From assembly GCA_019313185.1 (NCBI GenBank), contig JAFDBS010000140.1, forward strand, positions 377 through 64,376: DNA of 64,000 nucleotides, given 5' to 3'. This document shows positions 1 to 64,000 of this stretch, in pieces. The notes below the pieces were generated by a model, which searched no databases, was not told where the DNA came from, and was given only the letters and a program-made list of their open reading frames with translations. The position numbers and the translations under genes were made by a program. This DNA is from Deltaproteobacteria bacterium. GTDB taxonomy: Bacteria; Desulfobacterota; Desulfuromonadia; Desulfuromonadales; BM103. How positions within the stretch are numbered: position 1 is the first letter of the stretch; each line of letters begins with the position of its first letter.

Positions 1-1
1 C

Positions 2-166
2 GACTTGAGCGCCTTGGGAGGCCTGTTTCTCGAGGCCAAGGACACACTGCTCAATGTTGGACTTCCCCAAGCGCCTTCAGGCATCGATACGACAGGTTCT
101 GGAGCGGCCAAGTCGCTGGCAAGAGGCTTGGGAATCGGCAGCCTAAAAAAAATGACCAGAAGGTGA
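2..166 (+). CDS. C-terminal fragment of an encapsulin cargo protein (5' end outside window) ending in a cargo-loading peptide
   Basis: Frame 2 is open from the window edge to TGA at 164-166. The translation ...TGSGAAKSLARGLGIGSLKKMTRR carries an LGIGSLK motif like family 1 encapsulin targeting peptides. It lies 35 nt upstream of the shell gene. Cargo type (ferritin-like, DyP, etc.) cannot be told from 54 aa. Confidence 0.6.
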   Translation, partial: DLSALGGLFLEAKDTLLNVGLPQAPSGIDTTGSGAAKSLARGLGIGSLKKMTRR

Positions 167-201
167 TTTTAAAAAACGCGATTGATACATAAGGTGAGAC
201 T

Positions 202-1020
202 ATGGATATTTTGAAAAGAGAGTTGGCTCCTATCCCCTCAGAAGCATGGGCCGAAATTGACCAGCAAGGAACGCGCACTTTGACAGCGATGCTGTCTGCA
301 CGCAAAGTCGTCGATGTCAACGGTCCTATGGGGACGGATTTTCCAGGGGTACCAGAAGGGCGTCTTGATTATCTGAAAACCCAGCCTGACAGTGGCTTGT
401 CATGCGGGATACACAAGGTGCACCATCTTGTCGAAACCCGGATCCCCTTTGAGCTGAATATTCGCGAAATGGATAACGTTGTTCGTGGTGCCAAAGACGT
501 GGACCTGGACAATTTGGAAGATGCGGCCCGAAAAATTGCCCTGTTTGAAGAGAAAGTCGTCTATCACGGGCTACAGGAGGCAAACATCAAGGGGTTGAAA
601 GTTTGTGAGGGAGATCAATGCCTGACGATAAGTTCCAACCCTGAAAAACTTCTTGAAGCGGTTGCCCAAGGGGTAACGCACTTTACCGAGCGCTCGATTG
701 AAGGCCCTTATGCATTTGTGGTCGGCCCGAGCCTTTGGAGCTGCATGTCTGCCCACGTCCAGGGCTACCCGGTTAAAATGCAAGCTGAGAACATCTTGGG
801 GGGCAACGTGGTCCTGAGCCCCTATCTCAGCGGGAAATTTTCAGGGGAGGCCTTTATCCTGTCCATGAGAGGTGGCGATTTTGAACTGATTATCGGACAA
901 GATTTGTCGGTCGGTTATGAAACTCATGATTCTCAAAATGTCAGGCTATATTTTACCGAGTCATTTACCTTTAGGATTTTGGAACCCTCTGCAGTGATCC
1001 CGTATGTTGCAGAAAAATGA
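202..1020 (+). CDS. Family 1 encapsulin shell protein (linocin M18-like, HK97 fold)
   Basis: 272 aa. MDILKRELAPIPSEAWAEID..., ...GGDFELIIGQDLSVGYE... and ...RLYFTESFTFRILEP align along the whole length with the Thermotoga maritima encapsulin as I remember it. AAGGTGAG lies upstream of the ATG. Confidence 0.93.
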   Translation: MDILKRELAPIPSEAWAEIDQQGTRTLTAMLSARKVVDVNGPMGTDFPGVPEGRLDYLKTQPDSGLSCGIHKVHHLVETRIPFELNIREMDNVVRGAKDVDLDNLEDAARKIALFEEKVVYHGLQEANIKGLKVCEGDQCLTISSNPEKLLEAVAQGVTHFTERSIEGPYAFVVGPSLWSCMSAHVQGYPVKMQAENILGGNVVLSPYLSGKFSGEAFILSMRGGDFELIIGQDLSVGYETHDSQNVRLYFTESFTFRILEPSAVIPYVAEK

Positions 1021-1058
1021 ATTAATTCAGGCGCTTAAAAGCAATATGATTCAATCGG

Positions 1059-1092
1059 GTGTCGGCCGCAAGCCGAGGAGTAAGGCCGACAC
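1059..1092 (+). terminator. Stem-loop after the encapsulin gene, possible terminator lacking a U-tract
   Basis: GTGTCGGCC (1059-1067) pairs with GGCCGACAC (1084-1092) around a 16-nt loop, 39 nt after the stop codon. No T-run follows. Confidence 0.3.
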
Positions 1093-1381
1093 CCTTGGCC
1101 TGAATGAGGCGGATTATTTCATACCCACTCGCTTTGGTCGCAATTGTGAACTTCGGCAAGGTTCTGACAAACCAGCATCGTCCCCATAACGTTTGCCCTT
1201 CACCCCAAAATCGCGCAGGAAAAGCCGTCAAAGCCGTCAAATAAATTGTGTAAAAGTTTCCCCAACCCACCAGGGCAAAGGTCTTCTGTGCCAAGAATCC
1301 CGGGCGTTCGTTGATTGTTTTTAGTTAGAATGATACTTGCCGAGTTGGGAAACAATGCTTAAATGAAAGCAGGAGCGATCT

Positions 1382-2200
1382 ATGCGTTTATTGTTGTATA
1401 ACATACGCTATGCGACCGGCCCAAAAGTTCACCACTATATGCGTCCCTCGCATAAACACCTGTCCCGAATCGCGGCATTTATCGGTCAGCTTGAGCCTGA
1501 CATTGTTGGATTGATCGAAGTCGATCAGGGTTCGTATCGCACCGGCGGCCAAAATCAGGTCGAACTTCTGGCCGCAGCGCTCGGACACTACCATTCCCAT
1601 TCGGTAAAATATGGGCTGAAGTCTTTCTGGCGGCATGTGCCGATTATCAAAATGCAGGCCAATGCATTTTTAGCGCGCGATCGAATCCGCAACGAAACTT
1701 TTCATTATTTTGACAAGGGCATGAAAAGATTGGTGATTGAATTGGAGTTGGATCATGTGGTTTTTTATTTGGTCCACTTGGCCCTCGGGGCCCGAGCGAG
1801 ACATTCTCAATTAAATGCTCTGTATAACCTGGTAAAGAACACCCAAAAACCATTTGTGGTCGCTGGGGACTTCAATACACTTTGGGGGGAACGGGAGATA
1901 GACCTGTTTTTAGCGGCGACCGGATTGCAGAACGCTAACGCCGGTTGGTTACCAACCTACCCGAGCAAAAACCCAAACCGGCATCTCGATTTTGTTCTTT
2001 ACAGTCAGGGGATCCAAGTCCGGGATTGTCAGGTCCCAAACACAACTCTCTCCGACCATCTCCCAGTGCTGGTTGACTTGGATGTCGCGGTTGACCATGA
2101 ACAACGCCATGCACCCAGGCCGCCACACTGTTCTTGTCTCAAATATTTGCGATTGGGAGACGGCATCCATCTCGACAACCGTGCCCATGCGCTGCAATAA
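1382..2200 (+). CDS. Endonuclease/exonuclease/phosphatase (EEP) family protein
   Basis: 272 aa. The N-terminal LLLYNIRY...PDIVGLIEVD, the central VVAGDFN and the C-terminal LSDHLPVLVDL are the EEP-fold catalytic motifs. AGGAGCG lies before the ATG. Confidence 0.8.
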   Translation: MRLLLYNIRYATGPKVHHYMRPSHKHLSRIAAFIGQLEPDIVGLIEVDQGSYRTGGQNQVELLAAALGHYHSHSVKYGLKSFWRHVPIIKMQANAFLARDRIRNETFHYFDKGMKRLVIELELDHVVFYLVHLALGARARHSQLNALYNLVKNTQKPFVVAGDFNTLWGEREIDLFLAATGLQNANAGWLPTYPSKNPNRHLDFVLYSQGIQVRDCQVPNTTLSDHLPVLVDLDVAVDHEQRHAPRPPHCSCLKYLRLGDGIHLDNRAHALQ

Positions 2201-2449
2201 ACTGACTGGTTATCCAAGGATTGACTGCTGACAACTTTTCTTGATGGCCTCTTGCCGGAGACCTTCATCTGAAGACGCGCTCAATTCCCAGGCTTTATTT
2301 GCGGCCTGGAGGCTTAAGACGTGCTGTTGCTGACCGGCTTTAAGTGGAGATAAAAAAATCTCAAAGCTGCAAAGGGTCCCAAGCGCAGGTTTGAATCGCG
2401 CAAATTCCGTGGCGACACACTGACTCTAGAAAAAGTTGAAAAAAACCGT

Positions 2450-4411
2450 TTAATCGGCTGCCGTGTCTGTGGTGCCCGCACTGTTGGTTGAGGCTTGCCT
2501 GTTTTTTTGTGCAGTCACTCGGCATGCTGCGTTGGGGGTCTTGAGTTGGTAGGAATCAAAAAAACTTTCGAGTTGTTTTCGGTCAAGCGTCTCATCTGTC
2601 AGCAGTTTTTTAGCGAGTGCGGAGAGGACGTCCCGGTTTTGCTTGACAATTTCCGTCGCACAATCTTGGGCGGCGAGTGCGATATTTTTGATTTCCTGGT
2701 CAATGATCCACGCGGTCCTGTCACTGAAGGTTTTTTCGGTTGCCAGGCGACGTCCGAGGAACGGATGCTCTTCACCCCGCGGATAGCTCAGCGGGCCCAG
2801 ACGCTCGCTCATCCCCCACTGGCATACCATCCTTTCGGCAAGCTCCATGACTTGTTTCAAGTCGTTTTGGGCTCCTGACGAGAACTCTTCGAAAAACTCC
2901 AACTCTGCGGCACGGCCGCCGAGCATCACGGCCATTCTGCTAAGCAGATAACTGCGCCGAAAATGGTATCGGTCGTCTTCCGGGAGTTGCTGTGTCATGC
3001 CAAGTGCTTGCCCGCGAGGGATGATGGTTATCTTGTGAACCGGGTCAGTGTTCGGCAGACAGCAGGCAACCAGGGCATGGCCGGACTCATGTATGGCTGT
3101 ACTCCATGTTTCTTCTTCAGACATCAAGAGCTTTCTCTCCATACCCATCAATTGCCGGTCTTTGGCACGTTCGAAATGAATCATCGAAACTTTTTCAGCA
3201 TCGTCGCGGGCCGCAATCAAAGCCGCTTCATTGACAATCCCCTGTAAATCGGCACCAACCATCCCTGGAGTCCCTTTGGCAATATATTCGAGATCGACAT
3301 CATCGCTTAGAGGCATCTCTTTGGTGTGAACCTCGAGAATTTTAAGCCGATCCCGCCAGTCCGGCCGTTCGATGATCACCATGCGGTCAAAACGGCCAGG
3401 TCTGAGTAATGCCGTGTCAAGGACGTCGGGTCTATTTGTGGCGGCAAGGACAATGACCTCATCATGCGGAGTAAAACCGTCCAACTCGGAAAGCAGCTGG
3501 TTAAGCGTCTGTTCTCTTTCGTCGTGCCCCCCGCCCAGTCCAGTGCCCCGGGCACGTCCGACAGCGTCGAGTTCGTCGACAAAAATTATGCTAGGCGCAT
3601 TTTTCTTTGCACCGTTAAAAAGATCCCGGACACGACTGGCTCCAACCCCGACAAACATTTCGATAAATTGCGAGGCTGAAATGCTAAAAAACGGGACGTT
3701 GGCTTCCCCAGCTACAGCACGTGCCATCAAGGTTTTGCCTGTTCCGGGTGGCCCGGCCAAGAGAACGCCTCTTGGGACTTTGCCGCCGAGGCGGGCAAAC
3801 TTTTCAGGAGATTTTAGGTACGCGATGATCTCCTGCAACTCCTGCTTGGCTTCCAGAAGTCCCGCTACATTTTCAAAGGTAATTACCGCCCCCTTATGCA
3901 TATAGAGCTGTGCGCCTGATTTGCTGAACCGGTTTAAGAAGTTGCCTCCCATTCCCCCCTGCTGTCGCATGCGGTTGATAATATACCACCAGACTCCAAT
4001 GATGATGACCCACGGCAAAAGGTTAATGACAATCGTGAGCCAAAGCGATGAACCTTCTGGAGGTTTGGCCACAAGACTGACATTTTGTTTTTCAAGGGTC
4101 GACAGGAGGTCCGGATCGTCCACAGGCGGCAAAACCGTGTGAAAACGAAGAAAGCTTCTCTCCCCTTCAAAGCCGCCAGTCACAACTTGATCGGCCGTCA
4201 AACTGATTTTTTCAATAAAATAACCGCTGAGTTCAGAGTCCTGCATCGTTACCGCGGCAACCATGCCGTTTTTTAGTTGCTGTTTGAAAAAAGAGTATGA
4301 CACCTCTGCTGACGGTTCAGGCGCCTGTGGCGAGAAAAGATAAACGTAAACAATATTGAGCCCGACCAGGAGGGCCATCAAGATAAGTACTCTTTGCCAA
4401 TGATCTTTCAT
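2450..4411 (-). CDS. ftsH: ATP-dependent zinc metalloprotease FtsH
   Basis: Walker A GPPGTGKT, the AAA second region of homology, the HESGHAL zinc site and an N-terminal TM segment. The ORF-track start at 4480 is TTG. The ATG at 4411 (MKDHWQRV...) is the more likely start. Confidence 0.95.
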
Positions 4412-4971
4412 AGGACTGTCGAGCCAGCTCTGGTGATGAAATGGGTGACAACATATGCTTAATATTTTATAGCGTAACAAAAATAACGATTTCTGCGCCG
4501 CGAATTATGAAGTTTATCGAAGTGGATAGCGCTTTTCATGGCGAATCACCATCCAGGGCCAGCCGTTAAAGAGTTCAGCGGATCACGGCGTATGTCGCTG
4601 AGCTGAATTCACTCGGATGGAGAGGGGTTAACAATACAACGGCCACACGGTTTCTTAAATCAAATAACTGAATTCAATACAGGGACTTGAAGCTGCATAT
4701 GCGTGGTTTTGCAAATTGCTCCAAATGCCAATTTTTTTGGCTAATAAGGAATGGGATCATTCTCCGGTTGAAAAGGTCGTATTGACATAGTTGTCTATTA
4801 TGGCGCTAACTTTTTCAGTTTTGACTTACAGGACTCAGCATATTCGTATAAGATGATATCTCGGTGTTTAGGTTTGATAAACATGAAATCTTTAATTGAA
4901 CTGCTATACTTGTTCACTGTAAAATTAAGCTGACAACTTATCTTTACGATCAATACCCCTTGGAGATGTCA

Positions 4972-5622
4972 ATGAAAAAACTGCTGTGTCTTTCTTTAAT
5001 TCTTCTATTCGTGGCCGCTTGCGCCCCTCCGCAGAACAAACAAGAACAGGGTACCCGGGTTGGTGTTGGTGTTGGGGCGGCCGGTGGTGCTCTACTGGGC
5101 CAGGCCATTGGCGGCAATACCAAGGCGACCTTAATTGGCGCTGCTGCGGGGGCCTTAGTGGGTGGCTTTGCCGGCAATCAAATCGGAAAATACATGGATG
5201 CCCAGGAGGCTGCTATGCGACAGGAACTCGCAGCGGTTGAAGCAGCAAACATCCAACGCAATGCTGACGTGTTGGCCGTCACCTTCAAGTCCGACTTTCT
5301 CTTTGATGTCGATTCTGCGAATCTCAAGCCCGGCGCATATGATGAAATCGGTCGAGTCAGCCGTGTCCTCAATCAATATCCGGAAACCAATATCCAGGTA
5401 GCCGGCCATACCGACAGTACCGGTTCTGAAACTTACAACCAGCAACTTTCAGAACGACGCGCTGCCAACGTTGAAAATGCATTGATTGGCCAGGGGGTTG
5501 CCCCAAACCGAATCAGTACGATTGGGTTTGGCGAGGCCGCGCCCATTGCTGACAATAATTCAGAGGCTGGGCGGCAACTGAACCGGCGGGTTGTCATTAC
5601 GATCAAACCCCAAGCATCCTAA
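4972..5622 (+). CDS. OmpA-family lipoprotein (Gly-zipper N-region plus OmpA_C peptidoglycan-binding domain)
   Basis: MKKLLCLSLILLFVAAC is a lipobox signal. It is followed by GVGVGAAGGALLGQAIGG glycine-zipper repeats and a C-terminal NIQVAGHTDSTGS...NRRV OmpA-like motif. GGAG lies 6 nt before the ATG at 4972. Confidence 0.85.
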   Translation: MKKLLCLSLILLFVAACAPPQNKQEQGTRVGVGVGAAGGALLGQAIGGNTKATLIGAAAGALVGGFAGNQIGKYMDAQEAAMRQELAAVEAANIQRNADVLAVTFKSDFLFDVDSANLKPGAYDEIGRVSRVLNQYPETNIQVAGHTDSTGSETYNQQLSERRAANVENALIGQGVAPNRISTIGFGEAAPIADNNSEAGRQLNRRVVITIKPQAS

Positions 5623-5652
5623 CCCTTCAATTCAATCCCAAAGGAGAGACCT

Positions 5653-6108
5653 ATGCACTTGCAAAAATTTTTGTTGGCTCTGATTGTGGTGGCAATTTCG
5701 ACGTCAGTGTTTGCCGATGATACAGCTGAATTGCGTAAAAAAATCATGATGGATCAAAAAAAACTGATCATCATGGACAATATGGAGTTTACAGAGGAAG
5801 AAGCACAAGCTTTCTGGCCAGTTTTTGATAAGCACCAGGAAAGTTTGTTTCAAGTCAACCAGCGTGGCGCCAAGCTAATCTTGGCTTACGCTTCGGTCTA
5901 CCAAAGTATGACTGATGAACAAGCGACACAATTGATTGATGAATATTTTGACATTCAGGACGATCGCTTGATGGTGATGAAAAAAATGATGCTTGATGTG
6001 GAAAAGGTCTTGCCGGGCAAAAAGGCCTTTCGATACATGCAGATCGAAGCAAAGCTTGCGGCAATAGGGCGCTACGAATTGGCCAAGGAAATCCCCTTGG
6101 CGCAATAG
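5653..6108 (+). CDS. Hypothetical secreted/periplasmic protein
   Basis: 151 aa. The signal peptide MHLQKFLLALIVVAISTSVFA is followed by a helical, charged body. AAGGAGAG SD. No family recognised with confidence. Confidence 0.6.
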   Translation: MHLQKFLLALIVVAISTSVFADDTAELRKKIMMDQKKLIIMDNMEFTEEEAQAFWPVFDKHQESLFQVNQRGAKLILAYASVYQSMTDEQATQLIDEYFDIQDDRLMVMKKMMLDVEKVLPGKKAFRYMQIEAKLAAIGRYELAKEIPLAQ

Positions 6109-6137
6109 GACGTCTCCTTTCATCCGAGAGATGGCAA

Positions 6138-6173
6138 GGCCAGAAGCTTGTGGCATCGCGCAAGCTTCTGGCC
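6138..6173 (+). terminator. Perfect 13-bp stem-loop downstream of 5653-6108
   Basis: GGCCAGAAGCTTG (6138-6150), a 10-nt loop, then CAAGCTTCTGGCC (6161-6173), 30 nt after the stop. No U-tract, so terminator function is inferred only. Confidence 0.35.
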
Positions 6174-6524
6174 ATCCATAACCATCTGCAACAAGTGAAA
6201 CTCCGCTTTTCAAGTCACTGAGACACAATTGTCGTCACACCTTAGCAAAAGGATGGGTACGTTAGTATCGTCCACTTCGTGTTGCTGAAAAATTCCGGAG
6301 CACCTTGCTCGCCGAGAATGCTTACCCCTGACCGCGGTTGCCAACAAAACGGTTCTTCAAGAGAGAAAACGTTTCTGCGCCAGCCATGAAAAATCACTTG
6401 GGTGTGGAGACAAAGAACTGGCCTACTGAGAAGATATAAGATTTAAAGCCAGTTGAGTGCCGGGTCGACAAGTTGACACCGGGTCAGAAAGAGTTGCCAC
6501 AACAGAAGTCAGTCGGAAAACTTT

Positions 6525-6561
6525 AAAAAAACCGCCTAGCGTTTGGCAAGGCGGTTTTTTT
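6525..6561 (-). terminator. Intrinsic terminator of the small-protein operon (bidirectional shape)
   Basis: On the minus strand ACCGCCT...AGGCGGT is followed by TTTTTTT, 22 nt after the stop of the 6583-6729 gene. A T-run is also present on the plus side. Confidence 0.6.
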
Positions 6562-6582
6562 AAACAGCATGCATTGGACAAA

Positions 6583-6729
6583 TTAATTGAAAAGTTTGGA
6601 GCCGAGATAAGCCAAGGCCGGCCATGCGATGAGTACGGCTGATACGAATGCAAACACACCTAAAACAGTCATGATGGCAACGGTGTAACTGGCTTTTGCG
6701 ACACTGATGATATTGGCGGCGGTTTTCAT
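6583..6729 (-). CDS. Small (48 aa) single-pass membrane protein, paralogue 1
   Basis: Absent from the ORF track (<60 aa). ATG at 6729, TAA at 6583-6585, SD AAAGGAGAcagacc. Translation: MKTAANIISVAKASYTVAIMTVLGVFAFVSAVLIAWPALAYLGSKLFN. Confidence 0.6.
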   Translation of the reverse strand: MKTAANIISVAKASYTVAIMTVLGVFAFVSAVLIAWPALAYLGSKLFN

Positions 6730-6780
6730 GGTCTGTCTCCTTTGTCTCGTTAGGTCATTCCGTTCAGGGCTGGTTTCAAG

Positions 6781-6927
6781 TTAGCCAAAAAGCTTGGAAG
6801 CGATATAAGCCAAGGCCGGCCACGCAATCAGGACCGCTGAAATGAATGCGAATACACCGAGCATGGCAATAACCAGAACCAGATAGCTACTTTTCACGAT
6901 GTCGACTATGCGGCTTTGAGTTTTCAT
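6781..6927 (-). CDS. Small (48 aa) single-pass membrane protein, paralogue 2
   Basis: Absent from the ORF track. ATG at 6927, TAA at 6781-6783, SD AAAGGAGGtcgcc. Translation: MKTQSRIVDIVKSSYLVLVIAMLGVFAFISAVLIAWPALAYIASKLFG. By my alignment 30 of 48 residues are identical to the neighbour. Confidence 0.6.
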   Translation of the reverse strand: MKTQSRIVDIVKSSYLVLVIAMLGVFAFISAVLIAWPALAYIASKLFG

Positions 6928-7330
6928 GGCGACCTCCTTTGGTGCGCGTTTATGAACAATTATTAATTATCTTTGATTAAATAAATACCATTAAAAATAT
7001 TTAATGTCAAGCATAAATATGAAAAAAATTTAATTTTTTATTTTTTGCGTAACATTTTGTAATCGCATTATATTTTCTAATATTAAAAAAAAATAATGCA
7101 ATAATTTGCTCTCTTTCTTATTAAAAATAAATTTCAAGTTTGAGGTTTATGATGGGATTTCAAGGGATATCGCCACGGTAAGAGGTTCTGATTCGCACAT
7201 AGAAAGGATGTCGCCAAAGTATCTTTGCCCGTCCGACGCTGCGTATTTGGCTTCTGAAAGAGTATGATGTCACTCGACGTTGCAGAAGAGGTGGAATTTA
7301 ATTGGCCACAATATCGAAGGGGCATAAATT

Positions 7331-7361
7331 TGATACAATATAACCAATTAGAATGATTGGT
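7331..7361 (+). promoter_or_regulatory. Possible extended -10 promoter plus operator palindrome upstream of the beta-oxidation operon
   Basis: TGaTACAAT at 7331-7339 is followed by ACCAAT-N7-ATTGGT (7343-7361), about 160 nt upstream of the acyl-CoA dehydrogenase start. Motif-level evidence only. Confidence 0.3.
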
Positions 7362-7516
7362 CGAGTTGGCGGAACTGGCGCAATTGAACACACCACGACG
7401 TTGCATCAATGAATCACCGTTGGAAAAACCAAAATACCACGAAAGTCGTCAATGGTAGCCAGCACCTGGTAAGGATGAATAGAGCGTTCAAACTGAACTA
7501 ACGAACGGATAACACA

Positions 7517-9370
7517 ATGGGCACTCAAAACCGCGATGAGAAAAGGGCTCTGGAGACAGCTGAAACGGCGCGTGAAACCAAATGGGAATTTCCCAGCTTT
7601 GTCAGCGAAATGTTTATGGGACGCGTCAAAACGGAACTTATTTTCCCGTTTCCTGAGCAGAATGCTGTTGACCGTCAGGCTGGGGAGGAAATCCTTGCCA
7701 AGCTTCAAACGTTCTTGCGAGACAAAGTTGATGCGGACCGGATAGACATGGAGCGGGACATTCCAAAGGAAGTTCTAGATGGTCTCAAAAAGCTCGGCCT
7801 CTTCGGGATCAAAATCCCTGCCGAATATGGCGGGCTCGGCTTTTCCCAGGTGAATTACAACCGCATTGTGCAAATGGTGGCAAGCCATTGTGCCTCAACG
7901 GCTGTTTTGCTTTCTGCTCATCAGAGCATCGGAGTCCCTCAACCGCTCAAAATGTTTGGAACAGAGGCACAAAAAAAGAAATACCTTCCCCGACTGGCCA
8001 AAGGCGAGATCAGCGCCTTTGCCTTGACCGAGCCAGATGTTGGCTCAGACCCATCAAAGATGACGACGATAGCAACTTCGGATGATGGCGGAGACACTTT
8101 TTTGATTTCGGGAAAAAAACTCTGGATCAGCAACGGACCAATGGCTGATTTGATGATCGTCATGGCCCGCACCAATTCGCCGACTGAAGATCGGCCGGAA
8201 ATCACTGCATTTATAGTTGAAGGCAACGCGGCAGGATTAACTGTCGAACATCGATGTGACTTCATGGGATTGAAGGGGATTAAGAACGGTTTGCTCAACT
8301 TCGATAAGGTCAAGGTGTCCAAGGATGACATTGTGGAAGGCATAGGTCGTGGGCTGTCATTGGCTTTGCGTACTCTGAACACCGGTCGCCTAACTCTTCC
8401 AGCAGCCTGCGGCGGAGCAATGAAACAGGTTTTGGCGATCACTCGGGAGTGGGCCAATCAGAGAGTACAGTGGGGCGCTCCGGTTGGCCAGCACGAGGCG
8501 GTTGCTTCGAAAATTGCCTCCATGGCAGCAGACCTATATGCGGTCGAGAGCCTAACTTGGTTGACCTCGGCATTGGCTGACCAGGCAAAGACTGATATCC
8601 GCCTTGAAGCGGCTATGGCCAAGCTCTACTGCAGCGAAGCTCTTTGGCGCACTGTCGATGCCGGCGTTCAAGTTCGGGGCGGCCGCGGCTACGAAACAGC
8701 CGATTCTCTGCGGGGCCGCGGGGAGATGCCGATGCCAATGGAACGATTGATGCGAGATGCGCGGATCAACATGATCATTGAAGGAACAAGTGAAATAATG
8801 CGCCTGTTTATTGCCCGGGAAGCGCTTGATCCTCATCTTAGGATTGCCGGAGCTTCGGCAACTTCAGGCAAGGTTGATTACCAGGCTGCCGCTAAATATT
8901 ACGCACGATGGTACCCGCCCCTTTGGCTCCCGGGATTCACCAACAAAGACATTCCCACTCTGGTGGCCAGGCCCCTGAAAAAACATCTCAGATACGTTCA
9001 CCGCGCTACCCGGGCATTGGCAAGGGATTTGTTTCATATGATTGTGCTTCACCAGCAAGGACTGCAAAAACGCCAAATGGTTCTCGGCCGGCTCATTGAT
9101 TGCGGAGCCGAATTGTTTGCGATGATCGCCAGCATTTCAAAAGCGTCAGCCTCGTTGGATGCCGGAGAATGGCAGGTCGCCGACCTGTTCTGCAGACAAG
9201 CAAAACGGCGGATTTGCATTTTGCGTAGATCCGTGTACTGCAATGATGACCGAAAAGCTTCGGATCTTGCTCAGCAGGCCCTTTCCGGCAAAATCGCTTG
9301 GCTTGAAAACAACATTGTCAGCACCTGGAAGACGTGGTCGCCAAATAACGAGGAAGGGGACGGGCAATGA
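7517..9370 (+). CDS. Acyl-CoA dehydrogenase (long, about 600-aa type)
   Basis: 617 aa with acyl-CoA dehydrogenase N, middle and C-terminal domain signatures (e.g. ISAFALTEPDVGSDP, GGRGYE). First gene of the fatty-acid oxidation operon. Confidence 0.9.
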   Translation: MGTQNRDEKRALETAETARETKWEFPSFVSEMFMGRVKTELIFPFPEQNAVDRQAGEEILAKLQTFLRDKVDADRIDMERDIPKEVLDGLKKLGLFGIKIPAEYGGLGFSQVNYNRIVQMVASHCASTAVLLSAHQSIGVPQPLKMFGTEAQKKKYLPRLAKGEISAFALTEPDVGSDPSKMTTIATSDDGGDTFLISGKKLWISNGPMADLMIVMARTNSPTEDRPEITAFIVEGNAAGLTVEHRCDFMGLKGIKNGLLNFDKVKVSKDDIVEGIGRGLSLALRTLNTGRLTLPAACGGAMKQVLAITREWANQRVQWGAPVGQHEAVASKIASMAADLYAVESLTWLTSALADQAKTDIRLEAAMAKLYCSEALWRTVDAGVQVRGGRGYETADSLRGRGEMPMPMERLMRDARINMIIEGTSEIMRLFIAREALDPHLRIAGASATSGKVDYQAAAKYYARWYPPLWLPGFTNKDIPTLVARPLKKHLRYVHRATRALARDLFHMIVLHQQGLQKRQMVLGRLIDCGAELFAMIASISKASASLDAGEWQVADLFCRQAKRRICILRRSVYCNDDRKASDLAQQALSGKIAWLENNIVSTWKTWSPNNEEGDGQ

Positions 9371-11754
9371 TCCTGATAAACCGCGTCGCAGTTCTTGGCG
9401 CCGGTGTGATGGGTGCGGCGATTGCTGCTCACCTCGCCAATGCAGGCTTGTCAGTCCTGCTGCTCGACCGGATACCGGACCAGCTCAATGATCTGGAACT
9501 CAAGCAGGGCTTGAACAAGGAAAGCCCGAAATTTCTGAACCGTTTGGCGAGCGAGGCGCTGCAAAACATGTTGAAGGCAAAACCAGCTCCATTTTTTGTG
9601 CCGGACCGGGCCAGGCAAATACAAGTGGGGAATTTCCGGGACGATCTGAAAACCCTGAAAGATTGTGACTGGGTCATTGAGGCCATCATTGAAGACCCGA
9701 AGATAAAGGCGACTCTTTATGCGCAAATTGTCCCCAATCTTGGCATGCGGACGATTTTATCGACCAATACCAGTGGTATCCCTGTAAACCATCTCGCAGA
9801 GCACTTGCCAGACGAGGTCCGCTCACGGTTTCTGCTGACCCATTTTTTCAATCCGCCACGCTATATGCATTTAATCGAGCTTGTGCCGTGTCGAGCCACA
9901 GACCGGACATTGCTCGCGTCCGTTGCTGAATTTCTCGAACTAAGACTCGGCAAAGGTGTGGTGCTTGGCAAAGACACTCCGAACTTTGTCGGCAACAGGA
10001 TCGGGGTGTTTGCACTGTTGAACGCAATCCACCATATGGTTGAACTTGGTATGACTGTGGAACAAGTTGACGCTGTGGCCGGAAAAGCAACGGCACGGCC
10101 CAAAACCGGGGTGTTCCGTACGGCAGACCTGGTCGGCATCGATACCCTGGTTCATGTGGCCCGGCTGTCCTGGAAAGCGTTGTCTGAGGATGAACAGCGC
10201 CAGACCTTCCAGTTGCCTGATTTTCTTGAAAACATGCTGAATTCCGGTATGCACGGCGACAAATCCGGTCACGGATTCTATCGAAAAGAAAAGACCCTGA
10301 ACGGAACAGTTCGCCAAGTCCTGGATTTTAGCAACATGTCGTACCGGACCCTGCGGCAGCCAGAGTTTCCAAGTCTGAAAAAGGCCCTCAAGTTAGATGA
10401 TCCCAAGGAGCGCTTGGCAGCAATGGTCAATGAACATGACCAGGGGGCAGAATTTGCTTGGCGGAATTTACGCGACACAATTATTTACGCGACCAACCGC
10501 ATCCCAGAAATTGCTGACGGTATTGAACAAATTGACCTGGCCATGCGCTGGGGTTTCAATTGGGAAATTGGCCCTTTCGAGATGCTTGACGTCATTGGCG
10601 TGCATGCTTTTGTTCAGCGCGCCAGAAAGGATGGAATCGAAGTGCCGAAATCCTTGGATTCCGTCGAGCGGTTCTACCGGTTTAGTAAGGGGTGTCACCA
10701 AGCGTGGGACTTAAGAACAGGAGCAGGATACCGAGATCTGAAACAGACTCGTGGTGAAGTCAAACTCACTATTTTGAAATCCTTACGGGCTCGGCTTGCG
10801 GGGAATCAGGAGGCATCGATTCATGATTTGAATGATGGGGTGCTGGGCCTGGAGTTTCACTCTAAAATGAATTCGATATCGCCGGAAACCTTGGACATGG
10901 TGATCAAGGCGGTAGAGATTGCCGAACGCCAGGGAGTTGGTCTGGTGATTGGAAACCAGGGAAAGGTTTTTTCCGCAGGCGCTAATCTTGCCGTGCTGCT
11001 TTCCGCCCTGGAAAAGCAAAGCTTTGCCGAGATAGAAAAGATAGTCACAACATTTCAAAACGCTTCCATGACATTGAAATATGCAAAAGTACCGGTTGTT
11101 GTTGCCCCCTTCAATCTCACCCTTGGCGGTGCATGCGAATTTTGCCTTCATGCTGACGCCATCGTGGCGGATGCAGAAACCTACATGGGGTTGGTCGAAG
11201 TGGGTGTCGGTATTCTTCCGGCCGGGGGTGGGTGCAAGGAAATGGCCATCCGAGCTTCTGAACTGGCTGAGCGCAACCAGTCCGATGTGACGTCGTTTTT
11301 ATACAAAGCATTGGAAAATATTGGGATGGCAAAGGTTTCGACTTCCGCAGAGGAACTCTTCGATTTCGGATACATGAGGCATGGTGACAGTATCACTATG
11401 AACACGGCCCGGCTTCTCGGGGATGCAAAAAAGCTGGTTCAGGCGCTCGCTGCAAATTACCGTCCCAAATTGCCGAACCAGACGATCAATGCCGGCGGAG
11501 AAGGGCTTGCTGCCTCAATGCGCACCCGGCTGTGGAACCTCAATCAGGGTGGATTTATTTCTGATCATGATCATCTGATAGCAAGCGCGGTTGTGAAAAT
11601 CCTCTGTGGGGGAGAGGTGCCTGAAGGCACAACTGTTGACGAGTCTTACCTGCTTGAACTGGAGAGAGAAGGGTTTCTGAGCTTGGTTGGGACGCCAAAA
11701 ACCAGGCAACGTATCGAGCATATGCTAAAGACCGGAAAGCCTTTACGCAACTGA
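9367..11754 (+). CDS. Bifunctional 3-hydroxyacyl-CoA dehydrogenase / enoyl-CoA hydratase
   Basis: 795 aa. N-terminal NAD-binding motif VAVLGAGVMGAAIA and a C-terminal crotonase-fold segment (FSAGANL...). The ATGA start overlaps the upstream stop. Confidence 0.9.
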   Translation: MILINRVAVLGAGVMGAAIAAHLANAGLSVLLLDRIPDQLNDLELKQGLNKESPKFLNRLASEALQNMLKAKPAPFFVPDRARQIQVGNFRDDLKTLKDCDWVIEAIIEDPKIKATLYAQIVPNLGMRTILSTNTSGIPVNHLAEHLPDEVRSRFLLTHFFNPPRYMHLIELVPCRATDRTLLASVAEFLELRLGKGVVLGKDTPNFVGNRIGVFALLNAIHHMVELGMTVEQVDAVAGKATARPKTGVFRTADLVGIDTLVHVARLSWKALSEDEQRQTFQLPDFLENMLNSGMHGDKSGHGFYRKEKTLNGTVRQVLDFSNMSYRTLRQPEFPSLKKALKLDDPKERLAAMVNEHDQGAEFAWRNLRDTIIYATNRIPEIADGIEQIDLAMRWGFNWEIGPFEMLDVIGVHAFVQRARKDGIEVPKSLDSVERFYRFSKGCHQAWDLRTGAGYRDLKQTRGEVKLTILKSLRARLAGNQEASIHDLNDGVLGLEFHSKMNSISPETLDMVIKAVEIAERQGVGLVIGNQGKVFSAGANLAVLLSALEKQSFAEIEKIVTTFQNASMTLKYAKVPVVVAPFNLTLGGACEFCLHADAIVADAETYMGLVEVGVGILPAGGGCKEMAIRASELAERNQSDVTSFLYKALENIGMAKVSTSAEELFDFGYMRHGDSITMNTARLLGDAKKLVQALAANYRPKLPNQTINAGGEGLAASMRTRLWNLNQGGFISDHDHLIASAVVKILCGGEVPEGTTVDESYLLELEREGFLSLVGTPKTRQRIEHMLKTGKPLRN

Positions 11755-11772
11755 TTGCCCAGGGAGATAATC

Positions 11773-12945
11773 ATGAAGCCGGTTTTTATCCTCAACGCCA
11801 AGCGAACTCCCGGAGGGAAAGCGCCTCGTGGACAATTCAGTACCGTGCGGCCAGACGAACTTGCCGCCATTGCGATCAAAGCAGTGCTTGATGGAACAGG
11901 CATAGACCCGGCGCAGATTGATGATGTCATCTTTGGCTGTGCGTTTCCGGAAGCTGAGCAGGGCATGAATATCGCGCGGGTTGCCGCGTTGCGGGCAGGG
12001 ATTCCAGTCCAAGTTCCGGCAATGACGATCAACCGGTTCTGTGCCTCTGGATTACAGGCCGTGGCAGCCGCTGCGGAGCGAATTGCTGCCGGTCTTGCCG
12101 ATTGCATTATCGCTGGAGGCACTGAATCGATGAGCTTGATTCCCATGGGCGGGCATAAGTTTAGTGCCAATCCGAATTTGGTTTCCGACTGGCCGGAATG
12201 CTATGCAGCGATGGGGATTACCGCCGAGATATTGGCGAAACGCTACGCGATCTCCCGGACTGACCAGGATCTGTTTGCCGTCGAAAGCCATCATCGGGCC
12301 AGCGAAGCGATGGCCGCCGGGCGCTTCGCCGCAGAAATTGTGCCTGTCCCGGTAAGACAGGTGTCATTTATCGACGGAGATATTTGCCGGGAATCTAGAA
12401 TTGTCGTGCAAGATGAAGGCGTGCGAGCGCAGACCTCCATCGACAATTTGACGGCGCTAAAACCTGTCTTCAAAATCGATGGCACAGTCACGGCCGGCAA
12501 CGCCTCACAAATGACTGATGGAGCTGCTGCCCTGCTGGTTGCCTCCGAGGCCTTCCTGAAGCAATGGAAATGCGATCCAGTGGCTCGCTTTGCCAGTTAC
12601 GCAGTTCGCGGCGTTGCGCCTGAAGTCATGGGAATCGGCCCAGTTGAAGCAGTGCCCGTGGCACTGCAGCGCGCAGGCCTGAAGATGCAGGATCTCGATG
12701 TAATTGAATTGAACGAGGCTTTCGCAGTTCAAGCGCTTGCGGTGATTCGAGACCTTGACTTTGATCCACTCAAGGTCAATGTCAATGGTGGAGCGATTGC
12801 TCTTGGCCACCCTCTCGGTTGCACTGGCGCCAAGCTGTCGACGACGTTATTGGCAGAGATGGGCCGCCGACGCACAAGATACGGCATGGTTACGATGTGC
12901 GTAGGCGGAGGGATGGGAGCGGCAGGCGTTTTCGAACGATTTTGA
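11773..12945 (+). CDS. Acetyl-CoA C-acyltransferase (thiolase)
   Basis: Thiolase motifs [10 protein letters not shown] (active Cys), NEAFA and [15 protein letters not shown]. The likely start is MKPVFIL at 11773, behind GGGAGA. Confidence 0.92.
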
Positions 12946-12968
12946 CGGTTTTAAAGTTGGGAGGGCAG

Positions 12969-14792
12969 ATGGCGCAAACAGTTCCACTTATGGTGTTTAG
13001 CAAAGGCGAAAGTTCGCCAACAAAGCCTGCTTTGCGGCAAAAGGTCGATGGTCGCTATCAAGACATCAGCTGGCAGGACATGATCGATAAGATCAAGAAC
13101 TTTGGCGCTGCGCTTTTGGCCCTTGGCCTGACACCCGGTGACCGGGTGGCAATTATGGCTCCAAATGGACCGAACTGGGTTGCTGCCGATCTCGGGGCGA
13201 TGGCAGCAGGCGGTGTCACAGTGCCGATTTATCAAACTGAAACAGTCGAGAATCTCGTTGAAATTCTGAAAGATTCCGGAAGTCGGTTTCTTTTTGTGCA
13301 ATCCGTTTTTTCTGACCAAGGAGTGCTCGACAGGTTGGATCAGCTGCCGGACTTGAAAACCGTTATACTGTTTTACGGCCAAGAGGACCAAAAACACTTC
13401 ATGAGCATTGATGATTTCTTGGCTTCGGCAAAAGATCGCCATGCTGAACAATTGCAACAAACCCTGTCCGCGCGTCAGGGCAGCGATATGGCGACATTGG
13501 TGTATACCTCTGGAACCACCGGGCAGCACAAGGGCGTAATCCTGACGCATGACAACATTTTGTCCAGCGTCAAAGATGCGGTTGAAGTGTTTGATATCGG
13601 CCCTGACGATGTGTGCCTCTCGTTTTTGCCCCTCTCGCACGTCTTCGAGCGTGTCGATGGTTACTATCTGATGTTGCATCAAAAGGCGATTATTGCCTAT
13701 GCAGAGAGTATCGATACGGTCCCGCTTAATCTGGCAGAGGTTAAGCCGACGGTCGTGATCAGTGTCCCCAGGCTTTATGAAAAGATGTATGAGCGGGTGC
13801 TTGAACAGGTGAATACCAGTTCTTGGCTAAAGAAGCAGATTTTTTTCGGCGCATTGGAAATCGGCCAGGCCTTTACGAGTGCAGTTATGGCCGGCCACTC
13901 ACCGAGCATTTTCTTGCGTTGTGCGGCTGCCATCGCCCGCCCCGTGGCGTTTGCCAGATTAAGACAACGTTTGGGGGGATGCCTGCGTTATTTTATTTCA
14001 GGTGGGGCACCATTGACGCGGGAGGTTGCAGAATTGTTTTTTGCCGCAGATATTCCTATCTATGAAGGCTACGGATTGACGGAAAGCACATCGGGGATAG
14101 CCGCGAACACGCCGGCCCACTTTCGTATCGGCACCGTCGGGCAGCTTTTCCCGAGCACCCGGGCTCGGATTGCCGGCGATGGAGAGATTCTTTTGAAAGG
14201 CCCGACAATGTCCACAGGCTATTGGAACCGCCCAGAGCAGACCCGCGAAACGTTTTCTGGTGGATGGTTGAAAACCGGCGATATCGGTGAAATTGATGAG
14301 GACGGTTTTTTGAAAATCACCGACCGTAAAAAAGACTTAATCATTACGGCCGGAGGTGAGAATATCGCCCCTCAAGAGCTTGAACACCGTTTTAAAGGAA
14401 ACCGCTATTTATCCAACGCGATCATTTTCGGAGATCAAAAACCGTTTTTGACCGCTTTGCTGGTTCCCAATTTCGACGCATTGGAAAAATACGCCCGCCA
14501 GCATCGCATTAATTTTCTCAATCACTGTGACTTGGTGACCCATCCGGTTGTTCTAAGTTTATACCGGCGGCACGTCGACCGGATGCAGCAGGACCTTCCA
14601 TCGTTCAATAAAGTCAAGCGCTTTACCCTGCTTTCTCGTGATTTTTCAAGCGAGCGTGGAGAGATGACGCCGACACTCAAGCTGAAGCGGAGAAATGTGG
14701 CCAGCAATTTTGAATCAGTGATTGCCAGCATGTATCGTGACCGCGATCATGGTGTTCACGATAGCGGTTTCTGCATCGTTGATGATGAATAG
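12969..14792 (+). CDS. Long-chain fatty acid-CoA ligase (AMP-dependent synthetase)
   Basis: AMP-binding motif YTSGTTGQHKGV, plus GYGLTES and ...TGDIGEIDEDGFLKITDRKKD. Start taken at ATG 12969 (MAQTVPL) behind GGGAGGG. The ORF-track start at 12819 would overlap the thiolase gene. Confidence 0.9.
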   Translation: MAQTVPLMVFSKGESSPTKPALRQKVDGRYQDISWQDMIDKIKNFGAALLALGLTPGDRVAIMAPNGPNWVAADLGAMAAGGVTVPIYQTETVENLVEILKDSGSRFLFVQSVFSDQGVLDRLDQLPDLKTVILFYGQEDQKHFMSIDDFLASAKDRHAEQLQQTLSARQGSDMATLVYTSGTTGQHKGVILTHDNILSSVKDAVEVFDIGPDDVCLSFLPLSHVFERVDGYYLMLHQKAIIAYAESIDTVPLNLAEVKPTVVISVPRLYEKMYERVLEQVNTSSWLKKQIFFGALEIGQAFTSAVMAGHSPSIFLRCAAAIARPVAFARLRQRLGGCLRYFISGGAPLTREVAELFFAADIPIYEGYGLTESTSGIAANTPAHFRIGTVGQLFPSTRARIAGDGEILLKGPTMSTGYWNRPEQTRETFSGGWLKTGDIGEIDEDGFLKITDRKKDLIITAGGENIAPQELEHRFKGNRYLSNAIIFGDQKPFLTALLVPNFDALEKYARQHRINFLNHCDLVTHPVVLSLYRRHVDRMQQDLPSFNKVKRFTLLSRDFSSERGEMTPTLKLKRRNVASNFESVIASMYRDRDHGVHDSGFCIVDDE

Positions 14793-15034
14793 TTTGCCGT
14801 CAACTTTCCGTTTGGGTTTGATCAAGGCTTTGCCACATGATTTATGATAAGTATTGCTACCCGGTTTTCTATGGACACCAGTCATGAAGCCAGACTCAAG
14901 CAAAACGACCGCTGTGTGAACGACGTTCACAAGTCAGCTCATTTCGGTTTATTTTCTGCAAAACCGATTTTTCGGCATCACTGATGCAGAAATATCAGCA
15001 ACAATTATGTTCATTATCAGGGAGTATTTAACCT

Positions 15035-15598
15035 ATGAAACGTGCTTTGATTGTCGACGATGAACCTTTGTTACGTCGTCAGGTCGCTGAGATCGTAGCG
15101 GGATACGGGTTTGATGAGATACTGGAGGCTGAAAACGGGGTTCAGGCTCTCGAAATTGCGACTCACCAGGAGGTCTTGCTTGTCGTCATGGATGTGGGCA
15201 TGCCTGTTATGGACGGGGTCACGGCTGCTGAAAAAATAGGCAAAGTTAAGCCGTTGCCGATTGTGCTTGTCACCGCGGATACCGGAGCGGAGACCATAGA
15301 ACGAGCACGGCTTGCCGGGGTAATGAATTACGTTGTTAAACCTGTACGGGCCGAACAGTTGTTTGCAGCGGTTGACCTGGCCATCCACCAGTTTGTTGAA
15401 CTGTCCACCTTGCGAGAGGAAGTCAGCAAGCTGAAAGAGACCTTGGAGACCCGCAAGGTGGTTGACCGTGCCAAAGGAGTTCTCATGAAAAAGGGAATGG
15501 ATGAGCCCGCGGCCTTTCGGCGTCTGCAGAAACTGGCAATGGACAAACGCAAGTCCTTGCGGGAAGTTGCCGAAGCCGTTCTGTTGATGGAGGATTAA
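15035..15598 (+). CDS. Response regulator with ANTAR RNA-binding output domain
   Basis: An N-terminal receiver domain (LIVDDEP...DVGMP) and a C-terminal ANTAR helix pattern (VVDRAKGVLMKK...AFRRLQKLAMDKRKSLREVAEAVL). No cognate kinase is adjacent. Confidence 0.88.
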   Translation: MKRALIVDDEPLLRRQVAEIVAGYGFDEILEAENGVQALEIATHQEVLLVVMDVGMPVMDGVTAAEKIGKVKPLPIVLVTADTGAETIERARLAGVMNYVVKPVRAEQLFAAVDLAIHQFVELSTLREEVSKLKETLETRKVVDRAKGVLMKKGMDEPAAFRRLQKLAMDKRKSLREVAEAVLLMED

Positions 15599-15861
15599 TC
15601 CGAAAGATTGGCGAGGCACATCCAATCATCCTGGTCAATCCTGTGCCTTAGCAGCAATCGTCGGGTTTCATTGATTTCGACCAGAAAAAATTCACCCTCT
15701 GGTTCACGCCACGTCTTTAAAATCTGCTGTATATGATGATGGGAATTGGCCAGCCAGACAGCCTGTGGCCGTTCCTCCCCGCGGTAGCCGTGATGGCAGG
15801 TCACTTTTACCGCATGCCAGGTTTGCGCAGTTGGATCTGTCGAAAACAACTTATGCGACAT
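15595..15861 (-). CDS. Hypothetical protein (88 aa)
   Basis: ATG at 15861 lies behind GGGGAAGGA. Translation MSHKLFSTDPT...; no family recognised. Confidence 0.4.
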   Translation of the reverse strand: MSHKLFSTDPTAQTWHAVKVTCHHGYRGEERPQAVWLANSHHHIQQILKTWREPEGEFFLVEINETRRLLLRHRIDQDDWMCLANLSD

Positions 15862-16051
15862 GAACGGGTTCCTTCCCCTCAATGCAGGATAACTGACCAC
15901 CGGTTTGGTTAACTCGCGGGTTTGTCAGGTCAAAGGCTCGGACCCAAACGCAACTGCTTTGAAACCGGATGAAATCGAATATCAAGGCGAAATGCGCAGG
16001 TCCGAAAATTCATGCTATACTTAAGCCAGTTATGCTCTAGAGGAGGTTCGC

Positions 16052-16255
16052 ATGTCAAATTCACCGAAAAATAACTCGGTTTGCCAGGACGCGGATCACC
16101 ACGATCTGCATATCTGCCAACTCTCGCGCAAAGGCTTGAGAGAAGAAATTGCCCGCCGGACAAACGCTCCAGAATTCCTTTGCCATAACTGCAATGCTTC
16201 AGCCAATCGTGAAGAAGACCTTTGTAACCCCAGCCGACTATGCAAACCTGCCTGA
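16052..16255 (+). CDS. Hypothetical small Cys/His-rich protein (67 aa)
   Basis: A strong SD (AGAGGAGGttcgc) precedes the ATG, and the protein has six Cys. The competing antisense ORF 15930-16346 lacks an SD. Confidence 0.45.
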   Translation: MSNSPKNNSVCQDADHHDLHICQLSRKGLREEIARRTNAPEFLCHNCNASANREEDLCNPSRLCKPA

Positions 16256-16522
16256 CAGAGCGACTCTGAATCGCACGATTTGTATTGAGCGGTTCTTGAA
16301 CATGCCATTCCACTTCCTGGTCTCCTGACATCTCTAAAGCCCGCATTGGTTTTGTTGAGGTTTGATTGTGTTCATTGCCGATCGAACGAGCAGTTTAGGG
16401 TCACTCTGATCACTTCACAATTCCCCTATGTGTTCGCAATTCCCTGGACGGGTTGAGGTTGAAATTTGAATAAGTTCCTATATTTTATAATAAATATGAC
16501 GGCTGTTCGCAGGAGGAAAGAC

Positions 16523-17848
16523 ATGATTGGCGAATTGACGAAGCGCGCTGGGCGTGACGAAGGTGCCGTGCGAGGTTGTTTAAATGTGTTAGAGAAAGTG
16601 TTCAGACACTCCGGCTTGTTGCCTTTTGCCGTGAGATTATGGGATGGCTCTGAATGGCGGAACGGTGAGGCAAAGCCGACTTTCACTTTGGAGTTCAAGC
16701 ACCCGGCGGCACTGCGCAAGTTGTTCTGGGGCACCAACCAAGTTTCGATGGGTGAGGCATATATTTACGATGACTTTGACATCAAAGGGGACGTTGAAGC
16801 CAGTTTCAACCTGGCTGACTTTCTGTTGAAGGGCGCTAAAATGGGTTTGAAGGAAAAGTTGCAAATTGTCCGTCAGTTGCTTCCTTTGCCCATCAGGAAT
16901 TATTCGCTGGCCAGGCAATTTTCAGCTCAACTCAAAGGGACTATTCATTCACGTCGGCGTGATGCCGCCGCGGTCCAATACCATTACAATGTCTCGAACG
17001 AGTTTTATCGCCTCTGGCTCGATCCTCAGATGGTTTATTCATGCGCATTTTTTCATGATCCTTGCGAAGAACTGGAGGTCGCACAGCAAAGAAAGCTTGA
17101 TTACATTTGCCGAAAGTTGCGACTCAAACCGGGCGAAACGTTGCTTGATATTGGCTGTGGATGGGGCGGGTTGATGCTGCATGCTGCAACCAACTACGGC
17201 GTTGAGGTGACAGGAGTGACCTTAAGTGAACCCCAGGCCGATCTTGCAAATCAGCGATTCAGAGAAGCAGGGGTCGCAGATCGTTGCCGAGCAGAGGTCA
17301 TGGATTACCGGGACGTGTGCGGCAGCGAAAGCTTTGACAAGCTGGTTAGCGTTGGGATGTTTGAGCATGTTGGCGAAGCGCAGCTGCCGGTATATTTTCA
17401 GAAGGCTTATTCGCTTTTAAAACCGGGAGGCGTTTTTCTAAACCATGGGATCACAGAGACCTGGAAGAGACACGTCAACAACGACGAATCATTTGTCGAG
17501 AAATATGTCTTTCCTGACGGCGAACTGCTGCCAATTGCAACCATACTGCAGATTGCTGCGGAAGCAGGTTTCGAAGTCCGCGATGTGGAAAGTTTGCGTG
17601 AGCATTACGCATTGACTCTAAGGCGTTGGGTAAAACGTCTGGAGCAAAATCAAGAGCAGGCAGTCCAGCTAACCTCTCCGGTGACGTACAGGATCTGGAG
17701 GATTTACATGGCTGGTTCGGCTTACGGATTTACAAATGGCACATTGAACCTGTACCAGGCACTCTTGATCAAAGCAGGACGCCGAGCCAGTGGTTTGCCG
17801 TTGACGCGTTGTGACTGGTATCGTCCTTGTCCCAGCGGCTACCATTAG
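16523..17848 (+). CDS. cfa: Cyclopropane-fatty-acyl-phospholipid synthase family SAM methyltransferase
   Basis: YSCAFF..., the SAM motif LLDIGCGWGGL and HYALTLRRW are typical of the CFA synthase/mycolic acid methyltransferase family. Start chosen at ATG 16523 behind AGGAGGA. Confidence 0.85.
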   Translation: MIGELTKRAGRDEGAVRGCLNVLEKVFRHSGLLPFAVRLWDGSEWRNGEAKPTFTLEFKHPAALRKLFWGTNQVSMGEAYIYDDFDIKGDVEASFNLADFLLKGAKMGLKEKLQIVRQLLPLPIRNYSLARQFSAQLKGTIHSRRRDAAAVQYHYNVSNEFYRLWLDPQMVYSCAFFHDPCEELEVAQQRKLDYICRKLRLKPGETLLDIGCGWGGLMLHAATNYGVEVTGVTLSEPQADLANQRFREAGVADRCRAEVMDYRDVCGSESFDKLVSVGMFEHVGEAQLPVYFQKAYSLLKPGGVFLNHGITETWKRHVNNDESFVEKYVFPDGELLPIATILQIAAEAGFEVRDVESLREHYALTLRRWVKRLEQNQEQAVQLTSPVTYRIWRIYMAGSAYGFTNGTLNLYQALLIKAGRRASGLPLTRCDWYRPCPSGYH

Positions 17849-17955
17849 CCATTGTTTTTGAGTTGGGTCGTGGCTGAGCACTCTTGGAGGTGACGAGGCC
17901 GATAGGTTGTTCATATCCCAAAAGCCTCATGACCCGCGGCAAACCTCCCCGGGGG

Positions 17956-18702
17956 TTAAGACACTAGATCGGCCATGGTGTGACTTGCATTGTCATGAAA
18001 ACAAAACGTGGCGAGGTGGTCGTAGGAGGTTGGAGTCTTGTTCAAAAAAATCAAGCTGGCCCCTGACTCATAAGCGGCAAGGGGGAACAAATTGGCCGGT
18101 TGCACCGCCAGTGACGAACCAATCATTAACATCAGGTCACAGTTTGTTGCAGCCTGCCAGGCGCGTTGCATGGCCATTTCTGGCATGTCTTGACCAAATG
18201 AGACGGTGTCCGGTTTGACTAAGCCGCCACAAATTTCACAATGCGGGTCGAGGTTCCCCCCGTCGAGCCACGTTTGAACCGTTGCAATCGGCCAGCGATT
18301 GGAGCAACTGAGACATGAGGCCGTCATGTTGGTCCCATGCAGTTCGATGACATCACGATTTCCCGCAGCTTGGTGTAGCCCATCAATATTCTGTGTGATT
18401 ACCGTGTTCAAGACACCTCGACGCTCGAGTTCTGCAAGGCCGAAATGGGCTGCATTGGGTTTTGCGCTTAACAATGCCGGAATGAGTTCGCGACGCATCT
18501 TCCAGTACGAGATACGATTGTCTCTGCTCGCAAGGAACTCCTGGTAGGTTACGATGCGGTAGCGCTCCCAGATGCCTCCTTTCGACCGAAAATCTGACAG
18601 CCCTGACTCGGTTGATATGCCAGCCCCTGAAAAAGCCACCACTTTCCGTTTTTGCCGCAATAGAGTTCTGGCTTGTTCAAGCGCGGGACGGTCGCTATTC
18701 AT
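17956..18702 (-). CDS. cobB: NAD-dependent protein deacylase, Sir2/CobB family
   Basis: GAGISTESGLSDFR, TQNIDGLH, HG, and the zinc ribbon CLSC...CEICGG. 248 aa, the classical sirtuin size. Confidence 0.9.
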   Translation of the reverse strand: MNSDRPALEQARTLLRQKRKVVAFSGAGISTESGLSDFRSKGGIWERYRIVTYQEFLASRDNRISYWKMRRELIPALLSAKPNAAHFGLAELERRGVLNTVITQNIDGLHQAAGNRDVIELHGTNMTASCLSCSNRWPIATVQTWLDGGNLDPHCEICGGLVKPDTVSFGQDMPEMAMQRAWQAATNCDLMLMIGSSLAVQPANLFPLAAYESGASLIFLNKTPTSYDHLATFCFHDNASHTMADLVS

Positions 18703-18844
18703 TGTCGTGCACTAACCAGCAAGTCGCAACAAGTTCGGGACATGGATCATAGGCTTTCAAAAACCTGGTGGCCGATAGGCCACTCATAGCAGTTCGCAGC
18801 AGGCTCCAATCCGGCATGTCTCAGCAAACAACGATGCAGAAGGT

Positions 18845-18886
18845 CAGGCAGTCAGGTTATGCCGCATGGCATAACCTGACTGCCTG
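18845..18886. repeat. Perfect 19-bp inverted repeat (42-nt hairpin)
   Basis: CAGGCAGTCAGGTTATGCC, loop GCAT, then GGCATAACCTGACTGCCTG. It lies in the intergenic space between two minus-strand genes. No U-tract on either strand. Confidence 0.9.
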
Positions 18887-18990
18887 TTGGCATCTATAAA
18901 CATTAAACTTGAACCGACAACTCCTCAGTCAGCTGCTGCTCAAGTTTATAAAGTGGATGGCAATGTTGTCATGGCGACGCAAGGAACTGG

Positions 18991-19227
18991 CTAATGCTTG
19001 CGGCGCGCTGAATCCCAGAGAGTGGGCTCTATCTCGGAACTGAAGCGGTTGACAAATTCTTGGTGCTCATCCTGGGAAAGATGAACCGTTCCAGTTATCA
19101 AGTCAATGCAACGGAGGTTTTGAGAGATCAGGATATCGTACATCCGTTGTGCATCCTCTTTGTTTCTCATGCATCGCCCAATCAGATGATTGACATGGTC
19201 TTCACCTATAATATGACGGTATCTCAT
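18991..19227 (-). CDS. Hypothetical protein (78 aa if started at MRYRH)
   Basis: The ORF is open to 19389, but only the ATG at 19227 has a well-spaced AGGAG. The local sequence is AT-richer. No family recognised. Confidence 0.35.
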   Translation of the reverse strand: MRYRHIIGEDHVNHLIGRCMRNKEDAQRMYDILISQNLRCIDLITGTVHLSQDEHQEFVNRFSSEIEPTLWDSARRKH

Positions 19228-19361
19228 AAGCATTCTCCTCATATTTTGGTGGACATAAGAGCTGCTGACCTGTTTATAGTTTAATCTCTTTCTTGACGTG
19301 TGCAACCTTCTCAGAACGCCGCCCGTGTTTAGGATGGGTTGTTCATGCAAAGGAACTGTGG

Positions 19362-19931
19362 ATGAAAAAATCGCTTCCAAGGATAGCATTCTGGCTGATA
19401 CCCGAACAAAGGTTTTATGACGAGCTCTTGGCCATTATCGTCAAATTGGCGAAACGCTTTGACGCACCGGTTTTTCAACCTCATGTCACAATTTACTGTA
19501 CCAGACGTTCTGATGACCGGGATGAACTCACGCTTTTGACCAGCCTGGCACAGTTGACTCGCCCACTAACGTTGAATGTTGAGACTGTTCAGACCGGGGA
19601 AAGCCTCAACAAAACGTTATTTTTGCAATTACAAAAAACAGCTGAGTGCAACAGCTTGTATCAGGTTTTACATGGCGCTGCATCTAGCCCGTCAGGTTAT
19701 CGCTTCGATCCACATCTCAGCTTACTTTATCAACACACGCCACGCTTCATGCGAGAGGCTTTGGTCTCTCAGCTTGGGTTTCCGTATACGGCAATCAGAT
19801 TTGACAGGCTCCAGGCTGTGGCCATCCCAGAAAACCTCAGCAGTCTGGAATCCTTTTTGGGTTGGCAAACACTGCTTTCAATTCGTCTCGCACCAAGCAA
19901 AACCGCTTGCGAAGACCCGATTTGCCGATAG
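19362..19931 (+). CDS. 2H-phosphoesterase superfamily protein (cyclic phosphodiesterase-like)
   Basis: Two H-x-T/S-x motifs at the expected spacing: PHVTIY and PHLSLLY. About 190 aa. Start at ATG 19362 (MKKSLPR). Confidence 0.6.
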
Positions 19932-19993
19932 GATTGTGTTGGTATGCTTGTGGAAACAAACGCCAACCGGAACATTTCAACAGGGGAATGAAT

Positions 19994-20509
19994 ATGGCAG
20001 CAGAAATCGAGATTGTTCAGGGCGATATAACTCAGATGACCGTTGATGCAATTGTCAATGCGGCCAATCAGGGTTTACATGGTGGAGGCGGGGTTGACGG
20101 GGCAATTCATAGGGCGGCTGGGCCAAGGCTGCTCGAAGAATGCAGGACTCTAGGCGGTTGTCCTACGGGCCAAGCAAAAATCACCAATGGTTACGAGCTC
20201 CCCGCTCACTATGTTATTCATACTGTAGGCCCTGTTTGGCACGGTGGGAATCAGGGCGAGGATGAGCTTTTGGCTAGCTGTTACCGTTGCAGTCTTCACT
20301 TGGCGGATATGCATAATCTCAAAAGCATCGCTTTCCCCTCAATCAGCACCGGTGTGTACCGATTTCCGATTGACAGGGCCTGCCGGATCGCTCTGCAAAC
20401 GACCATTGCGGCCTTGAATGATAGACATTCATTGGAAAAAGTCATGTTTGTTTGCTTTTCCGACCATGACCTGAAGGCGTACCAAGAGGCTTACAGCGAA
20501 TTGACTTAG
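19994..20509 (+). CDS. ymdB: Macro-domain protein, O-acetyl-ADP-ribose deacetylase (YmdB-like)
   Basis: [21 protein letters not shown]...[15 protein letters not shown]...FPSISTGVY aligns closely with E. coli YmdB as I remember it. Confidence 0.9.
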
Positions 20510-20774
20510 CAGAATGAAGCGAAATCTGCATTCAAGCCGGAATTCGGCCGATTGGACAATGTTTGGACATAAAGGTTGGATTTGCCACGGGGGTTATGCC
20601 CTGAACTGTTGAGCCCACCGTGAATAAAGGGGCAAGACGAAACCGGCGTTGTTTGCCAGGACTGGGTATGTGGCTGCTAAAGTGCCGCACTTGATTTGAA
20701 TGGTCTCGACCCGGTTTTAAATTTTACGGCGAGCAGGCCAGCATCAAACGTTTTTTGAAGGGAGGGCTCTTTTC

Positions 20775-21902
20775 GTGGACTGGCCCTATTACCGTACACT
20801 CTTTCCAGTCACCCAAAGGTCGGCGTTTTTCAACCATGCGGCGATTTCCGCACCATCGACCAAAGTCATTGCTGCCGTTCAAGAGCTGGTCAGCGAGCAA
20901 GCCTATTTGGGCAGCCAAGGGTACCGTTCATGGATGGACCGGGTCGAAACGGTTCGTCAACAAGTCGCGCGATTTGTCTGTGCAGCGCCAAGCGACATCG
21001 CCTTTGTAGCCAATACTTCCACTGGTTTGGGGCTTATGGCCGCTGGGTTTCACTGGACAGCCGGGGACGCCTTGCTGGTCCCGTCACCGGACTTTCCTGC
21101 CAACGTGTACCCATGGCAGAACTTATCCCAGCGTGGTGTCACGATGATAACAGTACCACGTCGCTCAGGTCGCTTGGCTGTCGAGGACTTTGCCAGACTT
21201 GTGACAGATAACGTACGCATGTTGGTTGTCAGCAGCGTTGATTTTGCAACAGGATATGCAGTTGATTTGAATGCAATAGGACGGTTTTGCCGGGAAAACA
21301 ACATCTTTTTTGGTGTTGACGCCATTCAAAGTCTCGGTGTCCGGCCCATCGATGTCGAAAAGGACCAAATCGATTTCGTGGCTGCAGGTGCCCACAAGTG
21401 GCTGCTTGGTCCAATGGGCATTGGCCTGCTCTATATTTCACCCAGGTTGCGACAACATCTGGATCTGCCACTGGTCGGATGGAAAAGTGTGGTTCATGAA
21501 GAAGATTTTCGTTTGCATTTCCAATTGCGGAAAGATGCCGCTGGGTTTGAGCCGGGCACATTGAACGTGGCCGGCATTGTTGGCTTGGGCGCGGCCATAT
21601 CGCTCTTGGAGGAGGTTGGCCTTGTGCAAATCGAGCAGCGCGTGAGCATCCTTTTGGATGAGTTGGCGGACGGTTTGGCGCAGCGGTCTCTGACTTTAAA
21701 AACGCCCTGGCCTGGCAAAGAGCGGTGTGGCATTTTGAGTTTCACAGCGGGCGATGACGTCTTCGCTCTCTCTAAACATCTGAACGAGCAAGGCGTTGTC
21801 TTGGCTCTGAGGGACGGTGGGTTCCGGCTTTCACCCCATTTCTACAATGACGCCGCCGACATCGAACGCTTCTTTTATGCGCTGGATTCGTTTTCAGGGT
21901 GA
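20775..21902 (+). CDS. Class V aminotransferase-fold PLP enzyme (cysteine desulfurase / C-S lyase-like)
   Basis: 375 aa with the PLP-lysine context AAGAHKWLLGPMGIGLLY. GTG start behind GAAGGGAGGG. Its 3' end overlaps the convergent dipeptidase gene by 28 nt. Confidence 0.85.
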   Translation: MDWPYYRTLFPVTQRSAFFNHAAISAPSTKVIAAVQELVSEQAYLGSQGYRSWMDRVETVRQQVARFVCAAPSDIAFVANTSTGLGLMAAGFHWTAGDALLVPSPDFPANVYPWQNLSQRGVTMITVPRRSGRLAVEDFARLVTDNVRMLVVSSVDFATGYAVDLNAIGRFCRENNIFFGVDAIQSLGVRPIDVEKDQIDFVAAGAHKWLLGPMGIGLLYISPRLRQHLDLPLVGWKSVVHEEDFRLHFQLRKDAAGFEPGTLNVAGIVGLGAAISLLEEVGLVQIEQRVSILLDELADGLAQRSLTLKTPWPGKERCGILSFTAGDDVFALSKHLNEQGVVLALRDGGFRLSPHFYNDAADIERFFYALDSFSG

Positions 21903-22942
21903 CCATTCAGGCCGTTTGGGAGTGCCTCAAGGTAAAATTCAAACCAATTGCCGCCAAGCAGAGCGTCAATTTCGGTTTTCGGATAACCGGCCTGAACCAT
22001 AAGCTCCACCAAGTTTTCCAGTTGGGCATGGCTTTCCAGTCCCGAGCAGTTTGTTTCATACCCGCCGAGATCGCTGCCCAGGGCAAAACCCCGGCTGCCC
22101 CACCGCTGTACAAGATAGTCGATTTGTTCGAAAACCTGCCTGCAGTCAGATTTGCCCGAGGTCGACAGCATCTCTGGCGCAAAACTTAAACCAATTACCC
22201 CGTTTCGGGATAACAATACAGAGATTTGGTCATCGCCCAGATTACGCGGTGTGTCGCAAAAATGCCTAAGCCCGGTATGCGAGCAACAAAGATGACCATG
22301 GAAAGAATCAAGCAGTTCCCAAAAACAAACTTCTGCCAAATGAGCGATATCGATAACAAAACCCCGTGTTTCGAGATTGGGTAACAGGGTCTGACAAGCC
22401 TTCGTTAAGCCTTCGGGGTTGACTGTTGTATTGCCGTCAGCGAGGCGATTTCTGCCGACGTGAGTTAAGCCGATAGTATGCACCCCCCAAACCCTGAGAA
22501 AAGAGGTGCCAATGTCCACCAACGCGTCAGCATTTTCTAAAAGAAGCATTTGACTGGTGAAACCTGGGGTGCCCCAAGCTGTTTCCAACTCCTCGCGTGT
22601 CCGAATTGTCGACAGGCTTGCAGTCAGGGCCTGCATAAGGAAAAGTTGCTCAGTCACATGTTGAACTGCCGTTGAACCATTAAATTTATCATTGCAAAAG
22701 ATTGCGCTGTTAAAAATTCTTACCTTGCCATCGCGGAGCGAAGATGGAGAGATGGGACCCCCACCTTTCTTTTCAAAAGGCAGGATGCACTGCTCTTTCA
22801 TAAGAGAATACAAAAGGTCTACGTGGCCGTCAAAACTCGACTGCCATGGGCTGACTTCATCGCTGGGCAAGCAGGTAGTCACTATGGATGCGTTCAAAAT
22901 GGTTTCGGTGGTTGCGGATGGTCCACTGGATGGTGCCCTCAT
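21875..22942 (-). CDS. Membrane-dipeptidase family (peptidase M19) protein
   Basis: M19 hallmarks FDGHVDL, VIDIAHL, CCSHTGLRHFCDTPRNLGDDQI and ALGSDLGG. ATG 22942 overlaps the methyltransferase gene by 86 nt. GTG 22882 and TTG 22870 are in-frame alternative starts. Confidence 0.8.
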   Translation of the reverse strand: MRAPSSGPSATTETILNASIVTTCLPSDEVSPWQSSFDGHVDLLYSLMKEQCILPFEKKGGGPISPSSLRDGKVRIFNSAIFCNDKFNGSTAVQHVTEQLFLMQALTASLSTIRTREELETAWGTPGFTSQMLLLENADALVDIGTSFLRVWGVHTIGLTHVGRNRLADGNTTVNPEGLTKACQTLLPNLETRGFVIDIAHLAEVCFWELLDSFHGHLCCSHTGLRHFCDTPRNLGDDQISVLLSRNGVIGLSFAPEMLSTSGKSDCRQVFEQIDYLVQRWGSRGFALGSDLGGYETNCSGLESHAQLENLVELMVQAGYPKTEIDALLGGNWFEFYLEALPNGLNGHPENESSA

Positions 22943-23780
22943 CCAAAATTTTCCAGGCAGGCAACAATTTGTTTTCCAGTAGATGTCGAACGTTTATGTG
23001 AGCATGCCCGGCAAACGAACCGCTCGGAACGCCTCCAAGCCAAGCAGTTTTGGGGGCGATTTCTGTCGACCACGACCAAGGGTCTGCCACCAACAGCTGT
23101 GCTCTGGTGTCTGATGTGACCCGGTTTAATTCGTCAAGGTGCTTGAGCGGCGCGGGAAGCTTGTCCAGCAAATTCAGAGAGCTGCTGCACTGGAAAACAG
23201 ACTTCGGGAAAGGCAAAGCCAAGGCGTCTGCCAAGACGAACTCGACCCGATTAAGAGGCCAATCATGAGGCAAGCGGACTTCCCGATGTTCGGTCAATTC
23301 GCCTTCCATGATTAAGTCGAACGACAAGCGACCTTCGCGAGTAAGAAGGCGAGCAGTTTGAATGAAGGCATGAGAGCGATCAATGCCAACAGCAAGCTCA
23401 GCGTTGCGCGCTAATTCAAACGTCAGTCTGCCGACTGCGCAACCGGTGTCCAAGGCAACCCCGGACGAGGCATTGAGCATTGATGACCAGCTGAGGTAGG
23501 CTGTATTCTGATCGGGGTCATCGAAAAGATCGGCAAAGTGACTCCAGAGATAAGCGGATACGACCGGTAGCTCTGTATATTTACCGACCAACGCCAAGTC
23601 GCTCTGTGGAAGAAGGCAGGCCATGCCATGGTCAATAGGGTAGTTTTTCCGGCAACCAGGGCAGGTTAATGTGGCCGTGTAAATATCTCCTTGGCGGGTT
23701 TCTTGGATATGTGCCGCTAGCGGGCGCTCTTCCGGTAGACAACCTGGGCAGACCACCAGATCAAGAAGTTGTCTGTGCAT
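22857..23780 (-). CDS. Class I SAM-dependent methyltransferase with N-terminal Trm112-like zinc knuckle
   Basis: The N-terminus LLDLVVCPGC...LTCPGCRKNYPI is a Trm112p-like CxxC/CxxC element. SAM motif I is VALDTGCAVGRL, followed by a post-I acidic loop (GIDRS). Confidence 0.8.
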   Translation of the reverse strand: MHRQLLDLVVCPGCLPEERPLAAHIQETRQGDIYTATLTCPGCRKNYPIDHGMACLLPQSDLALVGKYTELPVVSAYLWSHFADLFDDPDQNTAYLSWSSMLNASSGVALDTGCAVGRLTFELARNAELAVGIDRSHAFIQTARLLTREGRLSFDLIMEGELTEHREVRLPHDWPLNRVEFVLADALALPFPKSVFQCSSSLNLLDKLPAPLKHLDELNRVTSDTRAQLLVADPWSWSTEIAPKTAWLGGVPSGSFAGHAHINVRHLLENKLLPAWKILDEGTIQWTIRNHRNHFERIHSDYLLAQR

Positions 23781-23796
23781 GTGGGGCTGAAGACAA

Positions 23797-23837
23797 GCCC
23801 AAAGAAGGCATCTGCGCCACCAGATGCCCTCTTTGGC
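23797..23837 (-). promoter_or_regulatory. Strong intra-operon stem-loop between the repeat-peptide gene and the methyltransferase gene
   Basis: The minus-strand RNA GCCAAAGAGGGCAUCUG-GUGGCG-CAGAUGCCUUCUUUGGGC forms a stem of about 17 bp with one bulge and one G-U pair. It is followed by UUGUCUUC. It starts 17 nt after the peptide stop and ends 17 nt before the next ATG. Confidence 0.5.
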
Positions 23838-23853
23838 TTTTAAAGGGTGTCAG

Positions 23854-24024
23854 TCAAGCCGGGCCGTGGCAGCTCGGCGCATGGCAACTGGGCGCATGGC
23901 AACTCGGTGCATGGCAACTGGGCGCATGGCAACTCGGTGCATGACAGCTCGGTGCATGACAACTCGGTGCATGACAGCTGGCTAGACTAGAAACTTTTTT
24001 TTCAACTTTACGGGTTTTCAGCAT
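23854..24024 (-). CDS. 56-aa Cys-His pentapeptide-repeat peptide, candidate RiPP precursor
   Basis: ATG at 24024 lies 7 nt after AGGAGG, which directly follows the radical SAM stop codon. Translation: MLKTRKVEKKVSSLA SCHAP x7 SCHGPA. The longer ORF-track version (to 24078) would overlap the upstream gene. Confidence 0.7.
   Translation of the reverse strand: MLKTRKVEKKVSSLASCHAPSCHAPSCHAPSCHAPSCHAPSCHAPSCHAPSCHGPA
23860..23979 (-). repeat. Eight tandem 15-bp units encoding SCHAP/SCHGP
   Basis: Read directly: AGC/T TGT/C CAT GCA/G CCG/C repeated. Units 1-7 differ only at third codon positions. Unit 8 has CAC and GGC. Confidence 0.95.
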
Positions 24025-24037
24025 TGTACTACCTCCT

Positions 24038-26074
24038 TCATTCTGGGGTTTCGGGTTGAACCGCAGCCAAGAGTTCAAGCTGGCTTAATTCTCGTGCTGC
24101 ATCTTGGCACGTGGCCAGAAAATCGGCGTCTGACATTGTTGTTCCGTAAGTTGGCTTCAATTTAACAGCGATCTCTTTTAAGGTGATTGTCCCTGAGCAA
24201 TGCATGAGAAAGTCCCGGCCAAAAGCATTGACCTCAGTCACCTCAAGTTCTGTGTTCTGCTGACGAAATGCTAAATGGCAGGGGCTTTTCGTATAGCTCC
24301 GCACGTAGTTGCCAGCTTTCAGATCGGCAACGATAGATGGCATATCATAGTCAAACGATTCAACAATGACATTTTTGGGTCGCCGTGGCTGCCAATCATG
24401 TAAATGACACAAATCTATATTAACGGGTTTTTCGGATTTGGCAAATTCGGCAACCCCAATGGCGGCACATTCGTACAAGAGAACATTTTCCAGGTGTGAC
24501 CAATCGGTCTCATTTTGCAGACCGCAGAGTTTGGCGCGGGCGAATCCTGGAAAATGTTGAAAACACTTAGCGGCATTCATGTCAGCCATGTGCCCTGCGG
24601 TCCTATCGACCTGTCGTACGAAGCTTAGAAACAGATCGGCAGGGGATTCCATGAACGCTTTGCAAAGCAGCAAAAAGGTTTTGGGAAATAAATTTATGAT
24701 CAGGGGAAAACCATTGGCAAGGCAGGCGAGGTCAGGCAAAGGCAACGCTGGACAGGAAATGTTCCAGAAGCTGCTGAACACCTCCGGATCGCTGTCGATC
24801 ATTTGCTCGTCTTCTGGAAGTCTTGAGCCCTTGTCAAACTCCAAGCCGAGGGCAAAATACGTATCCACGTTTCGCGTAAGACTTTTAAAATATTTTGTGT
24901 GCAGGTCTGTCCCCGGCAAAACGGTCGGAAGTTGCATCAATGGATTACTGTTGCCCTGAATGCCACACGCGAGAGCGAGGAACAATGTCGCATCAACATC
25001 ATCCTTTTGCTCCTCAGGAAACCCGATCACGAAGCTGAGAGTCGGAACCAACCCAACTTCGGTTGTTTCGCGGACGCGTGAGAACAAAATCTTTTGATCG
25101 ACGCGCTTCCGGATAAAGCTCAGCGTGCGAACGGACCCTGAATCAATGCCATAACACATCGATTCGCAACCAGCTTCACGCATAAGGTCAAGAAGTTTCG
25201 CGTCGACAGTGTCGAGACGAGAAATACAGTACCAGGGAGTGGTCTGCAGGCTGGCACTGAGGACGGCTTGGCAAAAGTGCTCAACGTAGCTTCGATCCGC
25301 TGTGAATTGGTCATAGGCCAAAAGGAAGCAATCTGCGCCATGAGCCTCTCGAAGGGTCCTCATTTCTCGAATAATTCTTGATACGGAATACGTGCGTGTC
25401 CGCCGTTTCCAAAAGGCCGCCTCTGAACAGTAAATACAGTCGTGCGGACATCCGCGTCCAACCTCAAGAATGGCAATGCTCCGCGGCAGTTCGCAGGCCT
25501 GGCGATAAAAGTCGAGGGATTGGACCTTGCTGTAATCAGGCAGCGGCAAGGTGTCGAGGTTAGACAGCAGCGGGCGATCAGAGTTATTGAGGACGGCAGC
25601 GCCACGTCGCCAAGATAGCCCCGCGACTTCTTGCAAATTACCTCCCTTGTCCAGGGCTTTCACCAGTTCGGAAAATGTAACCTCTCCCTCGCCCCGTATG
25701 ACCATGTCAACTTGAGGGAACCTTTCGAGCGTTTCTTTCGCAAGAAACGAGGCGTTGTGGCCGCCCACCACAACCTTCAGTTTGGGCCGGACCTCTTTCA
25801 GGCGTTGCGCAATTTGCAGGATCGGCGGATAGGTTACGCATTGAGCGCTGAAAGCGACCAGTTGAGGCTCTGTATCCAAGATCTGCCTGGCAGAATCATG
25901 ATAAATGTCGCGGCCGAATGGCAACGCTCCGGAACGCAGGGCAAGAACCTGATCAAGAATGGTGACCGTGTGCACACAGGGTTCGAGCATCGACGCAAGG
26001 TTTATAAGCCCCAGAGGGGGCAAGTTGTACATGGACTGATGATAAAAAGGTGGAAAAACGAAAGTTATATTCAT
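24038..26074 (-). CDS. B12-binding-domain radical SAM enzyme with C-terminal PqqD-like peptide-recognition segment
   Basis: An N-terminal Rossmann region (KLKVVVGGHNASF...DMVIRGEGE), the cluster motif GCPHDCIYC (nt 25427-25450) and a C-terminal ...EVNAFGRDFLMHCSGTITLKEIAVKL...DADFLATCQDAARELSQLELL. The likely start is MNITFVFPPF at 26074. The upstream in-frame ATG at 26113 is an alternative. Confidence 0.88.
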   Translation of the reverse strand: MNITFVFPPFYHQSMYNLPPLGLINLASMLEPCVHTVTILDQVLALRSGALPFGRDIYHDSARQILDTEPQLVAFSAQCVTYPPILQIAQRLKEVRPKLKVVVGGHNASFLAKETLERFPQVDMVIRGEGEVTFSELVKALDKGGNLQEVAGLSWRRGAAVLNNSDRPLLSNLDTLPLPDYSKVQSLDFYRQACELPRSIAILEVGRGCPHDCIYCSEAAFWKRRTRTYSVSRIIREMRTLREAHGADCFLLAYDQFTADRSYVEHFCQAVLSASLQTTPWYCISRLDTVDAKLLDLMREAGCESMCYGIDSGSVRTLSFIRKRVDQKILFSRVRETTEVGLVPTLSFVIGFPEEQKDDVDATLFLALACGIQGNSNPLMQLPTVLPGTDLHTKYFKSLTRNVDTYFALGLEFDKGSRLPEDEQMIDSDPEVFSSFWNISCPALPLPDLACLANGFPLIINLFPKTFLLLCKAFMESPADLFLSFVRQVDRTAGHMADMNAAKCFQHFPGFARAKLCGLQNETDWSHLENVLLYECAAIGVAEFAKSEKPVNIDLCHLHDWQPRRPKNVIVESFDYDMPSIVADLKAGNYVRSYTKSPCHLAFRQQNTELEVTEVNAFGRDFLMHCSGTITLKEIAVKLKPTYGTTMSDADFLATCQDAARELSQLELLAAVQPETPE

Positions 26075-26344
26075 GTCGACCTGTTTGATGTTGAGCAAAC
26101 CAGGTCTAAGCATAACAAAGACTCATGCGTTCGCCAAGTGGAGAGGCCTGAACAGTCTAGATGCAATGTCGACGATCATCGAAAACGGTGGAACGCGGCA
26201 GGCAAAGCGCCGGATCAAAACTTGGAATTAAATTTGCAAAGACTAAGAAATGTTATGCCGATTGACTGTCCAGGTTTAATAGTATTGTTAAATCGCGGTT
26301 ATTAAATCGTCTTATAACTTATGACTGTTCATTAATCCTTTCAG

Positions 26345-27193
26345 GTGCAGCATATGCAATACACGGTTGGACTTTTTGCAACACGGCCGGTTGTGACGGT
26401 TGACGTTGACACGGCATTCACAGATGCCCTCAAGCTGATGAGCAAACATCGCATCAGCTGTGTGGTCGTCTTGGAGGATGGCGAGGCAATTGGCATCCTG
26501 ACTGAACGTGACATCGTCTTTGCTTCGAACTGGGTGCTAGGACAACCGAAGCTTACCGTTCGCGACGTGATGAACAAGCCTGTTCTGACAGTTCCTGAAG
26601 ATACAAGTATTCACAAGGCCTATGAAATCTTTGCCGAACACAATATTCGACATCTGATTGTTCTTGATGACAAATTGAACATGGGCGGTGTGTTCACACA
26701 AACTGATTTGGTCCGGGCGCTTCGTGGACAAATTTTCGAAGGGGTCGATGATATCTCGACTCTGATGACCAGCCAGGTATTGCATGTGCCTCCTCAAGTG
26801 TCAGCGCGTTATGCTCTTTCGCAAATGGCGCGCAGAGCAGTGAGCTGTGTGGTTGTCCATGACGGCGCACTGCCTGTCGGCGTTTTTACCGAACGAGACG
26901 TTGTTCGACTGATTGCCGAGGAGGTTGATTTGGACCAAATAACCGTTGGACAAGTGATGAGTGCGTCATTGCTAACAGCCCCATCGAAGATGGCGCCCTC
27001 TTCAGCCATCCAACTCATGCAAAAACACTCAGTCCGTCGTTTAGTTGTTGTCAATGAATGCTCCGAAATGGTTGGTATCCTGACCCAATCGGACTTGGGA
27101 CGGATCGTTGAACATTTCGTTCTGCCAACCGTTGAACAGTTTCCCCCGCAATTATCAGTCACCGGAGATGATGACCAACGAAACTGTGTCTGA
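26345..27193 (+). CDS. CBS-domain protein (two CBS pairs)
   Basis: Four repeats of the CBS pattern (e.g. ISCVVVLEDGEAIGILTERDIV and VRRLVVVNECSEMVGILTQSDL). The start may be ATG 26354. Divergent from the radical SAM operon. Confidence 0.8.
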   Translation: MQHMQYTVGLFATRPVVTVDVDTAFTDALKLMSKHRISCVVVLEDGEAIGILTERDIVFASNWVLGQPKLTVRDVMNKPVLTVPEDTSIHKAYEIFAEHNIRHLIVLDDKLNMGGVFTQTDLVRALRGQIFEGVDDISTLMTSQVLHVPPQVSARYALSQMARRAVSCVVVHDGALPVGVFTERDVVRLIAEEVDLDQITVGQVMSASLLTAPSKMAPSSAIQLMQKHSVRRLVVVNECSEMVGILTQSDLGRIVEHFVLPTVEQFPPQLSVTGDDDQRNCV

Positions 27194-27227
27194 TTGTTAG
27201 CACGTAGTTTTGCTGAGCATCTCCTGA

Positions 27228-27251
27228 CCCGCTGTCCATCGGCGGGTTTTT
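27228..27251 (+). terminator. Weak intrinsic terminator after the CBS gene
   Basis: CCCGC, a 9-nt loop, GCGGG, then TTTTT. Confidence 0.4.
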
Positions 27252-27498
27252 CATTCTGGCCTATCGAGAACTCTTTGACTGGGCAGGATTCTCCGTCGCC
27301 CCATTCGAGCAGCGCAGGCTATATGTCCAAGGGCTGATGGTGTCCTTGATCAAGGCAGTTCACTGCCAGATGCTAACCGCTCGATCTCGCTGGGTCGAGC
27401 CTGTGAAACCATTGAGAGCAGGCAAAGCAAAAAGACACCTCACAAAATAGCTCCTGAACTTTGGTCAGCGGTCGATTGTTTCTCTTCTTACAAAGCAT

Positions 27499-27528
27499 AA
27501 AAAAAGAGTCTGCCGTTTCCGCAGACTC
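27499..27528 (-). terminator. Intrinsic terminator downstream of tRNA-fMet
   Basis: The minus strand reads GAGTCTGC-GGAAACG-GCAGACTC followed by TTTTTTT. Confidence 0.6.
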
Positions 27529-27540
27529 CAATGGTAAAAT

Positions 27541-27617
<77 letters not shown>

Positions 27618-27723
27618 ACAAAGGGTTGTCACACTAGCGGAAAGCCTTGTTCTTGTCAAGGCATCTCTGGTTTCTTGCCGAATCAACCAAAATTGGAGTA
27701 TAAGGTCAGCAAGGATTTATTTT

Positions 27724-28776
27724 ATGGATATGACCATTTCTCTCGAGCAAGCGCTCACTCTCCGCAGCAAGGGAGCCCTGATGGTTGACGCTCGCAGCCC
27801 TGAGGAATATGCCGAGGCCACCATACCGGGGGCGGTCAATGTCCCAATTCTGAATAACGCCGAGCGCGCTGAGATTGGCACACTGTACAAGCGCGAAGGG
27901 AAATTAATCGCTCGCCGGCGTGGTGTGGAAATTGTTGCGCCAAAAATTCCGGTTTTGGTCGAGAGGGTTGCCGAAATGCGGGCAAGTGAAACCAGCCTTG
28001 CCGTTGTCTTCTGCTGGCGAGGCGGTTTGCGCAGCCGGGCCATGGCCCAGTTTCTAGATTTAGCTGGTATCCCGGCACGGCAGATGGCCGGTGGGCACAA
28101 GCGATTTCGCCAACATGTATTGCGTTTCTTCTCTGAAGCAGAATGGGGCCGGATGATCGTCTTGCGAGGGTTGACCGGTGTTGGCAAGACGAGAATTTTG
28201 AACAATTTGGCCGCAATAGGCCATGAGGTGATTGACCTTGAGGGGTTGGCCAGTCACCGTGGCAGTGCGTTCGGCAACCTTGACTTGCCCGCTCAGCCGA
28301 CACAAAAGATGTTCGAGGCGTTACTGTGGGACCGTCTCCAGCGCATTCCACCGACCAGTCATGTTTTGGTTGAGGGTGAAAGCCGCTGGATCGGCCGTCT
28401 GCAGCTGCCAGTCAGAGTCTACCAAGCCATGCAGCAAGAAACCTGCATTTGGTTGAATGCGTCATTAGCGACCCGGGTGAACAACCTTCTTGAAGACTAC
28501 TCGGCGCTGACTGAGGCCAAAGAGCGATTTGTCGAGCCCATTCAAGCCCTTAAGGAACGTCTCGGCGCACAGGCTGTTGAGGAGCTCCTGTCCTATCTGG
28601 ATAGGGGGGCATGGGACGACCTCGTCAGGGAACTGATGACGCGCTATTATGACCCGCTTTATCGTCATAAACAACCAAAGGAATGCATTGAAGTCAATGT
28701 CGAATCCCTTGGGGCAGGGCTGGATGCCGTGCTCGATGCCGTCACCCAAGTCCTTGCACCAGTTTCGGAACGATGA
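27724..28776 (+). CDS. selU: tRNA 2-selenouridine synthase
   Basis: A rhodanese domain with CWRGGLRS, then the P-loop LRGLTGVGKTRIL. Start at ATG 27724 (MDMTISLEQ), because the longer ORF-track version overlaps the tRNA. Confidence 0.85.
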   Translation: MDMTISLEQALTLRSKGALMVDARSPEEYAEATIPGAVNVPILNNAERAEIGTLYKREGKLIARRRGVEIVAPKIPVLVERVAEMRASETSLAVVFCWRGGLRSRAMAQFLDLAGIPARQMAGGHKRFRQHVLRFFSEAEWGRMIVLRGLTGVGKTRILNNLAAIGHEVIDLEGLASHRGSAFGNLDLPAQPTQKMFEALLWDRLQRIPPTSHVLVEGESRWIGRLQLPVRVYQAMQQETCIWLNASLATRVNNLLEDYSALTEAKERFVEPIQALKERLGAQAVEELLSYLDRGAWDDLVRELMTRYYDPLYRHKQPKECIEVNVESLGAGLDAVLDAVTQVLAPVSER

Positions 28777-28834
28777 GGCCTTTGCTCACATCAGCGTTTA
28801 CGAAGAATAATAATGAAGTTGTTTGAGGCCTGTT

Positions 28835-29029
28835 ATGAAAAAGTCGTCAGAGACCAAAGCGACAAACGCCCTCTGTTTGAAATGTTTGCGAAACTGTAAA
28901 CAGCCGGTCTGCAACCTGTTGGTCGAATGCCCTCGTTACTATCCGATGCCTTTTAAGGTCGAGCTGTATCGTTATGACCAACTGGATCTATTCGACTGTG
29001 ACGAAAAAGATAACAATCAGCCTTCCTGA
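28835..29029 (+). CDS. Hypothetical small Cys-rich protein (64 aa)
   Basis: GAGG precedes the ATG at 28835. Contains CLKCLRNCKQPVCNLLVEC. No family recognised. Confidence 0.45.
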   Translation: MKKSSETKATNALCLKCLRNCKQPVCNLLVECPRYYPMPFKVELYRYDQLDLFDCDEKDNNQPS

Positions 29030-29050
29030 TTTTTGCAGACGTGATCATGC

Positions 29051-30172
29051 TCAACTTTCTGCCGAGAGCTTTTCTAGAAAAGACGTCACTTTAGGTGTAA
29101 ACTTCTCTGGTTCGACCAAAAACGAATCATGGCCATAGTCTGACTCGATCAGGTGGTATTCCACGGGTTTGTTAAGACAACGCAAAACGTTAACAACTTC
29201 TTCTGTCTGGTAAGGCGCGTATAGCCAGTCTGAGGAGAAAGCAAACCAGATGGACGGACAGGCCAAATTATTCAGGGCGCTCTCCAAACTGTCGAAACCC
29301 CAGCTTACATCATACAGGTCGAGGGACTTCGCCAGATAAAGAAAGCTGTTGGTGTCAAAGCGCTCAACGAAGTTCCTACCGTTGTAAGTCAGGTATCGCT
29401 CAATTTCATATTGTCCAAAGAAATCGAACTGTCCGTCGCGGGCAGAAAAGCGCCGGCCAAATTTCAATTGCATAGAGGTGTCGGAGAGGAACGAAATATG
29501 ACCAACCGCCCGCGCCAAAGCCAAACCATCCGCGGGGGGGTGCTCAGGCTTGTAATTCCCTTTGCGCCACATCGGGTCATTGTAAATTGCCTGCCTCGCC
29601 AAGGCGTTCAAGGCGATCGCCATTGGCGACGGTCGGCCTGTCCCTGCGATCGGAATGATCGAACGAACATGCTCCGGATAGTGCACAGCCCATTCCAAGG
29701 CCTGCATCGCACCCATGCTCCCACCAATCACGGTCAGTAATTGTTCAATACCCAGGTGGTCAATAAGTAGTTTTTGAGCCCTGACCATGTCGCGGACCAT
29801 GAGAACAGGAAATTGCAGATGATAAGGTTTTCCGGTACGCGGGTTGATGCTTGACGGCCCGGTGGAGCCGAAACATGAACCGATAACGTTAGAGCAAATC
29901 ACAAAATACTGGTCCGTATCGAGCACTTTGCCCGGTCCAATCATGCCGTCCCACCAGCCCGGCTTGCGATCATCCGGACCATGTCGTCCTGCAGCATGAG
30001 CATCGCCAGTCCAGGCATGTGCGACCAAGACAGCATTCGATTTACTGCGGTTTAACGTCCCGTAGGTTTCGTAGGCCAAAGTCAAGGGGCCGAGAACACG
30101 GCCACTTTCCAGCTGTAGTTCAACGTCGAAATCGACGGATCTGGTCTTGACGATCCCTACACTCTCATTCAT
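29051..30172 (-). CDS. metX: Homoserine O-acetyltransferase
   Basis: An alpha/beta-hydrolase with [12 protein letters not shown] (nucleophile elbow) and the typical MetX N-terminus (...[21 protein letters not shown]). Start at ATG 30172, downstream of the riboswitch terminator. Confidence 0.9.
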
Positions 30173-30189
30173 GCAAAACCCCGTAAGGC

Positions 30190-30390
30190 AAAAAAACAGG
30201 CCCCTACCCAAGAAATCGTGAGAAGGGGCCTGAAGATACATTGACAAGATCGTACCAGCGGCTCCGTCCTCATCTCCCCTGCCGTTTGACGCAGGTCGGA
30301 TTTAGCACCTGGCACTCACCTGAAGAACCTTCAGCGAGTCGGTTGCTGTGGCTTCGCAGGGCCTGTCCCTCCACCACTCTTGATAAAGAC
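30190..30390 (-). promoter_or_regulatory. SAM-I (S-box) riboswitch with terminator, leader of metX
   Basis: The minus strand reads TTATCAAGAGTGGTGGAGGGACAGGCCCTGCGAAGCCACAGCAACC...GGTGCTAAATCCGACC...GGGGAGATGAGGACG. It is followed by CAGGCCCCT...AGGGGCCTG and T7 (30190-30232). Confidence 0.85.
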
Positions 30391-30458
30391 GCGCTATGTC
30401 TTTGTGTGCCGAACTGTACCGGAATAACAAGGTTTTGTCAAACGGAAAAGCCTCTGAC

Positions 30459-31607
30459 TCAGCCAGATAAGGCCTTGTCAAGATCCTCCCAGAGATCCTC
30501 AACATCTTCAATGCCTGCCGAAATTCTCATCAGCTTTGGGGTTATCCCCAATTCGGTTTTCACCGGTTCAGGGATGGCTGCATGCGACATTGTCCAGCAA
30601 TGCGTCAGAATCGTCTCAACACCGCCGAGGCTCGGTGCAATAATCGGTAAATTCACGTTCTTGAGCAGAGCCTGGACGTGATCCGTCTCAGAAACTTCAA
30701 ATGAAAGGACTGCCCCGGCCCCGGAGGCTTGAGCGAAGTGGCGCTCGGCTCCGGGAAAGTGATCCAGGCCCGGGTAAATGACTCGTTCAATTGCTGGATG
30801 GGAACGAAGACGCTCTGCAATGGTTCTGGCATTGGACTGGCCCGTCTCGAGCCGAAGTTTCAGGGTTTTCACCCCTCGAGAGAGGAGAAAGGAATCAAAC
30901 GGCGCTAGCACCGAGCCGTAGGCATTTTGATGACGTTTAAGGCGCTGGGCCAGGCCGTTATCATTGGTTGTGACCAGACCGGCAAGAAGGTCGCTGTGCC
31001 CACCAAGAAACTTGGTTGCACTGTGGATCACGACGTCGATGCCCAGCACAATCGGTTTCTGCAACAGCGGAGTCATGAAGGTGTTGTCTAGGAAAGAAAT
31101 CAATTTATGCTCTTTGGCCAACGCCGCTGCAGAACGGATGTCCGTAATGTTGAACAGCGGATTTGACGGGGTCTCCAAGAACAGGCCTTTTGTATCGGGC
31201 TGAATTGCCTTGTGGATCGCATCAAGATCACTGGTGTCGACAAAAGTGACTGAGATGCCCAGATCGGGCAATATCCGATTCAGGTAACGCCAGGTTCCTC
31301 CGTAGAGATCTCGCGGCGCTATCAAATGATCTCCGGCTTTGAGCAAGGAGAGGCTGCCGGCAATGGCCGCCATGCCGCTGGAGTAGGCAAATCCGCTGCA
31401 GCCAGCTTCCAGCAAGGCAATGGCTTGTTCAATCTGTGCACGGCTTGGATTGCCGCTCCGCGCATAATCATAATCGCCGGAAGTTCCACCCGGATGATGA
31501 TAAGTCGATGCCTGGTATATCGGCACAGTGGCGGCCCCAGTATAGGGGTCTCGATCTGTTCCCTGATGGACTACCAACGTTGCTGGCCGGTACAAAGTTT
31601 CTCGCAT
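30459..31607 (-). CDS. Cys/Met-metabolism PLP enzyme (cystathionine beta-lyase / gamma-synthase family)
   Basis: 382 aa with PIYQASTY, DYARSGNPSR and the conserved SATKFLGGHSD PLP-lysine motif. Start at ATG 31607 behind GGAGGG. Confidence 0.82.
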   Translation of the reverse strand: MRETLYRPATLVVHQGTDRDPYTGAATVPIYQASTYHHPGGTSGDYDYARSGNPSRAQIEQAIALLEAGCSGFAYSSGMAAIAGSLSLLKAGDHLIAPRDLYGGTWRYLNRILPDLGISVTFVDTSDLDAIHKAIQPDTKGLFLETPSNPLFNITDIRSAAALAKEHKLISFLDNTFMTPLLQKPIVLGIDVVIHSATKFLGGHSDLLAGLVTTNDNGLAQRLKRHQNAYGSVLAPFDSFLLSRGVKTLKLRLETGQSNARTIAERLRSHPAIERVIYPGLDHFPGAERHFAQASGAGAVLSFEVSETDHVQALLKNVNLPIIAPSLGGVETILTHCWTMSHAAIPEPVKTELGITPKLMRISAGIEDVEDLWEDLDKALSG

Positions 31608-31676
31608 GATCTGCCCTCCGGGCAAATAGTATCGGTTCTTATTTGGTTGAGTTCAAGTCAACAGGGGCTTGCAAGG

Positions 31677-32831
31677 TTAGCCCCTTGCAAGGGCCTGGTC
31701 GAGATCAGAAATAATGTCTTCAACGCTCTCGATCCCCACTGACAGACGCAAAAGCGATTCACAGACCCCCAGCCGTTTGCGTTGTTCGACCGGAATGTCA
31801 GCATGAGTCTGGACAGCGGGTAAAGTCATCAGACTTTCCACACCACCAAGGCTTTCGGCAAAAGAAATACGGCGAAGCTTCTGCAGAACCTGCTTAGCAT
31901 GGTCAGCATTGCCGAGTCGAAAAGAAACCATGCCGCCATGGCCATCCGACTGAGCGATGTTGCGTTGATGGCCCGGGTGGCTCGGCAAACCAGGATAGTA
32001 GACCTGTTCAACGGCGGGGTGTGCCAGGAGCCATTCTGCTACGGCTTGGGCATTGTCACAATGACGTTCCATGCGTAACCCGAGTGTTTTCAAACTGCGC
32101 ATCAGAAGCCAGCAGTCTTGAGGGGAGAGGATGGCCCCTGTTGAGTTTTGCAGGAAGTAGAGACGTTCACCCAAGTCTGAATTGCGAGCCACCAGGACGC
32201 CAGCACAGAGATCGTTGTGCCCGCCGAGATACTTGGTCGCAGAATGGATAACAACATCGGCCCCATGCTCGAGAGGCCGCTGCAAAGCCGGTGTTAAAAA
32301 GGTGTTGTCAACGCACAGCAGCAGCCCACGCTCCTGGCAAAGGCTGGCCAGGGCGGGCAAGTCGGCAATGCCGAGAAGCGGGTTGCCGGGGGTTTCTATC
32401 AACAAGGCTTTGGTGTGCGGCGTGCACGCCGCAGCAACCTTAGAGGAATCGGTGGTGTCGACATAACTGACGCTGAGCGCAAACTTTCCAAAAATCTGGT
32501 CAAGCACCCTGTACGTTCCTCCATACAGGTCCTCTGAAACCACCAAGTGATCTCCTGCGGAAAAATGGAGGAATAACGTTGTCAACGCGGCCATTCCCGA
32601 AGAGAAAGCCAGCCCGCGGCTGCCCCCTTCAAGGTCCGCCAACGCTTCTTCCAAAACCTGCCGGGTCGGATTCCCAGATCGGGTGTAATCGAAGCCGGTG
32701 CTTTCTCCGACCGCGGGATGAGCATAGGTCGAGCTCGGATAGATTGGAAAGCTGATCGCCCCGGTTGCAGCATCGCGCTTGACGCCGGCTAGGACGCTTC
32801 GAGTGTGTCTGCTAACGCCTGAAGTTGTCAT
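31677..32831 (-). CDS. Cys/Met-metabolism PLP enzyme (cystathionine gamma-synthase / O-acetylhomoserine thiolyase family)
   Basis: 384 aa with PIYPSSTY, DYTRSGNPTR and SATKYLGGHND. Start at ATG 32831 behind GGAGGC. Paralogue of the downstream gene, arranged like the Bacillus metI-metC pair. Confidence 0.82.
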   Translation of the reverse strand: MTTSGVSRHTRSVLAGVKRDAATGAISFPIYPSSTYAHPAVGESTGFDYTRSGNPTRQVLEEALADLEGGSRGLAFSSGMAALTTLFLHFSAGDHLVVSEDLYGGTYRVLDQIFGKFALSVSYVDTTDSSKVAAACTPHTKALLIETPGNPLLGIADLPALASLCQERGLLLCVDNTFLTPALQRPLEHGADVVIHSATKYLGGHNDLCAGVLVARNSDLGERLYFLQNSTGAILSPQDCWLLMRSLKTLGLRMERHCDNAQAVAEWLLAHPAVEQVYYPGLPSHPGHQRNIAQSDGHGGMVSFRLGNADHAKQVLQKLRRISFAESLGGVESLMTLPAVQTHADIPVEQRKRLGVCESLLRLSVGIESVEDIISDLDQALARG

Positions 32832-32867
32832 GTTTTGGTTGCCTCCATTCAAAGATAGTGAGGCTAT

Positions 32868-33064
32868 CAAAAAAGCCCCTTCTCGATGAGAGAAAGGGCT
32901 TGCAGACACATTGGCATGCTCTGAAGCTCCGCTCTCATCTTCCCCACGGCATCTTTGACGCGTGGGCGGGATTTAGCACCTGACATCCAAGCACGTTGCG
33001 TGCAATTTGAACCGGTTGCTGTGGCGTCTTTGGGCCCGTCCCTCAGCCACTCTTGATGAAAACG
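32868..33064 (-). promoter_or_regulatory. SAM-I (S-box) riboswitch with terminator, leader of the two-gene transsulfuration operon
   Basis: The minus strand reads TTCATCAAGAGTGGCTGAGGGACGGGCCCAAAGACGCCACAGCAACC...GGTGCTAAATCCCGCC...GGGGAAGATGAGAGCG. It is followed by an 11-bp stem (AGCCCTTTCTC/GAGAAGGGGCT) and T6. Confidence 0.85.
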
Positions 33065-33187
33065 CGGCTCACCTCTCGGGAGCCTTATGTTGACTAGATT
33101 AGTAAACAAACTTGCTGCACTTGTCAATTAAAAAACAAAACCAAGGGGAAAACTTTCGCAACAGGAAGGTGTTTCGACAACACCAGG

Positions 33188-34144
33188 CTAGTCAACAACC
33201 CCCTCAAACAAGACGCTGCTCAGGTAGCGTTCCCCGGAGTCAGGCAAGATAACGACAATCGTTTTTCCTGCAAATTCAGGCTCAGCCGCCAGGCGCGCGG
33301 CGACCGATGCAGCCGCTCCGCAGGAAATCCCGGACAGTAAACCTTCTTCGCATGCCAGACGGCGTGCGAACTGGATTGCTTCCTCGTTGCTGACCTGTTC
33401 AACCCGATCGACAAGCGATAGATCAAGTGTGTCCGGTATGAAACCCGCGCCGATGCCCTGGATTTTGTGTGGCCCAGGCTGCACTGCTTTACCTGCCAAA
33501 GTCTGGGTAATGACCGGGCTGTCGACCGGCTCAACGGCAATGGAGGTGATTTTTTTACCCATGGTTTGCTTTATGTAGCGTGATACGCCGGTGATTGTTC
33601 CCCCGGTGCCGACCCCTGATACCAAAACATCGATTCCACCGTCAGTGTCATTCCAGATTTCCGGGCCAGTTGTCGTCTCGTGAATAGCCGGGTTGGCTGG
33701 GTTTTTGAACTGATGAAGCAGGACATAGCGGTCAGGATCGGAGGCGGCAAGCTGCTCGGCTTCGCTGATCGCACCAGGCATTCCTTTGCTTCCTGGTGTC
33801 AAAACAAGGTTGGCGCCAAAAGCTTTGAGAACCTTCCGACGTTCTAAACTCATCGTCTCAGGCATGGTTAGCGTGATGGGTATCCCTCTGGCTGCGGCAA
33901 CAAAAGCGAGGGCGATACCGGTGTTGCCGCTGGTTGGCTCGATCAGTTCCTTGCCGGGGCCGAGAAGCCCTTTTTGTTCTGCGTCCCATATCATTGAAGC
34001 GCCGATACGGCACTTAACCGAATAAGCGGGATTGCGCCCCTCGATCTTGGCCAGCAAGTTGCTGCCTTGTGGACTCACCCGGTTTAGCCGTACCAAGGGT
34101 GTGCGCCCAATGGCAAGTGAATTGTCTGAAAAAATCTGACCCAT
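33188..34144 (-). CDS. cysK: Cysteine synthase A (O-acetylserine sulfhydrylase)
   Basis: [11 protein letters not shown]..., the PLP lysine in [11 protein letters not shown], and [10 protein letters not shown] and GTGGTITG loops. Start at ATG 34144 behind AGAGGAG. Confidence 0.93.
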
Positions 34145-34599
34145 CTTGAGAACTCCTCTGTCTGGCATTAAGTTGACCAGCTTGATAGTTTTTGAATTAA
34201 ACGATAACAACACAAAAAAGTCAAGTATAAATATTTAAAAAAATATATTTAACTATTAAAGTAGCGGGAATGGGTTTTGCGTACGGAAACAGGCCGAAGG
34301 GAAGGGTGTTAAGCTGAGCAAACGGTTATGGGAAAGGATGGGCTCACAAGTTTTTGCCCGAGGTGATTTCGATGGTGAAATGTGCAACAGGTTGACTCAG
34401 CGGGGCTGTTCTGGGAGCTCCTGCTATGCATATGACCTGCCGATAATGTTGTCACAACCTTTGGCCGCAACGCAGCATTTGGCCGATGTGCAGTGGGCCA
34501 GTTCGAAGTGTGACCCGTTTTCATTCCCTGGTCGTCATCGCCGTTGGTTGTCATCTGGCAAAAGCCGTCAGACAAGACTTAAAGAGCAGACCATGGCGC

Positions 34600-36744
34600 C
34601 TACCAGGTGTGGAAAAGGCGCGCCATGTAAGTCTGTACCGAACCGTCAAAATCGTTGTTTCCAAGATCATCGTAGTCGTCGAAGGTCGCTTCGATACCTG
34701 CCGACCAGTCGTCGCTGACTTGCCATGTGACCTGCCCCTGGATACCGTTCTGGCGAATGTCGACCTTGCTGATTTGGCGAAGTTGAGCTGAGGAGGCCCC
34801 GGCAGTTAAAGCGGTCAAGTCGTAGTTCGGGGGAAAACCGGTCAAAATGTCATAGGTAAGATTTGAGACAGAGAACTGGGGCGAGTACGTTGCATTGGAT
34901 CGAATGTGGTAACCCTGCACCCGGCACATGAGAGTCTCGAGAACCTGCCAGGATGCGCCTGCAGAAAGGGTTTGGACATGTTGGCGGTATTCGACGTTGC
35001 CGTCTTCAATCGTGTAAATGGGCGGTTGATTGCCAAACAACAGGTCCTGTTTGATCCGGCTACGCAGGTAGGCGTAGTTCGCATCAAGGTTTAGCCCCGG
35101 CAGCGGGTTCAACCAAAAGCCGACGCTGGCATTTTGCTGTTCCTGATCGCGGTCCAGATCAAAATAGGTCACGTTGCCACTGCCGTCAAATTGAGACCGC
35201 GAGTAGTCATTGTTCCGGCTTTTCTGCAGGTTCAGGCTGGCCGTGGTTCCCCAAAGCACCCCCGGCCGGTAGGTCGCACTCAAAAAGGCGGTGTGGCCGG
35301 TTTCCACCGACGTGTTGTAAGCGGGGTCGTCGGAATGCTGGTATTGCCACCAGGCTTTGAATTTCAAGGCGTTCTTGTCGAGATGCCTGGATGAATAGGA
35401 AAGACGGACTTTGGTAATGTTTTCCTCGTCGGGCAGCTCCCAATAGGGGTCAATCTCGACCGGGTCGACAGTCAGGCTTTCGTGAAGCGACGGCCCGTCT
35501 GTTGTGCTGCGCTGGATCTGTTCATGCTTCAGGTCGAGCTTAAGAGAGAGCTTGTGGGTGGGTCGATAAGAGATCGACGTTGCATAAAAATCGCGATCCA
35601 AATCAATGCTGTCTCGAACGGGGAACGGCTGTGAGCGTGGAAAGAGTGTACTGTATGTTTCGTCGGTATACTGCGAACCCGTTGCAGTAATGTCTCCACT
35701 GTTGCTTGTATCCAGTTCGAGCATGCGATAGCGGAAATTCCATGTCCAATGTTCTGACGGCGAATAGGTGATGTCGCTGGCCAACTTTTTGAAGTCTGTC
35801 TCGGCTCGAATCGGGGCAACATCGTTCAATGACGATTTGTTCTCCCGCTCGCCAAACGAAAAACTGGCATTTGCCACGAATCCGCCGCTCAGAGTGGTGT
35901 GGGCTTTAATCGTACTTTGGGTAAAATCCGAATCCGGGGAGTCGTCGTGCTGGTAAGCTCCTTGTTCGCGGAGCCAGTGGGCATCAAAGCTATCAATGGA
36001 AGTCGCGCTCTGATTGTCAAACGTTCGAAACACTTGTTCGAAAATCAAGTCGATGACGCCCAGATGAGCATCGACACTGGCGGTGAACTCTTCTGTCGTT
36101 AAATCGATAGAGCGGTTTCGGCTGCGCATGTGGCAGGCTGAGGCGCAATTTTCATTCACGTATCGAAGCTGTTTTTTGCCGGATTTTTCCTGGCGCCAGT
36201 ATTTCAGGTTGAGGTGGGCGGGGTAGGTCGGCAGCTTGCCACGCACGGCTGTTTCATAAAAATCCAGTCGAATTCCATAGTCAGTTCCGGGATTCGCATC
36301 CTCGTAATCGACTCTAGGATTCTCTTCTAAAAAAGCATCCGGTCGTGCCGAAGAATCGGTGTCCTGATCGTATGGTATGTGGTCAAGGTTATGAAAAAAA
36401 CGGTCGTTGCGGAGGTGGACCCTGAGTAGGGACTGAAAATTAAAATCGCCTTCTGCCGAGTAGTCTTTATCGTTGAGATAGTGTGCTTCCAGGGCAAAAT
36501 CGTTTTGCTCTGCCATGTTTTTGATATCTAGATCAAATGTTGGGCTGGCCTTGAGCGAGTCGTATTCTCTGCTGCGCGCCGGTTCGCCATGTTGGGATAT
36601 CCCTCGGTAGCCAACACCGATATCAATGTTCCCATCTATCTGCTCTCTGGGTTGGATGTGTGTCGAATCAGCGAAACAAAATGGTGCAGCAAGCATAACC
36701 AGCAAGGGCGTCATGATCATCATTTTGATGCATTGAACGTCCAT
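34600..36744 (-). CDS. Large outer-membrane beta-barrel protein, MtrB/PioB-like partner of the decaheme cytochrome
   Basis: About 714 aa. It has the signal peptide MDVQCIKMMIMTPLLVMLAAPFCFA, alternating beta-strand-like sequence rich in Y/D/N/S, and a terminal aromatic (...ARLFHTW). It lies 56 nt downstream of the decaheme gene. The family assignment rests on context plus composition. Confidence 0.65.
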   Translation of the reverse strand: MDVQCIKMMIMTPLLVMLAAPFCFADSTHIQPREQIDGNIDIGVGYRGISQHGEPARSREYDSLKASPTFDLDIKNMAEQNDFALEAHYLNDKDYSAEGDFNFQSLLRVHLRNDRFFHNLDHIPYDQDTDSSARPDAFLEENPRVDYEDANPGTDYGIRLDFYETAVRGKLPTYPAHLNLKYWRQEKSGKKQLRYVNENCASACHMRSRNRSIDLTTEEFTASVDAHLGVIDLIFEQVFRTFDNQSATSIDSFDAHWLREQGAYQHDDSPDSDFTQSTIKAHTTLSGGFVANASFSFGERENKSSLNDVAPIRAETDFKKLASDITYSPSEHWTWNFRYRMLELDTSNSGDITATGSQYTDETYSTLFPRSQPFPVRDSIDLDRDFYATSISYRPTHKLSLKLDLKHEQIQRSTTDGPSLHESLTVDPVEIDPYWELPDEENITKVRLSYSSRHLDKNALKFKAWWQYQHSDDPAYNTSVETGHTAFLSATYRPGVLWGTTASLNLQKSRNNDYSRSQFDGSGNVTYFDLDRDQEQQNASVGFWLNPLPGLNLDANYAYLRSRIKQDLLFGNQPPIYTIEDGNVEYRQHVQTLSAGASWQVLETLMCRVQGYHIRSNATYSPQFSVSNLTYDILTGFPPNYDLTALTAGASSAQLRQISKVDIRQNGIQGQVTWQVSDDWSAGIEATFDDYDDLGNNDFDGSVQTYMARLFHTW

Positions 36745-36800
36745 GGTTATCTCCTTAAAGCATCGTATGAAAAACAACATCAGTCAATGTGGTGCTAAGT

Positions 36801-37805
36801 TCAGCGGGAAATAAACGTCCCACGGCCATGGGCCGACGGAATGTCGGTTCCGTGGATAGCTGAATGGCAATCTGTGCATCGCGCATAAAAAGCCTGTTTC
36901 ATGCCAATCGAGCCGGAAACCGGGTCATCGCTGGTCAACGCCCCGCTTGGTGATAAAGTCCCATGATGGCCGGCATGGCATTGCAGGCATAAAAACGGTT
37001 GTGAAACTTGCAGCAAAGGGTCATTCGGCGAACCGTGAGGGGTGTGGCAGTTCGTACACGTTTCTGTTACGTCGGCGTGTTCGTAAACAAAAGGACCCTG
37101 ATATTCCATGTGGCAGCGTGTACAGGTGTCCTTGACCGTTAGCCCATTCAGGCTGTTCTCTTGGGTTGAGCCATGCGGGTTATGGCAATCGGAGCATATC
37201 ATTTTGTGCTCTCTTACCGGATGGTGTGAAAATTGGGCAAACTCCATTTTGACGTCTTGATGACAGGACAGGCAGAGTTCTTGCTGCTCTAGACGACTGA
37301 CTTTCTGCTCCGGTCCCTTGTGCAACTGGTGGCAGTCAAAACAGCTGACGTCGCTGGTCGCATGCGCACTGGCTGTCCAGTTGTGCAAATTAGGCGTCGA
37401 TGCTGCAGAATGGCATTTTAAACAGATCATGGACTGGGCTTGACTTGGGAACTCATCAAGAGGCAAAAGTGTTTTGAAATCGCATTTGTCGGTCTCGTGT
37501 GCGTTCTCGACCGCCTGGCTGCCCGGGCCGTGGCAAGACTCGCAATTAACCAAAGGCAAGCCTGTCTCTTCGGAGATCTGGTCGCCATGCACCGAATGTT
37601 TGAAGTCCTGGGCGATTTTGTCGTGTTTATGACATTTTTTCAGGCAGTTTTCATCGCCAATATAGTTCGCATCCAGATTTCCGACGAGCAAACGCTCGTA
37701 GTCTGCGATGGGGGCGATTGGATGTGCTGAGCGAAGGGTCGTCAGGTCGGTGCAGGCTAAAAGGGAAATCATTGCACAAAAGCACAACAAAAAAACATAT
37801 CGCAC
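36801..37805 (-). CDS. Decaheme c-type cytochrome, MtrA/DmsE-like, with lipoprotein signal
   Basis: Nine CXXCH motifs (CESCH, CLKCH, CFDCH, CLSCH, CSDCH, CTRCH, CTNCH, CLQCH, CTDCH) plus one CX3CH (CLKKCH). GTG 37805 behind AGGAGA gives MRYVFLLCFCAMISLLAC, which is a lipobox. The ORF-track ATG 37877 has no SD. Confidence 0.85.
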   Translation of the reverse strand: MRYVFLLCFCAMISLLACTDLTTLRSAHPIAPIADYERLLVGNLDANYIGDENCLKKCHKHDKIAQDFKHSVHGDQISEETGLPLVNCESCHGPGSQAVENAHETDKCDFKTLLPLDEFPSQAQSMICLKCHSAASTPNLHNWTASAHATSDVSCFDCHQLHKGPEQKVSRLEQQELCLSCHQDVKMEFAQFSHHPVREHKMICSDCHNPHGSTQENSLNGLTVKDTCTRCHMEYQGPFVYEHADVTETCTNCHTPHGSPNDPLLQVSQPFLCLQCHAGHHGTLSPSGALTSDDPVSGSIGMKQAFYARCTDCHSAIHGTDIPSAHGRGTFISR

Positions 37806-38048
37806 GATCTGGTCTCCTGATGAGCATCGGGCACGATGAAAAACCAATCCGTCTTCAGACGCTTGGTTAAATTTCATTCATTCACCGCTCAGTATGAAGA
37901 TTTTTCCAGCCGGAATCAAGCCAAACATTCAAATAAAATTGAGATTTTACAGCCGAAGGGACTAATTTTGGAGCACTCAAAAGCCTAAAAAGGGTCGAGC
38001 GCCAAACATCAACCGGTGTTAGGAATGGAGAGATCGGCAGATTTGCGT

Positions 38049-38139
38049 TATAATAGAGGTGAAGGATGTTCGGGGAACTGGACGCAGTTCCCTGCTTCGC
38101 CCTGGAAGACTTGCCCTCCTGGTCTCCAGGGTGTTTTTT
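38049..38139 (+). ncRNA. Candidate small transcript: orphan promoter-like element plus intrinsic terminator
   Basis: A perfect TATAAT (38049-38054), with TGGAGA 17 nt upstream. Two hairpins follow: GGGAACTG/CAGTTCCC at 38073-38092 and CCCTGGA/TCCAGGG at 38100-38131. They are followed by TGTTTTTT. No plus-strand gene lies upstream. Confidence 0.25.
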
Positions 38140-38148
38140 GTCAAGGAT

Positions 38149-38589
38149 TTAAGAGTCGGTGGCAGACTGGACCGGGAGCTTGGTGTTTTGGTCAGCAGCA
38201 AGACTGGCAAAATCGTATTTGTCGAGCAACTGCATGAAATCAGCGCGGATTTTTTTCCAGGCACCGTGAACCGGGCAGAAAAATTCGCGATTGCAATTGC
38301 CCTCTTTGACAAGGCATTGGTTCAGATAGACGGGGCCTTCCTGGGTTTTGATTATATCGAGCAGCGTGATGTCTGCAGGATTCTTGGCGAGGAAAAAGCC
38401 GCCACCAACACCGCGTTGTGAGCCAACGATCCCCTCTTTGATCAGGGGTTGTAAAATTTTGGTCAAAAAAGCCGGCGTAATGTCCTGAGCTTCGCAAATG
38501 TCGCGTTTGTAGACGATCTCGCCTTTCGGCTGGCGAGACATGTAAAGGATTGCTCGAATTGCATATTCCGTAGCGCGAGTAATAACCAA
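38149..38589 (-). CDS. Rrf2-family transcriptional regulator
   Basis: MVITRATEYAIRAILYM... is a winged helix of the Rrf2 type, followed by SQRGVGGGFFLAK and a C-terminal Cys cluster (C...CNREFFC). Confidence 0.9.
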   Translation of the reverse strand: MVITRATEYAIRAILYMSRQPKGEIVYKRDICEAQDITPAFLTKILQPLIKEGIVGSQRGVGGGFFLAKNPADITLLDIIKTQEGPVYLNQCLVKEGNCNREFFCPVHGAWKKIRADFMQLLDKYDFASLAADQNTKLPVQSATDS

Positions 38590-38789
38590 AACGCACCCCC
38601 TGAGCTAACTATTCTTGACAAGTTTTGTAATCAAATAGCGGATTTAAACTGTTTTGTCAATGCTTGATGCGCATGTGTGAAAATTTCGGGCGAGTCTGTA
38701 GGCTTGACACAGTTTGATTTAAGTCGGCAGAATTGTAGGGTCTGTGTACATTAATCTGTTCCACTTAGATAGAGAGGGCGGGTTCACAC

Positions 38790-39710
38790 ATGTCAGCGCC
38801 AGTGGTGGGTCGTTTTGCTCCAAGCCCGACCGGTCCGTTGCATTTTGGATCTTTGATCGCGGCTGTCGGCAGCTATTGCCTTGCTCGCAAGCACAAAGGT
38901 CTCTGGTTGTTGCGCATGGAAGACCTGGACACACCCCGTGTTGTTCCCGGTGCTGCTGACGATATCCTGCGGACTCTCGACGCTTTCGGCTTGCATTGGG
39001 ACGGCGAGATTGTTTGGCAAAGCCAGCGGATTGATGCATACCAATCGGCCCTCGAAAAACTGCAGGAAGGCGGCAGGCTTTTTGCCTGCGGCTGCTCACG
39101 CAAAGAAGTGATCGCCAGCGCTCCTCATCCGGGAGAAGAAGGTCCGGTCTATGCTGGAACATGCCGCAGAGGTCTTCGGCCTGGTCGCAAGCCACGTTCT
39201 TTACGCCTGCACGTCCCGGAAGAACGGATCTGCTTTACTGATGGTGTCTATGGGGCAGTGCAGCAAGTGCTGTCCCGGTCGGTAGGTGATTTTGTGCTGC
39301 GACGTGCTGATGGGCTCTTTGCTTATCAGCTCGCGGTGGTTGTCGATGATTCGGCCAGCGGCGTGACTCAGGTTGTCCGTGGAGCAGACCTTCTGTCATC
39401 AACTCCTCGGCAGATTTACCTCCACGCATGTTTGGGGACAGCGTCACCAACCTACTACCATTTGCCCCTGGCAGTCGATTCCCAAGGTGAGAAAATCAGC
39501 AAACGCCATGGCCCTATCTCCGTAGGGCACGAGTCCCTGGATTGTGGCCTGCTGCAGGAGGTCTTGCGCTTTCTGGGACAATCCGTGCCAAAAGAGCTCG
39601 CCTTGGCACCAGCGCGCGAGGTTTTGCGATGGGCTGAATGCTGCTTTGATCAGCAGAGAATTCCCGCTAACCTTGATGGATTGTATGTCAAAGTCGAAAA
39701 ATTTGTATAA
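38790..39710 (+). CDS. gluQ: Glutamyl-Q tRNA(Asp) synthetase
   Basis: GRFAPSPTGPLHFGSL (HIGH-type), truncated GluRS catalytic domain length (306 aa) and KISKRHG. Confidence 0.88.
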   Translation: MSAPVVGRFAPSPTGPLHFGSLIAAVGSYCLARKHKGLWLLRMEDLDTPRVVPGAADDILRTLDAFGLHWDGEIVWQSQRIDAYQSALEKLQEGGRLFACGCSRKEVIASAPHPGEEGPVYAGTCRRGLRPGRKPRSLRLHVPEERICFTDGVYGAVQQVLSRSVGDFVLRRADGLFAYQLAVVVDDSASGVTQVVRGADLLSSTPRQIYLHACLGTASPTYYHLPLAVDSQGEKISKRHGPISVGHESLDCGLLQEVLRFLGQSVPKELALAPAREVLRWAECCFDQQRIPANLDGLYVKVEKFV

Positions 39711-40053
39711 ATCTGATTGACAGCAGGACAAAAAGCCGCTACATATACAAATGTTGTGGCTCGACCTCCCTCGAACGACTCGACAAAAAATTAACTATAT
39801 ATCCCATTCATTAGAGAATCCGAACACCACATACATTTTCTGCCTATTGACAATACGAGATGCTCTGGCAAAAGGCTTATTGGGTCTGCCAGTTGTTTAA
39901 GACCTTCCTATAAACGACTCAATTCGAATAAATAGCGAGTTCTGGATTAAACGAAGATTTCTGAAAATCAAACTTTTGCATGAATTTCGGCCAAAAAAGG
40001 TGGGGGCTTTCTTTAGGCGCACTTTTTTGAAAACGTCCGTTTAAGGAGAAAGA

Positions 40054-41301
40054 ATGAATCTGAAAGAACTGAAGGAAAAAAAGATCACCGAACTCTCGGC
40101 CATTGCCAAAGATCTGGCATTGGAAGGGGCCTCGGGGATGCGCAAGCAAGACTTGATTTTTGCCATTTTAAACGCCACTTCAGCCAAAAATGGGGCCATT
40201 TTCGGCGAAGGGGTCCTCGAAATTCTCCCCGATGGGTTTGGTTTTCTGAGAGCTCCGGATGCGAACTACCTGCCCGGCCCAGATGACATTTATGTGTCGC
40301 CCTCACAGATTCGTCGTTTCAACCTCAAGACTGGTGACACGGTCTCAGGCCAAATTCGCCCCCCCAAGGAAGGAGAGCGTTATTTTGCTCTGCTCAAAGT
40401 TGCAGAAGTCAATTTTGAGGATCCGTCCGTTGCACGCGACAAGACGTTATTCGACAATTTAACTCCCCTCTATCCAGAGGACGGATTGACCCTTGAAACA
40501 ACGAGTGAAAACCTTTCGGCTCGCGTCATTGACCTGGTTGCGCCAGTTGGCAAAGGGCAGCGCGCTCTGATTGTTGCCCCGCCACGCACCGGGAAAACCA
40601 TGTTGCTGCAGAATATCGCCAACTCGATCACGGCCAACCACCCTGAAGTCTACCTCATTGTGTTGCTTATCGATGAACGCCCTGAAGAGGTCACCGATAT
40701 GCAGCGGTCGGTCGATGGCGAAGTGATCTCCTCGACCTTTGACGAACCTGCGACCCGCCACGTTCAGGTTGCCGAAATGGTTATCGAAAAGGCCAAGCGC
40801 CTGGTTGAGCACAAGCGCGATGTTGTGATCCTGCTCGACTCCATAACGCGTTTGGCACGGGCGTACAATACGGTGGTCCCACCGTCTGGGAAAATCCTCT
40901 CCGGCGGAGTGGATTCTAACGCCTTACATAAACCGAAACGGTTTTTCGGTGCCGCCCGCAATATCGAGGAGGGGGGCAGCTTGACCATCATTGCCACAGC
41001 TCTGATAGATACCGGCAGCAAAATGGACGAAGTTATCTTTGAGGAATTCAAAGGGACGGGGAATTCGGAGCTGCATCTTGACCGCAAGCTCGTTGACAAA
41101 CGGACTTTCCCGGCAATAGATATTAATAAGTCAGGAACGCGCCGTGAAGAATTGTTGATCGAACAGACAACCTTGCAGAGAATTTGGCTTTTACGCAAGG
41201 TGTTAAGCACCATGAACGTTGTCGACAGCATGGAGTTCCTGCTTGAAAAGTTGGGCGAAACCAAAACCAATGCCGAGTTCTTCGAGAGCATGAACCAATA
41301 G
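40054..41301 (+). CDS. rho: Transcription termination factor Rho
   Basis: [14 protein letters not shown]..., an RNA-binding OB domain, the Walker A motif PPRTGKT, and Q/R loops. 415 aa. Confidence 0.97.
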
Positions 41302-41413
41302 GTACGCAAAACATTTGCAATTGCTCGGCAATAGTGATAATAAGTCAAGCCTTTACAGAGCTCAGCCTAAAACCTTCTGCCTGTACGAAGCCAGGCACGA
41401 CGAGGAGATTGTG

Positions 41414-41617
41414 ATGAAAGAGGGAATTCACCCAAAATACGAGCCCGCAACAGTTAAATGCCATTGTGGCAACACCTTTGAGACCCGCTCTACCAAGCCA
41501 AAAGAAATCACCACAGAAATTTGTTCCGCCTGCCACCCGTTCTTTACAGGTAAGCAGAAGCTGATCGATACTGCTGGTCGAATAGAACGCTTTCGTAAGA
41601 AATACGAGAAACAGTAA
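41414..41617 (+). CDS. rpmE: 50S ribosomal protein L31
   Basis: [27 protein letters not shown]...[10 protein letters not shown]. Confidence 0.95.
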
Positions 41618-41627
41618 GCGATCGTCC

Positions 41628-41657
41628 GGGACGACCCGGTGGGGTCGTCCCTTTTTT
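41628..41657 (+). terminator. Intrinsic terminator after rpmE
   Basis: GGGACGACCC, loop GGTG, GGGTCGTCCC, then TTTTTT. Confidence 0.75.
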
Positions 41658-41755
41658 GCGAGCAAATCCAGTGCTTTAATTTTCCTTTGTTCCGCGTCCC
41701 TGCCGGGACAAGGTCTGTTCCCCGGATGACGTGGTGACAAGGCGGTTTCACAGCC

Positions 41756-42481
41756 ATGCGCGTCCAACTCTTGAGTTACACCCCACAGCCTGAACAAGTC
41801 GTTGCAGCTGCTGCGCGCCTTTGTTATTCAGATTCGACGATTGATCATCTGCTCGGCCAGGCTGAGGAGCAAATCGCCAAACTGCTCGCCAAAATCCTCG
41901 AATTGGGTCACTACTCTGTTCTGGAACATGCCTCATTCACTTTCGGCATCGAGGGGATCAGTCGAGCGTGCTCTCACCAGTTGGTCCGGCACCGGATTGC
42001 ATCGTTTTCCCAGCAAAGTCAGCGATACGTATCGCATGAAACGCAGTTTCATGCTGTGACCCCGCCAAGCATCGCCGCCGATCCGGTGCTGAAAGCCAAA
42101 TTTGAGGGGTTTTTGACAGAGACACACCGTGTCTACAGCGAGCTTTTAGCCGCCGGGATCCCGGCCGAAGATGCTCGATTTGTCCTGCCGAATGCCGCGG
42201 CGACCAAATTGGTGATGACCATGAATGCCCGGGAGCTTCACCATTTCTTTGCGTTGCGTTGTTGCCGGCGGGCCCAGTGGGAAATTCGGCTCATGGCCAA
42301 AGAAATGCTCCTGTTGGCGCGCAAGTCCGCTCCATTGCTGTTTAAAGATGCCGGGCCAGGCTGCTTGCGCGGCGCATGCCCTGAGGGGTCAATGACGTGT
42401 GGCAAGGCTGTGGAAGTCAGAAATGAATATCAGCACATTAACATCAGTTTGCAAAACCAAGATGAACGAAGCGATTCATGA
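41756..42481 (+). CDS. thyX: FAD-dependent thymidylate synthase
   Basis: The ThyX signature [14 protein letters not shown] is present. 241 aa. Confidence 0.92.
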
Positions 42482-43545
42482 TCAATAAACTTGAAGAAGT
42501 TGCCGATCGTTATCGGGAGATCGAAGGACTTCTGGCCGATCCAAAGGTGCTCAGCGATCAGAGCCGATACAGGACGTTATCCAAAGAACATGCTGATCTC
42601 AGCGAGTTAATGACGACCTACCAGCGTTACTGCAAGGTCAGCGCTGAACTCGCTGACAGCAAACAGCTGTTGGGGGATTCCGACTCAGATGTCAGGGAGA
42701 TGGCGCGTGCGGAGGTTGAAAGCCTCGATCAGGCGCTGCTGCAGCTGGAGGAGCAACTAAAATTGCTCATGTTGCCCAAAGATCCCAATGACGAACGGAA
42801 TATCATCCTTGAAATCCGGGCAGGCACAGGTGGCGACGAGGCAGCGCTGTTTGCTGGCGAACTGTTTCGCATGTACTGTCGGTTTTCCGAAGCCCAGGGC
42901 TGGAAAGTCGAGGTCCTCAGTTCTGCAGAGGCTGAAGTCGGCGGTTTTAAAGAGGTCGTCGCTTTGGTCACCGGCAAAGGTGCCTATTCCAAGTTCAAGT
43001 ACGAAAGCGGCACGCATCGTGTTCAGCGCGTTCCCGAGACTGAGGCCCAGGGCCGGATTCACACCTCGGCGTGCACTGTGGCGGTTTTACCTGAAGCCGA
43101 AGACGTTGAAGTTGAGATTGACCCATCCGACCTGCGGATTGATCTTTATCGGGCCTCGGGTGCCGGCGGCCAGCATGTGAACAAGACCGAATCAGCCGTT
43201 CGCATTACACATATCCCAACGGGCGTTGTGGTCTCCTGCCAGGATGAGAAGTCCCAACACAAAAACAAGGCCAAGGCCATGAAGGTTTTGCAGTCTCGCC
43301 TGCTTGACACCATGCAGGCCGAACAACAGGCCAAAATGGCCGCTGACCGGAAAAGTCAGGTTGGCAGCGGTGACCGCTCTGAACGGATTCGCACCTACAA
43401 CTTTCCCCAGGGCCGCTGCACAGATCATCGAATCGGCCTGACACTGTACAAGCTTGAAGCGATCATGGAGGGGGACTTGATCGAAATCATTGACGCTCTG
43501 ACCACGCACTACCAAGCAGAACTGATGGCCGGCCAGGAGTCCTGA
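42478..43545 (+). CDS. prfA: Peptide chain release factor 1
   Basis: An RF1-type PET tripeptide (RVPETE; canonical RF1 motif is PxT) and [19 protein letters not shown] (GGQ). Confidence 0.97.
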
Positions 43546-43547
43546 GA

Positions 43548-44396
43548 TTGGCAAGTCGCTGGACGGTTCTCAACATTCTGAAAAAAACCGCAGATTATTT
43601 TGGTGACCGGGAGATCCTGTCACCACGGCTTGACGCAGAATTGTTGTTGGCCGATACGCTGGGCCTCGACCGGGTCGGGCTTTACGTCAATTTCGACAGA
43701 CCCCTGAATGCCGAAGAGTTGGACCACTTTCGCGAGCGAGTTCGTCGCCGTGCGCACCACGAGCCAGTGCAATATATCCTCGGCAGGACAGAGTTTTGGT
43801 CACTCGACTTGACCGTCAACGAATCTGTCCTCATACCACGTGCGGATACCGAGGTTTTGGTAGAGGAAGTGCTGGCAGTGGCTGATGGCCGTCAAAGAAT
43901 ATTGGATGTTGGCACCGGGAGCTGAGCGGTGGCGATTGCCTTGGCTTCGGAACGGCCCGATTTCGAACTGTCGGCGATTGACCTGTGCCCTGAGGCTTTG
44001 CTGGTCGCCAAAAACAATGCAGAAGCCCATCAGCTCGGCGAGCGCATCGAATTCCAATGTGCCGACTTGGCAGACCTGCCACCGGGTCCGTTTGACCTGG
44101 TGGTCAGCAATCCGCCTTATATCACCAGCGACGAATGGGCGGGGCTGATGCCCGAGGTGCGTGATTATGAGCCGAGACTGGCACTTGACGGTGGCGAAGA
44201 CGGGCTGACCGCTTACCGAAAACTGACCCGCCAGGTCGACCGAATCATGGCTCCTGGGGGCTGGCTTTTGGTTGAAGTGGGTGTCAATCAGGCCGAACCG
44301 GTTGCCGCACTGTTTGCCGCGGCCGGGTTGACAGAAATTCATACGCGCTGCGATTATGCCGGCCTCCCTCGTGTTGTCAGGGGGCGCAAAGTGTAA
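43548..44396 (+). pseudogene. prmC: Release-factor glutamine methyltransferase PrmC/HemK interrupted by one in-frame TGA
   Basis: A single reading frame gives ...RILDVGTGS*AVAIALAS...VSNPPYI.... The TGA at 43923-43925 replaces the last Gly of the SAM motif GTGSG. Both halves are otherwise intact. Confidence 0.85.
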
Positions 44397-44402
44397 TAGA
44401 TT

Positions 44403-45656
44403 ATGGACAAACTGATTATTCATGGCGGACGGCCGCTAAATGGGGAGGTGCAAGTCAGTGGCGCGAAAAATGCGGCCTTGCCGCTGATGTTTGCCACGCT
44501 TTTGGCCAGAGGTTGCCACAAGTTGACGAATCTGCCCCGGTTAAGGGATATTCGGACTGCAGAAAAGCTCCTGGTTGAACTTGGCGCCGGGAGCGAAACG
44601 GTTCCGGGTGGCCTGCATATTCATACGAACGGGTTGGCACATTATGAAGCCCCATACGAATTGGTCCGCACGATGCGTGCGTCGGTGCTCGTCCTTGGGC
44701 CCTTGCTGGCCCGGCACGGCCGAGCACGGGTCAGTTTGCCCGGTGGCTGCGCAATCGGGGCGCGGCCAATTAACCTCCACCTGAAAGGCTTGGAGGCCAT
44801 GGGCGCGCAGATCACTCTCGACCATGGCTATGTCGAAGCCCGGGCCCAGCGGCTGAAAGGGGCACGCATCTACTTTGATTTGCCAACCGTCGGCGGGACT
44901 GAAAATCTGATGATGGCGGCCACATTGGCCAAAGGAACAACCGTTATCGAAAACGCAGCGCGGGAGCCAGAGATACTTGACCTGGCTCAGGCCTTGTGCA
45001 GTATGGGAGCACGGATCGAGGGTGCAGGGACCGATACGGTGGTCATTGAAGGGGTTGACGAGCTGCAGCCAATGAATTATCGGGTCATGGCCGATCGGAT
45101 TGAGGCCGGCACCTATCTGATCGGAGGGGCTTTGACTCATGGCCGCGTGCATGTTCTCGGCGCCCGCCCAGAACATCTCGAAGCTTTGCTCAGCAAACTC
45201 GAAGAAGCCGGAGCCAGGATCGACGTCGACAGCGAAGGGATAATTATCGAAGCTGTCGATGAGATTCGCGCAGTTAATATCCGCACCCAGCCGCACCCGG
45301 GGTTTCCGACCGACATGCAGGCGCAGTTCATGGCAATGATGAGTTGTGCTAACGGGACCAGCGTGATCAGTGAGACGGTGTTCGAAAACCGGTTTATGCA
45401 TGTCTGTGAGTTGCAGCGCATGGGTGCAGACATTTCGATTGACGGCCATACAGCGACGGTCAAAGGAGTCAGAAGACTTTTTGGCGCTCCGGTAATGGCC
45501 ACCGATTTACGGGCCAGTGCTTGTTTGGTCCTGGCCGGGTTGGCCGCAGACAACACCACCGAGCTTTCAAGGATTTATCATCTTGATCGTGGATATGAAA
45601 ACCTGGAAAAAAAGTTTCGTAGCCTCGGGGCCGATATCGAACGGGTTCCCGAATAA
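44403..45656 (+). CDS. murA: UDP-N-acetylglucosamine 1-carboxyvinyltransferase
   Basis: [27 protein letters not shown]... with full-length MurA similarity. 417 aa. Confidence 0.97.
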
Positions 45657-45742
45657 ATTGAACGGGGATGCCTTATGGCCGTTGGCCACAGGGTAGCAAA
45701 ATCGTTTATCATGGAGACAGTTGATAGCAACCGGGTCGCCTT

Positions 45743-46405
45743 ATGAGTGATTATCTTACCTTTGCTCTGCCCAAAGGGCGGATCATGCAGGATTCCATGG
45801 AGTTGTTCGCCAAGGTCGGTGTGACCTGCCCCGAGATGGATAACCCGGGACGTAAGCTGGTTTTCGAAAACGCAAGAGACAAACTTCGATTCATGGCCGT
45901 TCGCGCGCAAGACGTGCCCACTTATGTCGAATATGGTTGTGCTGACCTCGGCGTGGTTGGGAAGGACACACTCTTGGAGCAGGGGCGGGACCTTTACGAA
46001 CCTCTCGATCTAAAATTTGGCTACTGCCGCATGGTTGTCGCCGAACCGAAGGCGCTGAGTCAAGACGATGATCCTGCAGGCTGGTCGAATATTCGCGTGG
46101 CCAGCAAATACCCAAACATCACCGAACGTTACTTTGCTGCCAAAGGCGTCCAGGTCGAGGTCATCAAATTGTACGGTTCGATCGAGCTCGCCCCTCTCGT
46201 CGGACTGTCCGAGCGAATTGTTGACCTGGTCTCAACCGGCGGGACACTGCGTGAAAACGGTTTGGTTGAAGTCGAGACCATTGTTGAGGTGACCAGCCGT
46301 CTGATTGTCAACCGCGCCAGTTTGAAAACAAAACACCGGAGAATTACCAAATTGATCGGCGATTTGGAACGCGAGGTTGAAGAGGCCCCGCGAATTTCCG
46401 GTTAG
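45743..46405 (+). CDS. hisG: ATP phosphoribosyltransferase, short form
   Basis: LTFALPKGRI..., DLVSTGGTLRENGL. 220 aa, the short HisG type. Confidence 0.93.
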   Translation: MSDYLTFALPKGRIMQDSMELFAKVGVTCPEMDNPGRKLVFENARDKLRFMAVRAQDVPTYVEYGCADLGVVGKDTLLEQGRDLYEPLDLKFGYCRMVVAEPKALSQDDDPAGWSNIRVASKYPNITERYFAAKGVQVEVIKLYGSIELAPLVGLSERIVDLVSTGGTLRENGLVEVETIVEVTSRLIVNRASLKTKHRRITKLIGDLEREVEEAPRISG

Positions 46406-46421
46406 TTTTGAAGGAGTCCGC

Positions 46422-47720
46422 ATGATTCGCTTTCTAAGGTTTTCCGATACCGATTTCGCCACGCGTTTTGCAGAGATCACAAATCGAGCCGAAGCCGTCC
46501 CCGCGGAAGTTGAGGAGACGGTGCGCAGAATCCTCGACGATGTGCGCGAGCGGGGCGACGCCGCCCTTTGCGCTTACACGGAGCAATATGACCGCTTGAA
46601 AATCACCCCAGCGACAATGGAAGTCACCCAGGCTGAGGTAGACCGTGCCATGGCTCAAGTCACCCCGAAGGTTCTGGATGCGCTCCATCTTGCCGCGGAA
46701 CGGATAACCGGGTTTCACCGAAAACAAAAAGAGACGACATGGTTATCAAATGACGAACCGGACGTTCAGCTCGGTCAGATGGTCCGTCCCCTCGACCGGG
46801 TGGGTATTTACGTTCCGGGCGGCAAGGCGTCCTATCCGTCATCAGTATTGATGAATGCGGTCCCCGCTAAAGTTGCTGGTGTTGAGGAATTGATCATGGT
46901 TGTCCCCATGCCGGCCGGCGAAGTCAACATTCATGTGTTGGCCGCAGCGAAAATTGCCGGAGTCGATCGAATTTTCAAAGTCGGTGGTGCTCAGGCGGTT
47001 GCGGCTCTCGCCTATGGCACCGAGTCGGTTCCAAAGGTTGACAAGATCACCGGGCCGGGCAATATTTACGTCGCGACGGCGAAACGCCTGGTTTTTGGTT
47101 TGGTCGATATCGACATGATCGCGGGGCCCAGTGAAATCCTGATTATCAACGACGGCACGGGAGATCCCGACCACATTGCCGCCGATCTGCTCTCTCAGGC
47201 CGAGCACGATGAACTTGCCTCTTCAGTTCTCATTACCACCGATGAATCATTCGGGCGGCAAGTTCAGCAAGCCGTTGAAAGACAGCTGTCGAACCTCTCG
47301 AGAGCCTCTATTGCTCGAGCGTCGATCGATCGGTTCGGGGCGATTGTGTTGGCCCCCAGCCTTGGAGAGGCCGCTGAGTTCAGCAATCGCATTGCCCCTG
47401 AGCATCTTGAATTGGCCGTCGATAGGCCGTTAGAACTGCTGCCGAAAATTCGCCACGCAGGTGCCGTTTTTCTTGGCCATCATACCCCAGAAGCTGCAGG
47501 GGACTATCTGGCCGGCCCAAACCACACCCTTCCAACCGGCGGAACCGCGCGATTTTTCTCGCCGCTTGGCACCCACGATTTCGTCAAAAAATCGAGTCTG
47601 GTTTCATTTACGGCCGACGGATTAAAGCGTTTGGGTGATGCGATTATCTGTATCGCAGAACTCGAGGGGCTCGAAGCCCATGCTCAATCAGTCAAGTTAA
47701 GGTTAGACAGGTCCTCATAA
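46422..47720 (+). CDS. hisD: Histidinol dehydrogenase
   Basis: AGPSEILII...DLLSQAEHD plus C-terminal His ligands. Start at ATG 46422 behind GAAGGAG. Confidence 0.95.
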   Translation: MIRFLRFSDTDFATRFAEITNRAEAVPAEVEETVRRILDDVRERGDAALCAYTEQYDRLKITPATMEVTQAEVDRAMAQVTPKVLDALHLAAERITGFHRKQKETTWLSNDEPDVQLGQMVRPLDRVGIYVPGGKASYPSSVLMNAVPAKVAGVEELIMVVPMPAGEVNIHVLAAAKIAGVDRIFKVGGAQAVAALAYGTESVPKVDKITGPGNIYVATAKRLVFGLVDIDMIAGPSEILIINDGTGDPDHIAADLLSQAEHDELASSVLITTDESFGRQVQQAVERQLSNLSRASIARASIDRFGAIVLAPSLGEAAEFSNRIAPEHLELAVDRPLELLPKIRHAGAVFLGHHTPEAAGDYLAGPNHTLPTGGTARFFSPLGTHDFVKKSSLVSFTADGLKRLGDAIICIAELEGLEAHAQSVKLRLDRSS

Positions 47721-47794
47721 GATGAATCCACTGTCCCGTCAACCGGGGATTTTTAGAATTCGGTCGCGGAAAGTTTTCCTCCGGGGAGGTTGTG

Positions 47795-48385
47795 ATGGCA
47801 CGTAACGCGTCAATCGACAGAACCACGAAAGAGACGGCAATCAAGTTGATTCTCGAGATAGACGGCCGAGGTCAGCACAGCATCGAAACCGGTGTGCCGT
47901 TTTTTGACCATATGTTGACCCAGATCGCCCGTCACGGTTTTTTTGACCTCTCGATTGACGCCAAAGGCGATCTGGAGGTGGATGCCCACCACACGGTTTA
48001 AGATGTCGGCATCTGCCTTGGCGAGGCATTCAAGCAAGCTCTGGGCAGCAAAGAGGGCGTTCGTCGATACGGCCGGGGGACCATGCCAATGCACGAAGCC
48101 TTGGCGGCCGTGGCGCTTGATTTGTCCGGCCGACCGTTCCTGGTCTACAACGTTGTGCTGCCCAAAGCGCAGTTGGGTAATTTTGAACTGGAACTCATCG
48201 AAGAGTTTTTCACTGCGTTTTGCAACCATTCCGGGACCAATCTTCATGTCAATGTGGCCTACGGAGACAACCTCCATCATATTGCTGAAGCGATCTTCAA
48301 GGCCTTCGCTCGAGCGCTGGATGAAGCCACCCAGCTTGAGCCACGTGTCGAAGGCGTCCTCTCCTCAAAAGGGACCCTGGAGTAA
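47795..48385 (+). pseudogene. hisB: Imidazoleglycerol-phosphate dehydratase interrupted by one in-frame TAA
   Basis: The same frame reads ...[26 protein letters not shown]...[17 protein letters not shown]. The TAA at 47999-48001 sits where the conserved Glu of HHxxED is expected. Confidence 0.85.
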
Positions 48386-48394
48386 GATGCATCA

Positions 48395-49018
48395 ATGATT
48401 ACGATTATTGATTATGAAATGGGCAACCTCCGCAGCGTGGCGAAAGCGTTTGAAACCCTGGGTTTCGATGTGTGTGTCAGCAATGATCCAATCGCTGTGG
48501 CGACGTCCGATAAGGTGGTATTGCCCGGCGTTGGAGCGTTTCGTGACTGTATCCATAATCTTCGCGCAGGAGGGTTTGTAGAGCCGATTCTAAAACATGT
48601 GGCTGCCGGCAAGCCGCTTCTCGGAATTTGTGTCGGCATGCAAATGATGTTTGATGAGAGCGAGGAGTTCGGGGTTCATCAAGGGTTGGGTCTGATTCCG
48701 GGCCGTGTCAAGCGCTTCCCAGCCGGGATGGTCGAAGGCGGTGAACGCTTAAAGGTTCCGCATATGGGATGGAACAGTATTCAGATCGTCCGTCCGGCCC
48801 CGATATTTAATGACGTTGCAGACCAGAGCTTTGTGTATTTTGTGCATTCGTACTATTGTGCCGCTGACCAGGCTGAACATGTCGCGGCACTGTGCCGCTA
48901 CGGCGATATAACGTTCAGTGCCGCCATCTGGCGCGACAACCTGATGGCAACCCAGTTTCACCCGGAGAAAAGCCAGTCGGTCGGCTTGGCAGTGTTTAGA
49001 AATTTTGCAGCATTGTAA
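48395..49018 (+). CDS. hisH: Imidazole glycerol phosphate synthase, glutaminase subunit
   Basis: IDYEMGNLRSV..., the catalytic GICVGMQ, and HSY. Confidence 0.95.
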   Translation: MITIIDYEMGNLRSVAKAFETLGFDVCVSNDPIAVATSDKVVLPGVGAFRDCIHNLRAGGFVEPILKHVAAGKPLLGICVGMQMMFDESEEFGVHQGLGLIPGRVKRFPAGMVEGGERLKVPHMGWNSIQIVRPAPIFNDVADQSFVYFVHSYYCAADQAEHVAALCRYGDITFSAAIWRDNLMATQFHPEKSQSVGLAVFRNFAAL

Positions 49019-49139
49019 GTGCGCCGCCCATGGGGTCTCGGCGATGGCCATGACCACACCATTGACGGCTTCGAATATCAAGTCGAAAAACATCAGTCCA
49101 CCGTCCTGAACAGACGCCGGACTGCAATGGAAGGGTTCC

Positions 49140-49868
49140 ATGATTGTTATTCCAGCAATTGATTTGAAAGATGGAAAATGTGTTCGGCTCGAACAAGGGC
49201 TGATGGAAAGAGATACGGTGTATTCAGACGACCCTGCCGCCATGGCGCTTCACTGGCAAAGCGAGGGTGGAGAGTTGTTGCACCTGGTCGACCTCGATGG
49301 TGCCTTTGCCGGGAAACCGAAGAATCAAGACGCGATCAAGGCGATTGTCGACACAATCAGCATCCCCCTGGAGTTAGGTGGAGGAATCCGCGACTTGCAA
49401 ACAATCGAAGCCTATCTTGACCTCGGTGTCGGCCGGGTTATCCTCGGGACGGTTGCCAAAGAACAGCCTTCGCTGGTCGCCGAGGCCTGCCGTGCTTTTC
49501 CGGGGCGGATCGTTGTCGGCATTGACGCCAAAGAGGGTCTGGTTGCGGTGCGCGGCTGGGCCGAAGTGACCGAGAAAAAAGCGGCGGAATTGGCCCAGGA
49601 GATGGAGGCCTTTGGCGTTGCGGCGATCATTTACACTGACATCGCCCGTGACGGCATGATGCAAGGGCCCAATCTCGAGGCCACAAAGGCATTGGCCGAA
49701 GCAATCTCGATCCCGGTCATCGCCTCAGGCGGGGTGTCTCGCCTTGAGGATATTCACAACTTACTGGCGATCGAATCTTCCGGAATTGAAGGCGTGATTA
49801 CCGGTAAGGCGATTTATTCAGGAGCATTGAACCTGCGTGAGGCCATTGCGCTGACCAAAAACGGTTAA
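49140..49868 (+). CDS. hisA: ProFAR isomerase
   Basis: [17 protein letters not shown]... and the C-terminal GVITGKAIY. Confidence 0.95.
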
Positions 49869-49952
49869 GCGCTGTTTGCGCAAGGCCCGCATGACCGCAT
49901 TTAGAGTCTGATGGCCGTTGCTGGGCGTTAGCGCCCCGACCGATTAAAAATT

Positions 49953-50720
49953 ATGCTGACCAAACGAATTATCCCTTGTCTTGATGTGAAAGATGGCCGC
50001 GTTGTCAAAGGCGTTCAGTTTGTCGAGTTGCGCGATGCCGGCGACCCGGTTGAGGCGGCTGAAGCTTATGACGCTCAGGGCGCAGACGAACTCACCTTCC
50101 TCGACATTACCGCCTCGAGTGACAAGCGCAACATTATTTTAGACGTGGTTGCCCGGACTGCCGAACGGGTTTTCATGCCACTCACTGTCGGTGGTGGCGT
50201 CCGCGAGATTGCGGACATACGCAATCTGCTAAATGCCGGCGCCGACAAGGTGTCGATCAATACCGCCGCGGTACATCGACCGCAGTTCGTGCGGGAAGCC
50301 GCCGAGCGTTTTGGTTCTCAGTGTATCGTGGTTGCCATCGATGCCCGGCGCGTGCCCGGTTCAAATCCCCAGGCATGGGAAGTGTTTACCCACGGTGGGC
50401 GGACGCCCACAGGGATTGATGCTCTTGAATGGGCCAAGCGGATGGTTGAGTACGGTGCCGGAGAAATTCTGCTGACCTCTATGGATTGTGATGGGACCAA
50501 GGATGGCTATGACATTGCGCTGACCCGCGCTGTCAGTGACCTTGTCGAGGTGCCGGTGATTGCATCGGGAGGGGTTGGCAACCTGGAACACATCCGCGAA
50601 GGCCTGGTCGAGGGGGGGGCCAGCGCAGCTCTTGCCGCCAGCATTTTTCATTTCCGGGAATTCACAATCGGTGAGTGTAAAGAGTATCTTCACAGACATG
50701 GCGTGGCAGTCAGGCGCTGA
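49953..50720 (+). CDS. hisF: Imidazole glycerol phosphate synthase, cyclase subunit
   Basis: [17 protein letters not shown]..., [12 protein letters not shown], and SGGVG. Confidence 0.96.
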
Positions 50721-50782
50721 CCGATCTTGGCTTAATCGAATGCCTAATTGACCTTCAACCGAAGGCACGGGACAACCAAGCG

Positions 50783-51118
50783 ATGATGAGCAGACAAGAA
50801 ATAATGGCAGACCTTTACCGCCTCATTCAGGAGCGGAAAACACATTCTTCAGACGAGTCTTACGTTGCATCGCTCTATGCAAAAGGCTTAGACAAAGTGC
50901 TCAGCAAGATTGGTGAAGAAGCCACAGAGCTCGCCCTTGCCGGCAAGGGGGGGGAGACGGACCAGGTCGTGTATGAAATGGCCGACCTCTGGTTCCATTG
51001 TCTTGTTTTGCTCGGTTTTTACAACCTCGAGCCGGAACGTGTGTTCTTGGAGCTCGAACGCCGCTTGGGAACGTCGGGATTGAAAGAAAAGGCGGAACGC
51101 GGCGAGAAACACCGATAA
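50783..51118 (+). CDS. hisE: Phosphoribosyl-ATP pyrophosphatase (stand-alone HisE)
   Basis: LYRLIQERK...[24 protein letters not shown]...[13 protein letters not shown]. No HisI domain is attached. Confidence 0.85.
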
Positions 51119-51138
51119 ACGGAGGAGCGGAGACACAG

Positions 51139-51582
51139 ATGACAATCGAAAACCGACTCAACGAAGCCATGAAGACGGCCATGAAAGCACAGGACAGCTT
51201 GCGCCTCAATACCATCCGGATGGCCCGGACAGCGATCAAAAATGCTGCGATAGAGGCTCGGCAGGACCTTGATGATGCTGCCGTCATCAAGGTCCTCTCG
51301 ACTCTGGTCAAGCAGCGCCGTGAAGCGGCCGATGCGTATCGACAGGCCCGACCGGAGCTGGCCGAGAAAGAGGAACGGGAACTGGAAGTGTTGCAGGAAT
51401 TTCTTCCAGCCCAGCTGAGCGTGTCAGAATTGATCGAAATGATCGATGCTGCGATCGAAGAGGTCGGCGCCACATCGATGCGTGACATGGGGTCCGTCAT
51501 GCAAACGCTGACACCCAAAACAACGGGTCGCGCTGACGGTAAACAGGTCAGCGCTCTGGTCCGTCAGAAGCTGGGAGGCTGA
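51139..51582 (+). CDS. GatB/YqeY-domain protein
   Basis: LNEAMKTAMKAQD...LRLNTIRMARTAIKN...KQRREAADAY is typical of the YqeY family. Start at ATG 51139. Confidence 0.85.
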   Translation: MTIENRLNEAMKTAMKAQDSLRLNTIRMARTAIKNAAIEARQDLDDAAVIKVLSTLVKQRREAADAYRQARPELAEKEERELEVLQEFLPAQLSVSELIEMIDAAIEEVGATSMRDMGSVMQTLTPKTTGRADGKQVSALVRQKLGG

Positions 51583-51600
51583 GCTGAGCCAAAACTTCTC

Positions 51601-52083
51601 ATGAACGGGTTCGATATTGCCATTCTTGCTGTTCTTGCCGGGTTTCTGGTCAAAGGACTATTGCGTGGCCTGCTCAAGGAGGTTTGTTCCCTGGCAGGTT
51701 TTTTTGTCGGGGCCTATTTAGCTTTTCGCTATTATGGACCTCTTGCCGAGGTGTTGCTCGATCATGTCGAGGTTCCTGTGCAGGTGGCGGTTGGGATCAG
51801 CTTCACAGCACTGTTTTTGGCGACTATGTTTCTCTTCCTCTCGCTGGGGTTTTTGGCTTCAAAGTTTGTCAAACTTCTTTTTCTCGGCGTGTTCAACCGT
51901 ATTTTAGGCGGTGCTTTTGGCGTGGTCCAAGGTGTGCTTCTGTTAGCAATGGTCTTATTTGCCCTCTCGTTCCAGACCCTGCCTTGGGGGTTGGACCCCG
52001 CATTCAGGACAGCGCAGTTGGCGCCGCCTTTTGTCGAATTAGGCAAGGCGGCCCTGGAAGCCAGTCGTAGAGTGATGCAATGA
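51601..52083 (+). CDS. cvpA: CvpA-family membrane protein
   Basis: Four hydrophobic segments and the N-terminus MNGFDIAILAVLAGFLVKGLLRG, typical of colicin V production protein homologues. Confidence 0.75.
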   Translation: MNGFDIAILAVLAGFLVKGLLRGLLKEVCSLAGFFVGAYLAFRYYGPLAEVLLDHVEVPVQVAVGISFTALFLATMFLFLSLGFLASKFVKLLFLGVFNRILGGAFGVVQGVLLLAMVLFALSFQTLPWGLDPAFRTAQLAPPFVELGKAALEASRRVMQ

Positions 52084-54485
52084 TGGGTCATCTGTCACAG
52101 TATACCGAGGCCTCTCCCGCAGATAGTCTGGTCCAACTGGAGTTCGACAAAATCATTGCGTTCCTTGCAGGGTTCACGCAGACGGCATACGGTTATGAAA
52201 AAGCGACCCTCCTTCGGCCGCTAACCGATCTCAGTACCATCGAATCCGCTTTGCAAGAAGCCGGTGAAGCGCAGCGACTGATTGAGGACTCTGGGCCAAT
52301 GCCGGTCGGTTCCGGCAAAGACCTGCGGGGCACTTTGCAGCGCCTGAAAACTGAAGGCATGCGCCTTGACACCGAAGACCTGCGAGACGTTCAGGCGGCC
52401 GTGGAAGCCGCCATGGCCTGCAGGCGTCGGATCGCCGACTGTCATGACAGCCCGTTATTGTCCGCCCATGCCAGGGCACTGGCCCTGTTGCCGGATTTGG
52501 GCACTGCAATCCGTCGAAGCATTGGTCCCGGGGGTGAAATTCTCGACACAGCGTCGCCAGCACTTGCCGAGCTGCGCCAAAAACTGAAGCAGGAACGGGT
52601 GCGTACCAAGCGACAGCTGGAATCAATGCTCTCTGACGAATCCCTTCAAGGAGTTTTCCAGGACACTCTAATTACCGAACGCAACGGCCGTTATGTATTA
52701 CCCGTCCGGACAGATCATAGCGGACGCCTCAAAGGTTTTGTTCATGATGTGTCGGCCACTGGTCAGACCCTGTTTATGGAACCGTCTGCAGCATTGGATG
52801 GGAACAATCGGATCCAGCGTCTTCTGCGCGATGTGCAACATGAAGAGAACCGGGTTCTGGAGAACTTGAGCCAATCTGTTCGGCAAGTGCGCTCAGACCT
52901 CTTGGCCAACCAGGAAATTCTGGCCCACCTTGATCTGCGGCAAGCCATTGCCCGCATGGCTGCGGCCCTTGATGCTGTGGTGCCAGAGCTGGCCAAGCAG
53001 CCAATGCTGTCAATCAAAGCGGCGCGCCATCCATTGTTGGCGTTGACGAAATCACGACACCAAGACCCGGATCAGAAGACGGCTGAGATCATCCCGGTTG
53101 ACCTTCGGCTCGATCACGACCAATCCGTGCTGATCGTCAGTGGCCCCAACACCGGAGGCAAGACCGTTTCCCTGAAAACAGCGGCCCTGTTAGTTCTGAT
53201 GGCGAGGGCTGGGTTGCCCATTCCGTGCGCTCAAGGCAGTCAGCTTTTCCCGTTCGCTCCAGTGCTTGCTGACATCGGCGACGAACAGAGCATCGAGCAG
53301 AGCCTGTCAACGTTTTCCGGTCACTTGACGCGTCTGAAGCGGATACTGACTGTCGCTGGTCGAAACACTTTGGTCGTACTCGATGAATTGGGCACCGGGA
53401 CAGACCCTGTTGAGGGGGCCGCCTTGGCATTGGCCACGCTTGACCAGTTGCGCCAAGCCGGCTCACGAGTCCTGGCGACGACACATCTTCATGTGATCAA
53501 AGGCTATGCTCAACTCGAGGAAGGGGTCGTCAATGCAGCGGTTGAGTTTGATGAAGACACCTTGCTGCCGACTTACCGTTTGCATTATGGCATTCCCGGC
53601 GCAAGTCAGGCTTTTACGATTGCAGAGCGACTCGGCTTGCCAGCCGGATTGCTTGACAAAGCTGAGGAATATCTGGGTCATGGCGAACGTGAAGGCATGG
53701 CCATCATCGAACGCCTGCAAGCGCTGCGAATCGCTCTGGAGCAAGAGCTGAATACGGCAGACCTGCTGCGCCAAGAAGCCGAGGAAGAGCTTTCCCAGCA
53801 ACAAAAGCTCAAGCGGGAAATTGAGGGCCGGCGGCAGGCAATCCTGGATGAAACCCGGCAAGAGGGCAGCCGGTTGCTTGCTCAAGCGGAAGCCCAATTG
53901 CGCGAGCTCTTCCAAAAAGCCAAACCGGACCGTGCCAAGGCGAAAGACCGCGCGGAAATGACCCGATCGATTCGGAGCATCCGGCAACGCTTGCCGGCGG
54001 CAAAGCCCCAGGGCCCGGAGACTGTGCCAAGCAATGTGGCGGTTGGCGAGATCCTTTTCGTGCCCTCTCTCGGCGTGGACGTCGAAGTGCTGCGCGTTGT
54101 CGGCCAAGAGGCCGAGTTGAATCTTGGCGGCAAGCGGTTACGGCAGAAGCTTGACAGCTTGCGGCAATACCAGCCTCGAAGGCACGTCAAGCCTGTCCAA
54201 ACGCAGCCGCGAATCAGGGACCAGGTTCCCCGCCAGCCCTTTCGACCGAGGCTGGTCATCGTCGGCAAGCGTGCAGACGAAGCCCAGAACCTGATCGATC
54301 GGTTTTTGGATGAAGCGCAACTGCATAATGCCCGACGCATTGAAATCGTGCATGGCGCAGGCCAAGGAATTTTGCGGCGAATGGTGCGCGAGTTGTTGGC
54401 CGAGCGGCCTGATGTCCTCGGTTTTCAAGCTGCGGACATGGCTGAGGGGGGCGAAAATATCACCGTGGTGGACCTGCAGAACTGA
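52080..54485 (+). CDS. mutS2: Endonuclease MutS2
   Basis: The MutS ATPase motifs SGPNTGGKT and DELGTGTDP, and a C-terminal Smr domain (IVHGAGQGILRR). Confidence 0.93.
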   Translation: MMGHLSQYTEASPADSLVQLEFDKIIAFLAGFTQTAYGYEKATLLRPLTDLSTIESALQEAGEAQRLIEDSGPMPVGSGKDLRGTLQRLKTEGMRLDTEDLRDVQAAVEAAMACRRRIADCHDSPLLSAHARALALLPDLGTAIRRSIGPGGEILDTASPALAELRQKLKQERVRTKRQLESMLSDESLQGVFQDTLITERNGRYVLPVRTDHSGRLKGFVHDVSATGQTLFMEPSAALDGNNRIQRLLRDVQHEENRVLENLSQSVRQVRSDLLANQEILAHLDLRQAIARMAAALDAVVPELAKQPMLSIKAARHPLLALTKSRHQDPDQKTAEIIPVDLRLDHDQSVLIVSGPNTGGKTVSLKTAALLVLMARAGLPIPCAQGSQLFPFAPVLADIGDEQSIEQSLSTFSGHLTRLKRILTVAGRNTLVVLDELGTGTDPVEGAALALATLDQLRQAGSRVLATTHLHVIKGYAQLEEGVVNAAVEFDEDTLLPTYRLHYGIPGASQAFTIAERLGLPAGLLDKAEEYLGHGEREGMAIIERLQALRIALEQELNTADLLRQEAEEELSQQQKLKREIEGRRQAILDETRQEGSRLLAQAEAQLRELFQKAKPDRAKAKDRAEMTRSIRSIRQRLPAAKPQGPETVPSNVAVGEILFVPSLGVDVEVLRVVGQEAELNLGGKRLRQKLDSLRQYQPRRHVKPVQTQPRIRDQVPRQPFRPRLVIVGKRADEAQNLIDRFLDEAQLHNARRIEIVHGAGQGILRRMVRELLAERPDVLGFQAADMAEGGENITVVDLQN

Positions 54486-56275
54486 TGGGACGAATACCGG
54501 ACGATAAGATTCAAGAGGTCAGGGACCGCACCGATATTGTCGAGGTGGTCTCCGGTTACCTGCCGCTCAAACGGTCAGGCGCCAATCACCTCGGCCTTTG
54601 TCCGTTTCACCAAGAGAAAACGCCCTCCTTCAACGTCAATGCCGCACGGCAAATTTTTCATTGTTTTGGCTGTGGTGTGGGGGGCAATGTTTTCACGTTT
54701 CTGATGCGCATGGACGGCATTTCTTTCCCGGATGCAGTCAAACGTTTGGCAGAGAAGGCCGGGGTGGAGGTTGTCGAAGACGCTTCCAGCCCTGAGGATT
54801 TGAAACGTCGTGCCCTTCGCGAGCAACTGTTTCAGATCAATCATGCCGCCTGTGATTTTTACCACCACATCTTAATGAATGGAACGGAAGGGAGTCCAGG
54901 GCGACGCTACCTGAGGCGCAGAGGTTATGCGGGACAGACCGTGCAAGCTTTTCAGGTCGGGTTCGCACCGGAAGAGTGGGAACGGCTGGCCAGGCATTTA
55001 GACAGCCAGGGGTTTCAGAGTGAGGCGGTTCTGCAAACAGGGCTCTGCCGCCATGGCAAACAGGGACGAGGTCATTACGATCTGTTTCGTAACCGACTCC
55101 TGTTTCCGATACACGACGCACAAGGGCGTTGTATCGCATTTGGTGGCCGGGTGCTGGATGATAGCTTGCCCAAATACATCAATTCCCCCGAGTCGCCGAT
55201 CTATCACAAAAGCGAAACCCTTTACGGCCTTTACCAGGCGAAGGATGCGATGCGCCAACTGGGCCAGGTGTTCGTCGTTGAGGGTTATTTCGATGTGCTG
55301 GCCCTGAATCGGGCTGGTTTCGCAAACAGTGTGGCCACCTGCGGAACAGCCCTGACCAACGATCATGCCCGGTTGCTGAAGCGATTCGCAGACAAGGTTT
55401 CGCTTGTTTTCGATGAGGATGATGCTGGTCAAAAAGCGACTTACCGTGCCATGGATGCTCTTTTGCCCGCAGGTCTGTCCGTAGAGGTTGTTCGCCTGCC
55501 GGCCGGAGCTGACCCCGATGCCCTGCTCCAACGTCAAGAGGAGGCAACGCTGCAAGACTGTCTCGATAACGCACGACCTGTTCTGGAAGTTTTCATGGAA
55601 GAACAGTTGGAAGCTTTTGGGCCCACTGTCGAAGGGCGGGTCAAGGCGGCCGACGAGGTCTTATCCCGATTGCGGAAGCTACCGAATGAGCTTGAACGAA
55701 GTCTCTATGTGAAAACTCTGGCTGAACGGACGGGTTTGGATGAAGCCCTGCTGCTGGACAAGACTTCCGGCCGGAGCCGTCCCGTCAATGTCCGCCCTTC
55801 AGGTTTGCGTCCCGGTCACTCTGACGTGCCACCTTCTCGTCAGCGCACAGCGGTTGAAAGGGCCCAAACATTTTTGCTGGGCATGATGCTGCAGGAGCCA
55901 ACTGTTCGACAGATCGTTCGCGACGAGGGTCTGGAAAAGGCCTTTCCCGGCCGTTTCCACGCTGAAGTTGCTGAGCAGATTCTGTCGTCCGAACACGCAG
56001 ACGGGTCACTTCCTGATGACCTTGTCTCCCCCGCTTTGAGCGAGAACGCTCAAGCCCTTTTGGCGCGCTTGATGCTCGATCAGACGATCAGCTGGGCAGA
56101 AAATCAGGAACAGCTTATCAAGGACTGCTTGCAAACGATTCGCGACGAAGAGTTGCGCCGACGCTATCGGGATTTGCCAGACCTGATCCGTGCCGCAGAA
56201 GAGGATTCTGATTGGGTCACCCATGCCGCCTTGTTGAGGGAATACCAGGGTATAAAAAAAGGGTTTGAAAGATAG
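54485..56275 (+). CDS. dnaG: DNA primase
   Basis: The zinc ribbon CPFHQEKTPSFNV...FHCFGCG and a TOPRIM (VVEGYFD) segment. Confidence 0.95.
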   Translation: MGRIPDDKIQEVRDRTDIVEVVSGYLPLKRSGANHLGLCPFHQEKTPSFNVNAARQIFHCFGCGVGGNVFTFLMRMDGISFPDAVKRLAEKAGVEVVEDASSPEDLKRRALREQLFQINHAACDFYHHILMNGTEGSPGRRYLRRRGYAGQTVQAFQVGFAPEEWERLARHLDSQGFQSEAVLQTGLCRHGKQGRGHYDLFRNRLLFPIHDAQGRCIAFGGRVLDDSLPKYINSPESPIYHKSETLYGLYQAKDAMRQLGQVFVVEGYFDVLALNRAGFANSVATCGTALTNDHARLLKRFADKVSLVFDEDDAGQKATYRAMDALLPAGLSVEVVRLPAGADPDALLQRQEEATLQDCLDNARPVLEVFMEEQLEAFGPTVEGRVKAADEVLSRLRKLPNELERSLYVKTLAERTGLDEALLLDKTSGRSRPVNVRPSGLRPGHSDVPPSRQRTAVERAQTFLLGMMLQEPTVRQIVRDEGLEKAFPGRFHAEVAEQILSSEHADGSLPDDLVSPALSENAQALLARLMLDQTISWAENQEQLIKDCLQTIRDEELRRRYRDLPDLIRAAEEDSDWVTHAALLREYQGIKKGFER

Positions 56276-56354
56276 ACATTTAAGACTATAATATTCAGAT
56301 TGTCCGGAATATGCCCACAAGGCATTCGGTCAAGTTCGTATTCGAGGAGCACCA

Positions 56355-58109
56355 ATGTCCAAAAAGACCAGTATAGAAGAAGTGCAGCAACTGATTGACC
56401 TTGGCAAAGAGAAGGGTTATTTGACCTATGATGATGTCAACGATGTGTTGCCATCCGGCATGGTTTCTTCCGAGCAGCTCGATGATGTCATGAGCATGTT
56501 TGGCGAGATGGATATCGAAGTTGTCGATTCCGACCAAAATGTTGGCTCAATCAAAGGCAAAGATACCGTGCAAGGCAGTGATGACGACAGTGAGGATGAG
56601 CCCGAGTTTGATACCGATGTGATGGGCCGGACCAGCGATCCGGTTCGGATGTATTTGCGGGAAATGGGACAAGTCTCTTTGCTGACCCGAGAAGGCGAAG
56701 TCGAGATTGCCAAGCGAATCGAGGAAGGCGAAGCTCTGGTCGCCCGTGTAATTGTCAAAACCCCAATCGCATTCAAGGAAGTCGTCACGCTCGGCGAGCG
56801 GCTGCTCAAGGGCCAGATCAGTGTGGCCGAAATTACCAAGGATTACGACGAAGAGGAAGGGGCGGAGGCGGAAGAGCGCCATCGTGAACGTATAATCGGG
56901 CTGATTGGGCAGATTCAGGAGCGCTATGACCGGTTTATGGCCTTGCGGGAAGAGGTGAACGGTCTGAGCAAGGCGAAACGTAAGCCTCTTGACAAACAAA
57001 TTGCGTCGCTCAACACCGAGATCGGCGAACTGATGAGTCAGGTCAGGCTCAAAGATTTTCAAATCGCCAAAATTCTAGATCGGCTCAAAGAACTTGCCGA
57101 GCAAGTCAAAAAGGCCAAAGCCGAGGTTGCCGCCTGCGAGGCGCTTGTCGGACGCCCTTACCCGGAAATCAGCAAACAATTGCGCAAGTTGCGCAAGAGC
57201 GAGGACGAAGCCCGTAAAATATCCGAAGAACTCAACTGTCCGATGGACACGCTGTTGGTCGTTGAAAAACGGCTGAAAGGCACCGAGCGAAAATTCGTCA
57301 AAGTCGAGGAAGAATCAGGGTTTGCCCCTGAAGAACTTCTTGAGTCACTCAAGGAAGTCAACAAGGGGGAATGGAAAGCAAAACAAGCCAAAACGGAATT
57401 GGTTGAGGCCAACTTGCGGTTGGTGGTGTCCATCGCCAAAAAATACACGAATCGCGGCCTGCAATTTCTTGATTTGATTCAAGAAGGCAACATCGGGCTC
57501 ATGAAGGCGGTCGACAAGTTTGAATATCAGCGCGGTTATAAGTTCTCGACTTATGCGACGTGGTGGATTCGGCAGGCGATCACCCGGGCGATTGCAGACC
57601 AAGCACGCACCATCCGGATTCCGGTCCATATGATCGAAACCATCAACAAGCTGATTCGCACCAGCCGGCAGCTGGTGCAGGAAATCGGCCGCGAACCGGT
57701 TCCGGAGGAAATCGCCGAACGCATGGAACTGCCCCTGGAGAAGGTGCGCCGTGTTTTAAAAATCGCCAAAGAGCCGATAAGCCTGGAAACACCAATTGGT
57801 GAAGAGGAAGATTCCTCCCTGGGTGATTTTATCGAAGATAAAGGTGTCGTGTCACCTCTCGAAGCGGTGATCAAAGGCAACCTTACTGACCAGACCTCTC
57901 GCGTTCTTTCAACCTTGACGCCGAGAGAAGAGAAAGTCTTGCGCATGCGGTTTGGGATCGGCGAGAAATCTGACCACACCTTAGAAGAGGTCGGCCAGGA
58001 TTTTGCCGTAACGCGCGAGCGCATCCGTCAAATTGAGGCCAAAGCGCTCCGCAAATTGCGGCATCCGAGCCGGGCAAAACGACTCAAGAGCTTTATTGAA
58101 ACAACTTAG
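56355..58109 (+). CDS. rpoD: RNA polymerase sigma factor RpoD
   Basis: Region 1.1, an acidic stretch, region 2.4 [29 protein letters not shown], and region 4.2 [30 protein letters not shown]. Confidence 0.97.
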
Positions 58110-58173
58110 GTGGCTCTGGAAAGTGATTGACAGAAAAGAGTACAGACCATACACTTCGTTTTCGAGTTTTTCA

Positions 58174-58249
58174 GGGCCCATAGCTCAGCTGGCAGAGCCA
58201 CCGGCTCATAACCGGTCGGTCCCAGGTTCGAATCCTGGTGGGCCCACCA
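58174..58249 (+). tRNA. tRNA with CAU anticodon, probably tRNA-Ile2 (lysidine) rather than elongator Met
   Basis: GGGCCCATAGCTCAGCTGGCAGAGCCACCGGCTCATAACCGGTCGGTCCCAGGTTCGAATCCTGGTGGGCCCACCA. C4-G69 and C5-G68 in the acceptor stem resemble E. coli tRNA-Ile2. Identity beyond the anticodon is inferred. Confidence 0.93.
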
Positions 58250-58301
58250 CTGCCCTGCTCTCCATGGGGACGTGGGCAGACTCGCTAAATACGTAAACAC
58301 C

Positions 58302-58336
58302 GAGTGCAACCTTACATAGCGTTGCACTCTTTTTTT
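58302..58336 (+). terminator. Intrinsic terminator after the tRNA
   Basis: GAGTGCAAC, a 10-nt loop, GTTGCACTC, then TTTTTTT. Confidence 0.75.
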
Positions 58337-58346
58337 CGCCTAGTCG

Positions 58347-59471
58347 ATGGCAAATCAAGTACACCGCATACAGGATCTGATCGGATTGATCCACGCTCTT
58401 TACCCTCCAATGTTGGCCGAGGAGTGGGACAACGTCGGGTTGCAGGTTGGTGATCCCAAAGCTAGACTGGACAAGGTCCTGATCGCTTTGGACCCTACCC
58501 TGGGGGCGGTTCATGCGGCGGCTGAGCTTGGTGCGCAGGCGTTGCTGACCCATCATCCCCTGCTGTTCAAGCCGCTCACAAGGCTGTCGCGCGAAGACAC
58601 GGTTGGAGACATTGTCTGGACAGCCGTCGAGAAAAATATCGCGATCATCAGCGCCCACACCAATCTCGATTCGGCTGCTGACGGCCTGAATGCCTGGCTC
58701 GCCGACACGCTCGGCATCTTGGACAGCCAACCACTGCAACCGGCTAAAGGGGACTATCTGAAACTGGTTGTCTATGTTCCGTTCGGGCATGAAGCCGCCG
58801 TGTCTGAAGCCCTGTTTTCTGGCGGTGCGGGTCACATCGGAGCTTATGACCACTGTTCGTTTCGCACGGCAGGCACTGGAACGTTTCGGCCGGGTGAGGG
58901 GACAAGTCCATTTAGCGGCGAGATCGGCCGGACCGAACAGGCCGACGAGTATCGCCTCGAGACAATCGTGCCCAGAGCCAGACTGTCGCAAGTCCTGGAC
59001 AAATTGATTCGGGCGCACCCTTACGAGGAAATCGCCTATGACGTGTTCCCGCTGCTGAACCAGGCTCCGAAAGCCGGGCTTGGGCGCATTGGCCGTCTGC
59101 AATCACCGACGTCGATGGACGCATTTGTCGATTTGGTCAAAGACGCCCTTTGTTGCAACCATCTGCGGGTGAGCGGGCATGAAAAGCAAACCATCCGCAA
59201 AGTGGCCGTCTGTGGCGGGAGCGGCGCTGCCTTGGCCGCGGTTGCCAAATTCCGCGGGGCCGATATATTGGTGACCGGTGATGTCAAATATCACGATGCC
59301 CGGAATGCAGAAGATCTGGGCATCGGCTTGATCGATGCTGGACACTTTGCCACCGAAAGACTGATGACGACTTGCATACGCGAATCGTTGACCGACGCCA
59401 GCCGCCAACGCGGCTGGGATATTGACTATCATCAGTATCTCCGAGAGGTTGACCCTTTTCGGATATATTAA
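58347..59471 (+). CDS. Nif3-like dinuclear metal centre protein (YbgI/GTP cyclohydrolase 1 type 2 family)
   Basis: ...EEWDNVGLQVGD...ALLTHHPLLFKP... with an inserted PII-like domain and the C-terminal GDVKYHD...IDAGHFATE. Confidence 0.9.
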   Translation: MANQVHRIQDLIGLIHALYPPMLAEEWDNVGLQVGDPKARLDKVLIALDPTLGAVHAAAELGAQALLTHHPLLFKPLTRLSREDTVGDIVWTAVEKNIAIISAHTNLDSAADGLNAWLADTLGILDSQPLQPAKGDYLKLVVYVPFGHEAAVSEALFSGGAGHIGAYDHCSFRTAGTGTFRPGEGTSPFSGEIGRTEQADEYRLETIVPRARLSQVLDKLIRAHPYEEIAYDVFPLLNQAPKAGLGRIGRLQSPTSMDAFVDLVKDALCCNHLRVSGHEKQTIRKVAVCGGSGAALAAVAKFRGADILVTGDVKYHDARNAEDLGIGLIDAGHFATERLMTTCIRESLTDASRQRGWDIDYHQYLREVDPFRIY

Positions 59472-59524
59472 CTTCATCATGTCAGAAACATGCTTCTGAC
59501 AGACAAAAACAAGGGAGAAAAATC

Positions 59525-60235
59525 GTGCCGGAAAAGTTACAGTTGCTGAGAGATTTACAGGACATCGATTTGAAAAAACTGGAGGTTGATCAGCAACGGC
59601 AGAAGGGCCAGAACGAAAAAGAGACCCTTCACAGTGAGGTCGCTCGCCTGCAGGACATGGTTGACAGCCTGGCCAACGACATCAGTGCTCTCGAGGCGGA
59701 GAAGAAGGAACTGAAAATGGCTTTTAGCCAGGAGCAACAGAACATTGAACGCTCGGAAAGCCGTTTGCCGCAAATCAAGACACAAAAGGAATATGTCGCA
59801 GTCCTCAAAGAAATTGATACGGCCAAGAAGTTATCCAAGGAACTGGACACCCAGATCTCTGCGAAGGATGAAGCCCTGGCCGGATTGAACAATGACAAAG
59901 CGGAAAAAGACGCTGAACTCGAGGACTTGTCCAGTCAGGCCAAAGCCCGTTGTGCCGAAATTGATGAGCGGTTGGCCGTTTTCGAGGCCCAGCTTGCCGA
60001 GATGAAGAGTCAGCGCGAGACGCTCCTGAAAGAGTTGCCAACCAGCCTTCGGAAACGTTATGATTTATTGCTGTCGCGACGAGGCGGGTTGGCTGTGGTC
60101 GAAGCGCGAAGCGGAGCGTGCCTGGGATGCAACATGCACCTGCCGCCACAGCTTTTCAATAGTTTGCTGGTGGCGGAGGATATCCAAGCGTGTCCCCACT
60201 GCAGCCGCCTCCTTTTTGTCGACGACAAGGCCTAG
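59525..60235 (+). CDS. Coiled-coil protein with C-terminal C4 zinc ribbon (COG1579-type)
   Basis: A long heptad-like region is followed by CLGCNMHLPPQ...CPHCSRLLF. It occupies the usual position downstream of the Nif3-like gene. Confidence 0.8.
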   Translation: MPEKLQLLRDLQDIDLKKLEVDQQRQKGQNEKETLHSEVARLQDMVDSLANDISALEAEKKELKMAFSQEQQNIERSESRLPQIKTQKEYVAVLKEIDTAKKLSKELDTQISAKDEALAGLNNDKAEKDAELEDLSSQAKARCAEIDERLAVFEAQLAEMKSQRETLLKELPTSLRKRYDLLLSRRGGLAVVEARSGACLGCNMHLPPQLFNSLLVAEDIQACPHCSRLLFVDDKA

Positions 60236-60252
60236 CCGATTTCTCAATCCGT

Positions 60253-60643
60253 GGTCGGAGACAACCAGGCGATCGCCGGCTTGTCAACAGGACAAGCGGG
60301 AGGAAAGTCCGGGCTCCGCAGGGCAGGATGGTCCTTAACAAGGACCGGGGGCGACCCCAGGGACAGTGCCACAGAGAGCAGACCGCCTTGAAGTGCCCAG
60401 GCATTTCGAGGTAAGGGTGAAAGGGTGAGGTAAGAGCTCACCAGTGCCGGTGGTGACATCGGCAGCTTGGTAAACCCCATCCGGAGCAAGACCGAATAGA
60501 GGAGTGTTTGAGAGCGGCCCGCTCGAGACTCCTGGGTCAGGTCGCTTGAGGCTGACGGCAACGTCGGTCCTAGAGGAATGATCGCCGCCCCGTCAGGGCA
60601 ACCAAAGCGGGGAACAGAACCCGGCTTACGGCTCTCTCCGGCC
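60253..60643 (+). ncRNA. rnpB: RNase P RNA, bacterial type A
   Basis: GGGAGGAAAGTCCGGGCTCC (P4 5' strand), ...GGTAAGGGTGAAAGGGTG..., ...ACAGAACCCGGCTTA. P1 pairs GGTCGGAGA (60253-60261) with TCTCCGGCC (60635-60643). The ends are approximate. Confidence 0.9.
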
Positions 60644-60652
60644 ACACTTGTT

Positions 60653-60695
60653 GCGGCACCTTGGCTTTTCTGTCCAGGTGCCGCTTACTTTTTTT
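60653..60695 (+). terminator. Intrinsic terminator after rnpB
   Basis: GCGGCACCTTGG...CCAGGTGCCGC (one bulge) followed by TTACTTTTTTT. Confidence 0.65.
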
Positions 60696-60709
60696 GAAAG
60701 ACAAAGACG

Positions 60710-61273
60710 ATGACTATGCCACCAGGCAATTGGCAGACATTTTTGGAACACGTGCGAACCGAGTTCGACCGGTTGCCAGTGATCGAACAACGCTGGCTGG
60801 AAGACCGTGTGCAAAAGATCGCCAGGTTTCAGGTCGCCATCGATCAATTGTTTCAGGCCGTTCAAGGCGGTAAAATTTGTAAAGTGTGTGGTGGCGCCTG
60901 TTGCGATTCCGGCCGTCACCATCTGTCGCTCGCCAACCTCCTCGGCCTGTTGTTTGCCAACGCCTCACCGCCCACTCCCGACTTTTCCCGCGGGTGTCCA
61001 TTTGTCGGCGACGATGGCTGTCTGCTTGCGATACCGCACAGACCGTACAATTGCATAACGTTTTTTTGCGATTCGCTCGACAATCGCATGACCGCTGAGC
61101 AACGGACTCTGCTCGCCAATCACGACCGGGCCTTGCGGGCTGAATACACGGCTATCGCCCAGCGCTATGAAGCCGCCGGCCTGGGCCGGTTGTGGCTGAC
61201 TCTCAACCGGTTGGGCTGGCGATCAATTTTCCGCCGAAGGCCTGATCACGTGGTAGACTTTAAAAACCATTGA
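60710..61273 (+). CDS. Cysteine-cluster protein, YkgJ/UPF0153-like
   Basis: CKVCGGACC...CPFVGDDGC...YNCITFFC resembles the CxxCxxCC zinc/iron-chelating family. The assignment is tentative. Confidence 0.55.
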   Translation: MTMPPGNWQTFLEHVRTEFDRLPVIEQRWLEDRVQKIARFQVAIDQLFQAVQGGKICKVCGGACCDSGRHHLSLANLLGLLFANASPPTPDFSRGCPFVGDDGCLLAIPHRPYNCITFFCDSLDNRMTAEQRTLLANHDRALRAEYTAIAQRYEAAGLGRLWLTLNRLGWRSIFRRRPDHVVDFKNH

Positions 61274-61318
61274 ACGCACTGGTAAGACATTTGTCACAGC
61301 AACAAGGATTGATTACCC

Positions 61319-62347
61319 ATGAAAATCAGTTTCAAACGCACCAATGGTCATCTTGACGAGCTCATCGATGAAATTTTGCAAGTCGCTGATGTCAACCATC
61401 CAGAAATTATCCGTGAGATGGTGATCAGTGCCTTGAAAACAGGCCAGGAAAATGATTATTTGGCCGACCTCAAAATGCTGCGCGCCACTATGAAGGAGAT
61501 GCGCTACACCAGCAAGCTGTTCTCTTCCTACCGGGACCGGAAGAAAGTCACCATTTTCGGCTCAGCCCGGACGACTGAGCAGGAGGAAAGTTATCAAAAA
61601 TGTGTGACCTTCTCGCGTCAACTGGTTCGGCTCGGCTACATGGTGATTACCGGCGGTGGCCCGGGGATCATGCAGGCTGGCAACGAAGGTGCCGGCCCTG
61701 AAAATTCGTTTGCTGTGAACATTCGCCTGCCGTTCGAACAAGAGACCAATCCGGTGATGGAGAACAGCACCAATACCATTACCTACAAGTATTTCTTCAA
61801 CCGTAAGGTGGCCTTTCTCAAAGAGGCGGACGCGGTTGCGCTGTTTCCGGGCGGGTTTGGGACTCTCGACGAGGCGCTGGAAACCTTGACGTTAATTCAG
61901 ACCGGAAAGAATCCGCCTATCCCTCTGGTCCTGATTGATGATGATGACGGCAGTTACTGGGAGCCGTGGTTTGCCTTCATCAAAAATGTGCTGCTCAAAA
62001 GAGGGCTGATCTCCGGAGAGGATTTCAGTTTGTTCACGATCACCCGCGACCCCTTTGAGGCCGCCCAGGTCATCAACGATTTTTATCGTGTCTACCACTC
62101 AAGCCGTTGGATAGGCCCGACTTTCGTTGTTCGCCTGAACAAGCCTCTCGTTCAGAGCCAAATTGATATCCTTGAGCAAGAATTCAGCGAAATTATCGAG
62201 CCGGGCACTCACTTAACCATGACATCGGCGCTTCCTGAAGAGCAAGATCAACCTGACCTGCTTGACCTGCCACGCCTGACGCTGCGGTTTAACCGCCGTA
62301 ATTACGGGTTGCTCAAAGCCTTTCTGCGTCGACTGAACGCTTTCTAG
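61319..62347 (+). CDS. LOG-family (TIGR00730-type) nucleotide 5'-monophosphate nucleosidase-like protein
   Basis: TIFGSAR..., GGGPGIMQAGNEGA and PGGFGTLDEALE motifs, with an extra C-terminal domain. Confidence 0.8.
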   Translation: MKISFKRTNGHLDELIDEILQVADVNHPEIIREMVISALKTGQENDYLADLKMLRATMKEMRYTSKLFSSYRDRKKVTIFGSARTTEQEESYQKCVTFSRQLVRLGYMVITGGGPGIMQAGNEGAGPENSFAVNIRLPFEQETNPVMENSTNTITYKYFFNRKVAFLKEADAVALFPGGFGTLDEALETLTLIQTGKNPPIPLVLIDDDDGSYWEPWFAFIKNVLLKRGLISGEDFSLFTITRDPFEAAQVINDFYRVYHSSRWIGPTFVVRLNKPLVQSQIDILEQEFSEIIEPGTHLTMTSALPEEQDQPDLLDLPRLTLRFNRRNYGLLKAFLRRLNAF

Positions 62348-62514
62348 GACTTGCACGCTGACGCTGTTGACGACCCGGCGCACTCAGTTCATGAACGAGA
62401 GGCCCCCGGCGGGGCCCCCATTGCAAGGGCGTGGCGGTGTTGTGTCCTGAGCGATATCTGTTAATCTCAATAGAACCAAGTCCCTGAAAACTCAGATTGA
62501 AAAGGAGGAAACGG

Positions 62515-63486
62515 ATGAAAAGGTTTGGTATCTTGAGCTTGGCGATTGTTTTGCTTTGCGGCTTGTGTCTCTCACAAGGGTTTGCAGCGCGTTATGTAAC
62601 AATCGGCACAGGTGGCGTTACCGGAGTGTATTATCCAACCGGCGGTGCGATCGCCAAAATGGTTAACAAAAAACGTAAAGAATACGACCTGAGGGCGACG
62701 GTCGAATCAACCGGCGGTTCCGTATTCAACGTGAATGCCATCATGAGTGGCGATCTTGAGTTCGGCATTGTGCAATCGGATCGACAATTCCAGGCTTATC
62801 ACGGCAAGGCCGACTGGGACGGCAAGCCACAGCTGAAGTTGCGCTCCGTGTTCTCCATTCACCCGGAATCCGTGACGATCGTCGCGGGTGCAGATACCAC
62901 GATCAAGATGGCTCGCGACCTCAAAGGGCAAAAGGTGAATATCGGCAACCCGGGCTCAGGCCAACGGGGCAACGCCATGGACCTGTTTGCCGCACTTGGC
63001 TATGACCATGAAAAGGATATGCAGGCAGAAGGGCTAAAAGCAGCCGAATCAGCCGGTTTATTGCAAGACGGGCGAATCGACGCCTTCTTCTATACCGTTG
63101 GGCATCCGAACGGTTCCGTCAAAGAAGCCGTTGCCGGGGCGAGAACAGTCCGCTTTGTTGAGGTTGACCAGCCAGTGATCGGAAAACTGATCAAAAAATT
63201 TCCTTATTACGCCCCTGCTTTCATACCCGTCGCCATGTATCCCGGGGCGGAGAACACTGCTGACGTTCAGACTTTCGGCGTCAAAGCCACTCTGTGTACC
63301 TCCGCCGATGTCCCCGACGACATTGTTTACGCAGTCACCAAGGAAGTTTTTGAAAATTTTGAAGAGTTTAAGGGGTTGCACCCGGCTTACGAGGTGCTGA
63401 CCAAAGACAGCATGCTGCAAGGTCTCAGTGCGCCGCTTCATCCTGGCGCAGTCAAGTACTTTGAAGAAGTCGGGTTGATGAAATAG
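62515..63486 (+). CDS. TAXI-family TRAP transporter solute-binding protein
   Basis: A signal peptide is followed by YVTIGTGGVTGVYYPTGGAI..., the hallmark of the TAXI receptor family. ATG 62515 lies behind AAAGGAGGA. Confidence 0.88.
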   Translation: MKRFGILSLAIVLLCGLCLSQGFAARYVTIGTGGVTGVYYPTGGAIAKMVNKKRKEYDLRATVESTGGSVFNVNAIMSGDLEFGIVQSDRQFQAYHGKADWDGKPQLKLRSVFSIHPESVTIVAGADTTIKMARDLKGQKVNIGNPGSGQRGNAMDLFAALGYDHEKDMQAEGLKAAESAGLLQDGRIDAFFYTVGHPNGSVKEAVAGARTVRFVEVDQPVIGKLIKKFPYYAPAFIPVAMYPGAENTADVQTFGVKATLCTSADVPDDIVYAVTKEVFENFEEFKGLHPAYEVLTKDSMLQGLSAPLHPGAVKYFEEVGLMK

Positions 63487-63546
63487 CCGGCTGGCTCTCT
63501 GTATCGACGGGGACAGATGCCGATACACACCGGTCCGGCTTGTTAA

Positions 63547-64000
63547 ATGAAACCCATGACTGAGCATCAGCAGAAGAAACCCAGCGACACGGATGAGCGT
63601 GTTGGCATAAAAACTGCCGAGCGTTTGCGGGAAGAAGAAGAGCTCGGGCTTCGTCGCGCAGCAGGCTGGTCAAGGCACATTGTGCCTTGCGTCGCCTTGT
63701 GTTGGTCGCTCTTTCAGCTCTCGATTGCCAGCTGGCTGACAATCGATTCCACGTATACCCGGGCTGTGCATTTAGCGTTCGCGTTTGTCATCGTGTTTCT
63801 TTCTTACCCGTCGTTTCGTCATCATGTGCGCATCCCTGGGTTGCGCTGGTTGAGCGCGACACATCGCATTCCGTGGCAAGATGTCGCGATTGCCCTGGTG
63901 GCCACTCTCGCAGCGCTCTATATCGTGATCGATTATGAAGGCCTGGCCTCCCGGGTTGGGCGCAGTCTCCCGCGGGATCTTCTGTTTGGCTTGATGCTTG
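63547..64000 (+). CDS. TRAP transporter fused permease, N-terminal part (continues past window end)
   Basis: Not in the ORF track because no stop is reached. The frame is open from ATG 63547/63556 to the window edge. ...CWSLFQLSIASWLTIDSTYTRAVHLAFAFVIVFLSYP matches the conserved N-terminus of TAXI-associated permeases. Confidence 0.8.
   Translation, partial: MKPMTEHQQKKPSDTDERVGIKTAERLREEEELGLRRAAGWSRHIVPCVALCWSLFQLSIASWLTIDSTYTRAVHLAFAFVIVFLSYPSFRHHVRIPGLRWLSATHRIPWQDVAIALVATLAALYIVIDYEGLASRVGRSLPRDLLFGLML

Follow-up and report, generated by a model that had tools for sequence, protein, structure and literature searches.

The window, a 64,000-nucleotide stretch of DNA, contains four co-directional open reading frames on the minus strand, encoding a B12-binding radical SAM enzyme (24038..26113), a 56-residue peptide (23854..24024), a methyltransferase of 307 residues (22857..23780) and an M19, or renal-type, dipeptidase (21875..22942). 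An earlier note on this DNA had read these frames as a RiPP-type operon, and all four were confirmed where it had placed them. A fifth member, which that note had missed, converges on the operon from the plus strand: a 375-residue class-V PLP enzyme of the SufS fold (20775..21902).

The radical SAM reading frame comprises 691 codons and ends with the TGA at 24040-24038, as previously described. Translation probably begins at the second ATG (26074), which gives a protein of 678 residues in agreement with the homologues and the NCBI record. The cobalamin-type N-terminal domain and the CPHDCIYC motif recognised earlier were both recovered with Pfam, as B12-binding at residues 29-151 (PF02310, E 1.4e-17) and as Radical_SAM at residues 217-379, where the motif lies (PF04055, E 4.3e-16). 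The cluster motif, C222-x3-C226-x2-C229, is invariant. An N-terminal B12-binding Rossmann domain joined to a CxxxCxxC radical SAM barrel is the class B architecture, and cobalamin binding is predicted. The further claim of a PqqD-like C-terminal segment stood in part: Pfam detects no PqqD in the window's own enzyme, but among 22 homologues it does so in 8, with an E of 1.5e-4 for the best, and in the AlphaFold model (pLDDT 88.9) residues 582-678 form a module of three strands and three helices. This module resembles a recognition element. We found 599 homologues at E<=1e-20; in the best 120 of these the alignment covers 95-98% of the enzyme length, with the exception of one truncated sequence that is 99% identical and covers 80%. 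The fold neighbours, at about 1e-20, are the cobalamin radical SAM enzymes CysS, TokK, TsrM, MgmA and OxsB, together with AprD4, which shares the domain although it is not known to use cobalamin. The best NCBIfam match is ApyD (NF050148, E 4.6e-82), with 276 bits against a cut-off of 750 and with only positions 9-431 of 645 of the profile matched, corresponding to the catalytic half. A scan of genome contigs with this single enzyme as the query yielded one close relative; the other 13 loci in that scan encode distant class-B enzymes of 24-27% identity and were left out.

The peptide gene follows immediately. A Shine-Dalgarno sequence, AGGAGG (24032..24037, minus strand), abuts the enzyme stop codon and is separated by a 7-nt spacer from the ATG at 24024, confirming the arrangement described earlier. 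The peptide consists of a leader, MLKTRKVEKKVSSLA, and a core of seven SCHAP units followed by SCHGPA; at the DNA level the region is a 15-nt tandem repeat. When the seven 15-nt units were compared pairwise, all 44 of 44 nucleotide differences were synonymous and at third codon positions. The frame is unannotated in the source record, and a search of protein collections with the peptide gave neither the exact sequence nor any candidates, so the diversity of the peptides was read from raw DNA. Downstream of the peptide gene, a terminator-like scan detected a 16-bp hairpin (23799..23836, minus strand) that precedes the methyltransferase gene and could act as a partial terminator or transcript stabiliser, enriching the precursor message.

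The note had asked whether homologues of the enzyme ever lie beside a short Cys/His-rich frame. Of 82 informative related loci from Desulfobacterota, 79 combine the same peptide type with the B12-binding radical SAM enzyme, full-length each time. The peptide gene lies directly after that of the enzyme in nearly all of the 79; at one locus (L020) it is upstream on the other strand. Throughout, the leader ML[KE]x[KR]xVEKKVS.AA is kept, and the core consists of 2-13 units of x-C-H-[A/G/S]-P, variable in number and always in frame, in which C/U, H and P are invariant. At the protein level, leader and C-H-x-P core have been retained next to enzymes whose identity has fallen to 45-64%. A RiPP system is expected to pair a short, ribosomally made precursor, in which a conserved leader precedes an iterated core, with a neighbouring enzyme that has a peptide-recognition element. 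This is the layout seen here, the element being PqqD in the 8 homologues and the AlphaFold module in the window, and the co-occurrence supports the operon having been read in this way, as do the other computational tests. Only one curated peptide model gave any score, CefA (NF038108), at 13-19 bits (17.7 for the window peptide) against a 30-bit cut-off. The note could assign neither the core nor the enzyme set to a characterised RiPP class; in agreement with this, we found no description of the system in the literature and no curated family model that covers it.

At 25 loci, the last unit, or the single one where there is no other, has an in-frame TGA in place of its Cys codon. The three codons after it are CAY, a Gly/Ala/Ser codon and CCN, with synonymous variation, and a 7-bp hairpin, AUCUCCG GUU CGGAGAU, begins 14-17 nt after the UGA, with compensatory changes at three of its pairs; it matches no Rfam model. 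A UGA aligned with Cys and followed by coding constraint, and a SECIS-type stem-loop shortly after it, are the features by which selenoprotein genes are recognised. The TGA at the Cys position, taken with the conserved hairpin and its compensatory changes, indicates, as far as sequence can, that these loci encode a selenocysteine (U-H-A-P) precursor, and the exchange of Cys for Sec suggests that the chalcogen is the atom on which function depends. The genomes concerned are represented by short metagenome contigs. The window itself, which is of the Cys type, carries the selenouridine synthase MnmH nearby. A nearby tRNA considered as a tRNA-Sec proved to be a tRNA-Met.

The methyltransferase gene starts 73 nt after the peptide stop codon, and the Trm112 fusion reported for its product was confirmed by Pfam, which finds Trm112p and Methyltransf_11/25/31. 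A Trm112-like zinc ribbon at the N-terminus is fused to an N-methyltransferase domain of the OvoA-MT/OvsM/OvoM type. The profile TIGR04345 (ovoA_Cterm) is matched over positions 5-236 of 242 (E 3.6e-29), with 102 bits against a cut-off of 170. Among sequences in the PDB, OvsM (8e-24), OvoA (2.5e-23) and OvoM (1.5e-16) are well separated from the next methyltransferase (1.8e-6), and an EGEL hairpin and a W[LI]GG motif, both outside the SAM site, are common to this enzyme and the OvoA/OvsM/OvoM group. The AlphaFold model (pLDDT 93.7) gives the same picture: the first 11 fold matches are all OvoA, OvsM or OvoM, the next is at 6.7e-11, and the lead over any other methyltransferase amounts to ten orders of magnitude, with target-normalised TM-scores of 0.77-0.86 for OvsM and OvoM. 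By sequence and modelled fold, the specific relatives of the methyltransferase are the 5-thio/5-selenohistidine N-methyltransferases, from which its substrate is predicted. OvsM leaves plain histidine unmethylated (bioRxiv 10.1101/2024.04.10.588772).

For the dipeptidase, GTG 22882 and TTG 22870 are possible start codons, and under any candidate start its gene overlaps the 3' end of the methyltransferase gene, as the note had claimed. Peptidase_M19 (PF01244) is matched over positions 8-315 of 319 with 168 bits, well above the 26-bit cut-off (E 3.4e-49); the N-terminal HxD metal motif is present as GHVD, and the PDB matches include the gliotoxin dipeptidase GliJ (3e-12). The convergent PLP enzyme scores below every NCBIfam cut-off (SufS 144 bits against 475, EgtE 70 against 400) and is closer to SufS than to EgtE. 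Its Lys208 is invariant, no Cys is conserved in its C-terminal third, and profile alignment to 5b7s and 7tlm shows that the 13-residue GHHCA loop of the desulfurases has been deleted; the C-terminal 98 residues alone match nothing in the PDB. Cysteine desulfurases such as SufS, IscS and CsdA form a persulfide on the Cys of this C-terminal GHHC loop, and because the loop is absent we rejected the idea that the enzyme supplies S or Se by acting as a cysteine desulfurase or selenocysteine lyase. Loss of the loop makes the PLP enzyme lyase-like, and since the C-DES cystine C-S lyase is matched over the full length (1e-40), a C-S/C-Se lyase is the probable assignment. Among the 40 loci with enough flanking sequence, the dipeptidase occurs in 27 and the PLP enzyme in 20, and the two recur together; in selenocysteine-type loci the counts are 13 of 13 and 10 of 13, respectively.

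None of the three partner genes is universal: a third to a half of the loci lack the methyltransferase within about 6 kb, and the same holds for the dipeptidase and for the PLP enzyme. In six Cys-type loci the enzyme and the peptide stand without any of these three genes nearby. Across 86 neighbourhoods we found no conserved transporter and no other conserved partner. The absence of an adjacent exporter, immunity gene or leader peptidase noted for the window also extends to the related loci, where none is conserved nearby, which fits an intracellular product. The Macro and Sir2 neighbours were rejected as pathway members: Macro is confined to a few close relatives, and neither is conserved across loci. 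The cluster occurs in anaerobic sulfate- and metal-reducing bacteria, and all named hosts belong to anaerobic lineages.

What might such a set of genes produce? The note had offered a cofactor, a metal ligand or a redox buffer; the Sec variants, the kinship of the methyltransferase and the lyase-like PLP enzyme narrow this to a product of the thio- or selenohistidine type. We propose a conserved RiPP-like maturation system of anaerobic Desulfobacterota that would yield an ovothiol- or ovoselenol-like product independently of O2. Its chemistry is predicted, and we give the proposal as a whole slightly less than even weight. In this scheme the leader would be bound by the C-terminal module of the radical SAM enzyme, which, at each repeat, would join the Cys sulfur or Sec selenium to an imidazole carbon of the neighbouring His, most likely C5, in place of the O2-dependent sulfoxide synthases OvoA and OvsA. 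The choice of C5 over C2 is a guess made solely from the relatives of the methyltransferase. Housekeeping peptidases would trim the repeats, and the M19 dipeptidase would open the resulting cross-linked Cys-His dipeptide. The PLP enzyme could then remove the cysteine skeleton by beta-elimination to leave 5-thio- or 5-selenohistidine, in parallel to GliJ/GliI of gliotoxin and to OvoB/EgtE of ovothiol and ergothioneine. Where the methyltransferase is present, N-methylation of the imidazole would give an ovothiol- or ovoselenol-like intracellular redox metabolite. The multi-copy core would provide several product molecules per peptide, and in the selenocysteine forms the genetically encoded Sec would be the selenium donor.

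Several lines of evidence converge on a thio- or selenohistidine. In 79 of 82 loci the peptide accompanies the enzyme; its leader is conserved, its C/U, H and P do not vary, and in the window its repeats differ only synonymously. The methyltransferase is kin to thio-/selenohistidine N-methyltransferases by profile, sequence and fold. The PLP enzyme is a SufS fold without the persulfide cysteine loop, similar to C-DES; it and the M19 dipeptidase are found in most and in all of the selenocysteine-type loci, respectively, and the pairing of M19 with a lyase has a precedent in gliotoxin. No transporter is conserved. ThnL sets a precedent for thioether formation by a B12 radical SAM enzyme (PMC9407657), and all named hosts belong to anaerobic lineages, whereas sulfoxide synthases of the OvoA type couple oxidatively (PMC12631010). 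Other findings count against it. Among the cobalamin radical SAM enzymes characterised so far, C-methyltransferases are in the majority, and the nearest curated family, ApyD, which makes beta-methyl-Tyr, is one of them; the methyltransferase lies below the OvoA C-terminal cut-off, and its extra Trm112 domain could adapt it to a peptide rather than to a free amino acid. The partner genes are not found at every locus, the cluster encodes no peptidases for trimming x-C-H-A-P units to a dipeptide, and the PLP enzyme is nearer to SufS than to EgtE. That strict anaerobes make ovothiol-/ovoselenol-type chalcogenohistidines without O2 and on a ribosomal template, a cobalamin radical SAM enzyme fusing Cys S or Sec Se to His and a dipeptidase and C-S/C-Se lyase freeing the metabolite, is a claim that we advance tentatively, and to which we attach distinctly less than an even chance.

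The strongest rival takes the radical SAM enzyme for a conventional class-B C-methyltransferase whose target is a carbon of every repeat, in His at C-beta or C2, say, or in Pro or Ala; the second methyltransferase would then N-methylate His to give a Cys/Sec-His-rich peptide with an intracellular metal-binding or redox role. The nearest curated family, ApyD, is indeed a recognition-element-containing RiPP C-beta-methyltransferase, and most of the top structural neighbours (CysS, TokK, TsrM, MgmA) are methylases. Cys/Sec-His repeats lend themselves to metal binding, formate dehydrogenases likewise have U-H-x-P as their metal-site motif (PMC13188914), and the six Cys-type loci with enzyme and peptide alone would suit such a peptide. 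We nevertheless consider this rather unlikely: it finds no role for a dipeptidase, which acts on dipeptides only, or for a lyase-like PLP enzyme, despite their occurrence in all and in most selenocysteine-type loci, and it leaves unexplained why the second methyltransferase belongs to the thio-/selenohistidine clade. Alternatively, the Cys/Sec-His cross-links might stay in the peptide as a ladder of thioether or selenoether rings with a redox or metal-binding function, while the dipeptidase and PLP enzyme serve S/Se turnover or salvage. The invariant C/U-H dyad and the ThnL precedent would accommodate such a ladder, and the Trm112 fusion could serve peptide binding; it is made improbable by the action of OvsM-type enzymes on the free amino acid (bioRxiv 10.1101/2024.04.10.588772) and by the tight and repeated linkage of the M19 and PLP genes in both clades, which argues for a role in the pathway. 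A peptide that mimics the U/C-H-x-P loop of Mo/W formate dehydrogenases, with a function in maturation, regulation or cofactor S/Se handling, would account for a motif identical to the listed Sec motif of formate dehydrogenase and formylmethanofuran dehydrogenase (PMC13188914), but it is highly improbable, because the 86 neighbourhoods share no conserved gene for formate dehydrogenase or molybdopterin, an eight-fold repeat of an active-site loop has no rationale, and the partner enzymes are unrelated to molybdoenzyme maturation. Finally, that the 56-residue frame is an untranslated chance frame over a DNA tandem repeat, as its unannotated status and its absence from protein collections might suggest, is effectively refuted by the synonymous-only unit differences, the strong ribosome-binding site at ideal distance and the in-frame retention of the same peptide type beside diverged enzymes. 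A formylglycine-forming reaction like that of the anaerobic sulfatase maturases was also rejected, the enzyme class being wrong and the Sec forms making no sense.

The proposed thio-/selenohistidine pathway would resemble that of ovothiol and ovoselenol (OvoA, OvoB, OvoA-MT/OvoM; OvsA, OvsM) in its building blocks, His and Cys or a selenium donor, in having an imidazole N-methyltransferase of the same clade, and in a PLP lyase-type enzyme that could play the role of OvoB. It differs in that a cobalamin-type radical SAM enzyme stands in place of a sulfoxide synthase gene, a ribosomal peptide, not free amino acids, would supply the residues to be modified, encoded selenocysteine instead of a selenosugar would be the source of selenium, the hosts are anaerobes, and the methyltransferase carries Trm112 and is below the TIGR04345 cut-off. 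With ApyD and other RiPP cobalamin radical SAM C-methyltransferases (aminopyruvatide, proteusin and bottromycin types) the cluster shares B12-binding, radical SAM and recognition-element parts and a leader-containing precursor; its precursor and partner enzymes are unrelated, and the proposed reaction is formation of a chalcogen-carbon bond, not methylation. In the PQQ, mycofactocin and 3-thiaglutamate pathways, a metalloenzyme that bears a PqqD-type element, whether radical SAM or of another kind, modifies a short peptide, and peptidases excise a small intracellular product, without an exporter. The present system likewise combines a recognition-element enzyme, a short peptide and no exporter, but its core is repeated up to 13 times, which may allow many product molecules per peptide, and it employs a cobalamin radical SAM enzyme, an M19 dipeptidase and a SufS-fold lyase on Cys/Sec-His residues. 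In gliotoxin biosynthesis, the M19 dipeptidase GliJ and the PLP C-S lyase GliI turn a cysteine conjugate into a free thiol. Our cluster pairs the same types of enzyme, but the gliotoxin pathway is fungal and its conjugate glutathione-derived, GliI is of a different PLP subfamily, and the two dipeptidases are only modestly similar in sequence. CefA, a RiPP peptide with Cys at every fifth position, has the same Cys period in a short peptide, but its family includes neither this leader nor the unit's His and Pro, nor a cobalamin-type maturase nearby. Lewis et al., as cited in PMC13188914, are said to have described, in 2021, Sec-containing RiPP precursors of Geobacter-type bacteria that radical SAM enzymes reportedly mature to thio(seleno)oxazoles; that maturase is reportedly of the SPASM type without a cobalamin domain, and the Cys/Sec motif C-terminal. 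Both systems would set a natural precursor with encoded Sec beside a radical SAM enzyme, and they differ in maturase class, motif and proposed product.

The known routes to 5-thiohistidine and its selenium analogue begin with oxidative histidine coupling by OvoA and OvsA, the sole enzymes described as of late 2025 (PMC12631010), and a 2026 review of B12 radical SAM enzymes mentions neither selenium nor imidazole chemistry. If our proposal is correct, the cluster would establish a new class of RiPPs whose core is repeated and multi-turnover, together with a new reaction type for cobalamin radical SAM enzymes, and it would provide the first RiPP-derived thiol or selenol antioxidant and the first pathway to draw the selenium of a small molecule from selenocysteine inserted during translation. 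A peptide-templated radical SAM route would also bear on the access of anaerobes to such redox metabolites. The selenocysteine forms, which may link the selenoprotein machinery to selenometabolite synthesis, would be natural precursors with Sec at the reactive position and would carry a built-in isotopic and mass tag. Geoalkalibacter halelectricus, a cultured organism with a complete genome, carries the full five-gene set, and the hypothesis is therefore directly testable.

The predicted operon lies on the minus strand of the window, and the positions, spacing and overlap that the earlier note had given for its genes all read as stated. The radical SAM ORF (26113..24038, TGA stop at 24040-24038) most likely starts at its second ATG, at 26074, to judge from its homologues and the NCBI record, and would encode a protein of 678 aa. 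An AGGAGG ribosome-binding site (24037-24032) and a 7-nt spacer lead to the ATG at 24024 that opens the peptide ORF, 56 codons ending at 23854 and reading MLKTRKVEKKVSSLA(SCHAP)x7SCHGPA. Directly 3' of the peptide gene and 5' of the methyltransferase gene is a strong 16-bp hairpin (23836..23799, minus strand) which, by analogy with many RiPP operons, may increase the precursor transcript relative to that of the enzymes. The methyltransferase gene (23780..22857) starts 73 nt past the peptide stop, and its 3' end is overlapped by the M19 dipeptidase ORF (22942..21875), whose start may be GTG 22882 or TTG 22870. A class-V PLP enzyme is encoded on the plus strand (20775..21902), convergent with the operon and overlapping the dipeptidase 3' end. 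In the source record, a Deltaproteobacteria MAG, the four enzymes carry generic names and the peptide is without annotation. Pfam recovered these of the domains given in the earlier note: B12-binding, Radical_SAM with CPHDCIYC, a Trm112p-like N-terminus with a class-I methyltransferase, and Peptidase_M19.

The peptide is encoded by a tandem repeat with a 15-nt unit. Pairwise comparison of the seven SCHAP units gives 44 differences, every one of them synonymous and at a third codon position; the repeat is therefore coding. We gathered 86 neighbourhoods of enzyme homologues (loci with L numbers); four stop at the enzyme gene, leaving 82 informative loci, some of them near-duplicates, so that counts over loci are not fully independent. 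A Cys-His repeat ORF beside radical SAM homologues, the co-occurrence by which the earlier note had proposed to judge its reading, is encoded in 79 of these 82, nearly always directly 3' of the enzyme gene; none was seen in L001, L056 and L057. The family has a leader ML[K/E]x[K/R]xVE[K/S]K... followed by 2-13 units of x-C-H-[A/G/S]-P; the window's peptide was not found in the protein collections searched. Some precursors carry two repeat blocks with a short spacer (…CHAPVQA[S/A]CHAP… or …GVSAQACHGP…) and odd C-terminal tails (VNC, LNA, LSV), and reach up to 13 units, as at L070 6416-6676, L072 2250-2495, L062, L063 and L077. Locus L041 holds one copy at 2743-2868 and another 2.6 kb downstream at 5334-5489 with a decayed C-terminus (…CHALHDSHEPRRADC), suggesting that precursor genes duplicate and decay.

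At 25 loci, TGA stands in place of the Cys codon in the last or only unit. Examples are MLQVKEIEKKVLTAAVNEASTTYVVP[S/T]-U-HAPTESPVRR, ...PVPQ-U-HGPS in L015, three Cys units followed by T-U-HGPA in L078, and one CHGP unit with one U-HGP unit in L020. The codons past the TGA are CAY, a Gly/Ala/Ser codon and CCN, with synonymous variation, so the frame is still under coding constraint beyond the UGA. A hairpin, AUCUCCG-GUU-CGGAGAU, lies 14-17 nt downstream of the TGA; all 7 of its base pairs are conserved among 12 diverse sequences, 3 of them showing compensatory changes, and it matched no Rfam model. Read from sequence, this constraint and the downstream hairpin indicate Sec decoding of the bacterial kind. 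In every such peptide the Sec unit comes last, which is what one would expect if the insertion element has to follow it directly. Three loci have two precursor genes each (L084, 3758-3889 and 4230-4346; L087, 6641-6787 and 7135-7251; L088, 8142-8285 and 13493-13609): a multi-Cys peptide directly 3' of the radical SAM gene, and a separate single-unit Sec peptide encoded just 5' of the M19 dipeptidase gene. One enzyme set may thus make both S and Se versions in these loci. That Cys and Sec replace each other singles out the chalcogen as the atom that matters chemically.

The Sec unit of L079 (2156-2200) and of 24 further loci, U-H-[A/G/S]-P, has the same U-H-x-P pattern that is listed as the Sec active-site motif for formate dehydrogenase and formylmethanofuran dehydrogenase (PMC13188914). 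Genes for neither enzyme were linked to the cluster in the 86 neighbourhoods. The identity could be a coincidence, or the Sec-insertion context could have been recruited from such genes.

The radical SAM enzyme belongs to a large family, conserved over its full length, with 599 matches at E<=1e-20. The best 120 of these share 51-64% identity with it across 95-98% of the length, except for one truncated, 99%-identical homologue (P0001). Their named hosts are Desulfuromonas, Geobacteraceae, Thermodesulfobacteriota and Desulfobacteraceae. The best curated match is ApyD, a B12 radical SAM enzyme with a recognition element which methylates the C-beta of Tyr in aminopyruvatide (PMC10635010); the match covers the catalytic half only and, at 276 bits, falls short of the 750-bit cut-off. 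The AlphaFold model (pLDDT 88.9) has a Rossmann and barrel core. The enzyme's fold neighbours, CysS, TokK, TsrM, AprD4, MgmA and OxsB, all score about 1e-20 at 12-20% identity, which makes it a class-B enzyme without a close characterised relative. The PqqD-like C-terminal segment claimed for it stands in the model, where residues 582-678 form a three-strand, three-helix module with the topology of PqqD-like recognition elements; Pfam matches PqqD in 8 of 22 homologues and not in the window's own enzyme. Beyond CxxxCxxC, C92, C207, C262, C281, C296, C316, C320 and C517 are invariant in the 22 homologues, and C454 and C669 nearly so. These cysteines might bind an auxiliary Fe-S cluster or join in chalcogen chemistry.

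Clustering of the ORFs of all loci gave only four recurrent real families: the enzyme, the M19 dipeptidase, the Trm112-methyltransferase and the class-V PLP enzyme. The 86 neighbourhoods have no transporter, protease or immunity gene in common. In 40 loci the sequence extends at least 5 kb downstream; 27 of these have the dipeptidase, 20 the PLP enzyme and 19 the methyltransferase. The window carries all three. The arrangement recurs in the same five-gene order in the complete genome of the cultured Geoalkalibacter halelectricus (CP092109.1, near 3.35-3.37 Mb), whose peptide is MLEIRAIENKQAVQAA followed by eight units.

The only strong NCBIfam match of the methyltransferase, below cut-off (E 3.6e-29), is the OvoA C-terminal 4-mercaptohistidine N1-methyltransferase domain. 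Among solved structures its best sequence matches are the 5-selenohistidine N-methyltransferase OvsM (8e-24), OvoA (2.5e-23) and the 5-thiohistidine N-methyltransferase OvoM (1.5e-16), the next methyltransferase being at 1.8e-6. With its AlphaFold model (pLDDT 93.7), fold matches 1-11 are OvoA, OvsM or OvoM, followed by a gap of ten orders of magnitude; target-normalised TM-scores against OvsM and OvoM are 0.77-0.86. OvsM does not methylate unsubstituted histidine (10.1101/2024.04.10.588772). The PLP enzyme has a SufS/CsdA fold, and its PLP lysine, K208, does not vary in the family. Compared with cysteine desulfurases, its family profile lacks the 13-residue loop with the catalytic GHHC cysteine, and no other C-terminal Cys is conserved in the family alignment; we therefore rejected a desulfurase. 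The cystine C-S lyase C-DES matches the profile over its full length (1e-40), which points to a lyase-like enzyme. The dipeptidase is a typical M19 enzyme, with the gliotoxin dipeptidase GliJ among its PDB matches.

What is seen, then, is a peptide made of a leader and a core in which the Cys/Sec-His-x-Pro unit is invariant, coupled to a cobalamin-type radical SAM enzyme that has a recognition module. Their frequent partners are a dipeptidase, a lyase-like PLP enzyme and a methyltransferase of the Ovo/Ovs type. Our tentative reading, which we consider quite possible, is a pathway from the Cys/Sec-His peptide to thio- or selenohistidine. The radical SAM enzyme would join S or Se to the adjacent imidazole, general peptidases would trim the units, the M19 enzyme would open the cross-linked dipeptide, and beta-elimination of the cysteine skeleton by the PLP enzyme would leave thio- or selenohistidine, from which the methyltransferase would make an N-methyl (ovothiol- or ovoselenol-like) form. 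Precedents are known for each of these steps. For release, GliJ and GliI are a dipeptidase and C-S lyase pair in gliotoxin. For the S-C step, ThnL is a B12 radical SAM enzyme that forms a thioether (PMC9407657). Ovothiol, ergothioneine and ovoselenol synthesis provides examples of such lyases (OvoB, EgtE) and methyltransferases (OvoA-MT, OvsM) (PMC12631010; 10.1101/2024.04.10.588772). The scheme uses every conserved gene, accounts for the Cys/Sec interchange and fits the absence of an exporter. It also suits anaerobic hosts, because the O2 needed for OvoA-type oxidative coupling is lacking there. The main rival, a plain C-methylase whose modified peptide is itself a metal or redox peptide, agrees with the habits of the enzyme's family, but it gives no account of the dipeptidase, the lyase or the specific ancestry of the methyltransferase; we think it less likely. 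That the cross-linked peptide is retained as the product seems improbable.

As a RiPP-type system, the cluster is of a known kind; undescribed are the precursor family, the encoded-Sec variants and the enzyme combination. The peptide, the radical SAM enzyme, the methyltransferase and the PLP enzyme all scored below the cut-off of every NCBIfam model. Our literature search turned up no paper on this system, and a review of B12 radical SAM enzymes from February 2026 contains no mention of selenium or of imidazole chemistry.

In the window, a gene for a Macro-domain O-acetyl-ADP-ribose deacetylase (19862-20509, plus strand) adjoins the cluster, and one for a Sir2/CobB deacylase (17956-18702, minus strand) is close by. 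The Macro gene, about 70% identical, recurs in several closer relatives (L015 6244-6774; L018 11158-11679; L024-L026) and is not conserved in the wider family; it is probably lineage synteny and not a pathway member. On the other side, a tRNA-Met (CAT) gene (27541-27617, minus strand) lies under the 5' end of a TTG-initiated ORF (27559-28776, plus strand) for MnmH, the tRNA 2-selenouridine synthase. The real MnmH start must lie further downstream, because of this overlap and because the profile match begins at residue 66. The predicted MnmH shows that the window organism uses selenophosphate, although its own precursor is Cys-type. Genes for MetX (homoserine O-acyltransferase) and two PLP enzymes of the cystathionine gamma-synthase/beta-lyase family (29051-32909, minus strand) lie about 3 kb from the cluster, which therefore has sulfur amino-acid metabolism genes nearby.

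Follow-up and report, generated by a model that had tools for sequence, protein, structure and literature searches.

The window analysed here, a stretch of 64,000 nucleotides, carries within positions 20775-26113 the genes and features listed in Table 1. The five genes, which an earlier note had placed in this region from the letters alone, were all confirmed at the positions claimed by open reading frames and domain matches, as was the convergent arrangement of the PLP and M19 genes, whose 28-nt overlap spans 21875-21902. Between the stop codon of the precursor and the start codon of the methyltransferase lies a long hairpin with the arms AAAGCCAAAGAGGGCATCTG ... CAGATGCC(T)TCTTTGGGCTT, which may serve as an attenuator or stabilise the mRNA. 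A gene for tRNA 2-selenouridine synthase is also present in the window, 1.6 kb away.

Table 1. Features of the locus, by position in the window
Feature	Position	Strand	Evidence
Class V PLP enzyme, 375 aa	20775-21902	+	Aminotran_5 1.2e-50
M19 family metallo-dipeptidase, 355 aa	21875-22942	-	Peptidase_M19 3.4e-49
SAM methyltransferase, 307 aa, N-terminal Trm112-like zinc ribbon	22857-23780	-	TIGR04345 ovoA_Cterm 3.6e-29
Long hairpin	23795-23840	-	Inverted repeat seen in sequence
Precursor peptide, 56 aa; stop codon 23854-23856	23854-24024	-	Read from sequence
Eight 15-nt repeat units, x-Cys-His-Ala/Gly-Pro	23860-23979	-	Tandem Repeats Finder and codons
B12-binding radical SAM (rSAM) enzyme, 691 aa	24038-26113	-	PF02310 1.4e-17, PF04055 4.3e-16

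The precursor peptide and its repeated unit

The precursor consists of a 15-aa leader (MLKTRKVEKKVSSLA), eight units, a final Ala and the stop codon. The earlier description of eight repeats, each with Cys beside His, was borne out by the codons, which read SCHAP seven times and SCHGP once, and in Tandem Repeats Finder the repeat has a period of 15 nt, 7.1 copies and an 88% match. The ATG at 24024 lies 7 nt past GAAGGAGG, a ribosome-binding site that overlaps the stop codon of the rSAM gene, and is almost certainly the true start, because all homologous precursors begin there (MLKxKKVEKK). A 74-aa ORF starting at TTG was rejected as the precursor for the same reason; the peptide is therefore taken to have 56 residues and its gene not to overlap that of the rSAM enzyme.

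A relative of the rSAM enzyme is encoded in 125 genome loci, 80 of which were kept for neighbourhood analysis. A precursor of the form (xCH[A/G/S]P)5-12 lies directly 3' of the rSAM gene in about 57 of these 80 loci, and a selenocysteine-type precursor is found in 12 further loci. A conserved leader joined to a core of variable copy number (5-12 units) and adjoining the rSAM gene is what one expects of the precursor in an RRE-dependent radical SAM RiPP system, and this arrangement is not due to chance. Whereas the spacer residue varies, and in one relative (L057) the spacer length too, [Cys/Sec]-His-(A/G/S)-Pro is invariant across the precursors, which indicates that the unit itself is kept by selection. 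Membership of the 'Cys-every-fifth' family CefA (NF038108) was rejected, as the window's peptide and five of seven relatives' precursors scored 14-19 bits against a cut-off of 30 and the other two gave no match; the L057 precursor, in which the five-residue period is dispensed with, also counts against this assignment.

In at least 14 related loci, which are relatives and not the window itself, an in-frame TGA stands exactly at the Cys position of the unit, so that these units read Sec-His-Ala-Pro. The His-Ala-Pro codons after the TGA differ only synonymously, and 14 nt downstream of the TGA there is a 7-bp hairpin, AUCUCCG-GUN-CGGAGAU, which is retained in L059 although TAA truncates the tail there. 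SelB scored above its cut-off in 5 of 5 Sec-type genomes scanned (369-382 bits vs 242). Rfam detected no SECIS or other RNA family in three Sec-type loci, and the folding z-scores of 54-nt stretches, taken from single sequences, were not significant; the evidence for selenocysteine is thus the conservation of the codons and of the hairpin, together with SelB, and not a match to a model. Coding conservation past the TGA, a hairpin and SelB are the features by which bacterial selenoproteins are recognised, and the relatives have all of them. The TGA codons in L030 and L061 may be either Sec or nonsense. Sec takes the place of Cys only if the chalcogen serves a function, and the interchange of the two residues therefore suggests that the chalcogen is important to the product.

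The enzymes and their co-occurrence

Homologs of the rSAM enzyme number at least 599 at E<=1e-20; identity is 51% or more in the best 120 listed. Its best NCBIfam match is ApyD (NF050148), in which membership was rejected at 276.4 bits against an equivalog cut-off of 750. Its C-terminal tail is probably a PqqD-like peptide-recognition element (RRE): the PqqD domain (PF05402) occurs at residues 613-668 in three homologs (P0010, P0020 and P0044) that are 55-59% identical to the window's enzyme, in one of them above the cut-off (24.8 vs 23.4 bits), and the PF05402 profile did not detect it in the window's own tail. The relatives with solved structures, AprD4, TokK, CysS and OxsB, were rejected as guides to the chemistry because they are too remote. 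The order of domains (B12-binding, radical SAM and, for the window's enzyme, a probable RRE) is common to the enzyme and to ApyD, its best-scoring named family; in contrast, ApyD methylates the C-beta of Tyr in a GYLYD motif (PMC10635010), and its precursors and partner enzymes are unrelated.

By its sequence, the methyltransferase is a clear homolog of the 5-thio/selenohistidine N-pi-methyltransferases OvsM, OvoA-C and OvoM. The ovoA_Cterm model aligns over positions 5-236 of 242 with 102 bits (cut-off 170), and the best matches among solved structures are OvsM (9bxh, 7.9e-24), OvoA (8khq, 2.5e-23) and OvoM (9bxl, 1.5e-16), the fourth-ranked structure reaching only 1.8e-6. Plain histidine is not methylated by OvsM (bioRxiv 10.1101/2024.04.10.588772). 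In the tree, the clade of the methyltransferase is separate and distant from the OvoA methyltransferase domains; given this and the score below cut-off, its substrate could differ from that of the OvoA type. The family also adjoins an acetylene-hydratase-like molybdopterin enzyme in 7 of 11 rSAM-negative loci, and methyltransferases from the molybdopterin and rSAM contexts are interleaved in the tree. Such molybdopterin enzymes are akin to the module that inserts sulfur in MES (PMC9516567), and a repeat peptide was not found in the methyltransferase loci with an MES-like enzyme.

The M19 dipeptidase has no evident signal peptide. The PLP enzyme has a SufS-like fold, but its scores stay below the cut-offs of the SufS and EgtE models and of all desulfurase models. 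Alignment with E. coli SufS shows that K226, D200, Q203, R359 and R379 are kept, and both the PLP Lys and the Arg that binds the amino-acid carboxylate are thus retained, whereas the window's protein and all 15 orthologs are without the 15-residue loop that carries Cys364 in SufS. Lacking the loop with the catalytic Cys, the enzyme is therefore likely to be of the lyase type, and we propose that it is a beta C-S/C-Se lyase; the same loss led to the rejection of a role like that of the cysteine desulfurase that donates sulfur in MES. The earlier note had likened its fold to that of the C-S lyases EgtE, OvoB and GliI. Of these three, only EgtE is of class V; OvoB and GliI belong to other classes of fold-type I.

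Co-occurrence was counted in 401 genomes of the phylum, comprising 389 rSAM-negative genomes and 12 rSAM-positive ones that come from only six families, are not independent and include many incomplete MAGs. An M19 ortholog was present in 13 of the 401 genomes: all 12 that are rSAM-positive, sometimes on another contig than the rSAM gene, and 1 of the 389 others (G034). The latter is the single case among the 26 genomes that have the methyltransferase and lack the rSAM enzyme; the remaining 363 have none. By this distribution, the M19 enzyme is a peptidase dedicated to the rSAM-peptide pair, comparable to those of PQQ and mycofactocin biosynthesis. All 12 rSAM-positive genomes also have a methyltransferase ortholog. 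PLP orthologs were found in 8 of the 12, in 53 of the 389 others and, as a weak match, in 1 of the 26; this distribution (8/12 vs 1/26), together with the residues described above, fits a lyase that is needed solely by the peptide route. The earlier note would have given up its hypothesis had the dipeptidase and the PLP enzyme failed to accompany the rSAM-peptide pair in other genomes, and both accompany it (12/12 vs 1/389 and 8/12 vs 53/389, respectively).

Among the 54 loci with at least 5 kb of downstream flank, the M19 gene was adjacent in 41, the methyltransferase gene in 25 and the PLP gene, in the same convergent position, in 17. Besides these three, the recurring neighbours are a nitroreductase, an ABC ATPase and, in 8 loci, M3 oligopeptidase F. 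Neither an exporter nor a leader peptidase recurs across the 80 neighbourhoods, so that nothing points to a secreted product, nor do all clusters share an endopeptidase that could free the units. In the window's genome, which is 86% complete, both OvoA (best TIGR04344 match 24.4 bits vs a cut-off of 400) and an MES-like ortholog are absent; therefore, the rSAM enzyme and the peptide, encoded in the same operon, are all that can be seen to supply the methyltransferase with a substrate. The cluster also occurs in cultured Geobacter species, among them Geobacter hydrogenophilus DSM 13691, whose locus (L067) has the rSAM, precursor and M19 genes.

A proposed route and its alternatives

On balance, we lean towards the view that the operon encodes a pathway that builds a thiohistidine-type small molecule on a peptide template and without oxygen. 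Its most likely product would then be N-methyl-5-thiohistidine, either ovothiol A or a near relative. We infer six steps. The ribosome would produce the 56-aa precursor with its eight Cys-His units, and the rSAM enzyme would bind the conserved leader via its RRE tail and bond each Cys sulfur to a carbon (C5 or C2) of the imidazole of the next His, giving a thioether. Housekeeping or cluster-encoded peptidases, such as M3 oligopeptidase F in some relatives, would then trim the peptide, and the dedicated M19 dipeptidase would open the crosslinked dipeptide of Cys and His, yielding S-(histidyl)cysteine. From this intermediate, a beta-lyase, either the class V PLP enzyme without the Cys loop or a general one, would take off the cysteinyl carbon skeleton, releasing pyruvate and ammonia and leaving the thiohistidine, and the OvoM/OvsM-like methyltransferase would finally methylate an imidazole nitrogen. 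Each precursor could yield up to eight molecules, and the Sec-His precursors of the relatives would give the selenium analogue, an ovoselenol-like compound. A ribosomal route to a thiohistidine-type molecule had been put forward as speculative in the earlier note, and the co-occurrence of the genes, the homology of the methyltransferase, the loop loss in the PLP enzyme and the Sec-His relatives support it, with the chemistry being predicted. Weighing against it are the PLP orthologs in 53 rSAM-negative genomes, the low share of loci in which the PLP gene (17 of 54) and the methyltransferase gene (25 of 54) are adjacent, and the lack of an endopeptidase common to all clusters. Its 'ergothioneine/ovothiol-like' product can be narrowed: an ovothiol-like molecule, with imidazole N-methyl and 5-thio groups, agrees with the genes, but an ergothioneine-like one does not, because there is no EgtD-type enzyme in the cluster.

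The step for which the alternatives matter most is that of the rSAM enzyme. Its closest named family, ApyD, is a RiPP C-methylase that carries an RRE, and C-methylation stays a live alternative for that reason; moreover, TokK and CysS, both methylases, are among its few relatives with solved structures, and most characterised B12-rSAM enzymes methylate. The end product could accordingly be a methylated repeat peptide, in which the rSAM enzyme C-methylates carbons of His, Cys, Ala or Pro and the second methyltransferase N-methylates peptidyl His, with the Cys/Sec-His peptide serving as a metal-binding or redox peptide and the dipeptidase and PLP enzyme acting in turnover or being only loosely linked. 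Repeats rich in Cys, His and Sec are good metal ligands, and many clusters are without the methyltransferase and PLP genes. Nevertheless, we consider a methylated peptide rather unlikely. It leaves unexplained the near-exclusive genome-wide coupling of M19 with the rSAM enzyme, the kinship of the methyltransferase to enzymes that require a 5-chalcogen on histidine, and the pairing of this methyltransferase family with an MES-like enzyme in loci that gave no repeat peptide, and no exporter is conserved. The formation of a thioether, which the thiohistidine route requires, has a precedent in ThnL of thienamycin biosynthesis, a radical SAM enzyme that requires cobalamin and makes a C-S bond rather than a methyl transfer, although its substrates, a carbapenam and pantetheine, are small molecules.

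If a chalcogen-imidazole bond is formed, the crosslinked Cys-His or Sec-His thioether peptide may itself be the final product, a string of small rings and a new cyclophane-like RiPP that the M19 enzyme trims or recycles. The evidence for the bond is identical to that for the thiohistidine route, and in many rSAM RiPPs, among them streptide, darobactin and the triceptides, the mature peptide retains its crosslinks. We regard such a product as improbable, since a PLP enzyme of probable lyase type with an intact Arg that binds the alpha-carboxylate and a dipeptidase act on free amino acids and dipeptides rather than on peptides, the methyltransferase family is also found without any repeat peptide, and neither a leader peptidase nor a transporter is conserved. 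It is very improbable that the peptide merely stores or carries sulfur or selenium, with peptidases freeing Cys-His or Sec-His dipeptides, the PLP enzyme mobilising the chalcogen, and the rSAM enzyme and methyltransferase having regulatory or protective roles. The M19 enzyme would indeed free dipeptides, and the PLP enzyme belongs to the SufS/selenocysteine-lyase fold family; however, it is without the Cys loop that must carry the persulfide or perselenide for the chalcogen to be passed on, and a store gives no role to a B12-rSAM enzyme with a probable RRE or to an OvoM-like methyltransferase. The nearby selenouridine synthase gene would suit a store, but this neighbour does not recur among the related loci.

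Relation to known systems and significance

The thiohistidine route resembles ovothiol A and ovoselenol biosynthesis in several respects: the methyltransferases are homologous, the S-(histidyl)cysteine proposed here corresponds to the product of OvoA in reduced form, a PLP beta-lyase step would be followed by a final N-methylation of the imidazole, and sulfur and selenium versions exist in both. The known C-S bond formation, however, uses O2 together with free His and Cys and depends on a non-heme-iron sulfoxide or selenoxide synthase (OvoA or OvsA), and the operon's genome lacks OvoA. In the operon, His and Cys are instead adjacent in a ribosomal peptide, and the candidate bond former is a B12-rSAM enzyme; in its relatives, selenium would come from genetically encoded selenocysteine and not from a selenosugar. 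As proposed for the operon, EanB and MES make a thio-imidazole without oxygen in strict anaerobes (PMC9516567), and the operon's methyltransferase family is also found beside acetylene-hydratase-like molybdopterin enzymes of MES kinship. In contrast, EanB and MES sulfurise free trimethylhistidine at C2 with sulfur from a persulfide, MES by means of a metallopterin enzyme and a cysteine desulfurase, whereas the window's genome is without an MES-like ortholog and the operon's PLP enzyme cannot form a loop persulfide of the SufS type.

With PQQ (PqqA/E/D/F), mycofactocin (MftA/B/C/E) and 3-thiaglutamate (the pearlins), the operon would share the sacrifice of a small ribosomal peptide as scaffold, an rSAM enzyme that a PqqD-type RRE (here a probable one) guides, and the release by dedicated peptidases of an amino-acid-sized product retained in the cell. 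It differs from them in that its rSAM enzyme is of the B12 and not the SPASM type, its precursors have 5-12 cores rather than one, its residues are Cys/Sec-His with other chemistry, and its peptidase is an M19 dipeptidase. The selenobiotic (SbtA/SbtM) thio(seleno)oxazole RiPPs, which come from the same bacterial groups, are likewise modified by an rSAM enzyme, and Sec and Cys alternate at the modified position; SbtM, however, is a SPASM-type enzyme acting on another precursor motif, and that system has no dipeptidase, lyase or OvoM-like methyltransferase.

Few natural thiols and selenols are stronger antioxidants than ovothiol and ovoselenol. To our knowledge, the known routes to 5-chalcogen histidines all depend on O2 and proceed via the iron enzymes OvoA or OvsA, and we know of anaerobic routes (EanB, MES) only for the 2-thio compound ergothioneine. 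The literature searched contained neither an oxygen-independent route to 5-thiohistidine nor a description of an rSAM-Cys-His-peptide system. The operon thus probably represents an undescribed, oxygen-free and ribosome-templated route to a thiohistidine antioxidant. A broader and more tentative reading, to which we give slightly less than even credence, is that it exemplifies the fourth route by which sulfur or selenium is placed on the histidine ring, the one based on an rSAM enzyme and the first that is ribosomal, in which a Cys/Sec-His peptide is crosslinked by the B12-rSAM enzyme and dismantled to ovothiol- or ovoselenol-type molecules. If true, this would add a multi-copy member to the few peptide-derived metabolites (PQQ, mycofactocin and 3-thiaglutamate) and a new type of B12-radical SAM reaction, the bonding of a thiyl or selenyl to imidazole. 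It would also be the first case in which co-translationally inserted selenocysteine feeds a selenium-containing small molecule, the UGA codon acting as the selenium donor, and it would show a means by which sulfate- and metal-reducing bacteria that are strict anaerobes could produce 5-chalcogen histidines without O2.

Genes and precursor of the operon

On the minus strand, the gene for the B12-binding radical SAM enzyme (rSAM) is followed by those for a repeat peptide, a methyltransferase and an M19 dipeptidase. The five genes, the repeat and the 28-nt convergent overlap with the class V PLP enzyme stand as the earlier note described them, but its longer TTG start for the precursor does not: translation almost certainly begins at an ATG at 24024, 7 nt 3' of GAAGGAGG, and gives MLKTRKVEKKVSSLA + (SCHAP)x7 + SCHGP-A, from DNA with a period of 15 nt in 7.1 copies. 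If the M19 frame is read from its first ATG, it shares 86 nt (22857-22942) with the 3' end of the methyltransferase gene; because homolog alignments begin only at about residue 31-37, the true start may be further downstream.

Coordinates of the operon genes and of features in related loci (L-numbers)
Locus	Feature	Position	Strand	Remark
Window	rSAM	24038-26113	-	691 aa; B12-binding and radical SAM domains (domain matches)
Window	Methyltransferase	22857-23780	-	307 aa; N-terminal Trm112-like zinc ribbon
Window	M19 metallo-dipeptidase	21875-22942	-	355 aa
Window	Class V PLP enzyme	20775-21902	+	375 aa; convergent with dipeptidase gene
Window	MnmH/SelU	27724-28776	+	366 bits (cut-off 241)
Window	tRNA-Met	27541-27617	-	near MnmH/SelU
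L057	Paired precursor genes	10082 and 10552		~500 nt apart
L073	Paired precursor genes	10115 and 10609		~500 nt apart
L030	In-frame TGA before HGPA	10118-10290		two TGA; no ESPVRR hairpin
L061	In-frame TGA before HGPA	10070-10180		one TGA, last unit; no ESPVRR hairpin
L081	Methyltransferase + molybdopterin enzyme	5883-8980
L082	Methyltransferase + molybdopterin enzyme	4801-7866
L086	Methyltransferase + molybdopterin enzyme	8020-11097
L087	Methyltransferase + molybdopterin enzyme	8032-11037
L088	Methyltransferase + molybdopterin enzyme	5801-8984		with M19, 5801-10178
L090	Methyltransferase + molybdopterin enzyme	5791-8972
L091	Methyltransferase + molybdopterin enzyme	5823-8998

Relatives of rSAM number in the hundreds, the best 120 listed being at least 51% identical. 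Scanning species-representative genomes, many of them incomplete MAGs, yielded 125 loci, of which 80 were kept; most of these carry the label Thermodesulfobacteriota or 'delta proteobacteria', and among them are Desulfuromonadales, Geobacteraceae (with the cultured carrier Geobacter hydrogenophilus DSM 13691), Desulfobacterales, Syntrophobacterales and Desulfovibrionales. Directly 3' of rSAM, about 57 of the 80 encode a precursor with the leader MLKxKKVEKK and 5-12 x-C-H-(A/G/S)-P units, in which C, H and P are invariant and x is A, S, T, G, V or others. Spacer length also varies in the L057 precursor; therefore, the unit under selection is Cys-His-x-Pro rather than a five-residue period. The precursors fall outside CefA ('Cys-every-fifth', NCBIfam; 14-19 bits against a cut-off of 30), and rSAM lies well outside ApyD, the named family that it matches best (276 against 750), an RRE-fused B12-rSAM that methylates Tyr at C-beta (PMC10635010). 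Searches of close rSAM homologs detect a C-terminal recognition domain of the PqqD type; the same search of the window's own protein gave no match. A nitroreductase-family gene (184 aa) divergently adjoins rSAM in about ten Geobacteraceae-type loci (upstream, on the opposite strand, in L023, L025, L027, L029, L035, L042, L045, L048 and L053).

Selenocysteine-type precursors

In 12 loci, mainly of Syntrophobacterales, a single-unit precursor carries an in-frame TGA at the Cys codon (MLQVKEIEKKIL...YVVPx-TGA-His-Ala-Pro-TESPVRR). The His-Ala-Pro codons 3' of the TGA differ only synonymously between loci, which argues that the TGA is read through. A conserved 7-bp hairpin (AUCUCCG-GUN-CGGAGAU), without covariation because its stem is identical in the loci read, lies 14 nt downstream. 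In L059 a TAA shortens the peptide tail and the hairpin is retained, so that what is conserved is the RNA and not the tail. SelB scored above its curated cut-off in all five Sec-type genomes checked, and an Rfam search of three Sec-type loci matched no SECIS model. On sequence grounds, we read these precursors as putative Sec-His-Ala-Pro peptides. Exchange of Sec for Cys is the hallmark of a position where the chalcogen atom does the work, and it speaks for a product that retains the sulfur or selenium.

Two further loci, L057 and L073, carry both types, a multi-unit Cys-His gene and then a single-unit selenocysteine-His gene with a SECIS-like hairpin; thus, one organism could make a sulfur and a selenium product. 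The TGA codons of L030 and L061 may be selenocysteine or decay, and the L030 precursor has Tyr or Asn at expected Cys or His positions. In L017 (~4450-4520), the rSAM frame runs directly into ...PPESPVRR-stop; the Sec-type leader and unit seem deleted and a hairpin remnant is retained. As an ORF search found no intact rSAM there, this copy is probably decaying. Although the window's precursor codes for Cys, its host uses selenium, as judged by a gene for MnmH/SelU, the tRNA 2-selenouridine synthase, which is separated from the start of the rSAM gene by 1.6 kb that includes a CBS-domain gene; this neighbourhood does not recur among related loci.

Kinship and distribution of the partner enzymes

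Only one family matches the methyltransferase strongly: TIGR04345, the 4-mercaptohistidine N-methyltransferase domain at the OvoA C-terminus (3.6e-29; next family 1e-3). Among solved structures, its three best matches are OvsM (7.9e-24), OvoA (2.5e-23) and the 5-thiohistidine N-methyltransferase OvoM (1.5e-16); the next match is at 1.8e-6. OvsM methylates 5-selenohistidine and not plain histidine (bioRxiv 10.1101/2024.04.10.588772). Full-length orthologs occur in 38 of the 401 genomes of the phylum sample, including all 12 with rSAM. In seven of 11 inspected among the 26 rSAM-negative carriers, the gene adjoins a 685-736-aa molybdopterin enzyme, and these loci contain no Cys-His repeat peptide (at least three CH dipeptides). 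By structure, this enzyme is closest to acetylene hydratase (1.4e-83), a kinship it shares with the sulfur-insertion module of MES, the anaerobic synthase of ergothioneine (PMC9516567); no desulfurase is fused to the molybdopterin enzyme. The pair, on which we found no paper, seems to offer a second candidate for making N-methyl-thiohistidine without oxygen. A maximum-likelihood tree places methyltransferases of both contexts, interleaved, in a single clade that is distant from the OvoA domains used as outgroup, and the simplest reading would be that the family acts on free thiohistidine, whatever enzyme formed it. Neither OvoA nor MES-like orthologs were found in the window's genome (86% complete), so the co-operonic rSAM and peptide are the only visible source of substrate.

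As the hypothesis of the earlier note requires, both remaining enzymes co-occur with the rSAM-peptide pair. M19 orthologs are present in 12 of 12 rSAM-positive genomes (on a different contig in three) and in one other of the 401, G034, a nearly exclusive coupling in a sample of related, non-independent genomes under ortholog thresholds chosen for this analysis; the positives come from only six families and so represent few independent events. Where at least 5 kb downstream is available (54 loci), M19 adjoins rSAM in 41. In G034 (locus L088) it lies divergently beside the methyltransferase-molybdopterin pair; M19 may serve that pathway too, or an rSAM copy may be missing from the G034 assembly.

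By fold, the PLP enzyme is a member of the SufS/CsdA family. An alignment with E. coli SufS shows the PLP lysine, D200, Q203 and the two arginines that bind substrate conserved in the window protein and in 15 orthologs; every one of these proteins lacks the 15-residue loop with the persulfide-forming Cys364, which rules out a SufS-type sulfur donor. Matches of the PLP enzyme include C-DES and the EgtE model (70 bits); it resembles the Cys-less lyases of its fold and is a candidate for a lyase role. Orthologs occur in 8 of 12 rSAM-positive genomes against 53 of 389 others (52 of 363 with neither rSAM nor methyltransferase, and one weak match among the 26 methyltransferase-positive, rSAM-negative genomes), and the gene is clustered in 17 of 54 loci, always in the same convergent position. 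This is the pattern that a lyase needed by the peptide route alone would show. Since OvoB is described as a broad-specificity beta-lyase (PMC12631010), not every carrier would need a copy of its own. Eight loci also contain an M3 oligopeptidase F.

A proposed peptide-templated route and its rivals

We infer each step of the following pathway. rSAM would bind the leader and, in every unit, form a bond between the chalcogen of Cys (or Sec) and the imidazole of the residue that follows; peptidases would cut the peptide to a crosslinked dipeptide, which M19 would open to S-(histidyl)cysteine; the PLP lyase would take off the three-carbon remnant, and the methyltransferase would yield N-methyl-thiohistidine. 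Kinship with OvoM and OvsM favours a 5-thio, N-pi-methyl (ovothiol) pattern over that of ergothioneine. In a variant, sulfur would migrate directly, leaving Ala or dehydroalanine, and no lyase would be required.

Such a peptide-templated thiohistidine route is, on balance, our preferred reading. Most characterised rSAM relatives are C-methylases, and the main rival, unlikely but serious, is that this enzyme is one too and that what results is a methylated peptide that binds metal. That the crosslinked peptide is itself the end product seems improbable; the neighbourhoods of the 80 loci contain no recurring exporter or leader peptidase. A sulfur or selenium store is very improbable.

Sacrificial-peptide logic is familiar from PQQ, mycofactocin and pearlins. 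Full-text literature searches found no description of a system such as this one, and work on thio- and seleno-imidazoles published between 2024 and 2026 names only iron sulfoxide synthases, EanB and MES as bond formers. The building blocks and the sacrificial-peptide logic are known; if the peptide-templated route is true, its novelty would lie in their combination, in the chemistry and in selenocysteine as the donor.

Follow-up and report, generated by a model that had tools for sequence, protein, structure and literature searches.

An unannotated Cys-His repeat peptide beside a B12-binding radical SAM enzyme, a candidate template for oxygen-independent thiohistidine synthesis in anaerobic Thermodesulfobacteriota

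Thiohistidine pathways and peptide-modifying radical SAM systems

To our knowledge, all known routes to ovothiol and ovoselenol (OvoA-OvoB-OvoA-MT or OvoM, and OvsA-OvsM) require O2, through the non-heme iron sulfoxide or selenoxide synthases OvoA and OvsA. Anaerobic alternatives, EanB and MES, are named in the ovoselenol paper for ergothioneine only (PMC11030361). The cluster described here, found in a window of 64,000 nucleotides (the whole stretch of DNA that was analysed) and in related loci of strict anaerobes, shares with these pathways a methyltransferase that sequence and predicted fold place in the same lineage, the side-by-side existence of sulfur and selenium versions and, in the scheme proposed below, the logic of joining Cys to His, cutting the C-S bond with a PLP lyase and then N-methylating the product. 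However, no domain of an OvoA-type, O2-dependent sulfoxide synthase was found in the Pfam-scanned cluster genes of the window or among the genes called in related loci. Here, the C-S step would fall to a B12-binding radical SAM enzyme working on a ribosomal peptide, selenium would come from a UGA-encoded selenocysteine (Sec) instead of a selenosugar, and the lyase would be a class-V, SufS-like enzyme lacking the Cys loop.

RiPP maturases provide a second set of parallels. ApyD and other RRE-containing B12 radical SAM maturases have the same order of B12 domain, radical SAM core and peptide-binding domain, and likewise act on a ribosomal substrate, but ApyD methylates the C-beta of one Tyr, whereas the substrate here is a 3- to 13-fold Cys-His repeat (PMC11117315). 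The 'selenobiotic' thio(seleno)oxazole RiPP system SbtM/SbtA resembles the present one in having a Sec-or-Cys precursor beside a radical SAM maturase in anaerobic Deltaproteobacteria (Lewis et al. 2021, Biochemistry 60:3347, cited in PMC13188914). The precursor is different, however, and SbtM/SbtA is not known to include a dipeptidase, a lyase or a methyltransferase of the ovothiol type. Conceptually, PQQ (from PqqA), mycofactocin and 3-thiaglutamate (pearlins) are also alike, a ribosomal peptide being used as a scaffold, as proposed here. In these pathways, a radical SAM enzyme or another metalloenzyme modifies a short peptide, and peptidases then free the small molecule. The precursors known to us in this group have one reactive site and no Sec, in contrast to the up to 13 identical sites found here.

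A repeat peptide gene and its relatives

The window contains the following features:

24038..26113, minus strand: B12-binding radical SAM enzyme, 691-aa ORF (Pfam, NCBIfam, alignment, AF2 model, Foldseek)
24032..24037, minus strand: Shine-Dalgarno sequence AGGAGG, 7 nt 5' of the peptide ATG (sequence)
23854..24024, minus strand: precursor peptide gene, 56 codons and a stop, MLKTRKVEKKVSSLA (SCHAP)7 SCHGP A
23980..24024, minus strand: Lys-rich leader of 15 residues (translation)
23860..23979, minus strand: core of eight 15-nt units, x-Cys-His-Ala/Gly-Pro (translation, Tandem Repeats Finder)
23799..23836, minus strand: hairpin with a 16-bp stem, 18 nt past the peptide stop and 18 nt ahead of the methyltransferase start
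22857..23780, minus strand: SAM methyltransferase of the OvoA-MT/OvoM/OvsM lineage with a fused Trm112-like zinc ribbon (NCBIfam, profile search, Foldseek)
21875..22942, minus strand: M19 (renal-type) dipeptidase (Pfam PF01244, PDB matches)
20775..21902, plus strand: class-V PLP enzyme, convergent to the operon (Pfam, NCBIfam, alignment to SufS)

The initial annotation had listed eight tandem units of the Ser-Cys-His-Ala-Pro type, and we find them at 23979..23860. In units 1 to 7, four of the 15 columns are variable, all of them third codon positions, and every change is synonymous; by our calculation, the probability that four variable columns all hit the five third positions is 5/1365 = 0.004. 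Unit 8 differs further by CAC, which is synonymous, and GGC, which replaces Ala by Gly. Tandem Repeats Finder describes the array as 7.1 copies of period 15 with 88% matches and zero indels, and the remaining five reading frames are stop-ridden or featureless. The ATG lies 14 nt downstream of the TGA that ends the 691-aa ORF, and the leader, being Lys-rich and without a hydrophobic stretch, is not a secretion signal, as had been stated.

A search of a 5.8-billion-protein collection returned no match to the window peptide, and an exact look-up of this peptide and of its Geoalkalibacter counterpart in the protein database found neither. Against Pfam there is a weak similarity to high-sulfur keratin, and the sole NCBIfam match is CefA (NF038108), at 17.7 bits for a cut-off of 30. 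The 'Cys-every-fifth' CefA peptide is likewise a short RiPP peptide with a Cys period of five residues, but the match is restricted to the periodic Cys and does not cover the leader. When the profile was run on seven relatives, it gave 14 to 19.6 bits in six of them and no match for the Sec-type peptide, and we therefore exclude CefA membership.

Orthologous loci were obtained by an alignment query of metagenome contigs; a scan of genome contigs with the single radical SAM protein gave one close relative (49% identity) and distant B12-binding radical SAM enzymes. About 50 distinct orthologous peptides were recovered 3' of the same enzyme in anaerobic Thermodesulfobacteriota, and the full cluster is present in the complete genome record of Geoalkalibacter halelectricus (CP092109.1), where the peptide gene lies at positions 7763 to 7936 of locus L100. 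Each consists of a conserved leader (consensus M-L-K-[IVT]-K-K-[VI]-E-K-K-V-S-x-A-A) followed by (x-C-H-A/S/G-P)n, with n = 3 to 13, such units tiling the core almost wholly. The gene occupies the same place, 3' of the radical SAM gene and co-oriented with it, in more than 50 loci, and the Shine-Dalgarno sequence is retained, visible as ..KEV.. or ..KGGD.. immediately before the start. When neighbouring units were compared (49 distinct peptides, 340 units), we counted 707 synonymous against 192 non-synonymous codon changes, the latter all at unit positions 1 and 4, with zero changes in the first two codon positions of Cys, His and Pro, an invariance that is partly by construction as units were chosen by the pattern xCHxP.

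The annotation had held that the repeat encodes a peptide whose sequence is kept by purifying selection, and this is borne out by the start, Shine-Dalgarno sequence, leader and frame kept in the orthologues, among which radical SAM enzymes are merely 45 to 64% identical. It had also named strain-variable repeat number, without a conserved start or Shine-Dalgarno sequence, as a pattern that would speak for a non-coding VNTR. The first half of this pattern does occur, since two loci with 100% identical radical SAM genes have 6 and 9 units; the second does not, the change being in frame, as are all unit indels (always multiples of 15 nt), with start and Shine-Dalgarno sequence retained. The SCHAP repeat is thus confirmed as a real, previously unannotated small gene. 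The family has mostly been missed by gene callers, which, for example, placed no gene in the peptide gap of loci L015 to L018. A short co-oriented ORF with a conserved leader and a Cys-His core is what is expected of a RiPP precursor next to its maturase, and on sequence grounds the two are a candidate pair of this type.

In 23 related loci, an in-frame TGA stands in for the Cys codon, with a SECIS-like hairpin downstream, predicting Sec-His-Ala-Pro. A pattern search for in-frame stops found TGA in 22 cases out of 22, and one further locus, L015, was added. The TGA precedes H-[AGS]-P, and other peptides have Cys at the equivalent place. The hairpin begins 13 to 14 nt past the UGA, and occurs as three different stems with compensatory changes, judged by inspection and RNAfold, and a common G-GUN-C loop; it is kept even in L015, L078 and L090, where the ORF ends before it. 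No model matched in an Rfam scan of this region, in a database that may not include a bacterial SECIS family. With a UGA aligned to Cys and a SECIS-like element at a fixed distance, these relatives have the features of bacterial selenoprotein genes, and the residue is predicted to be Sec. Cys-type and Sec-type genes stand together in two loci (L084 and L087), and the two types are combined as a hybrid in L078. Where Cys-type peptides have 5 to 13 Cys-His units, one Sec-His unit may take their place. The predicted replacement of Cys by Sec points to a selenium version of the pathway. The window copy is of the Cys type: no match to TGA-CAY-N3-CCN...GGTTC was found in it, and a search for (C/stop)-H-[ASG]-P repeats yielded the eight Cys units alone.

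The (Sec/Cys)-His-x-Pro tetrad of this family is also that of formate and formylmethanofuran dehydrogenases (U-H-x-P). The U-H-G-P-S termini of L015 and L090 are identical to residues 140 to 144 of E. coli FdhF, and formate dehydrogenase has a hairpin with a GGU loop at a similar spacing past the UGA. However, there is no further similarity to these molybdopterin enzymes, and by leader and genomic position the peptides belong to the Cys-His family.

The neighbouring enzymes

The radical SAM protein matches PF02310 (64 bits, cut-off 32.1) and PF04055 (60 bits, cut-off 29.5), and the three Cys of its cluster motif, C222-x3-C226-x2-C229, are invariant in the family, as are about ten other Cys. 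Its conserved start is probably Met14, at 26074. By these domains it falls in class B (B12-binding), use of cobalamin being putative. The 599 homologues at E <= 1e-20 are named Desulfuromonas, Geobacteraceae or Thermodesulfobacteriota. The best curated match is ApyD (NF050148; E = 4.6e-82), but the alignment is limited to residues 18 to 451 (profile positions 9 to 431 of 645), and with 276 bits for a cut-off of 750 we do not place the enzyme in that family. No SPASM domain was found by Pfam scan in the window protein; SbtM is reportedly a SPASM-type radical SAM enzyme without a B12 domain. In the AF2 model (pLDDT 89.9), residues 582 to 678 form a beta3-alpha3 C-terminal domain. This domain is predicted to be RRE-like; several homologues have precomputed PqqD/PF05402 matches, and a Pfam scan of the window C-terminus gave no match even at E = 10. 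The suggestion that the repeat units are substrates for an iterative enzyme gains from the location of the gene directly 3' of such a protein. The best Foldseek matches are AprD4, TokK, CysS, TsrM, MgmA and OxsB, and sulfur-inserting enzymes of the MiaB/RimO type are the next neighbours behind this B12 class. AprD4, the top match, is a dehydratase and not a methylase, and has a B12 domain but is not known to use B12.

The methyltransferase has ovoA_Cterm (TIGR04345) as its best NCBIfam match (E = 3.6e-29, 232 of 242 profile positions). Searched against PDB sequences, its family profile retrieves OvsM (5.8e-34), OvoA (9.8e-33) and OvoM (4.7e-30), and the next match, at 1e-11, spans just about 45 residues. 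Similarly, the top 11 Foldseek matches (TM 0.80, target-normalised) are all OvoA, OvsM or OvoM, and the values then jump from 1e-15 to 2e-8. The motifs EGEL, SP[YF][TS]W and W[LI]GG, common to OvoA, OvoM and OvsM, are invariant in the family. By sequence and predicted fold, its only close relatives are therefore the 5-thio- and 5-selenohistidine N-methyltransferases OvoA-MT, OvoM and OvsM. As the TIGR04345 score, 102 bits, is under the equivalog cut-off of 170, we place it in a sister subfamily; it carries a Trm112-like zinc ribbon in addition. OvsM acts on 5-selenohistidine and does not methylate histidine (PMC11030361).

The M19 dipeptidase scores 168 bits against PF01244 (cut-off 26, profile positions 8 to 315 of 319); its ORF overlaps the 3' end of the methyltransferase gene, so that the true start may be further downstream. 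Renal dipeptidase and GliJ are among its PDB matches. In gliotoxin biosynthesis, GliJ and the PLP C-S lyase GliI unmask a free thiol from an S-linked cysteinyl conjugate. The present cluster also pairs an M19 homologue with a PLP enzyme, but the gliotoxin pair is fungal, works on a glutathione-derived conjugate, and has a PLP enzyme of another fold family. The class-V enzyme of the window keeps K226, D200, Q203, R359 and R379 (E. coli SufS numbering), among them the Lys that binds PLP and the Arg that binds the carboxylate. It lacks the SufS Cys364 loop through a deletion of 15 residues, as do all 17 orthologues that aligned. With the loop of the catalytic persulfide Cys deleted, it should not be a cysteine desulfurase of the SufS/IscS type, and fits a C-S/C-Se beta-lyase.

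Co-occurrence was counted in the 45 loci with at least 3 kb of downstream sequence (31 Cys-type, 14 Sec-type). Of these, 40 have one or more of the three accessory genes, 33 the dipeptidase, including all 14 Sec-type loci, and 24 the PLP enzyme; an M3 oligoendopeptidase occurs in 7 loci. The accessory genes are not universal: 5 of the 31 Cys-type loci have none within the available flank, some loci carry the radical SAM gene and the peptide alone, and the methyltransferase is found in 1 of 14 Sec-type loci. We found no exporter or leader protease conserved across the related loci, which is weak evidence because transporters are diverse. Other neighbours were set aside: the peroxiredoxin and thioredoxin genes of L016 to L019, taken as a redox hint, are confined to that clade, neither MnmH (selenouridine synthase) nor the CBS protein encoded upstream in the window is a conserved neighbour, and the Macro, SIR2 and ANTAR genes reflect synteny of a Desulfuromonadales clade only. 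In L016 to L018, genes for hydrogenase Ni maturation are found at a distance of about 4 kb.

Possible fates of the Cys-His dyads

The presence of an ovothiol-type methyltransferase, a dipeptidase, a C-S-lyase-like PLP enzyme and single-unit Sec-His variants suggests that the dyad is consumed chemically and does not serve as a ligand. We infer, with a confidence just short of even, a peptide-templated, O2-independent route in which the SCHAP array is a multi-copy core whose Cys-His dyads feed a molecule of the thiohistidine class. The radical SAM enzyme would bind the Lys-rich leader and then work along the core, linking the sulfur (or selenium) of Cys or Sec to the imidazole C5 of the following His by an O2-independent two-electron oxidation, plausibly via H-abstraction at the His C-beta, the position attacked in Tyr by the nearest curated relative, ApyD. 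Peptidases would cleave the Pro-punctuated core, and the dipeptidase would open the S-substituted Cys-His dipeptide. Beta-elimination of the Cys skeleton by the PLP enzyme would then give 5-thiohistidine (or 5-selenohistidine), and N-methylation of 5-thiohistidine by the methyltransferase would yield ovothiol A. Eight units would thus yield eight product molecules per peptide. Stated for the hosts, strict anaerobes would make ovothiol-class thiohistidines, and 5-selenohistidine in the Sec-type loci, from encoded Cys-His or Sec-His dyads, with a B12-binding radical SAM enzyme forging the imidazole C-S or C-Se bond without O2; we hold this to be possible, if on balance somewhat doubtful.

Several points speak against such a route. 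We know of no precedent for the nine-membered thioether ring that would join Cys(i) to His(i+1). Most loci have no assigned enzyme for the His-Ala or Pro-x bonds, and accessory genes are missing from part of the loci, as counted above. The methyltransferase, below its family cut-off and with an extra domain, could act on a peptide-bound imidazole.

We found no curated family, database entry or publication on a Cys-His repeat peptide system. The cluster, which is widespread in sediment Thermodesulfobacteriota, offers a testable candidate for an anaerobic route to the 5-thiohistidine series, so far missing. If the proposal is correct, it would be the first O2-independent ovothiol route, with the first radical SAM imidazole-chalcogen ligase, a type of reaction new to the B12-binding radical SAM enzymes. 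In addition, a UGA-encoded Sec would for the first time be the selenium source of a small-molecule selenometabolite, which would tie the Sec-decoding machinery to small-molecule selenium metabolism. Even if the product is a modified peptide, the multi-core Cys/Sec-His RiPP class would be new.

Three other scenarios in which the peptide is expressed are considered. As B12-binding radical SAM enzymes are mostly methyltransferases, and the closest curated one methylates Tyr, the enzyme may simply methylate the peptide. The modified peptide would then be the end product of a classical RiPP pathway, the radical SAM enzyme C-methylating or cross-linking the units and the methyltransferase N-methylating peptide-bound His, to give a peptide that binds metal or acts in redox chemistry inside the cell; the dipeptidase and the PLP enzyme would be salvage enzymes or unrelated neighbours. 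This is rather unlikely, though the main competitor: ApyD, which has an RRE, methylates a peptide at C-beta, methylases (TokK, CysS, TsrM and MgmA) are among the structural neighbours, radical SAM gene and peptide stand alone in some loci, dense Cys-His arrays are by general chemistry good Cu, Zn or Ni ligands, and the Ni-maturation genes of L016 to L018 would be in keeping with it. It leaves unexplained, however, why the only close relatives of the methyltransferase act on free thio- or selenohistidine, why the dipeptidase is so regularly present, in particular in the Sec-type loci, why the linked PLP enzyme is specifically one without the desulfurase Cys loop, and how one Sec-His unit can replace 5 to 13 Cys-His units; moreover, the loci have no conserved exporter.

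Alternatively, the peptide may be a sacrificial chalcogen carrier, from whose Cys or Sec the radical SAM enzyme takes sulfur or selenium for another acceptor, or which it S- or Se-methylates, dipeptidase and lyase recycling the remains and His being only a recognition element or catalytic neighbour. The interchange of Cys and Sec does designate the chalcogen as the key atom, MiaB/RimO-type sulfur inserters come next among the structural neighbours, and the invariant Cys outside the motif could hold an auxiliary cluster. Yet His and Pro are present in all 340 units (picked by xCHxP, deviating stretches being rare), His always right after Cys or Sec; the lineage of the methyltransferase indicates an imidazole-chalcogen product, and the loci have no conserved gene related to a different acceptor. 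We consider this scenario improbable.

Still less can be said for an unmodified metal-binding or buffering peptide, merely co-transcribed with the enzymes, as the initial annotation had proposed. Eight Cys-His dyads could plausibly bind soft metals, to which the weak resemblance to high-sulfur keratin may be added, but a soft-metal array does not account for the ovothiol-type methyltransferase, the dipeptidase or the C-S-lyase-like PLP enzyme. Furthermore, the strict position after a radical SAM enzyme with a predicted RRE-like domain in more than 50 loci, a conserved leader typical of enzyme recognition, the occurrence of single-unit Sec variants and the lack of any conserved metal transporter or regulator in the loci all make it very improbable. 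Finally, a non-coding VNTR or an assembly artefact, to which the 6 versus 9 units might have pointed, is effectively refuted by the conserved frame, start, Shine-Dalgarno sequence and leader, the excess of synonymous changes among the xCHxP-picked units and the 15-nt step of every indel.

The hairpin that separates the peptide gene from that of the methyltransferase resembles a terminator or attenuator with a weak T tail, and may set the ratio of precursor to enzyme transcripts.

The repeat gene and its family

The SCHAP array belongs to a gene cluster with the following features.

24038-26113 (-): B12-binding radical SAM (rSAM) enzyme, PF02310 and PF04055 above cut-offs
24024..23854 (-): peptide gene, a 56-codon ORF, MLKTRKVEKKVSSLA-(SCHAP)7-SCHGP-A-stop
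23979..23860 (-): eight 15-nt units, the core of the peptide ORF
23836..23799 (-): hairpin with a 16-bp stem, between peptide stop and methyltransferase start
22857-23780 (-): Trm112-like zinc ribbon fused to a SAM methyltransferase, best NCBIfam match OvoA C-terminal domain
21875-22942 (-): M19 dipeptidase (domain search)
20775-21902 (+): class-V PLP enzyme, convergent (domain searches)

The eight units listed in the initial annotation match those at 23979..23860 (-) exactly, and its claim that units 1 to 7 vary only synonymously was borne out: four of the 15 columns vary, all at third codon positions and all synonymously, and by simple counting the chance of placing them all on third positions is 5/1365. 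Tandem Repeats Finder gives a period of 15, 7.1 copies and 0 indels. AGGAGG precedes the ATG by 7 nt, and the ATG lies 14 nt downstream of the stop of the 691-aa rSAM ORF, on the same strand. Translation of all other frames gave no credible alternative for the repeat, and no second copy of the gene was found within the window. The hairpin after the gene may have an attenuating or stabilising role, leaving precursor transcript in excess of enzyme transcript.

Related loci (genomes and metagenome contigs, numbered with L) were collected by exact protein look-up (4), by a metagenome scan with the rSAM alignment (80) and from Geoalkalibacter (2). More than 50 of them have a small ORF directly after the rSAM gene, giving 49 distinct peptides with the leader consensus M-L-K-[IVT]-K-K-[VI]-E-K-K-V-S-x-A-A and a core (x-C-H-[A/S/G]-P)n, where n is 3-13. 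The 340 units carry A (155), S (152), G (17), T (7) or another residue at position 1, and A (273), G (40) or S (26) at position 4. Because units were picked by the pattern xCHxP, the invariance of C, H and P is partly by construction; deviating stretches, such as short linkers, are rare (for example in L062, L063, L070, L072 and L077). Adjacent orthologue units differ by 707 synonymous versus 192 non-synonymous codon changes, the latter confined to positions 1 and 4, which supports the earlier proposal of a coding repeat under peptide-level selection.

Copy number differs between two loci that share an identical rSAM gene (100% over 2025 nt).

L024, 7063-7203: peptide gene with 6 units
L025, 7063-7248: peptide gene with 9 units, a 45-nt in-frame indel relative to L024

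This reflects either very rapid copy-number change or a repeat collapsed or expanded by assembly. The initial annotation had set the coding reading against a strain-variable non-coding VNTR: copy number is indeed VNTR-like, but frame, start and Shine-Dalgarno sequence are always preserved, and the coding reading stands. L041 carries two precursor copies (2743-2868 and 5334-5489), the second of which, given its degenerate tail (..CHALHDSHEPRRADC), may be a decaying duplicate. No peptide gene was found in the locus at L001 (6004-9021, a Syntrophobacter MAG), L020, L056 and L057, where a dipeptidase or methyltransferase directly follows the rSAM orthologue; the precursor gene may lie elsewhere or belong to a type that escaped recognition. 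L057 also has two ORFs, each about 600 aa, immediately upstream.

Annotation all but misses this family. Most gene callers overlook the ORF, and the post-rSAM gap of L015-L018 has no called gene. In a collection of 5.8 billion proteins, no entry has any word in common with the window peptide, and exact look-ups of the window and Geoalkalibacter peptides returned nothing. The sole record calling the peptide is that of Geoalkalibacter halelectricus, as a 57-aa gene, and this complete genome (CP092109.1, 3349947-3366873) has the whole cluster: rSAM, 57-aa nine-unit peptide, methyltransferase, M19 and PLP enzymes.

A probable selenocysteine variant

In 23 loci (L064, L065, L068, L069, L073, L079-L081, L083, L084, L086, L087, L089-L095, L097, L098, L015 and L078), the post-rSAM ORF has the family leader, then ...NEASTTYVVP[T/S/M/N]-stop-H-A-P-T-E-S-P-V-R-R-stop. 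One example is:

L080, 5973-6017: in-frame TGA, then H-[A/G/S]-P

The in-frame stop is TGA in 22 of 22 cases by pattern search, and likewise in L015 by inspection. Beyond it, codons for His, Ala, Pro and Thr show synonymous-site variation. The 17-20 nt that come next hardly vary at the DNA level; they form a hairpin, AUCUCCG-GUU-CGGAGAU, which begins 14 nt past the UGA. With the same spacing, L015 has GGUCCG-GUU-CGGACC and L078 GGGU.CAUG-GUU-CAUG.ACCC, giving three different stems with one common loop. In L015, L078 and L090 the hairpin is kept though the ORF ends before or at its start, which shows it to be an RNA element and not a constraint on coding. A Cys-aligned in-frame UGA, downstream conservation and a SECIS-like hairpin are hallmarks of bacterial Sec decoding, and we read these genes as Sec-type.

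The active-site motif of formate dehydrogenase (FDH) and formylmethanofuran dehydrogenase is U-H-x-P (PMC13188914), the same tetrad as (Sec/Cys)-His-x-Pro of the peptide unit. L015 (10094-10111) and L090 (3582-3599) end in U-H-G-P-S, as in residues 140-144 of E. coli FdhF, and have a GGU-loop hairpin at a spacing similar to that of E. coli fdhF (GGUC at +22..25 after the UGA in fdhF, GGUU at +24..27 in Sec-type genes). An FDH gene may have been the source of the Sec-type unit together with its SECIS; alternatively, the resemblance could be chance.

Both kinds of gene, (SCHxP)n and Sec-type, occur in L084 and in L087. In the hybrid L078, a terminal Sec-His accompanies three Cys-His units. These alignments show Cys and predicted Sec to be interchangeable before the invariant His, an alternation that points to the chalcogen of this residue as the chemically important atom. 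A single Sec-His unit can apparently replace many Cys-His units; each Sec in a peptide would require its own SECIS.

The enzymes and a candidate route to ovothiol

The rSAM enzyme has 599 homologues with E <= 1e-20, the named ones being from Desulfuromonas, Geobacteraceae, Desulfobacteraceae or Thermodesulfobacteriota MAGs. Its AF2 model (pLDDT 89.9) has a C-terminal three-strand, three-helix domain (residues 582-678), predicted to be of RRE/PqqD type; PF05402 matches some homologues and not the window protein. By structure it comes closest to the class-B enzymes AprD4, TokK, CysS, TsrM, MgmA and OxsB (identity at most 21%), followed by the sulfur-inserting MiaB and RimO. In the family alignment, numbered as the window protein, C92, C207, C262, C281, C296, C316, C320, C517 and C669 outside the CxxxCxxC motif are invariant and C454 nearly so, which suggests an auxiliary Fe-S cluster. 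Such a cluster seems unusual among B12-type methylases. The best NCBIfam match (276 bits, far under the cut-off of 750) is ApyD, an RRE-containing B12-rSAM enzyme that methylates C-beta of a precursor Tyr (PMC11117315). Neither model, neighbours nor kinship with ApyD fixes the reaction type.

The methyltransferase matches the NCBIfam OvoA C-terminal domain, named 'putative 4-mercaptohistidine N1-methyltransferase', with E 3.6e-29 (102 bits, cut-off 170), ahead of the next NCBIfam match by 19 orders of magnitude. Against PDB sequences, a profile of 32 family members retrieves OvsM (5.8e-34), the OvoA methyltransferase domain (9.8e-33) and OvoM (4.7e-30), the next match being 1e-11 over only about 45 residues. 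OvsM, OvoA and OvoM also fill the top 11 Foldseek matches of its AF2 model (pLDDT 88.1; E 1e-18 to 1e-15, target-normalised TM 0.80), before a gap to 2e-8. OvsM and OvoM are N-methyltransferases of 5-selenohistidine and 5-thiohistidine, respectively. OvsM is reported to methylate 5-selenohistidine, not histidine (PMC11030361).

The PLP enzyme retains the PLP Lys, D200, Q203, R359 and R379 (E. coli SufS numbering), and the loop bearing the persulfide-forming Cys364 is deleted in it and in all 17 aligned orthologues, which rules out a desulfurase; its sequence is compatible with a beta-lyase acting on S-substituted cysteine. The M19 dipeptidase is homologous to renal dipeptidase and GliJ, and an M3 oligoendopeptidase is inserted in seven loci. 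We counted co-occurrence in 45 loci with at least 3 kb of downstream sequence. The 31 Cys-type or other loci have the methyltransferase in 21, M19 in 19, the PLP enzyme in 14 and none of the three in 5; the 14 Sec-type loci have M19 in all 14, the PLP enzyme in 10 and the methyltransferase in one. No conserved exporter or dedicated leader protease was found among the loci examined.

Comparison of the loci shows a conserved multi-core precursor gene, read as translated, coupled to a putatively peptide-binding B12-type rSAM enzyme, and, linked with this pair, a methyltransferase of the ovothiol lineage, a dipeptidase and a PLP enzyme resembling a lyase. Our preferred mechanism, tentative as a whole, leads from a Cys/Sec-His cross-link in the peptide to free thio- or selenohistidine and ovothiol A. 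The rSAM enzyme would bond the S or Se of Cys/Sec with the neighbouring His at C5, independently of O2; peptidases would trim the Pro-punctuated core until the cross-linked Cys-His unit is left for the M19 enzyme to open; beta-elimination by the PLP enzyme would release 5-thio- or 5-selenohistidine, and the methyltransferase would yield ovothiol A. Such a route would mirror OvoA/OvoB/OvoA-MT in every step, with the O2-dependent one replaced, and unit repetition would make sense as yield per translation event.

Alternatively, and less probably, the rSAM enzyme could be a methylase or cross-linker whose modified peptide, possibly a metal or redox peptide, is itself the product. This would fit the relationship to ApyD and the loci without accessory genes, but leaves unexplained the methyltransferase lineage, the universal dipeptidase of Sec-type loci, the Cys-loop deletion in the PLP enzyme and the single-unit Sec form. 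We consider it improbable that the peptide is a sacrificial chalcogen donor, and quite improbable that it binds metal unmodified; a non-coding VNTR can practically be dismissed.

No NCBIfam model claims the rSAM enzyme or the peptide, and CefA was rejected as the peptide's identity (at most 19.6 bits, cut-off 30). In full-text searches of the literature, no paper turned up that describes thiohistidine synthesis by a radical SAM enzyme or on a peptide template. The SbtM/SbtA system uses a SPASM-type enzyme and reportedly makes a product different from that proposed here. It resembles the Sec-type system in its Sec-containing RiPP-type precursor, for which it is a precedent (cited in PMC13188914). 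The ovoselenol paper names anaerobic alternatives, EanB and MES, only for ergothioneine (PMC11030361). On these database, literature and SbtM/SbtA comparisons, we therefore rate the system as kin to rSAM-modified ribosomal peptides or peptide-derived small molecules, with a substantial chance that the pathway is new.

Other genes of the window

Some 1.5 kb upstream of where the rSAM gene starts is a gene for the tRNA 2-selenouridine synthase MnmH (27559-28776, +), which indicates that the organism uses selenium; this adjacency is not conserved among the other loci. Read from its TTG start, the long MnmH ORF overlaps a tRNA-Met encoded on the opposite strand (27541-27617, -), so that the true start should be further in; the NCBIfam match starts only at residue 66. 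Further features are:

30267-30389 (-): SAM riboswitch, just upstream of ORF 29051-30247
32932-33062 (-): SAM riboswitch, just upstream of ORF 31677-32909
58174-58249 (+): second tRNA-Met
60257-60643 (+): RNase P RNA (class A)
17956-18702 (-): SIR2 deacetylase, adjoining the cluster
19862-20509 (+): Macro domain protein, adjoining the cluster
15035-15598 (+): ANTAR response regulator, adjoining the cluster

By eye, the two riboswitch-preceded ORFs look like methionine/cysteine metabolism genes. The Macro and ANTAR genes are syntenic in L015-L018 and L024-L026, and in L015, a Desulfuromonas MAG, the ADP-ribosylation genes for DraT and DraG separate them; the SIR2, Macro and ANTAR neighbours are probably an unrelated ADP-ribosylation module.
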